A stretch of 32,000 nucleotides of DNA from Thermosulfurimonas dismutans (lineage in GTDB: Bacteria > Desulfobacterota > Thermodesulfobacteria > Thermodesulfobacteriales > Thermodesulfobacteriaceae): contig NZ_LWLG01000019.1 in assembly GCF_001652585.1 (NCBI RefSeq), forward strand, positions 8,101 through 40,100, in the 5' to 3' direction. The position numbers were made by a program, and so were the translations under genes. Below are positions 1-32,000 of the stretch, piece by piece. The notes beneath the pieces are model-generated. The model was not told the DNA's origin. It ran no database searches and worked only from the letters and a program-made list of their open reading frames with translations. Positions within the stretch are counted from its first letter, which is position 1; every line of letters begins with the position of its first letter.

Positions 1-1071
1 GTCAAAAATATTGTAGATTATGGGGCCTTCATTGATATAGGAGGGGTTGAGGGGTTTCTGCATATCTCCGATCTTTCCTGGGGAAGGATAAAGCATCCCG
101 GGGATCTCCTTAAGATAGGAGATCAAGTAAGGGTAAAGGTCCTCTCCCTGGATCGTGAAAAAGAAAGGATAAAGCTCGGCATCAAACAACTTACTCCTGA
201 CCCCTGGGAAAGCGTAGCCGAACGGTATAAAGAAGGTGATAAAGTTCAAGGCCGAGTAGTATCTCTCACCTCCTTCGGGGCCTTTGTGGAAGTCGAACCC
301 GGCGTGGAAGGACTCATCCACCTATCTGAACTTTCTTGGACCAAAAGGATCAAACATCCGAGAGATATGCTTTCCGTAGGAGATCAAGTTGAAACTGTGG
401 TTTTAAAAGTAGATCCCGAAAATCGTAAGCTTTCTTTGAGTTTAAGACGTATCGAACCCAATCCTTGGGAAATTTTGGTCGAAAATATGCCTCCAGGCAC
501 GGTTATTGAAGCCCTAGTTAAAACTGTAACGGATTTTGGGATTTTCGTAGAAGTTACTAAAGAGATAGACGGTTTTATCCATGTTTCCGATCTTTCCTGG
601 GGAAGGATAGGCCATCCTTCTGAGAAGTTCAAACCGGGTGATGTAATTAAGGCCGTAGTCCTTAAAATTGACCCTGAGAAAGAAAAGCTAAATTTAGGTA
701 TCAAACAGCTTTCGCCGGATCCTTGGGAGCTAGCTCCCGAGAAATACCCTGTGGGAAGTGTGGTCTCCGGGAAGGTTACCAAAGTTACAGATTTCGGAAT
801 CTTTGTGGAGATCGAAGAAGGTCTTGAAGGTTTGGTACACGTTTCAGAGCTTGGAGAAGAAAAGATCAAAACTCCCGTAGGAGTTATTGAAGTTGGTCAA
901 GAAGTAAAGGCCAAGGTCATAAGACTAGAGCCCGAAAAGAAGCGCATGGCCCTTTCCATTAGAAAATACAAAGAGGACGAAGCCCGTCAGGAATATCTTC
1001 ATCTTTCGGAAGAGCGCAAAGGCACCGGCGTTACACTGGGTACCTTTTTGAAAGAAGTCGTAAATAAGTAG
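1..1071 (+). CDS. rpsA: 30S ribosomal protein S1, C-terminal part (5' end lies outside the window)
   Basis: Frame 1 is open from nt 1 (VKNIVDYGAFIDIGGVEGFLHISDLSWGRI...) and runs into the listed ORF. It contains tandem S1 RNA-binding repeats, each with the FG(A/I)FV(E/D)...G(L/F)(I/V)H(L/V/I)S(E/D)LS signature. The stop is at 1069-1071. Confidence 0.9.
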   Translation, partial: VKNIVDYGAFIDIGGVEGFLHISDLSWGRIKHPGDLLKIGDQVRVKVLSLDREKERIKLGIKQLTPDPWESVAERYKEGDKVQGRVVSLTSFGAFVEVEPGVEGLIHLSELSWTKRIKHPRDMLSVGDQVETVVLKVDPENRKLSLSLRRIEPNPWEILVENMPPGTVIEALVKTVTDFGIFVEVTKEIDGFIHVSDLSWGRIGHPSEKFKPGDVIKAVVLKIDPEKEKLNLGIKQLSPDPWELAPEKYPVGSVVSGKVTKVTDFGIFVEIEEGLEGLVHVSELGEEKIKTPVGVIEVGQEVKAKVIRLEPEKKRMALSIRKYKEDEARQEYLHLSEERKGTGVTLGTFLKEVVNK

Positions 1072-1085
1072 AATAAAAATTCCTC

Positions 1086-1964
1086 ATGAAAAAAGGGTTT
1101 TTATACGGATTGGCCTTTCTGGGGGGCGTCTTTCTATTTTTCATGGTTTTAGGTTTTTTACTATCCTTAGGTTTACAATTCCGAGGCCCCTCACATCGCG
1201 AAGCCATTGGTGTAGTTGAAATCAAAGGACTCATTACGGAAGCAGATGAAAAAATCAAAATCCTTGAAGATTTTCGGTATCGCAAAGATATTAAAGCCTT
1301 GGTGGTAAGAATAGACAGCCCTGGTGGAACTGTAGGGGCTTCTCAAGAACTTTACGAGGAACTCAGGAGGATCTCGCGACTAAAACCGGTAGTAGTTTCC
1401 TTAGGATCAGTAGCCACCTCTGGAGCTTATTACGCGGCTTTAGGAGGAACCAAAATCTTGGCTTCCCCTGGAACTATTACTGGTAGTATAGGTGTTCTCT
1501 TACAGATTCCCAACATAGAGGAACTGCTCAAGAAATTGGGCATCAAACCTGTAGTTCTCAAAAGTGGGAAATACAAGGATCTGGTATCTTACTATCGAAC
1601 TCCAAGCCCCAAAGAAAAAAAGATCCTAGAAGAAACTCTTTCGGAAGTACATGAACAATTTATGAGAGCCGTGGCGGAAAGGAGGAAAATACCCCTGGAA
1701 AAAGTGAAAGAATTAGCTGATGGACGAATTTTTACCGGCGAGAAGGCCAAGAAACTAGGCCTCATTGACGATCTAGGCAATTTTATGGAGGCGGTGGAGC
1801 TAGCTGCTAGACTTGGAGACTTAAAAGGAAGACCTCATCTGGTATACGGTAGCGGAAAGAAAGGCCTTCTGAAGAAACTTATTGAGGGTCAATTTGATCT
1901 ACCGCTAGAAAGTTTTTGGTTTTCTCCGTGGTATCTTTGGGATGGAGGTGCCACTCTTCTATGA
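1086..1964 (+). CDS. sppA: signal peptide peptidase SppA (36K type, peptidase S49)
   Basis: 292 aa with an N-terminal TM helix. It has the S49 core (ALVVRIDSPGGTV ... GSVATSGAYY ... TGSIGV) and the typical length of the short SppA form. Confidence 0.85.
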   Translation: MKKGFLYGLAFLGGVFLFFMVLGFLLSLGLQFRGPSHREAIGVVEIKGLITEADEKIKILEDFRYRKDIKALVVRIDSPGGTVGASQELYEELRRISRLKPVVVSLGSVATSGAYYAALGGTKILASPGTITGSIGVLLQIPNIEELLKKLGIKPVVLKSGKYKDLVSYYRTPSPKEKKILEETLSEVHEQFMRAVAERRKIPLEKVKELADGRIFTGEKAKKLGLIDDLGNFMEAVELAARLGDLKGRPHLVYGSGKKGLLKKLIEGQFDLPLESFWFSPWYLWDGGATLL

Positions 1965-3133
1965 AAAGACACGAACTGATCGAAAGGCTCACCGCTCATT
2001 TTCCCGAGTTGCGCAAAAGAGATCTTGAAAGTCTAGTTGAAGCTACCTTTGAAGAGATAAGTCGCTTCCTAAAGGATGGAGGACGAATAGAATTTCGCGA
2101 TTTCGGACGTTTTGAAGTTCATCATGGAAAAGAAAGGATTTTCGTAAATCCTAAGAATGGGGAAACTTATTATTTACCCGGAAATCAACGATTGGTCTTC
2201 AAAGTGGGCAAAGACCTTAAGGAAAGACTCAACACCCCCCCTCTAGCAGCCCTGGATCTGGGCACTCAAACTTTCAGGCTGGCTCTCGGTAAGAAAGAAG
2301 AAGGGGGGTTAAGGGTTATTGCTCGCTATCGAGAAAATGTCCGTTTGGGTGAAGGGTTGGCTAAGTCCGATGAGATTTCCGTTGAGGCCTGGCGCCGAGG
2401 AATCTCGGCCTTGAAAAATTTTTACCAAATTCTTGACACTCTCGAGGTCTCCCATTATCGAGCTATAGGAACTGCAGTTTTTAGAAGAGCAAAAAACATT
2501 TCAAAATTTATACAAGAAGCTAAGGGATTAGGAATTAAAATTGAAGTAATTTCTCCCGAAGAAGAGGCCTGGTTGGTTGTAAAAGGGGTAATGGCTGGTC
2601 TGAAACTACAAAGCGAACGGTTTCTTCTAGTAGATGCTGGAGGAGGAAGTACTGAAATTGTTTTTATTGAAAACGGAAAGAAAATTTGGGAAACGAGTCT
2701 TCCTCTAGGGGTGGTTACCTTAAAAGATCACCTCATCAAAACTTACCCCTTAACCCGAGAGGAATATCGAAGTTTAAGGTCTCATATAGGAAAAGTTCTC
2801 TCAGAGGTAGAATGGCCTAAAAACATAGATTTAGTGGTAGGTTGTGGAGGAAGCGCTAGTCTCTTAGGAGCCTTAGACCTCAAATTGGCTAAATATGTTC
2901 CGGAAAGACTTCATGGACACAAGATCTCTCAGAAAAAAATAGAATCCCTCGGTGAGTATCTCTGGGGGCTATCCCTCTCCAAAATTAGGCGTTTGAGGGG
3001 TATGGAAAGCGGTCGAGAAGATATTGCATTGCCAGGAATTTTAATTTATTCCGAGATATTAAGAAAAACTAACCAATCTCATCTTGTTATTAGTGAATGG
3101 GGACTCCTTGAAGGTCTACTCTTGTCTCTTTGA
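1961..3133 (+). CDS. IHF/HU-like DNA-bending domain fused in one ORF to a Ppx/GppA-family phosphatase
   Basis: I prefer the ATG at 1961, which forms an ATGA overlap with the sppA stop. Residues 1-92 (MKRHELIERL...RIEFRDFGRFEVHH...NPKNGE...FKVGKDLKERLN) match the IHF-beta/HU pattern. The remainder (AALDLGTQTFRL..., GEGL, AIGTAVFRRAKN, EVISPEEEAWL, VDAGGGSTE) matches Ppx/GppA domains I-II. The listed start at 1916 adds 15 unlikely residues. Confidence 0.75.
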   Translation: MKRHELIERLTAHFPELRKRDLESLVEATFEEISRFLKDGGRIEFRDFGRFEVHHGKERIFVNPKNGETYYLPGNQRLVFKVGKDLKERLNTPPLAALDLGTQTFRLALGKKEEGGLRVIARYRENVRLGEGLAKSDEISVEAWRRGISALKNFYQILDTLEVSHYRAIGTAVFRRAKNISKFIQEAKGLGIKIEVISPEEEAWLVVKGVMAGLKLQSERFLLVDAGGGSTEIVFIENGKKIWETSLPLGVVTLKDHLIKTYPLTREEYRSLRSHIGKVLSEVEWPKNIDLVVGCGGSASLLGALDLKLAKYVPERLHGHKISQKKIESLGEYLWGLSLSKIRRLRGMESGREDIALPGILIYSEILRKTNQSHLVISEWGLLEGLLLSL

Positions 3134-3168
3134 GCCAAAAAACTTATAAAATAAGGAGGGGTGCTTAG

Positions 3169-4644
<1,476 letters not shown>

Positions 4645-4646
4645 AG

Positions 4647-5852
4647 ATGCCAATTTATAGCTGGGTAGGTAAAACCCTTTCAGGAGAGGTCAGGCGGGGC
4701 GAGATGGAGGCCCCGGACCCCAAACTGGTAGAGGCTCGCCTAAGACGCCTCCAGCTCATACCGCTTAAGATTACCGAAAAAAAGGAATCTTTTCTGGCTC
4801 GCTTTCAACCTAAAAAGGTTAAGGGCAAAGAGGTGGCCATTTTTACTAGACAACTGGCCACCATGCTAGAATCCGGCCTTCCCCTAGTCCAGGCCCTTGA
4901 GGCCCTGGCCAGCCAACAAAAAAACCCTTACTTTCAGAAGGTTATCCGCAAGATAAAAACCTCCGTGGAGAGTGGCAGCAGTTTGGCAGAATCTTTGAGG
5001 GAATTCCCCAAGATCTTTGATGAGCTCTATTATCAGATGGTTAACGCCGGTGAGGCCGGAGGTAACCTGGATGAAATCCTGAAGAGAATGGCCACCTATC
5101 AAGAAAAAATTCTGGCCATCAAAGCCAAGATTCGTCAGGCTATGATGTACCCGGCGGTGATTATTTTTGTGACTATTGTCGTGCTTTCCATTATTATGGT
5201 TTACGTCATTCCTAAGTTTGCCCAGATGTTTGCTGAGGCTGGACAGGCCTTACCGCTTCCTACCCAGATTGTAATTGCAGCCAGCACTATCACCAAAAAA
5301 TATTTTCCATTTTTCATAGCCGGCCTAATAGGCTTTATCATTATTATTCGCCGTCTTTATCGCACAGAAAAGGGACGTTATAAAATAGACAAATTATTGC
5401 TTAGATTTCCTCTTTTCGGTGACCTCTTGCACAAGTCCGCCCTGGCCCGATTCTCAAGAACTTTAAGTAGTCTCATCGCCAGTGGGGTACCTCTACTTCA
5501 AGGACTTTCCATTGCAGGCAAGGTCTCCGGAAACCGTGTAATAGAAAAAGTAGTAGAAGAGGTGAGACTTAGCGTCTCCGAAGGACAATCCATTGCTGAA
5601 CCCATGGCTGTAAGCGGTTATTTTCCCCACATGGTAACTCAAATGATCTCCGTAGGAGAAGCTACCGGGGCCCTAGAACAGATGCTTGATAAAGTAGCCG
5701 ATTTCTACGAAGACGAAGTGGATCGTACGGTGGACACCATTTCCACCCTTATCGAACCCATCTTAATCGTTTTTCTCGGTGGCATCATCGGAGGTATCAT
5801 CATTTCTTTATATTTGCCTATCTTCAAACTTGCGAGTGTAGTAGGTGGCTAA
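4647..5852 (+). CDS. pilC: type II secretion system F-family / type IV pilus platform protein (PilC-like)
   Basis: 401 aa with two T2SS-F repeats ([15 protein letters not shown]... and [15 protein letters not shown]...) and three TM segments. No pilB or pilT is adjacent. Confidence 0.75.
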
Positions 5853-6787
5853 AGGCCGACCTCTCTCAACTGTTTAAGGAGTTCCTTCTGTTTCTTGGTA
5901 AGCCTTTTGGGTATCAAAGGCTCCAGCTTAACGTAAAGATCTCCCTTAGAACCGTTTTCTCCTGGGAGCCCTAGACCCTTCAGTCTGAGTTTGGCCCCCG
6001 GCTTGGTCCCCGGAGGTATCTTGGCCTTTATCTTTTTCCCATACACCGTAGGGATTTCGACTTCCCCTCCCAAAAAGAATGAACTCAAAGGTACCTCTCG
6101 AGAAATAACGAGATCTCTGCCATCCCGTTCAAAAATGGGATGCGGCTCGATCTTGATCTTCAAGAAGAGATCCCGCCTTCGACCATCCGGCCCGATAGGT
6201 CCTTTGGCCGGAAGTCTCAATTTTTGGCCTTCTTTGACCCCGGGAGGAATATGAACTTTGACTTTCTCAGGTTTTCCTAAGGGAGCTATCGAAAGGATCT
6301 TTTCTCCTCCCTGAGCTACCTCCTCAAGGGTTACTGGTAACTCAAGAACCATTTCTTGTTCGAAATCGAATTGCCGAGACGAGCGAGGTTCATAAGTACC
6401 AAAGAGATCACTAAAGAAACCCGAAAGATCAAAGGTGAAACCCTTACTACTCCGCGTCCCCTCTCCGAAACGGAAAAACCTGCCGAAGTCGAAATCGATC
6501 CCGAGATCCCGAAAGATGTTCTCGAAATTGAAGCCTCGAAAGATATCCTCTTGAGAGTAGCGTTTCTCAAATTCCACAGATCCGAACATATCATACTGTT
6601 TACGCTTCTCGGGATCAGAAAGGACGGCATAGGCCTCATTAATCTCCTTAAACTTCTCCTCGGCCTCTTTATTGCCTCGATTACGGTCAGGGTGATACTT
6701 CAAGGCCAGGCGTCGATAGGCCTTCTTGATCTCTTCTTGAGTAGCGTTTCTGGGAACTCCTAAAATCTTATAATAATCCTTCGGCAT
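5849..6787 (-). CDS. cbpA: DnaJ-class co-chaperone lacking the Cys-rich zinc-finger region (CbpA-like)
   Basis: It has an N-terminal J domain (DYYKILGV...YHPDRN...AYAVLSD) and DnaJ C-terminal beta-domains, but no CxxCxGxG repeats. Its stop overlaps the pilC stop convergently. Confidence 0.75.
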
Positions 6788-6827
6788 GCCTTAAAGTTAA
6801 AACGGAAAAAGGACGAGTCAAGAAAAG

Positions 6828-6912
6828 GTGGCTCCCCGAGGGTTTAGGGGGGTGGAGGTGGGTTATCGTCTGAGGGTAGAGACGATGAGGGGGGCGTCCC
6901 TCAGGGAGCCAC
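6828..6912 (-). terminator. long nested hairpin between resB and cbpA, a candidate terminator or structured RNA
   Basis: The outer stem pairs 6828-6842 with 6898-6912 (14 bp with 1 mismatch). The inner stem pairs ATCGTCT 6865-6871 with AGACGAT 6880-6886. On the minus strand the structure is followed by TTTTCTT. Confidence 0.3.
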
Positions 6913-6940
6913 TCTAAATTTATACCACAACTGCAAATAG

Positions 6941-8221
6941 TCAAGTAAGGTCTATTAAGTATTTGTTAACGAATCTTTCGATCTGCTTTTTGAGATCTTC
7001 CCGGTAGCGTTTGCTATAACCTCCCACGATAACCCGAGAGCCCTTTTCGTGAGGTCTAATATAGACCCAAATTACCCGGTGGGTGAAAAAGAAAGCTGCA
7101 AAAATACCAAGGATCATTAATAGAAAACCTATCCATACCAGGATAGCGCCAGGATCCTTTCTCACCTGAAGTCCGGTCATAAAAATGGGCTTGGCTTCCA
7201 ACATCGAAAGAGAAATCTTATGGGGAGAAAAGGAGAGCTCCTGCCGATGGCCTTCAATCAACCAAATCATCTGGGGTTCATGCCCTTCCTTGGTTATCCA
7301 GACCTTGGCCATCCGGAAACCGTGTGCCTCTCCGTACTGGATCAGTCCAATAGTAAGGTCCTCTTCCTCCCAGCTTCCATCACGGAAAGGCTTAATCACT
7401 AAGTCTTTACTCTTGTTACCAATTTCAACCCTTATTTTAATAGCGGCATATTCTTGATAAGAAGATTGATAGAAACGGATTTTTTTATACTCCAAAGGAT
7501 GGTTTACCCTTATTAAATAGTTAAATGATTGGTTTCCATCTATAACGGTTACATGAGAACGATAATCCTTCGGCATGCCATTGGGATAAAATTCAATCTC
7601 GAACTTATCCAGTTTAATATAAAAGGGCAGAGAAATGTAACCCTTCTTTTGGAAAGGAAAAACCTTATTGCTCTTCTCTCCCTCAAGGATATTCATATAA
7701 CCTCGGTAGCCGTAAATAGCCCCAATTAGAGCTCCGATCACAATGACCAAAATGGATCCATGTACAAAATAGACCGAAAAATAGCTCCACCGGAAACGAT
7801 CTTTAACCCCCAAGAAACCCTCTTTAAGGGCCTTGATGTCAAACTCCTTTTCCAAGGAGCTTTTTAATTCCTCTGGGCTCTTAGAAGTAATAATTTCCTT
7901 ACGCATGGGCAACTTTTCAGGATCTATCGACCAAGGATCCCGACGATAGAGTCCTAGAGAAACCGGAAATCTCTTTGCGGAACAAAAGATGAGATTGAGC
8001 AAAAATACTGAAAGAAGTGCAATATACCACCAAGAATGATAAGCATCATAAAGCTGGAAAAAATTAATAATTTTGCCCCAGAAAGATCCATATTTGGCAA
8101 AGTAAAAACCGGGTTCCTTTCCTTGAGGAAGGATTGTTCCTAGAATAGAAGTTGTTGCCAGCGCCAAAAACAGGAAGATGGCCAGTCTGAGAGAGGAAAA
8201 AAAATCAACTATTTTTTTCAT
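6941..8221 (-). CDS. resB: cytochrome c biogenesis protein ResB/Ccs1 family
   Basis: I prefer the ATG at 8221. The resulting N-terminus [34 protein letters not shown] is the canonical ResB N-terminus. The protein also has a large soluble loop and C-terminal TM helices. The listed start at 8320 lies inside tatA. Confidence 0.7.
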
Positions 8222-8378
8222 CTTGCACCTCTTCGTTCTCTTCTGATTTGATAGCCTTCTTGAAGTTTTTAATACCTTCTCCGAGACCTCTACCCAGTTC
8301 AGGCAAACGACTAGCCCCAAAAATAAGCACTATAATCAAAATGATAAGTAATAATTCCGGAAGACCTATGCCAAACAT
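8205..8378 (-). CDS. tatA: twin-arginine translocase subunit TatA/E
   Basis: This 57-aa ORF falls below the 60-aa minimum length seen in the ORF track. It reads [57 protein letters not shown], which matches the TatA consensus of a TM helix followed by an amphipathic helix. An AGGAGG lies 6 nt upstream, and the ORF overlaps the resB start by 17 nt. Confidence 0.8.
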
Positions 8379-8438
8379 CCAAGCCTCCTAAAAAGGTTTA
8401 AAAACTTTCCCTGCATTTTAAAGCAGGAGGCGTTAAGG

Positions 8439-8906
8439 TCAAGGAAGGTAAGAAATGAGCTTCCCGGAAATGTAAAGGGCACACCCCCAGAAATCCTCTT
8501 CGCATTTTAGGATAACGTATCCCGGTTCTAACTCCGCCGAAAATGGGATCTTTTTTTCCAGTCGCAGGCGATCCAGGGTTAGACGGTCAAGGATCACAAT
8601 ATTACGGGTGGCAAAGCGTCCGAATCGCTGGAGGGCCGCACTGGTAGGTTTAAGGTAACCAGAAACCTTGCGCAGGAAAAGAAGCCCTGCGGTCTGGACA
8701 CGTAAACTCTGCAAGGCTTCGAAATGTTCTGTACGGGTAAAAAGCCAGTAATTTTTGGCCGTAGCCAGAAAAAGATAGGGCTCAAAAAGCGTGGGGCTGA
8801 ATCCAAAACGCTCCTCAAGGTATCCAAGGATATGGGCTCGTTCCTCGTCGGAAACCGGTCTCGGCCATGAGGCCCGGGGATCAAGTTTTTTGATCCTCCT
8901 TTTCAC
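8439..8906 (-). CDS. conserved protein resembling the C-terminal (PUA-like) region of RsmF-type methyltransferases, encoded separately
   Basis: 155 aa with a GTG start in a GTGA overlap with the upstream methyltransferase stop. The tail (GYVILKCEEDFWGCALYISGKLISYLP) recalls the GxxLGxGKxxxxxLKNxxP ending of RsmF C-terminal domains. The assignment is by recollection only. Confidence 0.4.
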   Translation of the reverse strand: MKRRIKKLDPRASWPRPVSDEERAHILGYLEERFGFSPTLFEPYLFLATAKNYWLFTRTEHFEALQSLRVQTAGLLFLRKVSGYLKPTSAALQRFGRFATRNIVILDRLTLDRLRLEKKIPFSAELEPGYVILKCEEDFWGCALYISGKLISYLP

Positions 8907-9832
8907 ACCTGCCTCCTCAATTTAACCACAAAAAAACCTACCGCCCCTATCTCATGGGCGTAAAATCGTTTGGCCTTAACGAGCTCAGGATGAAAGGGCT
9001 TGCCCTCCCATTCGGTAAGACCAGGGTGAGAGGGTAGGGGAGCCTCCCAGGAAAGGACCTCCGCCTGCCGTTTGCGTAAGAGATAGTCCACCACGGCCTC
9101 GTTCTCTTCTGGATTTATAGTACAAGTGGAGTAAACCAGTATTCCACCTGGCCTTAAAAGATCGTAGGCCCTTACGATAAGTCCTTTCTGAATAGCGGGG
9201 AGATTAGTGTGGCCCTCCTTATGGAAAAGGAGTTCTCCTTCGTAGCCTTTGCGGTATCTTCCTTCTCCTGAACAGGGGGCGTCCACCAGAACCTTGTCGA
9301 AGGTTGTCCCTAGGGGAAACTGTTCCCCCCGATAAACGGTAGTCACTACCGAGGCCACCCCGAGACGCCTTAGATTAGCCACTAAGGCCGTGATGCGATC
9401 CAGGCGCTTGTCGTTTGCCACCACTATAGCCTGATCCTCGGTTAGTTGGGCTATCTGAGTAGTCTTGCTACCCGGAGCAGCGCATAGGTCGAGGATGATT
9501 TCCCCAGGGCGGGGATCCAAAGCATAGACTGGAAGAGAGCTTGAAAGAGTCATGGGATAGATTAATCCCAAATAGTACTCGTCGGTGTTCCCCAAGGATA
9601 TATCTCTGGGTTCTACCCTAAAAAACCAGGGCACGGCCTCCACAGGCGTAACTTCAAATCCCTGCCTCGCTAGTCCTCGGACAACCCGATCAGGATCTTG
9701 GGTCTTTAAGGTATTGAGCCTGAAATAAAGAGGTAGGGGCTCGGAAAGAGCATTCAGAAAGCTCTCATAATTGGGAATAAGATCCTGATAGCGGGAAAAA
9801 TAATCCTCAGCTAGGCTAGAAGCCTTCTCCAT
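8903..9832 (-). CDS. RsmB/RsmF (NOL1/NOP2/Sun) family RNA cytosine-C5 methyltransferase, catalytic core only
   Basis: 309 aa with the SAM-binding motif DLCAAPGSKTT and the catalytic Cys motifs DAPCSGEG and YSTCT. Confidence 0.8.
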   Translation of the reverse strand: MEKASSLAEDYFSRYQDLIPNYESFLNALSEPLPLYFRLNTLKTQDPDRVVRGLARQGFEVTPVEAVPWFFRVEPRDISLGNTDEYYLGLIYPMTLSSSLPVYALDPRPGEIILDLCAAPGSKTTQIAQLTEDQAIVVANDKRLDRITALVANLRRLGVASVVTTVYRGEQFPLGTTFDKVLVDAPCSGEGRYRKGYEGELLFHKEGHTNLPAIQKGLIVRAYDLLRPGGILVYSTCTINPEENEAVVDYLLRKRQAEVLSWEAPLPSHPGLTEWEGKPFHPELVKAKRFYAHEIGAVGFFVVKLRRQV

Positions 9833-10472
9833 TCTTTAAAATCCTCTCAAGCTTCCGGTGATCCTCAACCACCAGATCCGCCTCTTGGAGATGATGCGGA
9901 GCAAGAGTGGTAGTAATGGCGATGCACAAAAGCCCTGCGGATTTAGCCGAACGCACTCCTGCAGGGGCATTTTCTACCGCCAGGGCCTCTTCCGCAGGGG
10001 CCCCAAGCCCCGAAAGCCCGACTAGATACGGATCAGGATAGGGTTTTCGGCGGGGTACTTGGTCCCCGGTAACGATAAAGTGGAAAAGGGAGGCCAAGGA
10101 TTTTGGAAAGACCTCATCTAAGATTTCCTGATGAGAGCTGGTAACCAGGGCCAGCTTGCGTCCTTCCTTTCTTAAATCTGCAAGGAGATCCGGCACTTCT
10201 GGAAAAGGTCGTACCTTGGCCTGGTATTTTTCTTTAAAGATCTTTTTTTGAAGGGAAAAGGCCTTCTTAAAGAATTCGGGCGTAGGTTCGATCCCCTGAT
10301 TTTCAAAGAGACTCCTTGCAGTCTCAAGTTCTATAGCACCCTCATGGAGGTAAATTTCTTCCTCAGGGATGTCCAGCCCCAGCATAGAGAAGGCCTCCCG
10401 CCAGGCCCTCACGTGCCAGGGCATACTATCAAGGATCACTCCGTCTAAATCAAAGAGAAGAACCGGTTTCAT
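9816..10472 (-). CDS. HAD-superfamily hydrolase (beta-phosphoglucomutase/phosphatase-like, subfamily IA)
   Basis: It has HAD motif I (LLFDLDGVILDS), motif II (LVTSS) and motif III/IV (KP...ENAPAGVRSAKSAG). Confidence 0.75.
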   Translation of the reverse strand: MKPVLLFDLDGVILDSMPWHVRAWREAFSMLGLDIPEEEIYLHEGAIELETARSLFENQGIEPTPEFFKKAFSLQKKIFKEKYQAKVRPFPEVPDLLADLRKEGRKLALVTSSHQEILDEVFPKSLASLFHFIVTGDQVPRRKPYPDPYLVGLSGLGAPAEEALAVENAPAGVRSAKSAGLLCIAITTTLAPHHLQEADLVVEDHRKLERILKNGEGF

Positions 10473-10756
10473 GAAACTCCTAAGGCCTTTTTAACTTCCT
10501 CCGGGGACTGTCCGTGGACAAGGATAATTTTATCCCGAGCCTTCTCTCCCGCAAGCATTTCAATTTCTTTTTTGCGGACTCCGAGCTTTTTGGAAAGGAA
10601 TTCGATAAGGGCCCGATTAGCCTTGCCCTCTACCGGCGGGGCCGCAACTTTTATCTTTAGACTCGCTCCGTGAAAACCGGCAAGCTCAGTCTTCTTCGCT
10701 CCCGGTTGAAGGTGGACTTTGAGAAGCACCCCCTTGGGATGAGCCTCGATCGCCAA
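10469..10756 (-). CDS. yggU: YggU-family protein (DUF167)
   Basis: The core GVLLKVHLQPGAKKTELAG...LKIKVAAPPVEGKANRALIEFLSKKLGV is the DUF167 signature. I prefer the TTG at 10756 because a GGAGG lies 6 nt upstream. The track start at 10807 is also TTG but has no usable SD. Confidence 0.65.
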   Translation of the reverse strand: MAIEAHPKGVLLKVHLQPGAKKTELAGFHGASLKIKVAAPPVEGKANRALIEFLSKKLGVRKKEIEMLAGEKARDKIILVHGQSPEEVKKALGVS

Positions 10757-11165
10757 CTCGTTCCTCCAAGTGCTCGAGATAGGAAAGAAGCAAAGAGCGT
10801 AGATCAAGCCTTATCTTTTCTCTCATTTTCCAGAGCCGCTCAATATCTTCTTCTAAGGCTTTAGCCTCCTTTTCAGCCTCCTCCACTATCTTCCGAGCCT
10901 CAGCTTCGGCCTGGGCCTTTATGGTCTCCGAAAATTCATCCAGCTTGCGCAAGGCCTCTCGAAAGGCCTTGGCCTCGGCCATGAGTTCCTCTATCTCTCG
11001 GTCCTTACGGCTAAGTTCGTCCCTTAACTGATTATTCTCCCGAATAACCTCCTTTACAAAATCGGCCACCTCTTCAAGAAAGGTTCGGACCGCCTTCCGG
11101 CTGTAGCCTACCGGTACCACATTGAAGCTTTTTTCTCTGATATCTTTGGGAGTAAGACGCATCAC
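10686..11165 (-). CDS. divIVA: DivIVA-domain protein
   Basis: The N-terminus MMRLTPKDIREKSFNVVPVGYSRKAVRTFLEEVA is the DivIVA lipid-binding head, followed by coiled coil. Its ATGA overlaps the yggT stop. The 3' tail overlaps yggU out of frame. Confidence 0.7.
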   Translation of the reverse strand: MMRLTPKDIREKSFNVVPVGYSRKAVRTFLEEVADFVKEVIRENNQLRDELSRKDREIEELMAEAKAFREALRKLDEFSETIKAQAEAEARKIVEEAEKEAKALEEDIERLWKMREKIRLDLRSLLLSYLEHLEERVGDRGSSQGGASQSPPSTGSEED

Positions 11166-11458
11166 CTTAACCTTACCGCCAGATCGTAAAGGCTCGGCAC
11201 CAAAAATTGCTGAAGGAAAATGATCAGCAAGATCACAATAAGTGGCGAAAGATCAATCCCCCCCAGAGGAGGCAAAAACCGTCTTACACGATAAAGGACC
11301 GGTTCGGTAATTTGATAAAGAAACCTCACTATGGGATTAAAAGGATCCGGATTGACCCAAGAAATGATAGCTCTAATAATGATGATCCACATATAGAAGG
11401 TCAACACCAGATCGATAACCTTGGCCAAAGCCGTGAGAAAATGTGAAATCACAAACAT
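11162..11458 (-). CDS. yggT: YggT-family membrane protein
   Basis: 98 aa with two TM segments and the YGGT motif region (IIIRAIISWVNPDPFNPIVRFLYQITEPVL...P.LGGIDLSPL). Confidence 0.8.
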   Translation of the reverse strand: MFVISHFLTALAKVIDLVLTFYMWIIIIRAIISWVNPDPFNPIVRFLYQITEPVLYRVRRFLPPLGGIDLSPLIVILLIIFLQQFLVPSLYDLAVRLR

Positions 11459-12490
11459 CTATCCCCTCCCAAAAGGACACACCGGAAACCGACAATCTTT
11501 ACAATGGAGGCAATAACCTCCATGGCCTAGGGCTGCTAAGTCTTCCCGGGTAATGATCTCTCCTGCAATTACCCGGGGAAGGATTAAATCCAAGACGGTC
11601 ACCCCGTGATACATACCGCAGGCCGGTACTCCCAAGATAGCTCGCTCCCCCAGATAGGCCACTAAGAACATGTTCCCAGGAAGCACCGGCGCCCCGTAAG
11701 TGAAGAGCTCAGGATTGAGATCCGCCACGGCTTTTCGGGTAACATCGTCCGGATCTATGGACATCCCTCCAGTAACCAATACCACTTCCGCCCCTTGGGA
11801 AAGAAGGCCCGAGATAGCTTCCCTAATCCTTTCCCGGTCGTCCGGCACAAAGATCGGGCCCAAAACTTCAAGCCCAAAACCCGAAAGTTTAGGAATCATT
11901 ACCGGGGCAAAGGCATCTTTTATACGGCCATAGTAGACTTCGCTTCCCGTAATCACTAGTCCAGCCTTGGACATACTTCGGGGTAGAACTCTCAAAACTC
12001 CCGAACTCTCCGAAGCAATCTTTTCAACTTCCGAAAGTAGGCCTTTTTTCACCACCAACGGGATGGCCCGACCAGCGGCGAGTTTCTCCCCCTTCTTCAC
12101 CCAGAAATTTCCGTGCCGAGTAGTAAGGGCGATCTCCCCAAGAAGGTTTATACGGTAAAGCGCCTCGGTATCTACTTTAAAAAGGCCTTCTCTTTCCGCA
12201 TAAAAGGTGACTTTTCCCTCTCGTATCTCTTCGGAAAAGCCCACGCCATCCCCGGCAACCGCTTTGGCAAGCCTTATCGCGGCTTCGTCTTCGTGAAGCT
12301 CATCTGGCTCCATTTCAAGGACATAGATATGATACTTACCCAAGCGCTTGAGATGAGGAACATCTTCCTCACGAATAACATGACCTTTTTTGAAGGCCCT
12401 CCCCTTAAACTCTCCCGGCCTTATTTCCGTAATATCATGGGGAAGAACCATACCTACCGCTTCTTCTACCGGTATAGTCCGAGTCTTCAC
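11459..12490 (-). CDS. molybdopterin-binding (MoCF biosynthesis, MoeA/MogA-like) domain protein with a C-terminal Cys cluster
   Basis: The central and C-terminal region (GLVITGSEV..., [24 protein letters not shown]) matches the MoCF_biosynth fold. The C-terminus carries [13 protein letters not shown]. The exact function is not assignable. Confidence 0.55.
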
Positions 12491-13446
12491 TTACTTCTCT
12501 CCCCTTTTTTCTCGTAAGCCTCAATAATCTTTTGGACCAAAGAATGTCTGACTACATCTTTTTTGGTAAAAAACACAAAAGCAATACCTTCTACATCCTT
12601 TAGAATCTCCACCGCTTCTACTAGCCCCGAACGCTTAGGTTCCGGGAGATCTATCTGCGTAACATCTCCGGTTATAACCGCCTTTGATCCATATCCTAAA
12701 CGCGTTAGGAACATCTTCATCTGGTCGGAGGTAGTATTCTGGGCCTCATCGAGAATAATGAAAGCCTCGTTCAGGGTTCTTCCTCGCATAAAAGCCAAAG
12801 GGGCTACTTCAATCACACCTTTTTGTAGAAGGCGAGAGACCTTGTCGAAAGGAAGCATGTCGTAAAGGGCGTCGTAAAGTGGCCGTAGATAGGGATTGAC
12901 CTTCTCCGCTATGTCGCCGGGGAGAAATCCTAGTTTTTCCCCGGCTTCCACCGCCGGCCTCACCAAAATAATCCGGGAAACCTCACCCCGCATAAGAAAA
13001 GAAACGGCCATAGCCATGGCTAAATATGTCTTTCCGGTACCGGCCGGACCAACTCCAAAAACGATGTCGTTTTGTCGAATAGCTTCAATATAGCGTTTCT
13101 GGGCCACCCCCTTAGGGGTGATAACCTTGCGGCCTGAGGTCACAAAAACAGTATCCAAGAAGATATCCCGCAGGTTGGCCTTCGGATTTTCAGAAAGGAT
13201 ACGGGCGGCGTATTCTACATCACTGGGATAAAGGGTATAGCCGGCTTTAAGTAAGCCGTATAATTCCTCAAAGGCCCTATCCGCAAGTTCGGTATCTATA
13301 GGGTCTCCGGTAATAAGAACCTGGTTCCCACGGGCTGTGATCTGGACCCGAAAGGCCTTTTCCAAGGCCTTTAAATGGGCCCCACGCTCACCAAAAAGAT
13401 GGCGAGCCAGTTTGTAATCCTCGAAAGTTCTTTCAACTGTAACCAA
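12487..13446 (-). CDS. phoH: PhoH-like ATPase (PhoH/YbeZ)
   Basis: It has Walker A ([13 protein letters not shown]) and Walker B (FIILDEAQN), plus [10 protein letters not shown] and an N-terminal KH-like region. Confidence 0.9.
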
Positions 13447-13480
13447 GTCTCCCTACACCTCCTACGTTATTTATTAAATT

Positions 13481-15256
13481 TTACACCACATAAATCAGAT
13501 TTTCAGCTCGACGCATTTTTTCGAGTTGCTGGTTATAAAAGTTAATTACTTCCCGTCGACTTATCATTCCGAGAAAAATCCGGGGATCTTCGGTTTTTAC
13601 AACCGGAAGTTGATCAATGTTCCGAATGGTAAACTTCCGCAAAACGGTATTGATATCTTCTTCGGGATGGGTGGTAATCACATCCCTGCGAGCAATATCT
13701 TTGATAATCAAAAGATCCCAAAGATCTTCATTTAGGAGATAGGGCCGAACATCATTAATTGAGAATATCCCCGAGAGCCGTCCTTCGGCATCCACCACTG
13801 GGAAATATTGCTGTTCCGTCCGGCCAAACAGTTTTACGAACTGTCTCAAGGTCATATCCTCTGGAATTACCGCCCAGACCTTTTCTGGCTGAAAGATATC
13901 TTTGACTTTGATGTCCGCCAGAATGTCGGTAAAGAATTCTCCGCGGTGAGCCGGCGAATGTACCCGGTTCGGCACCTGAGAGTCGTAGAGACTCTTTACA
14001 GGCAACGGGGAAGACAGGGCCGTCTGCACGATATAGGCCAGCATCACGGAAAGGGTCGTAGCCGGCATAAGGGCGAAGGCCCCTGTAATTTCAAGAACGA
14101 TAAAGATGTTGGCCATAGGGGCCCTGGCTGCGGCCCCAAAAACTGAGGCCATGCCAATCACCACGTAAGGAGCCGGAGGCTGATTAAAAAGATAGGCTAC
14201 GAAACCGCCGAGCATGCCACCTACAAAAAGGCTAGGGGCAAAATCTCCGCCTGAGCCGCCCGAGCCAATAGTAAGGGAGAAAGCCAAAATCTTGGCCAGA
14301 CATAGAAGAAGCATAAGTTTCCCGGGGAGCTCTCCATCGATGGCTTTCTGTAACCAGCCGTAGCCTATACCGAGCACCTGAGGCAAAGCCAATCCCATGA
14401 GTCCCAGGAGTAGCCCCCCAAACGCTGAACGCAGATAAAAGGGTAGGGGCAGACGCTCAAATAACCTTTGGGTATAGTGAAAAACCAAGGGAGCAATAGT
14501 CCCCACAATCCCTGCAAGCACTCCAAGGACCAAAAAACCTAAATACTGTTCCGGGGAGGTTATGGAAAGGTCCTCCGGGACCCGAAAGAGGGGTTCCCAG
14601 CCCACCACGAACCCGCTCACCAGATAGGCCACTCCCGCGGAAAAGATGCAGTAAATCAGGGCTTGGGTCTCGAACTCGATTTGACTATAAAGAACTTCTA
14701 CCGCAAAAAAGGCCGTCCCCATAGGCGAACGGAAAATGGCCGAAAGGGCCCCGGACATACCCATTAGGAGAAGGAGACGCCTTTCGCTAGAAGATCTTCG
14801 AAAAAGGGTCCCATATAGAGAACCAATGCCGGCCCCGATCTGTGAGGCTGGTCCCTCTCGACCGGCTGAACCTCCCGAACCTAAAGTGATGGCGGAAGCA
14901 AACATCTTCACCCAGGGTACTCGGGCCCGGATGTAGCCCTCAAGAAAATGAAAGGCCCTGATAGCAGCCTCGGTTCCGTGTCCTCGGGCTTCGGGAGCCA
15001 GGAGATATACCAAAAGCCCGGAAAGGAAACCTCCTATGGTGGTCACTAGGGGAATAAGGGCCAAGCCATATGGCCCTACGACTTCCTGAGGAAGGCCGCC
15101 TTCATTAGGAAGTCCAGGAGGATGATAGAGCGCAATTTTTCCTAAAAAGAACTCCTGGGAAAAATCTACCATGAGGCTAAAAAGCCGGGCGACAATGGCC
15201 CCTACTAATCCCAGGAAAACGGCATCCAGAAGAAGTCTGGCCTGCTTCCTTTTCAA
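13481..15256 (-). CDS. ClC-family chloride channel / H+-Cl- antiporter with a C-terminal CBS pair
   Basis: 591 aa with multiple TM helices, ClC selectivity motifs (GSGGSAGREGP, GGDFAPSLF) and two CBS modules in the last ~140 aa. Confidence 0.9.
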   Translation of the reverse strand: MKRKQARLLLDAVFLGLVGAIVARLFSLMVDFSQEFFLGKIALYHPPGLPNEGGLPQEVVGPYGLALIPLVTTIGGFLSGLLVYLLAPEARGHGTEAAIRAFHFLEGYIRARVPWVKMFASAITLGSGGSAGREGPASQIGAGIGSLYGTLFRRSSSERRLLLLMGMSGALSAIFRSPMGTAFFAVEVLYSQIEFETQALIYCIFSAGVAYLVSGFVVGWEPLFRVPEDLSITSPEQYLGFLVLGVLAGIVGTIAPLVFHYTQRLFERLPLPFYLRSAFGGLLLGLMGLALPQVLGIGYGWLQKAIDGELPGKLMLLLCLAKILAFSLTIGSGGSGGDFAPSLFVGGMLGGFVAYLFNQPPAPYVVIGMASVFGAAARAPMANIFIVLEITGAFALMPATTLSVMLAYIVQTALSSPLPVKSLYDSQVPNRVHSPAHRGEFFTDILADIKVKDIFQPEKVWAVIPEDMTLRQFVKLFGRTEQQYFPVVDAEGRLSGIFSINDVRPYLLNEDLWDLLIIKDIARRDVITTHPEEDINTVLRKFTIRNIDQLPVVKTEDPRIFLGMISRREVINFYNQQLEKMRRAENLIYVV

Positions 15257-15327
15257 AGAATAAGTACCTCCTTACCTCTTTGAAGTTCTCTCTAATATAC
15301 CTTTTTGACCTCTTTATCCAAGCCTGC

Positions 15328-15357
15328 TTGCTTTTTTAAGCTCTTTTGTGGTATGCT
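15328..15357 (+). promoter_or_regulatory. candidate sigma70-type promoter for the flavin reductase operon
   Basis: TTGCTT (15328-15333), an 18-nt spacer, then TGgTATGCT (extended -10, TATGCT at 15352-15357), followed by a GAGGAGG SD. This is a pattern match only. Confidence 0.25.
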
Positions 15358-15388
15358 TTCATAAATTCTTGCTACGAGGAGGTAACCT

Positions 15389-15868
15389 ATGGGTCTCCAA
15401 AAACTCATAACCCAATATATTCCCCAGGGGGTTTATGTAATTACGGTAAGACATGGAGAAAAGATAAACGGCATGACTGCCGCTTGGGTGGGACAAGTCT
15501 CTTTCAAACCTCGGTTGCTCTCGGTAGCTATTGCGCCTCAACGTTATACCTATGAACTCCTCAAGGAATCCGGAGTTTTCTGCATCAACGTCTTAGGAGA
15601 GGATCAGGTCGACTTAGCCCGACATTTCGGTTTCAAATCCGGGCGGGACGAAAACAAGTTTGAGGGGGTTCCTTACCTAAACGCCCTTAAAGGTTCCCCA
15701 GTGCTCAAGGTGGCCATTGCTTATTTTGAGTGTACGGTAGTTTCTACCTGCGAAGCCGGTGATCACGTGCTTTTCATCGGAGAAGTCGGGGATTATGCTG
15801 TCCAGGTAGAAGGGGCCAAGCCTCTCATCTTCCGTTGGAACGATTATTTTGGAGGGGTGGAGGCTTAA
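15389..15868 (+). CDS. flavin reductase-like FMN-binding protein (split-barrel)
   Basis: 159 aa. The segment INGMTAAWVGQVSFKPRLLSVAIAP...GVFCINVL...GDHVLFIGEV is the Flavin_Reduct domain pattern. A strong SD is present. Confidence 0.75.
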   Translation: MGLQKLITQYIPQGVYVITVRHGEKINGMTAAWVGQVSFKPRLLSVAIAPQRYTYELLKESGVFCINVLGEDQVDLARHFGFKSGRDENKFEGVPYLNALKGSPVLKVAIAYFECTVVSTCEAGDHVLFIGEVGDYAVQVEGAKPLIFRWNDYFGGVEA

Positions 15869-16519
15869 ATGAGAAGGGAAGAAACTGCCGCGGGAGAGGA
15901 AATTTTAGTCCTCCATGAAAGATGGGTTAGAGTCGTACAAAAACATCTGCGCGAGATAGTAACGGCGATAGTAGCCATAGTCCTAGTGCTTTCACTCCTG
16001 ACAGGCTACCGAACTTATCATGAAAGAAAAGAGGCCAAAGCCGCTCTTCTTTACGCTCAGGCCATCTCTTTGAAAGATATGGAGGCCGCCCGAAAAAAAT
16101 TAGAAGAGGTGGCCCAAAAGTATTCCGGAACAGTAGCTGCCAGGGAGGCCCTTCTAAATCTCTGGGAGTTGTCTCTGGCGAAACGAAGCCCTGATCTCCA
16201 AACGAGACTTAAAGCTTTAAAAAGAAAAGCTCCTGGTGAACTCAAGTTTTCCTTCTCTCTGGCCGAGGGGTATCTCCTGGAAGAAAAGGGAAAATATAAG
16301 GAAGCCGAGCAAAAGTATCAAAAGGTTCTTAAAAAGGCTCCCTTTTCGGGCATAGTAGTCTATGCTGACTTGGCCCGAGTTTACGAGGCCTTAAAGGATT
16401 GGCCCAAGGCCCTTGAGGCCTATCGGAAGTATCTTGAACTCAAGCCTCCTTCAGGTGGCCTCCACTTTGTAGAATACAAACTTGCCAAAATAGAACAGGC
16501 CCTTTCAAAAACAAAATGA
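15869..16519 (+). CDS. membrane-anchored TPR-like protein (YfgM-like architecture)
   Basis: It has one N-terminal TM helix followed by TPR-like helical repeats (EGYLLEEKGKYKEAEQKYQKVLKK..., ARVYEALKDWPKALEAYRKYLEL). Its ATG abuts the upstream stop. Confidence 0.45.
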   Translation: MRREETAAGEEILVLHERWVRVVQKHLREIVTAIVAIVLVLSLLTGYRTYHERKEAKAALLYAQAISLKDMEAARKKLEEVAQKYSGTVAAREALLNLWELSLAKRSPDLQTRLKALKRKAPGELKFSFSLAEGYLLEEKGKYKEAEQKYQKVLKKAPFSGIVVYADLARVYEALKDWPKALEAYRKYLELKPPSGGLHFVEYKLAKIEQALSKTK

Positions 16520-17007
16520 GCCTTCTCATTTTTCAGCGTCTAGCCGAAGAAAGGATCAGGGAAGCCATTCGGAAAGGAGAATTTGACAATCTCCCTGGCA
16601 AAGGCAAACCCCTAAAGCTTGAGGACCTGAGCCTCGTTCCGGAAGAACTTCGCTTGGCTTACAAAGTCCTCAAAAATGCTGGCTTTGTGCCCCCAGAAGT
16701 GCAACTGCAAAAGGAGATTCGCAATCTGGAAGATCTCCTTGAAACTTTGGGAGATGAAGAAGTGGAAAAGCAGTACCGGGTAATAAAACGACTTAATTTC
16801 CTTATCATGCAGTTGAATCAGTTCCAACGGAAATCCGTGTTGCTTGAAAAAGAGCAATATTATTACCAAAAAGTGGCCGAAAGAGTCGAACGTTTAAGGG
16901 CCAAAGAGAAAAAAAACGCCGGACGATCGATAGACTGGTCAAGCCTTTCACAAAAGGTAACGCTGACGAGATATCTTTCCGATTCTTCTTTAAAGAAGCG
17001 CTCCTAA
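16516..17007 (+). CDS. DUF1992 (DnaJC28-like) domain protein
   Basis: The N-terminal AEERIREAIRKGEFDNLPGKGKPL motif is characteristic of DUF1992. Its ATGA overlaps the upstream gene. Confidence 0.6.
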   Translation: MSLLIFQRLAEERIREAIRKGEFDNLPGKGKPLKLEDLSLVPEELRLAYKVLKNAGFVPPEVQLQKEIRNLEDLLETLGDEEVEKQYRVIKRLNFLIMQLNQFQRKSVLLEKEQYYYQKVAERVERLRAKEKKNAGRSIDWSSLSQKVTLTRYLSDSSLKKRS

Positions 17008-17011
17008 CCGC

Positions 17012-17039
17012 TTGACACCCAGAGCTAGTGGTTTAATGT
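17012..17039 (+). promoter_or_regulatory. candidate promoter of tRNA-Pro
   Basis: TTGACA (17012-17017), a 16-nt spacer, then TAATGT (17034-17039). The tRNA 5' end lies 10 nt downstream. Confidence 0.4.
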
Positions 17040-17048
17040 AAAGGGCGT

Positions 17049-17125
17049 CGGGACGTAGCTCAGCCTGGCAGAGCACTGGCTTCGGGAGTCAGGGGTCGCA
17101 GGTTCAAATCCTGCCGTCCCGACCA
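17049..17125 (+). tRNA. tRNA-Pro (anticodon CGG), CCA encoded
   Basis: I folded the cloverleaf by hand. The acceptor stem is CGGGACG/CGTCCCG and the D arm is GCTC...GAGC. The anticodon stem is CTGGC/GTCAG with loop TTCGGGA (anticodon CGG). The T arm is GCAGG-TTCAAAT-CCTGC, with discriminator A followed by CCA. Confidence 0.9.
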
Positions 17126-17129
17126 AAAA

Positions 17130-17560
17130 TTAACGATTTCTTGAGGACTTACGAAAGATTATTCCTTGCCTAAGGCACTTTTGGAACACCTGTCCTCTAA
17201 CTTCCCAGTAAGTCGCAAAAATTCTGTTGCAATTCATTCTCAATAAGGCGGGTTTCTTCAAATCCATTCCCGATTTTGGGCAATTATTCGCGATTTTCCC
17301 CCACACTCGTGGGCTTAAGGTTGCAAGTGAGAATATAATATCTTTTAAATACAGAAATGAGGAGGCAAGCATGGCTATTGATCAGGCTAGGCACATGAAG
17401 TTGAGTACATAGAACCGGCAAAGTTTTTCAGAAAATCAAATAACTTTTGAGCTGTCTTGAAATTTAGGCCCTTTCGGATAGCGGAGTCAACAAATTTTTC
17501 CCGGTGGAGCTCTAGCTCCTCCCTAAATTTTCTTCCCCAGGCCCGAGTGCTTTTGGTTAG
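17130..17560 (-). pseudogene. decayed internal fragment of a DNA polymerase III alpha (DnaE)-like gene
   Basis: On the minus strand, one frame reads TRAWGRKFREELELHREKFVDSAIRKGLNFKTAQKLFDFLKNFAG and then a stop. This parallels DnaE ...RRAMGKKKxExMxxxRExFVxGAxxxGxxxxxAxxIFDxIxKFAGYGFNKSHA. After frame changes, INSHA and then ...YLK...F.LATLS...GKIANNCPKSGMDLKKP continue the DnaE order (FNKSHA, AYLKAHYP, FMAALLS, DKVxxYIxECxxMGIxVLPP). The fragment has no start codon and at least two frame breaks. Confidence 0.45.
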
Positions 17561-17740
17561 TTGTGGTTATATTCTCAAATGTTAAGAAAACAGTTGCCTT
17601 ATTAAAAATGGATATATCGAGAGGACTTTGTAAAGGTCTCTAAAAAATAGATTTAATCGAGCTAGTTAAACATGAAATAGCACTCTATAGCTGGTAAAAC
17701 GGATAATAATGGCTAAATAGTTCTAAGGAGGCCCTAAGAT

Positions 17741-19162
17741 ATGTTTCCGGAATGGGGTTATTTACTGATGGGTTTTTTGATCGGAGGCGGGGCTTTGTGG
17801 TTACACGCCAAACGGGAAAGGAATGAACTTTTCCAGAAATTTGAAGGCCTGCAAGAAGAACTGATCCAGAAAAAGACGGAGCTGGCGCAGCTCAGTGAAA
17901 GATTGGCCCGAGAAGAGCAGTACAGAGAGAAGCTGGAGACGGAAAAGGCCGAACTCTTCGAGAGACTTGAGGAAGCCCAAAAGGAACTCGCCCTGCGGCA
18001 GGCAGAAATTGCCAAGCTCAAGGAAAGGATAACCCAGGAGGAAGAACATTTCCGGGAAAAACTCGAGATCATAGAGAAGGCCCAAAAGGAGCTGGAAAAC
18101 ACCTTCAAGGCCCTGTCTTCGGAGATTTTTCAGAAAAACACGGAAAATTTCTTAAAGCTAGCCCAGGATCGTCTTTCCGTTTTCAGAGAGGAAATTCAGG
18201 GGCAACTCAAAGCCAAAGAGGAGGCCATTGACCGGCTGACCCAGCCTATAAAGGAGGCCTTGGAGAAGGTAAACCGCGAAATCAAGGAGATGGAGGAGAA
18301 ACGAGAGGGGGCTTACAAAAGTCTTCAAGAGAGCCTCCGAAACCTGGTGGAGGTATATCTCCCAAGGCTTCAAAAAGAGACGGAAAATCTTTCGAGAGCC
18401 CTCAGACAGCCTAGAATAAGGGGCAGGTGGGGAGAAATTCAGCTAAAGCGTGTGGTAGAAATGGTGGGGATGCTTCCTAAGTGTGACTTTGAGGAACAGA
18501 CATCTTTTTCCACCGATGAGAGGACCCTCCGGCCGGACATGATCATCAGGCTTCCAGGAGGGAGGATTATTGCGGTGGACGCCAAGGTTCCCTTTGAGGT
18601 CTACATAGAGGCCATTGAAGAAGAAAACGAGGATGAGGCGCACAAAAAGATACAGGAATATGTGGCGGGGCTCAAAAACCATATTAAAAGTCTATCCCAG
18701 AAAAGATACTGGGAGGCGATAGAGTCCCGGTGGCAAAAGAGCCCGGAATTTGTCATTCTCTTTTTGCCGGCTGAAGGCCTGTTTTCGGCGGCTTTAAAGA
18801 GCGATCCCGAGATCGTGGAGTTCGGTGCCAAACACAAGGTCCTTCTGGCCACCCCGATAACCCTCATAGCCATCCTCAAGGCCGTGGCTTACGCTTGGCA
18901 GGAACAGGAGCTTGCCGAAAACGCGAGGGAGATCGCCCATTTAGGGAAGCAACTTTATGAGCGTCTTAGAGTTCTCACCGAGCACTTCAATGATCTGGGA
19001 AACAGACTAAAGCAGGCGGTAGAGGCCTACAACAAAACCGTGCGTTCTTACGAAAGCCGAATTCTGGTCACCGCCCGGAAGTTTGAGGATTTCCGCATGA
19101 TCTCCCCGGAAAAGAAAATCCCTGACTTAACCGAAATTTCCACCTATCCTTTGGAGAAATAA
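17741..19162 (+). CDS. rmuC: DNA recombination protein RmuC
   Basis: 473 aa with an N-terminal TM helix and a long coiled coil. The RmuC nuclease-like core follows (RGRWGEIQLKRVVEMVGM...RPDMIIRLPGGRIIAVDAKVP...FLPAEGLF). A TAAGGAGG SD is present. Confidence 0.85.
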   Translation: MFPEWGYLLMGFLIGGGALWLHAKRERNELFQKFEGLQEELIQKKTELAQLSERLAREEQYREKLETEKAELFERLEEAQKELALRQAEIAKLKERITQEEEHFREKLEIIEKAQKELENTFKALSSEIFQKNTENFLKLAQDRLSVFREEIQGQLKAKEEAIDRLTQPIKEALEKVNREIKEMEEKREGAYKSLQESLRNLVEVYLPRLQKETENLSRALRQPRIRGRWGEIQLKRVVEMVGMLPKCDFEEQTSFSTDERTLRPDMIIRLPGGRIIAVDAKVPFEVYIEAIEEENEDEAHKKIQEYVAGLKNHIKSLSQKRYWEAIESRWQKSPEFVILFLPAEGLFSAALKSDPEIVEFGAKHKVLLATPITLIAILKAVAYAWQEQELAENAREIAHLGKQLYERLRVLTEHFNDLGNRLKQAVEAYNKTVRSYESRILVTARKFEDFRMISPEKKIPDLTEISTYPLEK

Positions 19163-19316
19163 AAACTTTTCTATCCACTCGAAGATACGTTGTTCCCGTT
19201 CTGGTTTGTCTTTTTTGCAGGTCTATCACCGATGGAATGATATATGGTGGTAGCCTGGGGTCTACGCTTGAGATTGGGGCAGTTTGGGTGTATTAAATTG
19301 TAGTGGAGGTGATGAA

Positions 19317-19535
19317 ATGCGAGCAGTTTTGTCGGTAAGCCTTCCCGAAAAGCTGGCCAGGGAGTTGGAGGCTTTCGCCAAGGAAACCGGCCGCAATAAA
19401 AGCGATATCGTACGAGAGTCTCTAACCCTTTATCTCTGGGAAGCCCGGTTCAAGCGTCTTAGAAAGCAGCTCAGGCCTTTCGCCAAAAAGGCTGGTTTGA
19501 TGACCGAGGAAGATGTTTTTGAGCAGATTTCATGA
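19317..19535 (+). CDS. ribbon-helix-helix (CopG-family) antitoxin
   Basis: I prefer the ATG at 19317 because GGAGGTGA lies upstream. MRAVLSVSLPEKLARELEAFAKETGRNKSDIVRESL fits the RHH beta-alpha-alpha pattern. Its stop overlaps the PIN gene start (ATGA). Confidence 0.7.
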   Translation: MRAVLSVSLPEKLARELEAFAKETGRNKSDIVRESLTLYLWEARFKRLRKQLRPFAKKAGLMTEEDVFEQIS

Positions 19536-19933
19536 GGGTAGTCTTCGATACAAATGTTTTGGTGGCGGCTTTTGTCACGGAAGGATTATGTTCTGTGTTA
19601 CTCGCCCGTGCTCGTCGAGGAGAATTTGATCTTTTCGTTTGCCCGAAGATTTTGGAAGAATTTGAAAGGATTCTATCGGAAAAGATAAAAGTTCCGCGAG
19701 CCCTGATTGAAGAAGCTTTAAGTATGATCTTGGAAGCCTCCGAGATGATACAGCCCACTAGAGCCATTCAAGGAGTTTGCCGCGACGAAGATGATGACCA
19801 GATCCTGGCCTGTGCCCTTTCAGCCGAAGCGGATTACCTCGTGAGCGGGGATAAAGATCTTTTGGAGATTGGTAGCTTTGGAAACCTTAAAATCGTCCCT
19901 CCGAGAGATTTTGAGGCCTTGTTTGAGGATTAA
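19532..19933 (+). CDS. PIN-domain toxin (VapC-like ribonuclease)
   Basis: 133 aa with the acidic PIN residues in VVFDTNVL, DEDDDQIL and SGDKDLL. It is translationally coupled to the upstream RHH gene. Confidence 0.8.
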   Translation: MRVVFDTNVLVAAFVTEGLCSVLLARARRGEFDLFVCPKILEEFERILSEKIKVPRALIEEALSMILEASEMIQPTRAIQGVCRDEDDDQILACALSAEADYLVSGDKDLLEIGSFGNLKIVPPRDFEALFED

Positions 19934-20041
19934 GTATTGCCTAGTGATTCTAGTTTACGGTGCAACTCGCCCCTTTTCTATGGAACTCTTTTTTGTTATG
20001 GTTGGGAAAAGTCAGGGGGGTAAAACGGCCGTCCAAGGCGA

Positions 20042-20320
20042 ATGATAATCCCAGAACCCGGCCAGATAGTAAGGGTAAGGAACCAGACCTTTTTAGTTCA
20101 AGATGTTCACCCCTACTCAAACCCTGAGGCCACCTTTCACAAAGTCACCCTTGAGTCCTTGGAGGATCACCGCTTAGGCACATCCCTTGAAGTTATTTGG
20201 GAGCTTGAAGTCTCTCCCCGGGTCGAAGACGTGATAAGTTTTCCCGACCTTTCGGCCTGGGACCCTCCGGAAAGATTGGCCTCGGGTAAAAATATTTTGG
20301 ATCTGGAGTGGAGATCATGA
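20042..20320 (+). CDS. 92-aa ORF resembling the extreme N-terminus of RM/defence-associated SNF2-type helicases; a possible truncated remnant
   Basis: [17 protein letters not shown]...[23 protein letters not shown]...WDPPERL....ILDLEW recalls the N-terminal domain that precedes the helicase core in such proteins. Here the ORF stops, and its TGA overlaps the hsdM ATG (ATGA). The assignment is by recollection only. Confidence 0.3.
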
Positions 20321-22773
20321 ATAACGGAAAAATCACCTTGAAACAGCTCGAAACACACCTGTTTAAAGCCGCCGATATCCTGAGAGGCAAGATGGATGCC
20401 TCTGAATATAAGGAATACATCTTCGGCATGTTGTTTCTAAAGCGAGTTTCCGATGTCTTTGAGGCCAAGCAGGAAGAACTCAAAGAAAAGTTTAAAGCCC
20501 AAGGCTTTTCGGACCAGGAAGTAGAAGAACTTATCGAAGACCCCAATTTATACGCTGAGACCTTTTTTGTCCCTGAAAGGGCAAGGTGGAAGAACATCCT
20601 AAAACTTAAAGAAGATGTGGGAAACCAGTTAAACAAGGCCCTTTCCGCTTTGGAAGAACACAATCCCGAACTGGAAGGCGTTTTGAGGCATATAGATTTC
20701 AATGCGGTTAAGGGAAAAACCCGCCTCAAAGATCAGCAACTGGTGGATTTGATCCACCACTTCAATAAATACAGGTTAAGAAACGAAGATTTTGAGTTCC
20801 CTGACTTACTGGGAGCGGCCTATGAGTATCTGATTAAAGAATTTGCGGACTCTGCGGGCAAAAAAGGCGGCGAGTTTTATACTCCTTCGCAAGTAGTGCG
20901 GTTAATGGTGAGGCTTGTAAAACCGCAGGAAGGTATGACGGTGTATGACCCAACTTGTGGTTCCGGAGGTTTCCTCATCCAGGCAAGGCAGTATGTGGAG
21001 GAGCAAGGGCAGGATCCGAGAAACCTGGCTCTCTACGGTCAGGAATTGAATGGAGTTACCTGGTCGATCTGCAAGATGAATATGATTCTGCATGATATTC
21101 CCGATGCCTATATAGAGAATGAAGATACCATTACCACTCCTATGTTTGTTGAAAATGGATACATAAAGCGCTTCGACAGGGTTTTGGCCAATCCTCCTTT
21201 TTCTCAGAACTATAGCAAAGCAAACATGCAATATCCTGAAAGGTTCAAGTATGGCTTCACTCCGGAAAATGGAAAAAAAGCCGACTTGATGTTTTTACAA
21301 CACATGATCGCCAGCCTTAAGGATGATGGCGTTATGGCCACCGTAATGCCTCACGGAGTTCTTTTCAGAGGGGGGCAGGAGAAGGCCATTAGAGAAGGAA
21401 TTGTAAAGGATGACCTGATTGAGGCCATAATAGGCCTTCCCCCAAAACTTTTCTATAACACGGGCATACCTGCCTGCATCATAGTGATAAACAAGAGAAA
21501 GCCACCCCATCTCAAAGGAAAAATTCTCTTTATAAATGCTGATCGGGAATACGGAGAGGGAAGAAACCAAAACTATCTTAGGCCTGAAGACATTGAGAAA
21601 ATTGTTACCGTCTTTGAGGAGAAAAAGGAAATTCCGAAGTATTCAAGACTTGTGGATCTCAAGGAAATTGAGGAAAACGATTTTAACCTGAATATAAGAA
21701 GATACGTTGACAACTCTCCGGATCCTGAGATTGAGGACGTCCACGCCCATCTTGTCGGTGGAGTGCCCAAAAGAGAAGTAGAAATCTACAAAAAACAGAT
21801 GGAGAAGTTCAGAATCGGCCCGGAGGTTTTATTAAAGGAGAAAGATGACCGGTATTTTGAATTCAAAGAGATAAGCGAAAAAAACAAAATAAGAGAGATA
21901 GTTGAAAATCACAGTGGAGTTAAAGGAGTAATCTCAGAGCATTTTGAAAGGCTTTCCGAATGGTGGGAGAAGGTAAAAAAGGAGATAGAGGGTTTTCACG
22001 GCGGGAGCAACCTCTGGGATTTCAGAAACAGGGCAATAGCTGATTTGAAAGAAAAGTTACTGCCTCTTGGCGTTCTGGATGAGTTTCAGATTGCTGGCGT
22101 ATTTGTCAACTGGTGGGAAGCCCTGCGATACGACTTTAAGACCATCATTTCCTCCGGCTGGAGTAAAAGGCTGATTGAAGACGACAGGATTAAGAAAAAA
22201 TTCTTTTCTCAAGATTTAGAGGAGATCGAAGAGCTAGAGAGCAGGATTGCAGAAGTTGAAGGCGAACTGAACGAACTTCTAGATGAAGTTGAGGACTGGG
22301 ATGAGGAAGAATACGGAAAGAAGACCGCCAGTAAAGTGAAGAATTACCTGAAACAGATCGCCAAAGATTTGCGAGCCACTTTGCAGGAATCCGCCCTTAG
22401 AGAAGCCTCAAAGTGGGAAAGTTTGATCCAAAAAATAGAAAAAAAAGAAAGAGAACTGAGAAAGATTAAAAGAGACCTGAGAACAAAGGAGCAAGAGCTT
22501 GAAGAGAAAATAAAGCACAAGCGAGAATCTTTAACCGAAGGAGAGGCGAAAGAACTGCTCCTTGAGAAGTTTTACGATTTGATAAGCCAGCAGTTAGAGA
22601 AGTATCTGAATGCTGAAAAGAAAGACCTGATTAAGATTTTTGAGAAGCTGTGGGACAAATACAGCGTTTCACTGGAACAGTGGAAGAAAGAGCGAGATGA
22701 GGAAGTGCGAAAGCTTGACGATTTTCTGATAAGGCTGGGGTACTATGGAATATCTGCAAAAACTAGGACTTAA
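20317..22773 (+). CDS. hsdM: type I restriction-modification system methyltransferase subunit HsdM (long form with a coiled-coil C-terminal extension)
   Basis: I prefer the ATG at 20317 because GGAGTGGAG lies upstream. It has an HsdM_N region ([33 protein letters not shown]), SAM motif I ([11 protein letters not shown]) and catalytic motif IV (NPPF in LANPPFSQ). The last ~300 aa are E/K-rich coiled coil. Confidence 0.9.
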
Positions 22774-22792
22774 TGAGAGGTAGATTAAGCTA

Positions 22793-22957
22793 ATGAAATT
22801 TGTAAAAGAAAACAAGGTTATAACCCTGTCCTCCGCAAAAAATTTGATACCTGATGTTTCGGACAAGACACTTTATAGAGACTTGCAGGAGTTGGTTAGA
22901 AAAAAGATACTAAAAGAAATTGGTGAAAAGAAGGGAAGAAAATATGTTCCTGCATAA
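22793..22957 (+). CDS. 54-aa winged-helix/HTH protein (Fic/AlbA_2-type C-terminal wHTH-like)
   Basis: This ORF is not in the track because it is shorter than 60 aa. It reads MKFVKENKVITLSSAKNLIPDVSDKTLYRDLQELVRKKILKEIGEKKGRKYVPA. The ...TLYRDLxELVxKxILxxxGxxKGxKY pattern is a common wHTH found at the C-terminus of Fic and AlbA_2 proteins. Confidence 0.45.
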   Translation: MKFVKENKVITLSSAKNLIPDVSDKTLYRDLQELVRKKILKEIGEKKGRKYVPA

Positions 22958-23052
22958 CAGGAATTTATCAGACATAACAACCATATTTTGGGCATTTATA
23001 TGAATGGAACAAAATAAGGTGATATAGTTTAATAAGAGGAGAGATAACCGAA

Positions 23053-23868
23053 ATGTACGAAGACTGTTTTTTGGCTTACCTGGACATACTGGGTTTTAAG
23101 GATAAAATAAAAGAGACAGAAATAAACCTAAAAGAATTAAAAACTTTAATTGAAGCTTTAAAAATAAATACGAAGTTCACACAATCAGGTGGAAAAAAGA
23201 CAACAGCTAGTGGGACGCTCGAAATACGGAGTTTCTTCTTTTCAGACAGTTTCCTTTTCATGATGAAAGCAAACAAAGAAAATCTACCACATCTCTTTCT
23301 TATTATCCGGTATCTGCAAGATAGACTTTGGGAATACAAACTGTGTTTAAGAGGTGCTATGGTAAAGGGGAAGATGTACTGGCCTAATATAAGAGAGAAC
23401 ATAATTTTAGGTCCTGCTATGATTAAAGCTTATAAGCTGGAGTCTGAAGTTGCAATATACCCAAGAATAATTGTAAGCGAAGATCTATACCGCTACATCA
23501 AAGATAAGAAAATTTCTGCATATCCTGTGTCCGAAGAGGGGGAATTAAAAGAATTTATCAAAAAAGACAAAGATGGCGTTTATTTTTTTGATATACTTAA
23601 TCCAAATATTTTGAGAAAAAAAGGAGAAAAGATAATTACGATAAATGAAAGAGAAAACATGATAGATAATGATACAAAATACGGGAAGTCTTTTAGTATT
23701 ACATGGAATTCATCTGAAGTTAGTAATTACGAGAATATCATAACTACAGTAAAAGAAATAGTCAAAAATAGTAAGGGAAATCAAAATCCGGTGGTTAAGC
23801 AAAAATATAGTTGGTTGTCGTACTATTTAGAAGAAGTACAAGAAAGAGAAAAGGAGGGCAAGAAATAA
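23053..23868 (+). CDS. hypothetical protein with class III nucleotidyl-cyclase / GGDEF-like palm motifs plus an unassigned C-terminal half
   Basis: 271 aa with AGGAG ~11 nt upstream. The motif order matches a cyclase homology domain: AYLD11ILGFK (cf. FxDIxGFT), FFFSD65SFLF (cf. IGDAYM), CLRGAMVKGKMYW (cf. RIGIHTGxV) and GPAMIKAYKLESEVAIYPRIIVSEDLY (cf. GDTVNxASRMESxGxPGxIxVSExTY). Calling it a CDS is safe. The fold call is a by-eye inference. Confidence 0.5.
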   Translation: MYEDCFLAYLDILGFKDKIKETEINLKELKTLIEALKINTKFTQSGGKKTTASGTLEIRSFFFSDSFLFMMKANKENLPHLFLIIRYLQDRLWEYKLCLRGAMVKGKMYWPNIRENIILGPAMIKAYKLESEVAIYPRIIVSEDLYRYIKDKKISAYPVSEEGELKEFIKKDKDGVYFFDILNPNILRKKGEKIITINERENMIDNDTKYGKSFSITWNSSEVSNYENIITTVKEIVKNSKGNQNPVVKQKYSWLSYYLEEVQEREKEGKK

Positions 23869-24019
23869 TAGATAACATTTCTGAGGATTGTTCAAAGAAA
23901 ATAGTGGCAAAAGAGCCGGTTTCTAGTATGAGATTGTAAAGTAATTGCACATATTGCATAATGATTACACATAAATTGCACAATGAATGTAATACTAAAA
24001 GAGCAAAAAGGGTATAAAA

Positions 24020-25312
24020 ATGCCTGAAGATGTAAAAGTGTCTGAGGAGTGGAGAAAAATACCATTGCTTGAAAAGTTAGCATTTATTAAAGGTAAAGCT
24101 CCAAGAAAATTTTACAATTTCAAAGAAAAAAATACAATAAGGTATTTAACCCCTGAATATTTGCGAGGGAGAAATCACGAAACTCTTTATTGCAACATTA
24201 ATGAAGCTGAGATAGTCAATGATGATGTAGTCCTACTATGGGATGGGTCTAATGCTGGTGAAATCTTCTTTGCAAAAGATGGAGCAATTGCTTCAACTAT
24301 GGCAAAAATTGAAATTGATGAAAAATTACATAAACGATTTTTCTACTACTACTTGAAATTCCATGAACCGATTTTCAAATATCAAATAAAGGGCTCAGGA
24401 ATTCCACACGTTGAAAAGGATATCTTTGGATTGCTGCCTAATACGTTCCCACCCCTCCCCGAACAACGCAAAATCGCCGAAATTCTTGAAACAGTTGATA
24501 ACGCCATAGAAAAGACGGACAGGATCATAGAGAAATACAAGCGAATCAAGCAGGGCTTGATGCAGGATTTGCTGACCAAAGGTATAGACGAAAACGGACA
24601 GATAAGAAGCGAAGAAACGCACAAGTTCAAGGATTCGCCCCTCGGCAGGATTCCGGAGGAGTGGGAGGTTGTGGAGTTAGATGAAGTGGCAGATATAAGA
24701 CTGAGTAATGTTGATAAAAAAATTAAGCCTAATGAGGTTACAGTTAAACTCTGCAACTATCTGGAAGTTTATCAAAATGAATACATAACTTCAACACTAA
24801 ACTTTATGAGAGGGACAATCACAAAAAACGAAAAAGGAAAATTTATGATTAATAAAGGCGATGTAATAATAACAAAAGATTCAGAAACGTTTGAAGATAT
24901 TGCCAAACCTACTTATATTAAGGATGAGATAAAGGATTTGGTATGTGGTTATCATCTTTGTTTACTAAAACCGTATACCAATTTGGTTAATGGGTTATAT
25001 TTGGCTAAGATTATAGGATTCCATCGAGTGAATAAACATTTCCAGAATTTAGCAAATGGAATTACGAGATTTGGTTTATCAAAAGACACCATTGCTAATG
25101 CTTTAATCCCTCTCCCACCACTCCCAGAACAAAAACGCATCGCCTCAATTCTCTCGCAAATAGACGAAACCATTGAAAAAGAGCAAAAATATAAAGAAAA
25201 ACTTGAAAGAATTAAGCGGGGACTGATGGAAGATTTACTTACGGGAACGATCAGAGTTAGCTCTTTAATTGAGGGGGGACCGGATGAAAATAAAAAGAAT
25301 ACATATCCATAA
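24020..25312 (+). CDS. hsdS: type I restriction-modification system specificity subunit HsdS
   Basis: 430 aa with two variable target-recognition domains. They are separated and followed by the conserved helices LPPLPEQRKIAEILETVDNAIEKTDRIIEKYKRIKQGLMQDLLT and LPPLPEQKRIASILSQIDETIEKEQKYKEKLERIKRGLMEDLLTG. Confidence 0.9.
   Translation: MPEDVKVSEEWRKIPLLEKLAFIKGKAPRKFYNFKEKNTIRYLTPEYLRGRNHETLYCNINEAEIVNDDVVLLWDGSNAGEIFFAKDGAIASTMAKIEIDEKLHKRFFYYYLKFHEPIFKYQIKGSGIPHVEKDIFGLLPNTFPPLPEQRKIAEILETVDNAIEKTDRIIEKYKRIKQGLMQDLLTKGIDENGQIRSEETHKFKDSPLGRIPEEWEVVELDEVADIRLSNVDKKIKPNEVTVKLCNYLEVYQNEYITSTLNFMRGTITKNEKGKFMINKGDVIITKDSETFEDIAKPTYIKDEIKDLVCGYHLCLLKPYTNLVNGLYLAKIIGFHRVNKHFQNLANGITRFGLSKDTIANALIPLPPLPEQKRIASILSQIDETIEKEQKYKEKLERIKRGLMEDLLTGTIRVSSLIEGGPDENKKNTYP
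25172..25246 (+). repeat. hsdS 3' conserved-helix segment, copy 1 of a direct repeat (partner 27134-27208)
   Basis: By-eye alignment shows a near-identical core, GAGCAAAAATAYAAAGAAAAACTTGAAAGAATTAAGC, with roughly 85% identity over ~75 nt. Confidence 0.75.
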
Positions 25313-27044
25313 TTTTCGTTCTATAAAGGATGTAAGTATTGAATTGGAGAATTACTCTCTACTTATTGGAGAAAATAATGCTGGGAAAACAAATATTATG
25401 AGGGCGTTAAGAGTTTTTTATGATGATTTGAAATATGATCCGAAAAAAGATTGGCCCAAATTTAATGATGTTAGTGATGACGAAGCATGGATAGAGATAA
25501 AATATTTAACTACGGATGAAGAACAAGCGCAATTAAAGAAGGAGTATAGGAGCAATGACAATATTTTGAAGGTGAGAAAAATTCTAAAGACCAATAAAGA
25601 ACCGTTCAAATCGAAAGTTAAAGCAAATCAAAGCAATATTTTCGCTTATGAGAATGAAACTTTATCGGAAAATTTCTTTTATGGAGCAAAGAATATATCT
25701 CAATCTAAATTAGGGACCATTATTTACATACCCGAAATAAGTAAAATTGAGGAATCCATCAAAATGACTGGACCTTCTCCTCTTAGGAATATACTGCATT
25801 TTGTAATTAAAAAAATAATAGAAAAAAGTGAGAGTTATGCATCTCTTAGATCTGCATTTGAAGATTTTAATAAAAATTTTAAGGAAGAGTCTATTGATGG
25901 AATTTCCCTTGCAAATTTAACAGAAGAAATAAACAAAGAACTTAAAGAATGGAATGTGAAATTTGGGTTAGATATAAATCCGATAAGAATAGATGATATC
26001 ATTGCAAAACTTGTCTCTCATTATATTGAGGATAGCCAATTAGATGATCAAAGATTAAGCATTGATTCTTTTGGGCAGGGATTGCAACGACACTTGATAT
26101 ATACACTTATAAAATTATCTACAAAATATACTGATACTCCGAAAACTGCAAAAAAGGATTTTTCTCCTGATTTCACGTTAATTTTATTTGAAGAACCAGA
26201 GGCTTTTTTACATCCTTCGCAACAAGAAAAATTAAATATCAGTTTAGCTAAATTGGCAGAAGATGAAAGTCAACAGATATTAATTACAACACATTCTCCT
26301 ATGTTTGTAAGCAAAAATATAAGCAATATTTCTTCTTTGATAAAAGTCAACAGAGATAAAGAAACAAAAACTTTTCAGATCAAAAAAGAAGAAATTGATT
26401 CTTTATACGATGAGAACACTTCTATGTTTCAATTTTTCTTAGATAAATTAAATTCTCAAGATATAGGTGACGAATTAAAACAAAAAATAAGAAAGAGAAA
26501 TCTGGCAAGAGAAACAGACAATGTGGAAATCAAATTGAAAGAAGAATCTTTTAAATATTTTCTGTGGCTTGATAGCGAGAGATCAAATCTATTTTTCGCT
26601 AAACATGTTGTTATTTGTGAAGGTGCTACGGAAAAAATATTTTTTGATTATTTGATAAATACAAAATGGTCCGATCTAAAAGACCGACATATTTATTTTT
26701 TGGATTCTATGGGGAAATTTAATGTTCATCGATATATGAACCTTTTTAACTTATTGGGGATTAACCATTCCGTATTAATAGACAGAGATAAAGATATAGA
26801 AATTCACGATCTAATAAATAGCTTCATAGAAGATAATAAAAATGAATTTACCTGCAAAATACATTATTTTGACCCTGATATAGAAGGTTTTTTAGGTATT
26901 GAAAAACCAAAAGATAGTAGACAGAAACCATTAAATATAATGGTTAAATACTCAGAAGGACAAATACCTGAATCTAAAATAAATGAATTGCGAGCTATTA
27001 TAGAAGGATTATTAAAGCATGACCAAAATGTACCGCAAGCTTGA
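25284..27044 (+). CDS. OLD-family nuclease (ABC-type ATPase fused to a TOPRIM domain)
   Basis: I prefer the ATG at 25284 because GAGGGGGGA lies upstream. The N-terminus is MKIKRIHIHNFRSIKD. It has Walker A (GENNAGKTN), Walker B/D-loop (LILFEEPEAFLHP), TTHSP, and TOPRIM motifs (VVICEGATEKIFF ... LIDRDKD). It overlaps the hsdS 3' end by 29 nt and terminates inside the hsdR-5' stub. Confidence 0.8.
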   Translation: MKIKRIHIHNFRSIKDVSIELENYSLLIGENNAGKTNIMRALRVFYDDLKYDPKKDWPKFNDVSDDEAWIEIKYLTTDEEQAQLKKEYRSNDNILKVRKILKTNKEPFKSKVKANQSNIFAYENETLSENFFYGAKNISQSKLGTIIYIPEISKIEESIKMTGPSPLRNILHFVIKKIIEKSESYASLRSAFEDFNKNFKEESIDGISLANLTEEINKELKEWNVKFGLDINPIRIDDIIAKLVSHYIEDSQLDDQRLSIDSFGQGLQRHLIYTLIKLSTKYTDTPKTAKKDFSPDFTLILFEEPEAFLHPSQQEKLNISLAKLAEDESQQILITTHSPMFVSKNISNISSLIKVNRDKETKTFQIKKEEIDSLYDENTSMFQFFLDKLNSQDIGDELKQKIRKRNLARETDNVEIKLKEESFKYFLWLDSERSNLFFAKHVVICEGATEKIFFDYLINTKWSDLKDRHIYFLDSMGKFNVHRYMNLFNLLGINHSVLIDRDKDIEIHDLINSFIEDNKNEFTCKIHYFDPDIEGFLGIEKPKDSRQKPLNIMVKYSEGQIPESKINELRAIIEGLLKHDQNVPQA

Positions 27045-27126
27045 CGAAAAACACTATGCGGAAAACCCCTTCCTGGCCCAGCTCAAGAAGCTCGGCTGGA
27101 AGATTTACAGGCAGAACAAAGACAAT
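27026..27126 (+). repeat. copy A of the hsdR 5'-end direct repeat (partner 27890-27990)
   Basis: Aligned by eye over 101 nt, I count about 10 mismatches (~90% identity). Both copies start at AAATGTACCGCAAGCTTGACGA. Confidence 0.85.
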
Positions 27127-27138
27127 AAGGGAAATTGA
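27028..27138 (+). pseudogene. vestigial hsdR 5' end (33 hsdR codons followed by a premature stop)
   Basis: It encodes [36 protein letters not shown]. The intact HsdR N-terminus is [36 protein letters not shown]... Confidence 0.75.
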
Positions 27139-27244
27139 AAAGGAGCAAAAATACAAAGAAAAACTTGAAAGAATTAAGCAAGGATTGATGGAGAATTTGT
27201 TGACTGGAAAGGTGAAAGTTAATCACCTGATTAAGGATGCTTAA
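27127..27244 (+). pseudogene. vestigial hsdS 3' end (C-terminal conserved helix only)
   Basis: It encodes ...REIEKEQKYKEKLERIKQGLMENLLTGKVKVNHLIKDA*, which parallels the HsdS C-terminus ETIEKEQKYKEKLERIKRGLMEDLLTG. It is out of frame with the hsdR stub. The track ORF 27041-27244 is a chimera of the two remnants. Confidence 0.75.
27134..27208 (+). repeat. hsdS 3' conserved-helix segment, copy 2 of a direct repeat (partner 25172-25246)
   Basis: See the copy 1 entry. Both copies have the same orientation. Confidence 0.75.
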
Positions 27245-27256
27245 GTAAAGAAAATT

Positions 27257-27553
27257 ATGAAAAGCCTCGAAGAAATAAGAAAATTTATAAAGAATCAAAA
27301 AAAAGAACTGGAGCAAAGATTCGGAATCAAAACGATCGGTATTTTCGGTTCTTATGCCAGAAATGAACAAACCGAAAAAAGCGATCTGGACGTTCTTATA
27401 GAATTTAAAGAAGGATATGAGACCTTCAGAAATTACATGCAGTTAAAATTTTATCTTGAAGATAATCTCGGAATGGAAGTTGACCTGGTTATAGCTTCTA
27501 CCTTAAAAGAAAGATTGAAACCTTATATAATGAAAGAAGTCTTATATGTCTAA
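27257..27553 (+). CDS. mntA: minimal nucleotidyltransferase antitoxin (MNT/MntA)
   Basis: 98 aa. [23 protein letters not shown] is the GS-x(10)-DxD pol-beta NTase signature. Confidence 0.85.
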
Positions 27554-27908
27554 GAAAAGAAGTTTAAAGCTTTACCTTGAAGATATTCTTGAAGAGATCC
27601 AACGAATTAAAAGATTTACCGAAGGAGTTGTCAACTATGAAGATTTTAAGAATAATGAGCTGTTATTGTACGCCGTTTTGAAATCTCTGGAAAATATTGG
27701 AGAAGCAGTTAAAAATATCCCCGAAGACAAAAGAAAGTTGTACCCTTTACCCTGGAGAGAAATAGCCGGAATGAGAGATATACTTATTCATGAATATTTT
27801 GGAATCAACACCAAAATTGTCTGGGATATTATAAAAACTGAATTGCCGGAACTTGAAAAGGCCATTGTTTTCTTGATTGAAAAGGTCGGAAATGTACCGC
27901 AAGCTTGA
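27546..27908 (+). CDS. hepT: HEPN-domain toxin (DUF86/HepT)
   Basis: 120 aa with the Rx4HxY motif in [11 protein letters not shown]. It overlaps mntA by 8 nt. Its last codons (NVPQA*) lie inside the hsdR 5' end. Confidence 0.85.
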
Positions 27909-27990
27909 CGAGGAACACTATGTAGAAAACCCCTTCCTTGCCCAACTTCAAAAGCTCGGCTGGAAGATTTACAGGCAGAACAAAGATAAT
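27890..27990 (+). repeat. copy B of the hsdR 5'-end direct repeat (the functional hsdR start)
   Basis: See the copy A entry at 27026-27126. Confidence 0.85.
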
Positions 27991-30900
27991 CCTGAAGAGG
28001 TCAGAGAAATCCTCTCCTTCAACCCCTCTTTTGAGCCCGTTTATGGTGGCTACGAAAAATTCAGAGAAAGTTTTAGAGAAGTAATCCTTGAGTATGTTCT
28101 GAAAGACTCGATAAAGAGAATAAACCCTTGGATCGAAGAAGACCAGATTAACGAGGTCGTAAGAAGAATCACCACGCCTACCGCAAACTCTCTCCTTGAG
28201 GCCAATAGAGAAATTCACGATCTTCTTTTAGAAAACACTTCGGTTTCTGAAAACAGAAAGACCGGAGAAAGAAGCCCCACCGTAAGATTTATTGACTTCG
28301 AGAACCCGGAAAACAATTCTTTTATAGCCATCTCGCAATTCAAGGTGAACATCCCCGGAACAGAGAAGCACATTATTCCGGACATCGTTCTTTTTGTAAA
28401 TGGCTTGCCTTTGGTAGTTGTGGAATGCAAATCTCCCGCTATAGCCGACCCGATGACAGAGGCCATTACCCAGCTCATGCGATACAGCAATCGGCGAGGC
28501 GAGAAGGAGGGGAACGAAAAGCTCTTCTGGTACAATCTCTTCATGGTGGCTACCTCCAAGCAGGTAGCCAAGTACGGCTCCATCACCGCGGGATACGAGC
28601 ACTTTGTGGAGTGGAAAGCCCCCTATCCCTTCAGTTTGTCAGATATAGACGAAAACAAGACCTCGATCACAAGTCAACAGGTTCTAATTCAGGGAATGCT
28701 CTCCAAAAATAACCTGCTGGATATTCTCCACACCTTCACCCTTTTCAAAGAGGATTCAAAAGGCGGAACCATAAAGGTCGTTCCGAGGTATCAACAGTTT
28801 AGAGCAGTTAAGAAGATCATAAAAAGGATAAAACAAGGCCAAACTCCGGCCGAAAGGGGAGGAATTGTCTGGCACACCCAGGGTTCAGGAAAATCTCTTA
28901 CCATGATGTTCACTGTAAGAGCAATGTATCACGATCCTGAACTTGCAAACTTCAAAGTAGTTTTTGTCACCGACAGAAGAGATCTGGAAAAGCAACTGAG
29001 AGAGACCTCAAAAAGTGTTGGCTACACGGTAAAGCTCGCCCATAACATAGAAAAACTCAAAGAATTGCTAAGAACGAACACACCTGATCTGGTTATGGGA
29101 ATGATCCATAAGTTTCAGGAAAGGGAACTTAAAAGAAAGTTTCCCGTGCTCAATGAATCTCCCGACATTCTAATAATGATTGATGAGGCTCACAGGACGC
29201 AGTACAAACTTTTGGGAGCCAACTTAAGAAAAGCCTTACCCAACGCCACCAAGATTGCTTTCACAGGCACGCCCATTGAAAAGACCGAAAAAACTTTCGG
29301 AGACTACATAGATAAGTACAGCATAAGGCAGGCGGTTGAGGATGGGGTAACCGTTGAAATTGTTTATGAAGGAAGGGTTCACAGTGCGGAACTTTCGGAT
29401 GAAGAGGCGGTGAATGCAAAGTTTGAAGACGTTTTCTCCATGCTTGACGCCGAGCAGAAGTCAAGGATCATGGGGAGATACACGTGGAGGGCTTATCTTG
29501 AGGACGAGAACGTCATCAGAGATAAAGCCAAAGATATGATTGACCATTATGTGAAACACGTTTTTCCTAACCGTTTCAAGGCTCAGGTGGTTGCGGTTTC
29601 AAGACTTGCGGCCATAAGGTACAAAAAAGCCCTGGAAGAGGCCTTGAAGGAGAAAATTGAAGAGCATGAAAGGGAAGGCTACCCGGATGAAGGTTTGAAA
29701 CTGCTCAAAAGATTAGAAGTGGCCACGGTTATATCTGCGGCGGCGAATGACCCTCCAGAGTATCGCCCCTACACTGACCCCAAAGAACATGAGAGGGTTA
29801 TTAAAAGCTTTAAACTTCCTTTTGACCAAACTGACGATAGCGGCCTTGAAGGAAATGTAGGCATTATTGTAGTAAATAATATGCTTATAACCGGTTTTGA
29901 TGCCCCACTGGAACAGGTAATGTATCTTGATAATGTAATAAAAGAACACAATTTGCTACAAGCAATTGCCAGAGTCAATAGAGTTTACCAGGGCAAAAGT
30001 TGTGGCTTTGTCGTTGATTACGTAGGGGTGCTTAAGCATCTTAGAGAAGCGCTAGCTATTTATGCGGATGAAGATATCGATGAAATAAGTCAAGTAGTTG
30101 TTAATAAAGCGAAAAGCGTTGATGAATTAAAATTCTGGCATACCCATCTTGACAGCTTCTTTGAAAAATTTGGTGTTGAGAACTGGAGAGAAAATATTGA
30201 CGAATGCATAGATATTCTTGTTGATGAAGAAGTTAGAGATGAATTTATAACTCTCGTCAGAAAATTTAATAATGCCGTAGATAAAGTGCTCCCGGATCCA
30301 GAAGCTCTAAAATATGTTACAGATTTGAAAATCATAAATTTCATTAAAGAATCCGCTAGAAATAGATATAGAGATGACAAGCTCAGTATAAGAGATGCAA
30401 GTAAAAAAATAAGAGAAATTGTCGAAGAATATCTTATTTCGAAGGGGGTTGACCCAAAGATTCCTCCTACTCCACTCTTTTCTGAGAGCTTTATACAAAA
30501 AGTTAAAAAGAAAAAATCGCCCAAAGCGAGAGCAGAGGAACTCAAGTATGCAATTATAGAACACATAGAGAAACACTATGAAGAAGATCCTGAATTTTAC
30601 GAAAGATTTTCAGATAGATTGAAAAGGATACTTGAGGAATACAAGGAGAATTGGGAATTGCTTGCTGTTGAGTTAGAAAAGCTTAGAAACGAGATGAAAA
30701 AGGGTAGAGAGGCAGAAGAAACATTTGGTTTTGATCCCAAGAAAGAAATGCCATTTTTTGGGTTACTCAAGCAGGAGATATATGGGAAAGATCCCATTGA
30801 AAAACTTGGAAAAGATGACATCGATTTACTTGTGAGTTTAACAAAAGATGTTGTTGAAATCATCAAAAAAGAGATTCAATATGTTGATTTTTGGGATAAT

Positions 30901-31107
30901 TACACCAAGCAAAAAAGATTGAAGGCCTACCTCATTTCTCATTTCCTGGGGGCTATCCAGCCAAACAAACCTTCCAAAACCCATGTTTTTAAGGTGAAGG
31001 AGGAACCGGCACCATATCTTACCACCCATAAGGGTCTACTGTTCAGAAAAAGGAACGAAATAGCTCAAAAATTGCTGGAACTCGCATATCATGTTTATGC
31101 GGGATGA
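27892..31107 (+). CDS. hsdR: type I restriction-modification system endonuclease/translocase subunit HsdR
   Basis: I prefer the ATG at 27892, since the track start at 27877 is a TTG. It has a PD-(D/E)xK nuclease motif ([18 protein letters not shown]), helicase motif I ([11 protein letters not shown]) and a DEAH box (MIDEAHRTQ). It also has later SF2 motifs ([19 protein letters not shown]) and a helical C-terminal domain. Confidence 0.92.
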
Positions 31108-31111
31108 TGAT

Positions 31112-31789
31112 ATGGAAACAGGAATCAAGATCGAAAAGATAATAAGATCAAGGAGGAAGACCGTCGCCCTCCAGATAACCGATGACGCAACTTTGATCGT
31201 TAGGGCGCCATTTGAAGTAAACGAACAAACCATAAAAAATATTGTGACCAGGCACCTAAATTGGATAAGGAAAAAGAGAGATGAGATTCTTTCGAGAGAT
31301 CCCAAGTTTGTTAAAAAGGAGTTTGTAAACGGGGAAGGCTTTCTTTATCTTGGCAAATATTACAGATTAACCATCGTTGACGGACAGAGTGAACCATTAG
31401 TGTTCAAAAACGGTTTCTTTCTTTCGAGAGCCTATCTACCAATCGCAAGAGAGGTTTTTGTTAATTGGTACAGAGAAAAGGCTTATGAAAAGATTGTAGA
31501 AAGGGTCGAATGGTACGCCAAAAAGAGAGGGTTCAGATACAATAGGATTAACATCACAAATGCACAAAAAAGATGGGGTTCTTGCTCGCCTAAAGGAAAC
31601 TTAAATTTCTCCTGGCGACTGATTATGGCTCCGTTACCGGTCATAGATTATGTTGTGGTTCATGAGCTTGTCCATCTCGAAGAGAAGACTCATACAAAAT
31701 CGTTCTGGAATAAAGTGAAAATGCTTATGCCAGATTATGAGAAACATCAAAATTGGTTAAAGAATAATGGCTATCTTTTGAGGTTATAG
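31112..31789 (+). CDS. DUF45/YgjP-like (M48-related) zinc metallopeptidase
   Basis: It has HELVHLEEKTH (HExxH), an RRKTVALQI N-terminal strand and WGSCSPKGNLNFSWRL. The start is uncertain: 31112 gives METGIKIE..., and 31091 or 31097 are alternatives that overlap the hsdR end. Confidence 0.8.
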   Translation: METGIKIEKIIRSRRKTVALQITDDATLIVRAPFEVNEQTIKNIVTRHLNWIRKKRDEILSRDPKFVKKEFVNGEGFLYLGKYYRLTIVDGQSEPLVFKNGFFLSRAYLPIAREVFVNWYREKAYEKIVERVEWYAKKRGFRYNRINITNAQKRWGSCSPKGNLNFSWRLIMAPLPVIDYVVVHELVHLEEKTHTKSFWNKVKMLMPDYEKHQNWLKNNGYLLRL

Positions 31790-31795
31790 TAAAAA

Positions 31796-32000
31796 ATGAT
31801 TAGAGACTCGTACAGTGCCCCCTCCAGGACGGCACAGGGTATAATCCAGGGAGGAGGGGAAAATGAGTACACCAGAACTAGAAGTCAAGCGCTGGCAGCC
31901 AAAAGGGGGAAGAGTTTAAGTGCCCTTATCAGGGAACAGCTTGAAGCCCTGATTCAGGAAAAAATGAATTTGATATCAAGACATCAACTCCAAAAACTCC
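31796..32000 (+). CDS. open-ended ORF containing an RHH-antitoxin-like helix pair; possibly frameshifted
   Basis: The frame is open from ATG 31796 to the window edge and contains ALAAKRGKSLSALIREQLEALI, the pattern of RHH helix A/B. The only strong SD (GGAGGAGGGG) serves a different-frame ATG at 31863, which gives an 18-aa peptide (MSTPELEVKRWQPKGGRV*) ending at 31919. Confidence 0.25.
   Translation, partial: MIRDSYSAPSRTAQGIIQGGGENEYTRTRSQALAAKRGKSLSALIREQLEALIQEKMNLISRHQLQKL

Follow-up and report, generated by a model that had tools for sequence, protein, structure and literature searches.

The hsd operon in the window, the 32,000-nucleotide stretch of Thermosulfurimonas dismutans DNA analysed here, belongs to a widespread Type I restriction-modification (RM) operon family in which, as judged from sequence comparison, the hsdM-hsdS (M-S) and hsdS-hsdR (S-R) junctions are two cargo slots. 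In slot 1 (M-S), a decayed Schlafen/AlbA-HATPase_c_4 gene, reduced to its tail, precedes an intact cyclase-fold gene. Slot 2 (S-R) contains a Class 1-type OLD nuclease, followed by a scar and an MNT/HepT pair. The locus is likely to be explained by this two-slot operon, by the joining of units through hsd genes serving as recombination arms, and by modules that are probably autonomous.

The two-slot pattern was derived from the best 80 of >573 matching loci with the same HsdM family, whose ORFs were called crudely (longest ORFs and BLAST clustering). The 47 distinct complete M-to-R intervals comprise 19 without cargo, 8 with slot 1 filled only, 9 with slot 2 only and 11 with both, and the window ranks fifth in size. 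The cargo identified in relatives includes Schlafen/AlbA-HATPase_c_4 (SLFN_AlbA_2 + HATPase_c_4, the commonest in slot 1), Fic, GmrSD, Mrr, 23S_rRNA_IVP and MNT/HepT (the commonest in slot 2), together with decayed Fic and Schlafen/AlbA fragments. The modules present vary among close relatives (60-86% HsdM identity), so the hsd operon does hold variable accessory genes at fixed positions, which supports this part of a preliminary description of this DNA that saw the locus as a landing pad for accessory modules. The same description called the stack unusual. Its exact combination was indeed found nowhere else, but L043 and L077 of the same family carry an equal load (stacks of GmrSD and Mrr, without MNT/HepT and without scars), and comparable stacks occur in L004 and L007 from other Type I RM families.

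Operon layout and cargo genes

The genes hsdM, hsdS and hsdR are all intact and lie on the same strand (Table 1). At 821 aa the hsdM product is of the long form, and its C-terminus extends into a coiled coil. It is matched end to end by PADLOC MTase_I PDLC03031 (HsdM residues 8-813, model positions 2-834) and scores over the cut-off of NCBIfam TIGR00497 hsdM (272 bits). The specificity subunit encoded by hsdS is full length and has two target-recognition domains, and hsdR encodes a full-length restriction/translocase subunit (TIGR00348 hsdR, 521 bits), whose residues 1-1071 are alignable with relatives. A YgjP-like gene is found directly 3' of hsdR in nearly all sufficiently long related loci, and by this comparison it is the conserved last gene of an operon family with the order long hsdM-hsdS-hsdR-ygjP. 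At the other end, a 92-aa ORF resembling DISARM DrmD (PADLOC model positions 12-93 of 1040) stops where hsdM starts. This ORF, with no counterpart among the 80 related loci, marks the left boundary of the hsd locus and provides context outside the operon cargo.

Table 1 Features of the hsd locus, in window coordinates
Feature	Position	Strand	Evidence or remark
DrmD/SNF2-helicase-N-terminus-like ORF, 92 aa	20042-20320	+	PADLOC DrmD 4.9e-18; NCBIfam DISARM_DrmD 6.8e-16
hsdM	20308-22773	+	Pfam HsdM_N + N6_Mtase
Winged-helix (wHTH) ORF, 54 aa	22793-22957	+	Tail of Schlafen/AlbA_2 + HATPase_c_4 gene
Cyclase-fold protein, 271 aa	23053-23868	+	AF2 model, Foldseek; intact slot-1 cargo
hsdS	24020-25312	+	Pfam Methylase_S in two stretches; PADLOC Specificity_I 2.3e-72
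OLD (ABC ATPase + TOPRIM)	ATG 25284 to 27044	+	Pfam AAA_15 5.7e-34, OLD-like_TOPRIM 7e-17; PADLOC Old 7.6e-62
hsdR' relic	27028-27120	+	Start codon and first ~33 codons of second hsdR; right end of unit A
'hsdS relic	27121-27244	+	Last ~36 codons and stop of second hsdS (…EIEKEQKYKEKLERIKQGLMENLLTGKVKVNHLIKDA, stop); left end of unit B
MNT-type nucleotidyltransferase, antitoxin-like	27257-27553	+	Pfam NTP_transf_2 5.2e-18; PADLOC PDC-S09 7.6e-37
HepT-type HEPN RNase, toxin-like	27546-27908	+	Pfam HepT-like 1.1e-27
hsdR	ATG 27892 to 31107	+	Pfam HSDR_N, SWI2_SNF2, ResIII, T1R_D3-like, T1RH-like_C
YgjP-like metallopeptidase	31091-31789	+	Pfam YgjP-like 3.6e-59

All the accessory ORFs listed in the preliminary description are present on the + strand at these positions, and the overlaps it reported are borne out, namely 29 nt between OLD and hsdS (25284-25312) and 8 nt between HepT and MNT. 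It had both OLD and HepT ending in hsdR sequence. This holds for HepT, which overlaps hsdR by 17 nt, but the hsdR sequence in which OLD ends is a relic, a second and truncated copy of the 5' end, and OLD reaches 17 nt into it. The 5 kb of extra DNA besides hsdS needs reducing to ~3.8 kb, because the interval in empty relatives is 1.2-1.4 kb with hsdS included, and the 5.1 kb hsdM-hsdR interval likewise contains the 1.3 kb hsdS. Four modules had been counted, of which three are intact (the cyclase-fold protein, OLD and MNT/HepT), the wHTH ORF being a decayed gene tail. A recombination scar lies between OLD and MNT.

The cargo region is compositionally distinct from its flanks (GC 0.28-0.36 vs 0.42-0.50). 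The cargo genes are all co-oriented with hsd and tightly packed, and no terminator-like hairpin was found on the + strand across 19000-32000; these features appear compatible with co-transcription of the cargo and the RM genes. No integrase or transposase is located within the hsdM-hsdR interval.

In slot 1, the 54-aa wHTH ORF has no Pfam match and aligns at 67% identity (E 7e-20) with an L043 protein of 437 aa, over residues 385-433 of the latter, which carries SLFN_AlbA_2 and HATPase_c_4 domains. Further tblastn matches are found in L041, L056 and L058. The ORF is not a stand-alone module but the C-terminal remnant of a gene that is intact at the same position in relatives.

The 271-aa protein has no match among the Pfam, PADLOC (PADLOC-DB 2.0.0) or NCBIfam models. 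One search retrieved 374 relatives, and another 4454 cluster representatives at E<1e-3. Among the 50 best PDB matches listed by Foldseek for its AF2 model (pLDDT 92), 49 are adenylyl/guanylyl cyclases and one is a Pycsar uridylate cyclase (8jsz), with E as low as 1.6e-5. The model indicates a class III nucleotidyl-cyclase fold with a C-terminal extension of ~80 aa. The protein shares the palm-type fold of class III and Pycsar cyclases, and both metal-binding Asp positions (D11 and D65) are invariant in the family alignment, together with R100, G101 and E130. The protein differs from these cyclases in falling below Pfam PF00211 (matched weakly by 3 of 34 family members), in the extra C-terminal domain, and in an apparent replacement of Arg by Lys suggested by motif alignment. 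Moreover, position 124 is I/V/L where class III cyclases have the conserved transition-state Asn, so cyclase activity is uncertain. No cNMP-binding effector gene adjoins the cyclase-fold gene in the window. Activity of the protein as a nucleotidyltransferase or cyclase is probable, and by homology it is a member of an unannotated cyclase-fold family, a cargo worth testing.

In slot 2, OLD retains the Walker A (GENNAGKT), Walker B (ILFEEPE), TOPRIM Glu and DRD motifs and is 84% identical over its full length to the L101 homologue. Its best PDB sequence match (1.3e-14) is Thermus scotoductus OLD (6p74), assigned to Class 1 in its structure paper (PMC7049728). [quoted passage not shown] Unlike them, this predicted nuclease is nested among hsd genes and overlaps them, and its ORF ends in an hsdR relic. 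The MNT and HepT translations contain the GS-x10-DLD and R-x4-H (RDILIH) motifs, respectively, and a PDB sequence search with HepT gave no match. As in Type VII MntA/HepT (Shewanella SO_3165/SO_3166 type), the MNT gene precedes and partly overlaps a gene for a HEPN RNase with an R-x4-6-H motif, and the Pfam domains match confidently. The pair differs from that type in its location inside an RM operon and in its scores against NCBIfam MntA_antitoxin (49.8 bits) and HepT_toxin (41.5 bits), both under the 60-bit cut-offs.

Two joined units in slot 2

OLD and MNT are separated by a 220-nt scar, in which hsdR codons 1-33 run into the final ~36 hsdS codons. The corresponding direct repeats are D1 (27026-27126 vs 27890-27990, 101 nt, 90%) and D2 (25172-25259 vs 27134-27221, 88 nt, 83%), and the alignment of the relic to the hsdR 5' ends of L101, L019 and L015 breaks off at ~27117. 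On the left, 25284-27125 (OLD and the hsdR' relic) forms one HSP with OLD-hsdR of L101 (84.7% DNA identity), in which OLD runs into a continuing hsdR (HsdR 80% over 76 aa, up to the contig end). On the right, 27133-30948 forms one collinear HSP with L015 5096-8925, and 27134-28849 one with L001 10431-12167; both relatives have the order hsdS-MNT-HepT-hsdR without OLD. Each of the two units is collinear with a separate relative, and the scar indicates that the stack was built by joining hsdS-OLD-hsdR' (unit A) and 'hsdS-MNT-HepT-hsdR (unit B). The copies of the hsdR 5' end are 90% identical to each other, and the intact one is 90.6% identical to that of L101; because these similarities are about equal, the assignment of copies to cargo rests on collinearity, not on identity. 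L067 provides an independent analogue, with the order hsdS - Mrr - 'hsdS relic (~53 codons) - MNT - HepT - hsdR. The 'hsdS relic of the window (the D2 copy) had been absent from the preliminary description.

We infer that one related locus supplied an hsdS-OLD-hsdR unit, which became joined to an hsdS-MNT-HepT-hsdR unit already resident. One of the two joins would have used hsd homology upstream, and the second would be illegitimate, at ~27113-27120, within the incoming hsdR and close to where the resident hsdS ends. The conserved hsd genes would then act as recombination arms that move cargo, with no site-specific insertion. Insertion was implied by the earlier term landing pad; the scar and the collinear relatives point rather to the exchange or joining of whole S-cargo-R units via hsd recombination. 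Alternatively, a deletion collapsing two tandem hsd loci would leave an identical scar. The cargo is more mobile than the hsd backbone, since the cyclase-fold gene shares 84.7% DNA identity with its L001 counterpart and hsdM only 74%, slot 1 is empty in L015, the closest backbone (HsdM 86%), and the GC content contrasts with the flanks.

Probable autonomous layers and other readings

Each module most likely forms an autonomous layer of defence, with transcription shared across the operon. The RM enzyme would cut unmethylated DNA, OLD would act as an ATP-dependent nickase/nuclease, and HepT as an RNase restrained by MNT. The functionally coupled immunity proposed earlier finds no evidence in sequence and gene-distribution comparisons of cargo and RM enzyme, and the OLD and cyclase-fold families occur outside hsd loci too. 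PrrC offers the precedent for coupling. It is a latent anticodon nuclease composed of an ABC-type ATPase and a HEPN nuclease, and coupling to the RM enzyme is its defining property; in the EcoprrI locus (hsdM-hsdS-prrC-hsdR) its gene lies between hsdS and hsdR. By analogy, the RM complex could hold OLD, HepT or the cyclase-fold protein latent until a phage anti-restriction protein frees it, which would make the operon one functionally integrated system. The slot-2 cargo occupies the prrC position, both domain types occur in the window as OLD and HepT, and start/stop overlaps link hsdS with OLD and HepT with hsdR. Moreover, in 7 of 11 distinct close-relative contexts (window counted) the cyclase-fold gene is found in the M-S interval, with hsdS as the immediate next gene in six of the seven (two small ORFs intervene in L001), and this placement recurs in several lineages, also with unrelated hsd backbones. 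PrrC itself is reported to occur almost only within Type I RM loci (10.1101/2024.01.29.577857). We nevertheless consider such a guard unlikely. The window ATPase is fused to TOPRIM, HEPN occurs in a small protein of its own (HepT, paired with MNT), and the gene distribution of the cargo does not suggest RM coupling: close OLD homologues (68-70%) adjoin DUF3644 genes outside hsd loci, cyclase-fold homologues are found in a non-Type I MTase/PLD-SNF2 system and beside Abi_C, and 19 of the 47 operons do without any cargo. In addition, the cyclase-fold family co-occurs with HsdM proteins just ~35% identical to that of the window, which argues against a specific protein-protein fit.

The retention of MNT with HepT lost in L017, L061 and L064 also speaks against a guard, and it is the order of decay expected for a toxin-antitoxin pair. 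This order, the prevalence of MNT/HepT in slot 2 and the two independent stacks of the window and L067, which both keep an 'hsdS relic and then MNT-HepT-hsdR 3' of the newer cargo, fit an accretion driven by addiction. MNT/HepT would be the anchor, and both scarred stacks would keep 'hsdS-MNT-HepT downstream because recombinants replacing the pair were killed, so that new cargo is only added alongside. This reading complements the overall explanation and is compatible with hsd recombination arms, but we hold it to be quite improbable, given that the scarred cases number two, that the L043 and L077 stacks exist without MNT/HepT or scars, and that both proteins score under the MntA/HepT equivalog cut-offs. 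The extra ORFs could also be decaying, functionless hitch-hikers, in which case the locus would be just an RM system whose genes are interspersed with junk. Decay is frequent in the slots, as seen in the wHTH tail, the Fic and Schlafen/AlbA fragments of relatives and the hsdR'/'hsdS relic. However, none of the three main cargo genes is truncated and all keep their catalytic motifs (OLD, HepT/MNT, and D11 and D65 of the cyclase-fold protein), conserved relatives of the cyclase-fold protein number in the hundreds and its fold is modelled with confidence, and OLD shares 84% identity with its L101 homologue, which makes inert baggage very improbable.

Known embedded systems

Defence genes nested in Type I RM loci have published precedents, namely guilt-by-embedding, PrrC, TgvAB and DarTG2. 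The guilt-by-embedding survey (Payne, Hughes, Fineran & Jackson 2024, 10.1101/2024.01.29.577857) covered Type I RM, BREX, DISARM and Hma, and found embedded genes co-oriented with the host system in 96.7%. Its nested co-oriented accessory genes, which include ABC ATPase-TOPRIM, GmrSD and HEPN proteins, resemble the window cargo, and the window MNT matches its candidate family PDC-S09. In contrast, no mention of cyclases was found in its main text, and the hsdR'/'hsdS junction scars present in the window are not described in it. [quoted passage not shown] Both are, as is probable for the window modules, autonomous defence or toxin-antitoxin modules within a Type I RM cluster. Two adjacent GmrSD genes resembling TgvAB fill the same slot in the relatives L078 and L079. 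The window differs from TgvAB and DarTG2 in its cargo (OLD, MNT/HepT and the cyclase-fold protein), in two slots filled together, and in a sequence scar that records the join of two units.

The Type I RM operon and its surroundings

The window contains a complete Type I RM operon with further genes located between hsdM and hsdR. The three backbone proteins are intact: HsdM (N6-adenine MTase), HsdS (with two target-recognition domains) and HsdR (nuclease and SF2 translocase). Each of them aligns at full length with its relatives, possesses every expected domain and matches above the cut-offs in Pfam, PADLOC and NCBIfam. The cargo is encoded entirely on the + strand, and its GC content (0.28–0.36) is lower than that of the flanks (0.42–0.50). 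The ORFs and overlaps listed in the preliminary description are all present (OLD/hsdS 29 nt, HepT/MNT 8 nt, HepT/hsdR 17 nt). Its estimate of 5 kb of extra genes besides hsdS agrees with the 5.1-kb length of the hsdM-hsdR interval, but this interval includes hsdS and measures 1.2–1.4 kb in cargo-free relatives, so that the extra DNA amounts to ~3.8 kb. The gene for a YgjP-like (DUF45) metallopeptidase overlaps the end of hsdR and is kept 3' of hsdR in nearly all sufficiently long related loci; owing to this conserved position, it appears to be the fourth backbone gene of the operon family.

Features of the hsd operon and its upstream flank
Feature	Position	Strand	Supporting matches
tRNA-Pro(CGG)	17049-17125	+
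RmuC	17741-19162	+
RHH/PIN_3 toxin-antitoxin pair	19284-19933	+
92-aa ORF, N-terminus of DISARM DrmD-type helicase only	20042-20320	+	PADLOC, NCBIfam
hsdM	20308-22773	+	Pfam, PADLOC, NCBIfam
54-aa ORF	22793-22957	+
271-aa ORF, cyclase fold	23053-23868	+
hsdS	24020-25312	+	Pfam, PADLOC, NCBIfam
OLD	25284-27044	+	Pfam, PADLOC
Non-genic stretch, 220 nt	between OLD and MNT	+
MNT	27257-27553	+	NTP_transf_2 5e-18
HepT	27546-27908	+	HepT-like 1e-27
hsdR	27892-31107	+	Pfam, PADLOC, NCBIfam
YgjP-like peptidase	31091-31789	+

Neighboring genes overlap or stand 12–151 nt apart. No terminator-like hairpin was found on the + strand within 19000–32000; all 14 terminator candidates are located on the opposite strand, in a number equal to the shuffled expectation. 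The close packing and the absence of + strand hairpins are compatible with one operon. The promoter scan was uninformative, with promoter-like sites at chance level. In addition, a perfect 16-nt inverted repeat (23689–23704, TCTTTTAGTATTACAT; 23987–24002, ATGTAATACTAAAAGA) has one arm inside the cyclase-fold coding sequence, and its second arm precedes the hsdS start codon by 18 nt. Long-range RNA pairing between the arms could possibly affect hsdS translation.

Just upstream of the operon, the region 17049–19933 (+) contains the tRNA-Pro(CGG) gene, followed by RmuC and the RHH/PIN_3 pair; taken as a whole, it resembles a defence island adjoining a tRNA gene. The 92-aa ORF next to hsdM matches only the first ~80–90 residues of DISARM DrmD/DrmA-type SNF2 helicases (PADLOC 4.9e-18, NCBIfam 6.8e-16) and stops 13 nt inside hsdM. 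No counterpart of this ORF was found in the best 80 of more than 573 related hsd loci. It is possible that the operon came to lie within, or beside, a decayed DISARM-like gene.

The junction between OLD and MNT

A recombination scar, which the preliminary description had missed, is located between OLD and MNT. The repeat search detects two diverged direct repeats, one of 101 nt (27026–27126 versus 27890–27990, 90%) and one of 88 nt (25172–25259 versus 27134–27221, 83%). A second hsdR start (ATG at 27028) lies directly at the end of OLD and breaks off after ~33 codons. This hsdR' relic is joined to the tail of a second hsdS, namely its final ~36 codons with the stop codon (ending in …EIEKEQKYKEKLERIKQGLMENLLTGKVKVNHLIKDA at 27244), and MNT starts 12 nt past the stop of this 'hsdS relic. 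OLD and HepT both terminate in …NVPQA, because each runs 17 nt into an hsdR start. The earlier claim that both genes end inside hsdR sequence thus holds, with OLD reading into the relic. The hsdR' relic (27028–27138, +) keeps the hsdR start codon and the overlap with the upstream stop, forming a 36-codon ORF whose possible product would be an N-terminal peptide of HsdR.

The two halves of the stack are each collinear with different relatives. OLD together with the hsdR' relic (25284–27125) forms a single collinear match, 84.7% identical, to the metagenome-assembled contig L101, in which an 84%-identical OLD is followed by hsdR running on to the contig end (HsdR 80% over 76 aa). The other half matches two related hsd loci, with 27133–30948 forming a single collinear match to L015 (5096–8925) and 27134–28849 being collinear with L001 (10431–12167). 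Both of these loci have the layout hsdS 3' end, MNT, HepT and hsdR, without OLD. The stack between hsdS and hsdR is therefore a join of hsdS-OLD-hsdR' with 'hsdS-MNT-HepT-hsdR. The alignment places the breakpoint at ~27113–27120, with a few bases of possible microhomology. Identity to relatives, compared for both hsdR 5' copies and both hsdS 3' copies, did not tell the older copy from the younger; unlike identity, collinearity with relatives resolved the question of the two copies.

The most economical mechanism would be recombination with a related hsd locus, with a single homologous crossover on the upstream side and a single illegitimate join on the downstream side. Alternatively, two tandem loci collapsed by deletion would leave the same scar. 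An assembly artefact was rejected as the source of the repeats, since the copies are diverged and each is collinear with a different relative. An independent analogue found in the related locus L067, with the order hsdS, Mrr, 'hsdS relic of ~53 codons, MNT, HepT and hsdR, also counters this reading. The scar provides a direct sequence record of how a cargo stack formed inside a Type I RM operon. We infer that the hsd genes themselves act as recombination arms, and the scar lends support to the published proposal of a recombination hotspot at the hsdS-hsdR junction (PMC12255303).

Cargo slots in the operon family

The HsdM metagenome scan found more than 573 relatives; the analysis covered the best 80 of them (60–86% identity). 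HsdM, HsdS, HsdR and YgjP were mapped by tblastn; the ORFs between hsdM and hsdR were called and clustered, and the cluster representatives were annotated with Pfam. In these best 80 of more than 573 loci, the backbone hsdM-hsdS-hsdR-ygjP is constant and cargo occupies two slots, the hsdM-hsdS junction (slot 1) and the hsdS-hsdR junction (slot 2). Comparison of hsd loci for variably present modules had been proposed in the preliminary description, and presence and absence indeed vary across the 47 distinct complete intervals from these 80 loci: 19 contain no cargo, eight contain cargo in slot 1 only, nine in slot 2 only and 11 in both. Encoded on one strand amid the components of a multi-gene defence system and variably present, the cargo fits the published pattern of 'guilt-by-embedding'.

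Slot 1 accommodates Schlafen/AlbA_2 + HATPase_c_4 proteins (437–475 aa), Fic/DOC proteins (~375 aa) and frequent fragments of either, and the 271-aa family occurs there only in the window and L001 (best 80 of more than 573 loci). The 54-aa ORF, previously counted as a wHTH module, aligns with 67% identity (E 7e-20) to residues 385–433 of a 437-aa Schlafen/AlbA-HATPase_c_4 protein, which occupies the same position in the related locus L043; similar tails or fragments are present in L056 and L058. Judging from this alignment, the ORF is what remains of the 3' end of an earlier slot-1 cargo and not an independent module, so only three of the four proposed modules stand, namely the cyclase-like protein, OLD and MNT/HepT. 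An independent regulator like RptR was rejected on the same alignment to the C-terminal tail of a same-slot protein. The remnant could still be translated.

Among the best 80 of more than 573 loci, slot 2 contains MNT/HepT in the window, L001, L015, L028 and L067. Three further loci keep MNT, with HepT truncated in L017 (7505–7651, ~49 codons) and absent in L061 (8538–8855) and L064 (4742–5059); this is the toxin-first order of decay expected of a toxin-antitoxin pair. Further slot-2 cargo comprises GmrSD-type enzymes, Mrr, a 23S_rRNA_IVP protein and an uncharacterised 174-aa protein. Two loci (L078, 4454–8510; L079, 13256–17312) have two adjoining GmrSD-type genes (614 and 752 aa) between hsdS and hsdR, the same layout as that of the published TgvAB of Vibrio cholerae. 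Moreover, extra half-size or inverted hsdS fragments are located beside the full hsdS in L075 (3713–5530) and L081 (2384–2869, -), suggesting hsdS shuffling in the operon family.

The presence or absence of cargo does not track backbone similarity. In L015, whose HsdM is the closest (86%), slot 1 is empty, whereas L001, with an HsdM of 77%, carries the 271-aa gene. In addition, the window and L001 share 84.7% DNA identity in the 271-aa gene versus 74% in hsdM. These observations indicate that cargo is exchanged faster than the backbone diverges. The two slots and their repertoire are thereby defined in one well-sampled operon family, and embedded defence genes could be drawn from it as from a natural library.

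The embedded proteins and their relation to restriction

OLD comprises an AAA_15 domain (residues 6–347) and an OLD-like_TOPRIM domain (442–507), the domains of a Class 1 protein, and matches PADLOC Old (7.6e-62). The Walker A, Walker B, TOPRIM E and DxD motifs are all readable. In the published classification (PMC7049728), a downstream UvrD/PcrA-like helicase separates Class 1 from Class 2, and the Thermus scotoductus OLD, the best solved relative (PDB 6p74), belongs to Class 1. No helicase gene lies downstream of the window OLD, where the hsdR'/'hsdS relic, MNT and HepT follow, and its predicted features fit the Class 1 definition. The closest OLD homologues from non-hsd contexts (68–70% identity) derive from Thermosipho japonicus and metagenomes. 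In two such contigs (L103, 8001–10983; L105, 789–3765), the OLD homologue is followed by a DUF3644 (HEPN-type) gene outside any hsd locus, and this recurring adjacency echoes the order of OLD and HepT in the window.

MNT (GS...DxD) is located directly upstream of the HEPN (R-x4-H) gene and overlaps it by 8 nt, the arrangement of the Type VII toxin-antitoxin MntA/HepT. The NCBIfam scores (MntA 49.8, HepT 41.5 bits) are below the equivalog cut-offs of 60, and by these profiles the two proteins rank as family-level relatives of MntA/HepT and not as equivalogs. MNT also matches the PADLOC candidate PDC-S09, which derives from a published embedding survey (10.1101/2024.01.29.577857).

The 271-aa protein matches no model in Pfam-A, NCBIfam 20.0 or PADLOC-DB 2.0.0. 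Its family is large, with 374 relatives in one search and, at E<1e-3, 4454 cluster representatives in another. AlphaFold2, run on 34 sequences, predicts a cyclase-homology palm fold (pLDDT 92). The 50 best Foldseek matches listed against the PDB are all nucleotidyl cyclases; one is a Pycsar uridylate cyclase, and the other 49 are of the class III adenylyl/guanylyl type (E down to 1.6e-5; target-normalised TM-scores up to 0.63 on single-domain cyclase chains). The protein itself has no match to PF00211, and three of the 34 members match weakly (best E 9.4e-4); UniRef names one distant member a guanylate cyclase domain protein. When PDB sequences were searched with the family profile, no cyclase and nothing meaningful came up. 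No relatives were found in the viral contigs scanned, and a BFVD search gave giant-virus cyclase/GGDEF-type matches only.

Eight residues are invariant in the family (D11, D65, R100, G101, G120, E130, P137 and R138), of which D11 and D65 would correspond to the two metal-binding aspartates. The region equivalent to G-x-x-x-N-x-A-x-R-L-E-S reads G120-P-A-M-I-K-A-Y-K128-L-E130-S. In a motif alignment, as distinct from a structural superposition, the Asn of the cyclase motif VN.A.R.ES thus appears to give way to I/V/L, with Lys in place of the Arg. The C-terminal domain of ~80 aa harbors an invariant K-Y-x-W. Because the two aspartates are invariant but the Asn and Arg seem to be replaced, the 271-aa protein is classed only as a nucleotidyltransferase or cyclase of the palm type that is probably active.

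Among 11 distinct contexts of close relatives (window counted), seven place the cyclase-fold gene between hsdM and hsdS, with hsdS immediately next in six (including the window, L004, L007, L010 and L099). Two small ORFs separate it from hsdS in L001, and L014 has two distant tandem paralogues at the same position. L005 has a decayed hsdM, and its contig stops short of any hsdS. Among the hosts are an archaeon and an Aminicenantes bacterium, with HsdM proteins just ~35% identical to that of the window. An eighth context (L098) lies inside a Type IIG-like MTase + PLD-SNF2 system, that is, an MTase/helicase-nuclease system; others are beside Abi_C (L095) or Schlafen/AlbA (L011), and outer-membrane genes follow a close relative in L002. 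On a tentative reading, the placement in seven of 11 contexts, together with the eighth, suggests that the protein may make a nucleotide signal by which a failure of restriction is sensed or backed up. Pycsar systems pair a cyclase gene with a cyclic-nucleotide-binding-domain effector, whereas the neighbors here vary (Fic, Schlafen/AlbA, RhuM, YhcG, hsdS, Abi_C). The family does not fit Pycsar, since no conserved effector partner was found across its contexts. This unannotated, confidently folded and strongly RM-embedded family is a candidate new nucleotide-signalling or nucleotidyltransferase defence gene.

The rlo genes of Campylobacter are defence genes embedded in Type I RM loci, and PrrC is an established case of the same kind. 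In addition, TgvAB is embedded in a Vibrio cholerae Type I RM locus (PMC11411939), and DarTG2 lies between hsdS and hsdR of EPEC, at a site called a potential recombination hotspot (PMC12255303). These published cases bear out the statement in the preliminary description that such embedding is known. The window locus is a new, well-filled example, and since the phenomenon is established, its value lies in the scar, the two-slot repertoire and the unannotated cyclase-fold family.

The best-supported explanation, which we consider probable, is that autonomous modules share the operon and that recombination through the hsd genes drives the turnover of cargo. A guard arrangement like that of PrrC, a single polypeptide of ABC ATPase and HEPN kept latent by the RM complex, would agree with the hsdS-hsdR position and with how strongly the cyclase-fold family is associated with RM systems. 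However, no window ORF joins an ATPase to a HEPN domain: OLD combines ATPase and TOPRIM, and HepT is a 120-aa stand-alone protein. The same families also occur outside hsd loci and with unrelated backbones, and we regard such a guard as unlikely. Inert baggage is highly improbable in view of the intact motifs and the conservation.

Accretion driven by addiction to MNT/HepT would complement the turnover of autonomous modules; the two scarred stacks and the toxin-first decay speak for it, and its chance of being correct appears small. A joint proposal, that the 271-aa family is an RM-associated signalling or nucleotidyltransferase defence component and that, as the hsdR'/'hsdS scars suggest, toxin-antitoxin cargo such as MNT/HepT generally cannot be displaced, so that hsd operons accrete around it, is tentative. 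The observation underlying the preliminary description is thus confirmed and its interpretation partly supported.

The stack had also been described as unusual. OLD occupies slot 2 in the window only; the window interval is the fifth largest, with L043 and L077 among the larger ones (both in the best 80 of more than 573 loci). A heavier stack is found in an Aminicenantes Type I RM operon (L007, 6541–19305), in which the hsdM-hsdS junction contains Schlafen/AlbA, a 91-aa ORF and a cyclase-fold homologue, and the hsdS-hsdR junction a Hachiman-like HamA + helicase pair with an IS200-like gene.

Follow-up and report, generated by a model that had tools for sequence, protein, structure and literature searches.

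A gene lodged between hsdM and hsdS in a type I restriction-modification (RM) operon of Thermosulfurimonas dismutans encodes a 271-residue protein that is predicted to adopt the class III cyclase fold and that is related by sequence to PanT, a toxin from a Burkholderia prophage. The protein is probably a self-contained, PanT-like toxic nucleotidyltransferase, carried by the RM operon as abortive-infection cargo and serving as a back-up when restriction fails. Cyclase-like toxins of the PanT type were already known; what is new here is a clade of their relatives that is embedded in RM loci and lacks an antitoxin gene.

The gene lies in the window, by which we mean the entire 32,000-nucleotide stretch of DNA that was analysed, and its product matches a hypothetical protein of T. 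dismutans at 100% identity. Given its homologues and the invariant residues D11 and D65, the open reading frame is a real gene, beyond chance. An earlier sequence-only reading had placed it between hsdM and hsdS, with a small ORF upstream and an OLD nuclease gene after hsdS, and the coordinates agree (Table 1). The AT-rich patch described around the gene is likewise evident, as GC content falls to 0.28-0.37 between about 22.5 and 28 kb, compared with 0.44-0.48 in hsdM, hsdR and the flanks. By Pfam, the neighbours in the window are HsdM, HsdS, OLD, MNT/HepT and HsdR. No + strand terminator was found between hsdM and hsdS, in a scan that relied, like the promoter scan, on E. coli-type consensus sequences for a genome that is Thermodesulfobacterium-like. 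The surroundings are rearranged, with a truncated upstream gene, a degenerate small downstream ORF, an hsdS fragment and direct repeats, and a gap of 151 nt leaves the cyclase-fold gene uncoupled from hsdS.

Table 1. Positions of the cyclase-fold gene, its predicted domains and its neighbours within the window.
Feature	Position	Strand	Basis or remarks
hsdM	20308-22773	+	Pfam N6_Mtase 1.5e-109, HsdM_N 2.7e-33; upstream of the cyclase-fold gene
54-aa "wHTH" ORF	22793-22957	+	C-terminal remnant of an AlbA_2/HATPase_c_4/wHTH gene whose versions in relatives are far longer; DNA alignment
Shine-Dalgarno sequence GAGGAGAG	23036-23043	+	9 nt before ATG; read from the sequence
Predicted cyclase-fold, PanT-like gene	23053-23868	+	271 aa; ORF call, homologues, AlphaFold2 model, Foldseek, gp8/PanT homology
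Predicted cyclase-homology (palm) domain, residues 1-185	23053-23607	+	Model secondary structure, invariant columns, profile alignments to Rv1625c and GC-C
Metal Asp D11	23083-23085	+	Key residue of palm domain
Metal Asp D65	23245-23247	+	Key residue of palm domain
Other palm-domain key residues			R100/G101, G120, E130, P137/R138
Acidic D172-x-D174-G hairpin	23566-23574	+	Replaces KGKG loop of cyclases
Clade-specific insertion, residues 186-218	23608-23706	+	Beta-hairpin RKKGEKIIT...FSITW; alignment; model strands 193-198 and 212-217
C-terminal two-helix extension, residues 219-271	23707-23865	+	Family signature QKYxWLxxY (K251, W254); alignment, model
Degenerate small-ORF remnant	23865-23939	+	ATG changed to ATA in the window; stop after 24 codons
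hsdS	24020-25312	+	Pfam Methylase_S 2.4e-39; directly downstream of the cyclase-fold gene
OLD nuclease	25269-27044		After hsdS
hsdR	27877-31107	+	Pfam HSDR_N, SWI2_SNF2, T1RH-like_C; completes the type I RM system

Assignment of the class III cyclase (palm) fold can be regarded as established at the level of structure prediction. The AlphaFold2 model of the protein has a pLDDT of 91.8 and a pTM of 0.90, and the top 50 Foldseek matches in the PDB are all class III cyclase catalytic domains (E 2e-5 to 6e-4, probability 1.00, target-normalised TM of up to 0.64). Profile alignment to GC-C pairs D11 with the Asp of FsDIvGF and D65 with the Asp of IGDAYM. When a wider family profile was compared with PDB sequences, seven of 11 weak matches were cyclases in the expected motif register, although these are sub-threshold and were taken for register, never as proof; a narrower profile gave a spurious coiled-coil match only. 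The fold and motif register proposed by the sequence-only reading are thereby borne out, and its four motifs occur at the residues given for them: AYLD11ILGFK, FFFSD65SFLF, CLRGAMVKGKMYW (98-110) and GPAMIKAYKLESEVAIYPRIIVSEDLY (120-146). Its description of residues from about 160 to 271 as an unassignable K/E/N-rich region does not hold for residues 160-185, which form the last beta-hairpin of the cyclase domain in the model and profile alignments.

Pfam profiles recover this relationship in part. The window protein does not match Guanylate_cyc at E<=10, while four of 39 family members match it weakly (best E 9.4e-4). There is no GGDEF or mCpol signature, as the hairpin reads FSDS and neither the window protein nor 39 relatives match a GGDEF model in Pfam. 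In a BFVD structure search, GGDEF proteins appeared with E values of 0.03-0.06, ranked below the cyclase-domain matches.

Conservation across the family is concentrated at the metal site and at several positions of the family's own. D11, D65, G101, G120, E130 and P137 are invariant in 110 of 110 diverse homologues, and R100 and R138 are kept in 109; the retention and conservation of both metal-binding Asp residues are thus as predicted. E130, P137, R138, K251 and W254 are the family-specific invariant residues, and the window protein departs from the family at none of its invariant or nearly invariant positions. The residues associated with cyclisation are replaced, as had been read from the single sequence. 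Position 124, occupied by the transition-state Asn in cyclases, is Ile here (I55/V36/N10/L5 among 110 sequences), and position 128, corresponding to the transition-state Arg, is Lys (E41/K23/D9/R6). The base-specifying Lys is also absent, with position 61, four residues before the second metal Asp, being Phe (T33/S18/R10/Q8/F7 in the family). The possibility that tandem pairs at two loci (L030 and L077; L numbers designate loci encoding homologues) form a degenerate heterodimer like mammalian C1/C2 was rejected: all copies keep both Asp residues.

The protein had been called an orphan, which proved incorrect. An indexed search yielded 374 homologues, and an exhaustive search at E<=1e-3 expanded the family to 4,454 clusters at 50% identity, with members in bacteria, archaea, plasmids and prophages. 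For one of these, PanT, the role of cyclase-like toxin was validated in a 2022 study (PMC8832971). Direct searches of Pfam, NCBIfam, PADLOC and PDB sequences with the window protein gave no significant match, and the family is covered by none of the models in Pfam, NCBIfam or PADLOC v2.0.0, the last with its HEC models. The window protein and family members do match phrog_23933 and phrog_21097, and one member carries the UniRef label 'Guanylate cyclase domain-containing'. No relatives were seen in viral contigs scanned with clade patterns, and examination of ten longer family members for fusions ('Rosetta stone' proteins) revealed no informative extra domain.

Homology between the window protein and PanT is established by sequence comparison. 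BLASTP aligns it with gp8/PanT of Burkholderia prophage phi52237 (YP_293707.1) at 2e-14 and 27% identity, and hhalign extends the match over 233 columns with a probability of 99.6% and an E value of 2.2e-24. In PanA/PanT, a type II toxin-antitoxin pair with a Panacea (DUF4065) antitoxin, PanT(phi52237) is the toxin, of the 'nucleotide cyclase' kind (Kurata et al. 2022, PMC8832971). Expressed alone in E. coli it is toxic and arrests growth, and direct binding by PanA neutralises it; transcription is inhibited more strongly than translation, and ATP does not change (PMC8832971). Toxicity of the window protein would be an extrapolation from this homologue, at 27% identity. No Panacea antitoxin (DUF4065) is present among the window neighbours, and phmmer with gp9 found no PanA homologue in the ORFs of 105 ORF-called loci. 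Literature searches on follow-up of the cyclase-like toxin or on a named defence system brought up nothing past the 2022 PanT paper.

The cyclase-fold gene has no conserved partner. Among 144 immediate neighbours of family members, the top 25 Pfam families include no cNMP-binding, TIR or DUF4065 family, and a cNMP-binding effector is also lacking among the window neighbours, as had been noted. Two neighbours that had been drawn into the earlier interpretation do not withstand comparison with related loci. The presumed wHTH gene is what remains, at the C-terminal end, of an AlbA_2/HATPase_c_4 gene that has otherwise been deleted; it shares 93% identity with the final 54 residues of L053:1-495, an ORF fragment cut by a contig end that carries HATPase_c_4, and itself has no Pfam match. 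A role as regulator or antitoxin was on this basis rejected as the main reading of it. The OLD nuclease, suggested as a partner, is missing at the syntenic locus L040 and almost everywhere else; an OLD-like gene lies in the flanks of one other locus only. The small downstream ORF was also rejected as an antitoxin, because its conservation is poor and the window copy is disrupted. L053 and L054 have an intact version of 58 aa, which overlaps the stop of the cyclase-fold gene and continues as far as the start of hsdS. At other loci, many apparent 'small downstream ORFs' are N-termini of HsdS or HsdR cut by contig ends.

What does recur in the neighbourhoods is the type I RM system. In the close clade, 19 of 31 loci have type I genes within four genes, versus five of 69 distant loci, in counts that carry no phylogeny correction and include many short contigs. 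The sequence-only reading had looked to such neighbourhoods for both a defence setting and a conserved partner, and only the former emerged. Methylase_S (8), N6_Mtase (6) and HsdM_N (4) are the commonest Pfam families among the 144 neighbours, followed by the RM cargo families RhuM, Fic and HATPase_c_4. Further loci are found on plasmids, beside a P2-like prophage integrase, or in defence islands that also contain Abi_C, Mrr, GmrSD or SIR2. RM linkage is not obligatory, because L005 (45% identity) has no RM genes in 8 kb on either side and L041 (71% identity) has none in 8 kb downstream and 590 nt upstream.

Under the mechanism that we favour, the enzyme would bind an NTP and use two metals to transfer a nucleotidyl group. 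Toxicity would lie in the product itself or in the modified target, and the product therefore would not be a second messenger for a partner effector. In the PanT homologue, transcription would be affected first, followed by translation. The gene would ride as defence cargo in the variable central part of the type I RM operon and share a transcript with hsdM and hsdS, and its product would act as an abortive-infection back-up once restriction fails. Since the window contains no Panacea antitoxin, the enzyme would be silenced in some other way, either by intrinsic auto-inhibition or by sequestration by the HsdM/HsdS complex. Among the options raised earlier, that of a single-protein sensor-effector is the best reading, and the enzyme may also be linked functionally to the RM complex.

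Such a link takes its strongest form in the proposal that HsdM/HsdS cages the toxin in the role of 'antitoxin', and that phage anti-restriction proteins, for example Ocr, ArdA or Stp-like peptides, free it by disabling the complex. The proximity of the close clade to type I genes is what this predicts, as is the usual position of clade members just 5' of hsdS, which in relatives begins either inside the cyclase-fold gene or exactly where it ends; stop and start codons overlap in L056/L057, L061, L066, L009 and L002. Residues 186-218, an insertion missing from distant family members, also track RM linkage, with 17 of 38 insertion-bearing loci being RM-linked versus two of 34 loci without it (again with no phylogeny correction and with many short contigs). 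The lack of an antitoxin gene and the precedents of PrrC with EcoprrI and RonA with HsdMS in Ronin point in the same direction. However, L005 and L041 (the latter within its available DNA) belong to the clade and have no RM genes nearby, and three members instead lie between an Eco57I-type methyltransferase and an SNF2-PLD helicase. The slot in relatives also holds unrelated cargo (Fic, RhuM, ORF6N and AlbA_2 genes), such that position may reflect an insertion hotspot only, and the window gene itself is not coupled to hsdS. We consider guarding of this kind fairly unlikely while giving it real weight.

Two further explanations are harder to reconcile with the data. The gene could be non-defensive or decaying cargo that plays no part in immunity today: a selfish element for addiction or stabilisation, or else a silenced remnant. 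The rearranged surroundings are consistent with decay, and toxin-antitoxin-type genes can persist as addiction modules, but the ORF is intact, has a strong ribosome-binding site and retains the conserved family residues. Moreover, homologues with 81-85% identity are intact in related operons, and a toxin without an antitoxin cannot be a classical addiction pair, which together make this explanation improbable. Still more improbable is a Pycsar-like scheme, in which a cyclic mononucleotide made by the enzyme activates an effector elsewhere, whether the OLD nuclease, the RM complex or a generic cNMP receptor. The fold, the two metal Asp residues, the presence of the Pycsar uridylate cyclase 8jsz among the Foldseek matches (rank 49) and the UniRef name of one member would all accommodate cyclase chemistry. 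Against this, Ile or Val occupies the Asn position in 91 of 110 sequences, the Arg position is Glu, Lys or Asp, the base-specifying Lys is absent and DxDG stands in place of the KGKG phosphate loop. PADLOC PycC is matched neither by the window protein (E<=10) nor by eight other members (E<=0.01), and gp8 does not match it either. No cNMP-binding or TIR/TM effector recurs among the 144 neighbours, OLD is missing from L040, and PanT is toxic in E. coli without any partner (PMC8832971). The earlier judgement that this is not a Pycsar arrangement therefore agrees with the lack of both a PycC match and an adjacent effector.

A more specific form of the nucleotidyltransferase reading is that enzymes of this clade are not cyclases at all, and use a remodelled active site with the two metal Asp residues, Arg138 and DxDG to make an unknown toxic nucleotide or to nucleotidylate a component of transcription or translation; the RM clade would be caged by HsdM/HsdS via the 33-residue insertion and freed by phage anti-restriction proteins. 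As a whole, this combination of steps is unlikely. The retained metal site, the lost cyclisation residues and the RM-embedded, antitoxin-less clade nevertheless pose two testable questions, namely what the toxic product or target is, and whether the type I RM complex serves as antitoxin or sensor. Either answer would provide a new enzymatic effector class for abortive-infection immunity and would account for a gene that is common in defence islands yet unannotated. The family itself is very large, it is covered by none of the three model collections searched, and its sole studied member is a potent toxin.

Comparison with known systems places the protein near several of them. Class III adenylyl/guanylyl cyclases (PF00211; Rv1625c, CyaC, sAC, sGC) have the same beta-alpha-alpha-beta-beta-alpha-beta-alpha-beta palm, with metal Asp residues likewise on beta1 and the beta2-beta3 hairpin, and an RxG...G strand and G..(x)..A...E helix in the same order. 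In contrast to these enzymes, the window family does not conserve the Asn/Arg pair, has lost the base-specifying Lys/Glu and carries DxDG for KGKG, and the window protein adds the family-specific invariant residues and the C-terminal helical extension. PanT belongs to the same family over nearly its full length, has the same cyclase-like fold prediction and shares the motifs DILGF, FSD, RG, GPA..Y..E and PR; both genes reside on mobile or defence DNA. PanT has an N-terminal extension of about 45 residues that is missing from the window protein, which in turn has the insertion at 186-218, and the PanT gene adjoins a prophage integrase whereas the window gene is inside a type I RM operon. Pycsar systems (PycC with a cNMP-activated TIR or TM effector) likewise have a protein of the class III cyclase fold in a defence setting; the window gene differs in having no PycC match and no adjacent or recurrent effector, and in having a homologue, PanT, that is toxic by itself.

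Genes embedded in type I RM, BREX and Hma operons ('guilt by embedding'; TgvAB, HEC-01 to HEC-09) resemble the window gene in occupying a variable cargo slot of a multi-gene defence operon (PMC11411939; 10.1101/2024.01.29.577857), and these two papers do not mention a cyclase-fold gene. A comparable arrangement is that of PrrC (EcoprrI) and RonA (Ronin), which, like the window gene, are toxin-type genes in hsd operons without a dedicated antitoxin; the tight coupling to hsdS seen in some relatives of the window gene adds to the likeness. RonA is lethal alone, suppressed by HsdMS and triggered by Ocr/ArdA, and PrrC is released by Stp (bioRxiv 10.1101/2023.04.06.535777). Their folds are unrelated to that of the window protein, as PrrC is an ABC-ATPase/anticodon nuclease and RonA a 61-aa membrane peptide, and control with the RM complex, which applies to both, is only putative for the window protein. 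If the non-cyclase reading with caging by HsdM/HsdS is true, the protein would be a third, enzymatic 'anti-anti-restriction' guard beside PrrC and Ronin.

A sequence-only reading of this DNA had described the gene between hsdM and hsdS as an orphan encoding a cyclase-fold protein. The open reading frame is exactly as claimed, and its product is 100% identical to a Thermosulfurimonas dismutans hypothetical protein. The protein itself has no match in Pfam, NCBIfam, PADLOC or PDB sequences, yet 4 of 39 relatives weakly reach Pfam Guanylate_cyc (best E 9.4e-4), and one relative carries the UniRef name 'Guanylate cyclase domain-containing'. An AlphaFold2 model built from an input alignment of 39 homologues is confident (pLDDT 91.8, pTM 0.90) and follows the beta-alpha-alpha-beta-beta-alpha-beta-alpha-beta order of the cyclase homology domain. 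The top 50 Foldseek matches of this model in the PDB are all class III adenylyl/guanylyl cyclase catalytic domains (E from 2e-5, probability 1.00), including sAC, CyaC, sGC, Rv1900c, Ma1120 and one Pycsar uridylate cyclase, and GGDEF proteins appear as weak matches in the viral library only. Likewise, a profile of 110 homologues gives 11 sub-threshold matches in the PDB, seven of which are cyclases.

Profile alignments to cyclases bear out the motif register proposed earlier, placing DILGF on FxDIxGFT, FSD on IGD, RGaitiG on RIGxHxG and GPAxxxAYxLES on GDxVNxAxRxES. Both metal-binding aspartates, D11 and D65, are invariant in 110 diverse homologues, as are G101, G120, E130 and P137, while R100, R138, S64, D174, K251 and W254 are nearly so. 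The losses of transition-state and base-specifying residues noticed in the single sequence extend across these homologues. Ile or Val stands at the transition-state Asn position in 91 of 110 sequences, Glu, Lys or Asp mostly takes the place of the transition-state Arg, and neither Lys nor Glu occupies the base-specifying position in the family profile. In addition, the KGKG hairpin of cyclases is replaced by D172-x-D174-G. Residues ~160-271 had been considered unassignable, but 160-185 form the hairpin that closes the cyclase domain; only an insertion (186-218) and two helices (219-271) lie outside it. The protein retains the two-metal site while lacking the cyclization-specific machinery, and a nucleotidyl-transfer chemistry different from cyclization is plausible.

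Far from being an orphan, the gene belongs to a very large, unnamed family. An indexed search returned 374 homologues and an exhaustive search 4,454 clusters (50% identity, E<=1e-3), nearly all of 230-330 aa. Members come from many bacterial phyla and archaeal MAGs, and are borne on plasmids of Bacillus, Acinetobacter and rhizobia and in P2-like Burkholderia prophages. The family matches two PHROGs, both annotated without function, and PADLOC v2.0.0 (HEC models included) has no match for any member tested.

Nor does the earlier label 'undescribed' hold. The homologue in Burkholderia prophage phi52237 is gp8 (YP_293707.1), located 3 nt downstream of the DUF4065 (Panacea) protein gp9 with an integrase adjoining, and its homology to the window protein spans almost the whole length (BLASTP 2e-14; hhalign probability 99.6%, E 2e-24, 233 columns), establishing kinship with a stand-alone toxin. 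The gp9/gp8 pair is the experimentally validated toxin-antitoxin system PanA/PanT(Bur. phage), and HHpred assigned the toxin to adenylate/guanylate cyclases with 97% probability (PMC8832971). PanT(Bur. phage) arrests E. coli growth, affects mainly transcription and then translation, provokes RelA-dependent ppGpp, leaves ATP unchanged with GTP slightly down, and is neutralized by direct PanA binding; its product was not identified in that study (PMC8832971). In the literature collection searched, no later work on this toxin was found.

We collected 132 loci carrying homologues (L numbers), which came down to 105 once duplicates were removed; 100 have a callable family gene. The commonest Pfam families among 144 immediate neighbors are Methylase_S (8), N6_Mtase (6) and HsdM_N (4), followed by restriction-modification (RM) operon cargo including RhuM, Fic, HATPase_c_4/AlbA_2 and Eco57I. 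The earlier reading saw no cNMP-binding effector near the window gene; across the relatives, the top 25 neighbor families include no cNMP-binding, TIR or DUF4065 family, and the collected loci hold no PanA homologue. The family has no conserved partner gene.

Among relatives of at least 40% identity (the clade), 19 of 31 loci have a type I-like gene no more than four genes away (adjacent in 15), and among distant relatives 5 of 69 do; where a locus extends 3 kb or more to each side, the counts are 5 of 7 for the clade and 3 of 29 for distant relatives. The gene typically follows hsdM and immediately precedes hsdS, often with stop/start codon overlap with hsdS (L002/L043, L056/L057, L061, L066, L009). 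An insertion of 33 residues is present in the clade and absent from distant members, and RM linkage is found in 17 of 38 loci with it versus 2 of 34 without (Fisher 1.6e-4, ignoring kinship and with many contigs short). In clade loci L004, L067 and L068 the gene lies between an ~1,150-aa Eco57I/TaqI_C/MmeI-type methyltransferase and an ~1,120-aa PLD-SNF2 helicase, and thus sits within another type of restriction-like operon. Distant members occupy defense islands or mobile DNA beside Abi_C, Mrr, NUDIX, GmrSD, SIR2, CHAT, RES and resolvase genes. In L034, L036 and L038 (Bacteroidota/Ignavibacteria), a distant member precedes a 'Beta_protein' (PF14350) gene and then, on the opposite strand, a conserved gene of 249-256 aa without a Pfam match; a lineage-specific partnership is possible. 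Tandem family-gene pairs occur in two loci, between hsdM and hsdS in L030, and all four copies retain both metal aspartates, R100 and R138.

Features of the window and of related loci
Feature	Locus	Position	Strand	Remark
tRNA-Pro(CGG)	window	17049-17125	+	
RmuC / RHH-PIN run	window	17741-19933		
hsdM	window	20308-22773	+	Pfam N6_Mtase 1.5e-109
HsdM C-terminal region	window	~21720-22773	+	
'wHTH' ORF, 54 aa	window	22793-22957	+	
Ribosome-binding site	window	9 nt upstream of cyclase-fold gene		GAGGAGAG; read from sequence
Cyclase-fold gene, 271 aa	window	23053-23868	+	ORF read from sequence
Counterpart of 58-aa ORF	window	23865-23990	+	
TTGCACA-like repeats	window	~23944-23985		
hsdS	window	24020-25312	+	Pfam Methylase_S 2.4e-39
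OLD-family nuclease, class 1	window	25269-27044	+	AAA_15 + OLD-like TOPRIM; PADLOC 'Old' 5e-62
Direct repeat pair 1	window	25172-25259 / 27134-27221		83%
Direct repeat pair 2, 101 nt	window	27026-27126 / 27890-27990		90%
hsdS fragment, 67 aa	window	27041-27244		after OLD
MNT/HepT toxin-antitoxin pair	window	27257-27908	+	between hsdS and hsdR
hsdR	window	27877-31107	+	
YgjP-like peptidase gene	window			last in listed order, after hsdR
58-aa ORF	L053	1470-1646		MVDDISEGCSKK...
58-aa ORF	L054	1498-1674		MVDDISEGCSKK...
112-aa ORF	L040	8952-9290	+	
Tandem pair	L030	7944-9540		
Tandem pair	L077	987-2438		
Beta_protein gene, 355-362 aa	L034, L036, L038	~8650-9900	same as family gene	

The window gene is probably co-transcribed with the hsd genes, since a consensus scan finds no + strand terminator between hsdM and hsdS. 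The AT-rich patch noted earlier is real (GC 0.28-0.37 over ~22.5-28 kb versus 0.44-0.48 in hsdM, hsdR and flanks), which gives the operon's middle part a foreign look. Upstream, tRNA-Pro(CGG) divides housekeeping genes (IMPDH, T2SS F, ResB, CLC channel) from RmuC, an RHH-PIN toxin-antitoxin and the hsd locus, a boundary that may mark where an integrated island begins. HsdM is unusually long (821 aa); its N6_Mtase match stops at residue 470, and the remaining ~350 residues are K/E-rich and coiled-coil-like without a Pfam match, an architecture shared by HsdM of L040 (829 aa).

The flanking 'wHTH' ORF exists, but its reading must be corrected. In L053 and L054 the homologue is directly preceded by a gene fragment. 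The L053 fragment, cut by the contig end, ends in 54 residues to which the window ORF is 93% identical; it has HATPase_c_4 and clusters with 461-544-aa AlbA_2/HATPase_c_4 proteins. The window ORF is thus a deletion remnant, the C-terminal 54 codons of an AlbA_2/HATPase_c_4/wHTH gene. In the same two loci, a 58-aa ORF overlaps the cyclase-fold gene stop and reaches the hsdS start; in its window counterpart ATG has become ATA, with a stop after 24 codons. Three or four TTGCACA-like repeats just upstream of hsdS could be an operator.

The proposal that the protein feeds the neighboring nuclease is not borne out. In the window, hsdS is followed by the OLD gene, the hsdS fragment, MNT/HepT, hsdR and the YgjP-like peptidase gene, whereas in the syntenic locus L040, whose homologue is 81% identical, the order is hsdM, homologue, two small ORFs, hsdS, MNT, HepT and hsdR, with no OLD gene. 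An OLD-like gene occurs in the flanks of only one other locus, and the nuclease is therefore an independent insertion. Its gene begins within hsdS, overlapping the last 44 nt. Two direct repeats flank the insertion: one duplicates the hsdS 3′ end, and the other lies at the OLD end and again at the hsdR start, giving OLD and HepT proteins their common NVPQA ending. These repeats and the hsdS fragment suggest that OLD entered the operon by recombination or insertion. MNT/HepT is conserved in the corresponding position of L040 (64-66% identity) and is therefore an older resident than OLD. The 112-aa ORF between homologue and hsdS in L040 is multi-pass membrane-like, has no Pfam match and is absent from the window.

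The original observation is confirmed as a whole and its interpretation partly supported, the cyclase-fold reading being correct. Although a Pycsar uridylate cyclase is among the structural matches, a Pycsar-like signaling role is unlikely because the transition-state, base-specifying and KGKG residues are not kept and neither a conserved partner nor a common cNMP-binding or TIR neighbor accompanies the family. We propose instead that the protein would be a toxic nucleotidyltransferase serving as abortive-infection cargo of the hsd operon. Because no antitoxin is present, its silencing would have to come either from the protein itself or from the RM complex. Caging by the RM complex, which is directly testable, has direct precedents in RonA and PrrC. 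However, clade locus L005 has no RM gene within 8 kb on each side and L041 none in 8 kb downstream and 590 nt upstream, and the RM link is therefore not obligatory.

Embedded defense genes in type I RM operons are documented (PMC11411939; 10.1101/2024.01.29.577857). RonA of Ronin kills on its own, HsdMS suppresses it and Ocr or ArdA acts as the trigger, while T4 Stp frees PrrC from EcoprrI (10.1101/2023.04.06.535777). Like the genes for these toxins, the window gene lies inside an hsd operon, where HsdMS may likewise control its product. By homology, we interpret the gene as encoding a PanT-type cyclase-fold toxin specialized for life inside RM operons. It differs from PanA/PanT in lacking the Panacea antitoxin and in its setting, since the phi52237 toxin adjoins an integrase whereas the window gene sits inside a type I RM operon.

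Follow-up and report, generated by a model that had tools for sequence, protein, structure and literature searches.

Arrays of orphan modules that arise by displacement are described for the T6SS effector-immunity loci of Vibrio cholerae and for the orphan toxin-immunity modules of Rhs and CDI systems, as set out in PMC5361080 and the work cited there. As in the locus analyzed here, a conserved upstream gene serves in those arrays as the homology anchor while the join on the other side is illegitimate, the old module is pushed downstream together with a fragment of the conserved gene, and close strains differ in their newest module but share the older one. The present locus differs from them in that it is a type I operon with stacked unrelated defence genes instead of toxin-immunity pairs, and in that two flanking genes (hsdS and hsdR) have left stubs, the hsdR stub apparently being reused as the right arm for later swaps. 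In type I systems, recombination within the conserved repeats at the centre and C terminus of hsdS reassorts its target-recognition domains, as in the type IC EcoR124/EcoDXXI family. Such reassortment, which is also treated in a preprint (10.1101/2022.09.01.506293), resembles the present case in that the left crossover lies at the conserved hsdS centre and the second recognition domain has changed along with the cargo, but here the exchanged block extends past hsdS, through the embedded defence gene and into the hsdR stub.

Defence genes embedded in type I operons are likewise known. TgvAB of V. cholerae VPI-2 is one example (PMC11411939), and RloF in Campylobacter jejuni and PrrC are cited as further ones in that paper and in a 'guilt by embedding' preprint (10.1101/2024.01.29.577857), whose PDC models derive from embedded genes of BREX, DISARM and type I systems. 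As in our locus, cargo in these cases lies on the same strand between hsd genes, with GmrSD-like proteins frequent, and the MNT gene described below matches PDC-S09, a PADLOC phage-defence candidate (PDC) model. Embedded genes of type I, BREX and similar operons are now used for finding anti-phage systems, while the entry, exchange and accumulation of cargo have hardly been addressed so far; in a text search of the preprint 10.1101/2024.01.29.577857, the words recombination, hotspot and exchange were absent. Whereas the embedded-defence studies catalogue and test cargo, the locus described here shows exchange and stacking, with the ends of hsd genes as arms and the scar preserved. A route by which foreign DNA can be integrated through one homologous anchor and one illegitimate join, the latter with little homology, is homology-facilitated illegitimate recombination, known from transformable bacteria and E. 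coli conjugation (PMC3240628; on the same process de Vries & Wackernagel 2002 and Prudhomme 2002, as cited in PMC5361080). It is rarer than ordinary homologous recombination, which fits the finding of one scar among ~57 related loci. Unlike the documented cases, the mechanism here is deduced from sequence alone, no microhomology is evident at the join, and the near-identity of the stub to the resident gene suggests either a very close partner or an in-place duplication. The locus is not a new kind of system: orphan modules of Rhs, CDI and T6SS follow the same logic, and embedding in type I systems is also known.

The window (the whole stretch of 32,000 nucleotides that was analyzed) holds a locus that, by its HsdM, HsdS and HsdR domain content, is a type I restriction-modification system with predicted enzymatic activity. 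Its gene order is hsdM, hsdS, OLD nuclease, hsdR stub, 7-nt filler, hsdS stub, MNT, HepT, hsdR and YgjP, and we consider it probable, with good confidence, that the segment 27024-27244 in its middle is an inherited recombination scar with the two-step history proposed below. The features are as follows:

20308..22773, + strand, hsdM, type I methyltransferase subunit (Pfam N6_Mtase 1.5e-109, HsdM_N 2.7e-33)
24020..25312, + strand, hsdS, full-length specificity subunit (Pfam Methylase_S, two matched stretches, 2.4e-39)
25172..25259, + strand, repeat A1, the hsdS tail within the intact gene (88 nt, 83% identity to 27134-27221)
25284..27044, + strand, OLD-family ATPase/TOPRIM nuclease, the slot-1 cargo (Pfam AAA_15 5.5e-34, OLD-like_TOPRIM 7e-17; PADLOC Old 7.6e-62)
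27028..27087, + strand, hsdR stub B1, front (codons 1-20), strain-variable and moving with the slot-1 cargo
27088..27126, + strand, hsdR stub B1, rear (codons 21-33), common to all junction-bearing strains
27127..27133, + strand, junction filler AAGGGAA, assignable to neither parent
27134..27244, + strand, hsdS stub A2, the last 36 codons (IEKEQ...NHLIKDA*) and the stop, 83% identity to A1
27257..27553, + strand, MNT nucleotidyltransferase, antitoxin-type, slot 2 (Pfam NTP_transf_2 5.2e-18; PADLOC candidate PDC-S09 7.6e-37)
27546..27908, + strand, HepT (HEPN) ribonuclease toxin, slot 2 (Pfam HepT-like 1.1e-27)
27890-27990, + strand, repeat B2, the real hsdR head and partner of stub B1
27892..31107, + strand, hsdR, intact restriction subunit (Pfam HSDR_N 8.7e-43, SWI2_SNF2 3e-76, ResIII, T1RH-like_C; PADLOC REase_I 1.2e-145)
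31091..31789, + strand, YgjP-like metallopeptidase, the conserved last gene of this type I family (Pfam YgjP-like 3.6e-59)

The genes are tightly packed. The 3' end of hsdS overlaps the start of OLD by 29 nt, the final five codons of OLD (NVPQA*) run across the start of the hsdR stub, and the final five codons of HepT, which are the same (HepT ends in GNVPQA*), run across the real hsdR start; in both cases they are retained last codons of the ancestral hsdS and overlap hsdR by 17 nt. The three cargo genes (OLD, MNT and HepT) lie on the same strand between the hsd genes and have defence-associated domain matches (PADLOC Old, PDC-S09 and Pfam HepT-like). The GC content of OLD is ~29%, versus 42-50% for hsdM and hsdR. 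The central and C-terminal conserved regions of HsdS can be aligned with those of relatives, and YgjP follows hsdR immediately in almost every one of the related loci listed. A scan for promoters and terminators gave counts at background level, with no + strand terminator within the operon, and an Rfam search of 26500-28100 gave no match.

Self-comparison of the window bore out the observation, made in a sequence-only reading of this DNA, that 27026-27126 is a ~90% copy of the hsdR 5' end at 27890-27990. The two segments form a gapless 101-nt direct repeat in which 91/101 bases are identical, whereas the best match for the 101-mer in 100 dinucleotide shuffles of the window had a mean of 45.5 and a maximum of 49; the longest identical block is 35 nt (27088-27122 = 27952-27986). 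The hsdR-head homology starts at 27024 (AAATGTACC) and ends at 27126 with codon 33 (AAT), just where that reading had it stop, the copy encoding the 33 residues ascribed to it, and beyond this codon stub B1 reads on as KGN*. The second repeat, 27134-27221 against 25172-25259, is identical at 73/88 positions (83%; shuffle maximum 48), with a longest identical block of 25 nt. The hsdS tail reported as ~38 codons is therefore a real copy, though it consists of 36 codons, beginning with ATT at 27134 (the I of IEKEQ), and the two codons read as 'RE' belong to the filler. In the window, the frame of tail A2 differs from that of stub B1, as had been noted, because the filler is 7 nt long.

The sequence-only reading is for the most part right. 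The fossil junction with an illegitimate joint on its right-hand side, as proposed from the sequence at the outset, is confirmed in that an hsdR head is joined to an hsdS tail without shared homology. The filler AAGGGAA matches neither the hsdR continuation (CCTGAAGAG) nor hsdS upstream of the join (GACGAAACC). When all hsdS and hsdR genes of the family were compared for microhomology at the join, there were no shared runs of at least 4 nt, just an imperfect patch (A.AGAC.A) a few bases upstream that is unconvincing. Four signs of a scar left by module stacking are present: a partial copy of a flanking gene lies between the modules, the homology of single-module relatives ends at the junction, extended homology at the join is lacking, and the junction is inherited.

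The divergence of the repeat copies bears the mark of selection. The dN/dS ratio is 0.06 for the hsdR head copies and 0.11-0.12 for the hsdS tail copies, with dS between copies at 0.6-1.4, and so few amino-acid changes would be expected by random substitution with P = 0.001-0.006 (head and tail repeats). Since the divergence is mostly synonymous, it is likely that the copies diverged inside working genes and not as a decaying recent duplicate. In a nearest-neighbour comparison of the four repeat copies against 74 loci, the two hsdR heads were 90% identical to each other and at most 85% to any of the loci, a result that is uninformative given how short the segments are.

Both parental arrangements, OLD-hsdR and hsdS-MNT-HepT-hsdR, are present elsewhere. 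Eight contigs (L090-L097) have the order hsdS-MNT-HepT-hsdR-YgjP with a full hsdS upstream, and their collinearity with the window begins at exactly 27134 and extends to 31804 (4.67 kb, 86% identity). In one further contig (L083), an OLD gene of the same lineage precedes an intact hsdR, and collinearity covers 25284-27125 (84.7%), ending exactly at 27125. At the protein level, OLD is 84% identical to P0002 on L083 and MNT is 87% identical to P0122 in the hsdS-MNT-HepT-hsdR loci. The donor-like hsdS-OLD-hsdR order that had been sought was thus found in part: OLD precedes an intact hsdR in L083, but no donor with hsdS directly upstream of the OLD lineage was found, and in L083 an unknown ORF stands in that position. 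A metagenome scan with OLD returned homologues that were 55-70% identical, none of which adjoined the hsd family and two of which followed N4/N6 DNA methylases.

These relatives also define the boundaries at which cargo enters. In ~52 related loci hsdS and hsdR are both visible; in ~23 of these the site is empty and hsdS either overlaps the start of hsdR or abuts it, and ~29 carry cargo at those very boundaries. The cargo at this site in the ~57 related loci, bacterial and archaeal, includes GmrSD, OLD/AAA_15, MNT-HepT, ABC-3C, AIPR, Schlafen-type ATPases, Mrr, NYN and others. As judged from this comparison, the short stretch of a few bases from the end of hsdS to the start codon of hsdR is a hotspot for embedded putative defence genes in a widely transferred hsdM-hsdS-hsdR-YgjP family.

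The order of events at the scar is best resolved by sister strains. Three independent assemblies (L098, L099 and L100), made from different samples with different assemblers and 94-97% identical to the window, contain this junction too; the contigs are short (732-2487 nt), and slot 1 is complete in L098 only, L099 starting at 27103 and L100 showing just 50 nt of a different upstream gene. Slot 1 is occupied by OLD in the window, whereas L098 has an AbiJ-like Abi_C protein there and L100 the end of another gene; MNT-HepT is ~98% identical among the sister strains. The hsdR stub is itself a mosaic: the 61 nt at 27028-27088 are 80% identical to L098 and 77% to L100, whereas the 38 nt at 27089-27126 are identical in L098 and L099 and have two differences in L100 (95-100% overall), a contrast for which Fisher tests gave p = 1e-5 and 5e-6 (L098 and L100). 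On the left side, the central conserved region of hsdS (24524-24643) is 93-98% identical to L098 and identity falls 3' of it; the second target-recognition domains of window and L098 are unrelated, and the hsdS tails are 85-92% identical.

Because the cargo differs and the front of the stub has diverged while the rear is near-identical, slot 1 appears to have been overwritten after the junction had formed, with crossovers inside the stub. From this strain comparison, the most likely course is that homologous recombination introduced OLD and the stub front at a later time, and that the junction-forming event did not bring them. The rear 39 nt of the stub match the head of the window's own hsdR at 38/39 positions and are identical to the inferred ancestral resident hsdR head, whereas in other family members this stretch is 78-89% identical. 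For this reason the original stub probably derives from the same hsdR allele, or one almost identical to it, rather than from a clearly distinct locus. An ancestral-looking rear stub could also result from gene conversion, within one genome, with the head of the real hsdR.

We propose the following history. In a first step, an ancestor would have undergone a single illegitimate join of hsdR codon 33 to a point in hsdS 36 codons before the stop, with ~6 nt of filler, resulting in two tandem cassette slots parted by an hsdR-head stub and an hsdS-tail stub. We favor as its mode an unequal, homology-anchored exchange between two closely related alleles with different cargo, since the stub seems to derive from an hsdR allele that was the same or almost so. 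As to the partner, the front of the stub is divergent but was later replaced, and the rear equals the resident hsdR head. In the second step, to which the strain comparison points, slot 2 (MNT-HepT) and the junction would have been inherited almost unchanged, while slot 1 would have been overwritten at least twice through ordinary homologous recombination, with left crossovers in or after the conserved hsdS centre and right crossovers inside the hsdR stub. In the window, OLD would have arrived from another locus of the family as part of one imported block, along with the stub's first ~60 nt and, from hsdS, the second recognition domain and the tail. Both stubs are probably non-coding relics (out of frame in the window, with frameshifts in L100), the hsdR stub in effect serving as a landing pad that would protect slot 2 from replacement.

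The main alternative for the first step, which we regard as possible though unlikely, is an in-place tandem duplication in which an 864-bp unit (hsdS tail, MNT, HepT and hsdR head) was doubled and the upstream MNT-HepT was later replaced via homologous recombination. Its topology fits exactly, with end points at hsdS codon -36 and hsdR codon 33, it accounts for a junction-proximal stub that equals the inferred ancestral resident hsdR head, and a later replacement of slot 1 is independently shown. Nevertheless, a perfect 864-bp direct repeat would be unstable, so that a quick replacement is needed, a second MNT-HepT copy is traceless in every strain seen, and the original upstream hsdS tail has been lost. 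As the sole explanation, a recent tandem duplication was rejected: the copies are 90% and 83% identical with the dS values given above, and near-identity is confined to the last 39 nt of the stub.

The original proposal from the sequence, that an hsdS-OLD-hsdR' segment was imported in one step from a clearly different type I locus through a left homologous crossover and a right illegitimate join, such that OLD and the whole stub date from a single event, now seems quite improbable. In its favor are the existence of both parental arrangements (L083; L090-L097), the mostly synonymous divergence of the copies, the different closest relatives of hsdM and hsdR in the window, and the precedent of homology-facilitated illegitimate recombination, a documented process that has been invoked for comparable stacking of modules (PMC5361080, PMC3240628). 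However, the sister strains L098 and L100 hold the junction with other cargo in place of OLD, which consequently did not, in all probability, arrive with it, and the stub differs by 20-23% among strains in its front part while being 95-100% identical in its rear. The argument that the divergence speaks for import over recent tandem duplication holds for the overall pattern of substitutions, but not for the rear of the stub, with its match of 38/39 to the resident allele against 78-89% in other family members.

A function for the scar, either as a silent hsdS' segment for phase-variable specificity or as an expressed HsdR(1-35)-HsdS(C-terminal 36) protein regulating the restriction complex, is very improbable. 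The idea draws on the three sister strains, all of which have a 6-nt filler (ACAGAA) in place of the 7-nt AAGGGAA of the window: B1 and A2 lie in one frame in L098 and L099 and form a 71-residue ORF, gene-called in L098, so that the out-of-frame state reported earlier is specific to the window strain; the stub also retains the context of the hsdR start, in overlap with the stop codon of the gene before it. Against it, the window is out of frame, the frame in L100 is broken by extra 1-nt deletions that leave the stub with frameshifts and a stop, the segment has no Rfam match, and A2 evolves faster than its neighbours (91% identical between sister strains versus 98.4% for MNT-HepT), with 1-nt indels in A-runs as expected for a pseudogene. 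A phase-variable hsdS shufflon was rejected, as the stub is direct and not inverted, consists of the conserved C-terminal helix only, without a target-recognition domain, and the locus has no recombinase gene.

That many unrelated cargo genes sit within ~20 nt at one narrow site across many loci might suggest an integron-like, site-specific insertion of cassettes with the duplicated flanks as recombination sites, an explanation that we find scarcely credible and reject. No integrase or other recombinase domain was found by Pfam between hsdM and YgjP in the window, and the cassette boundaries have no inverted repeats. The duplicated segments are ordinary hsdS and hsdR coding sequence of ~100 nt with the selection signatures of those genes, and the crossover points vary (the right ones inside the stub, the left ones inside hsdS). 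Finally, although relatives come from metagenomes with evident co-existing strain variants bearing different cargo, the chance that the contig is a chimera of two such variants is effectively nil, because the junction recurs in three independent assemblies, the two sides have no common k-mer at the join to mislead an assembler, and the filler has itself diverged between strains.

The locus preserves intermediates of cargo exchange and stacking: precise boundaries across bacteria and archaea, both single-cargo parents, a stacked form with its scar, and sister strains that have exchanged the contents of one slot through crossovers within the scar, half of the hsdS specificity changing with them. 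It offers a concrete, testable model of cargo exchange, in which the ends of hsd genes would act as homology arms and a rare illegitimate join would create a new slot, and it marks the hsdS/hsdR site as a place to mine for unknown defence genes. We speculate, and only tentatively, since we find the idea rather doubtful, that hsdR and hsdS stubs are portable homology arms that split the hotspot into independent slots, allowing stacking and outer turnover while the inner slot is shielded, much as in an integron but without integrase or specific sites, and that this might be a general route of array growth in bacteria and archaea. If so, the identical 35-nt and 25-nt blocks would let the locus collapse to either single-cassette form.

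The remainder of the operon also appears to be composite. The C-terminal 250 aa of hsdM are 82% identical to L051 and 59% to L094, while hsdR has 92-93% amino-acid identity to L090-L094 (93% to L094); since hsdM is close to L051 but hsdR is close to L094, the left and right parts of the locus probably have different histories. A search with the 71-aa fusion ORF yielded no further fusions, and the other truncated hsdR heads that it returned were interrupted by an insertion sequence (L101) or by a frameshift or stop (L102 and L103).

[quoted passage not shown]

20308-22773, + strand, hsdM
22793-22957 and 23053-23868, + strand, two small genes with no assigned function
24020-25312, + strand, hsdS
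25284-27044, + strand, OLD-family ATPase/TOPRIM nuclease
27028-27126, + strand, hsdR stub
27127-27133, filler
27134-27244, + strand, hsdS stub
27257-27553, + strand, MNT
27546-27908, + strand, HepT
27892-31107, + strand, hsdR
31091-31789, + strand, YgjP-like peptidase

The GC content is 42-50% in hsdM and hsdR versus about 30% across 22750-27850, and a terminator scan found no terminator-like sites on the + strand within the operon. The surroundings are bacterial chromosomal genes (SppA, GuaB, PilC, ClC channel, RmuC and tRNA-Pro). A tRNA-Pro(CGG) gene (17049-17125) and a PIN-family toxin gene (19532-19933) both lie upstream, and the operon may belong to an island adjoining the tRNA-Pro gene. 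The hsdM-hsdS interval (22793-23868) is a second embedded site; one ORF there, of 54 aa, resembles a DeoR-type HTH, another of 271 aa finds no match in Pfam or PADLOC, and both are at about 30% GC. At this place L094, a single-cassette relative, carries an ORF of 99 aa whose match to HTH_DeoR is weak (E = 0.0047), and the gap measures 0.7-1.4 kb in several relatives.

The sequence-only reading had described a ~90% copy of the hsdR start at 27026-27126 followed by an hsdS tail, and alignment bore out both parts. The first repeat matches 27890-27990 without gaps at 91/101 bases, compared with a mean of 45.5 and a maximum of 49 for the best 101-mer match in 100 dinucleotide shuffles of the window; the homology begins at 27024 and ends at 27126, which is hsdR codon 33. 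Adjoining it is a second direct repeat, 27134-27221, which copies the intact hsdS 3' end (25172-25259) at 73/88 bases, a match that never exceeded 48 in shuffles. The 7-nt filler between the stubs, AAGGGAA, resembles neither parent.

Searches with the two cargoes recovered relatives carrying only one of them. MNT homologues were found in eight contigs from hydrothermal-vent and other metagenomes (L090-L097), all with the order hsdS-MNT-HepT-hsdR-YgjP. The window is collinear with these at 86% identity from exactly 27134 to about 31800; 5' of the point matching 27134 they read ...CAGATAGACGAAACC as part of a complete hsdS, where the window instead carries the filler and hsdR stub. The OLD search identified L083 (GCA_054039815.1), whose OLD is 84% identical to that of the window; the hsdR behind it runs on normally beyond codon 33 (NKDN-PEDTKEV...) up to the contig end. 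Collinearity with L083 (84.7%) covers 25284-27125, that is, to the end of the stub. These alignments show that both parent forms exist and that they break at the junction. Upstream of OLD, L083 also has a 146-aa partial ORF (2-439) without a Pfam match or similarity to hsdS, which may be an additional cargo gene. Two further OLD homologues, 62-64% identical to that of the window (L076, 1353-3858; L078, 1327-4813), immediately follow N4/N6-type DNA methyltransferase genes and overlap them, suggesting frequent pairing of this OLD lineage with methylases in the manner of a restriction-modification module.

The same hsdR-stub/hsdS-stub junction is present in three contigs of other samples, L098 (Logan SRR33151379), L099 (ENA ERZ23491094) and L100 (ENA ERZ27262687), which are 94-97% identical to the window. 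An assembly artefact as its source is effectively ruled out by this recurrence, and the junction is inherited. Together with the parent forms that end at this point, these contigs uphold the earlier claim of a fossil recombination junction. The filler in all three is ACAGAA, and because it is 6 nt long, the hsdR stub and hsdS tail form a single in-frame 71-codon ORF in L098 and L099; the frame is broken in the window by the 7-nt filler and in L100 by extra 1-nt deletions. Inter-strain identity is 91% in the hsdS stub versus 98.4% in MNT-HepT, with indels in A-runs among the stub differences, as expected of a relic.

The content of slot 1 differs among these strains. The gene before the stub in L098 encodes not OLD but a 248-aa AbiJ-like protein (Pfam Abi_C, PADLOC AbiJ), and in L100 the end of a third, different gene is found there. 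Identity between the window and L098 is 93-98% in the hsdS centre (24524-24643), 85-92% in the hsdS tail, 80% in the front of the stub (27028-27088), 100% in the rest of it (27089-27126) and 98.4-98.5% in MNT and HepT, and the second recognition domain of hsdS and the slot-1 cargo are unrelated. The stub front contrasts significantly with everything downstream (Fisher p = 1e-5 in L098, 5e-6 in L100). Based on this profile, the exchanged block begins midway through hsdS and ends midway through the stub, and with it came new versions of half the specificity, the hsdS tail, the cargo and the stub front.

The 10 sites that differ between the stub and the real hsdR head comprise seven synonymous and three nonsynonymous changes (dN/dS 0.06), the two hsdS tails give a dN/dS of 0.11, and the probability of so few amino-acid changes under random substitutions is 0.001-0.006. 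These values indicate that the diverged parts were shaped as working genes in separate loci, and the divergence fits import in the slot-1 exchange. The last 39 nt of the stub, by comparison, differ by one base from the window hsdR head and are the same as the ancestral head reconstructed from the window and L099, versus only 78-89% identity in other family members, which implies that the original stub derives from the resident hsdR allele or a near-identical one. The sequence-only reading of import from another locus therefore holds for the diverged stub front but probably not for the original stub. Likewise, its one-step import of an hsdS-OLD-hsdR' segment stands as to the import of diverged parts, but OLD probably arrived after the junction had formed, given the other slot-1 genes in L098 and L100. 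The two halves of the locus also have different histories: the window hsdM C-terminus is 59% identical to L094 and 82% to L051, and the L094 hsdR is 93% identical to that of the window. A 1.7-kb contig from a Spirochaetes MAG (L067, 931-1747) has 99.5-100% protein identity to the window at the C-terminus of hsdR and the start of YgjP, falling to only 93% over hsdR residues 575-881, which hints at mosaic structure inside hsdR.

We propose that a single illegitimate join in an ancestor, linking codon 33 of hsdR through a short filler to codon -36 of hsdS, would have created the two-slot arrangement. This could have come about by tandem duplication of an 864-bp unit, with one copy replaced afterwards, or by unequal, homology-anchored exchange of two closely related alleles with different cargo; we favor the exchange, since it would leave only ~100-nt repeats and hence be stable. 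Strain comparison shows that slot 1 was later replaced by homologous recombination, with hsdS and the stub as arms. The direct repeats still hold identical blocks of 35 nt and 25 nt, through which the locus might in theory fall back to one or the other single-cargo form, though no such collapse was observed.

Defence genes embedded in type I operons are established, both for TgvAB (PMC11411939) and by "guilt by embedding" (preprint 10.1101/2024.01.29.577857); a text search of the preprint returned no mention of recombination or exchange mechanisms. In T6SS effector-immunity arrays and Rhs/CDI orphans, stacked modules with leftover fragments of conserved genes have been ascribed to homology-facilitated illegitimate recombination (PMC5361080), which is also reported in E. 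coli conjugation (PMC3240628). The stacking process is the same here but the setting, a type I operon, is new. The locus is a well-documented example of a known process that adds some mechanistic detail on embedded-cargo exchange, including evidence of a stub reused as a homology arm.

A scan with HsdR of one genome per species yielded 74 loci from thermophilic and other bacteria and archaea, with the hsdR start included in ~57 and both hsdS and hsdR visible in ~52. The hsdS/hsdR boundary is a cargo hotspot in this hsdM-hsdS-hsdR-YgjP family: it is empty in ~23 loci and occupied by 84-5478 bp in ~29. In close relatives with an empty boundary, hsdS terminates in ...VRVNHLI.EG.ENVxxA* and its overlap with the hsdR start reaches 17-20 nt; in occupied loci the limits of the cargo are constant, the left one just past NHLIEE, an hsdS motif, and the right one a few bases 5' of the hsdR ATG. 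OLD (...QNVPQA*) and HepT (...GNVPQA*) of the window both read into the kept last five codons of the ancestral hsdS, overlapping an hsdR start. Cargo elsewhere includes GmrSD-type restriction enzymes (eight loci), OLD/AAA_15 proteins (L034, L071), MNT with or without HepT (L001, L002, L016, L051), ABC-3C components, AIPR, Schlafen/AlbA_2 ATPases, one NB-ARC/TPR protein, AAA_13, Mrr, NYN, 23S-IVP proteins and insertion-sequence genes. A second hsdR head or second terminal hsdS tail was found in none of the 74 loci.

Mobile elements also land in this slot, as the layout in L016 (7757-9791), a serine-resolvase gene with a MerR-type HTH and then a 499-aa ORF without a Pfam match, resembles an IS607-like element. 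In L101 (1-2815) the slot holds a UPF0175 and DUF3368 toxin-antitoxin pair, and hsdR, whose remaining head has 97% protein identity to that of the window, is cut after codon 37 by an opposite-strand DDE transposase gene. In L102 (1486-2328) and L103 (2860-3970) hsdR breaks off after 52 and 65 codons, at a stop or a frameshift, and resumes beyond it; these are either pseudogenes or sequencing errors. Two archaeal loci with a 23S-rRNA-IVP family protein as cargo have runs of a 7-nt unit (CATAACC, or variants such as CATAACT and ATAATT) directly 5' of the hsdR start (L070, about 1120-1180; L073, about 2170-2228). Finally, hsdS is seemingly split or partly duplicated in L056 (6313-8216), L051 (3513-5219) and L062 (2560-4110), either as a partial and then a fuller copy or as two halves ~450 nt apart, and these may be more recombination relics inside hsdS.
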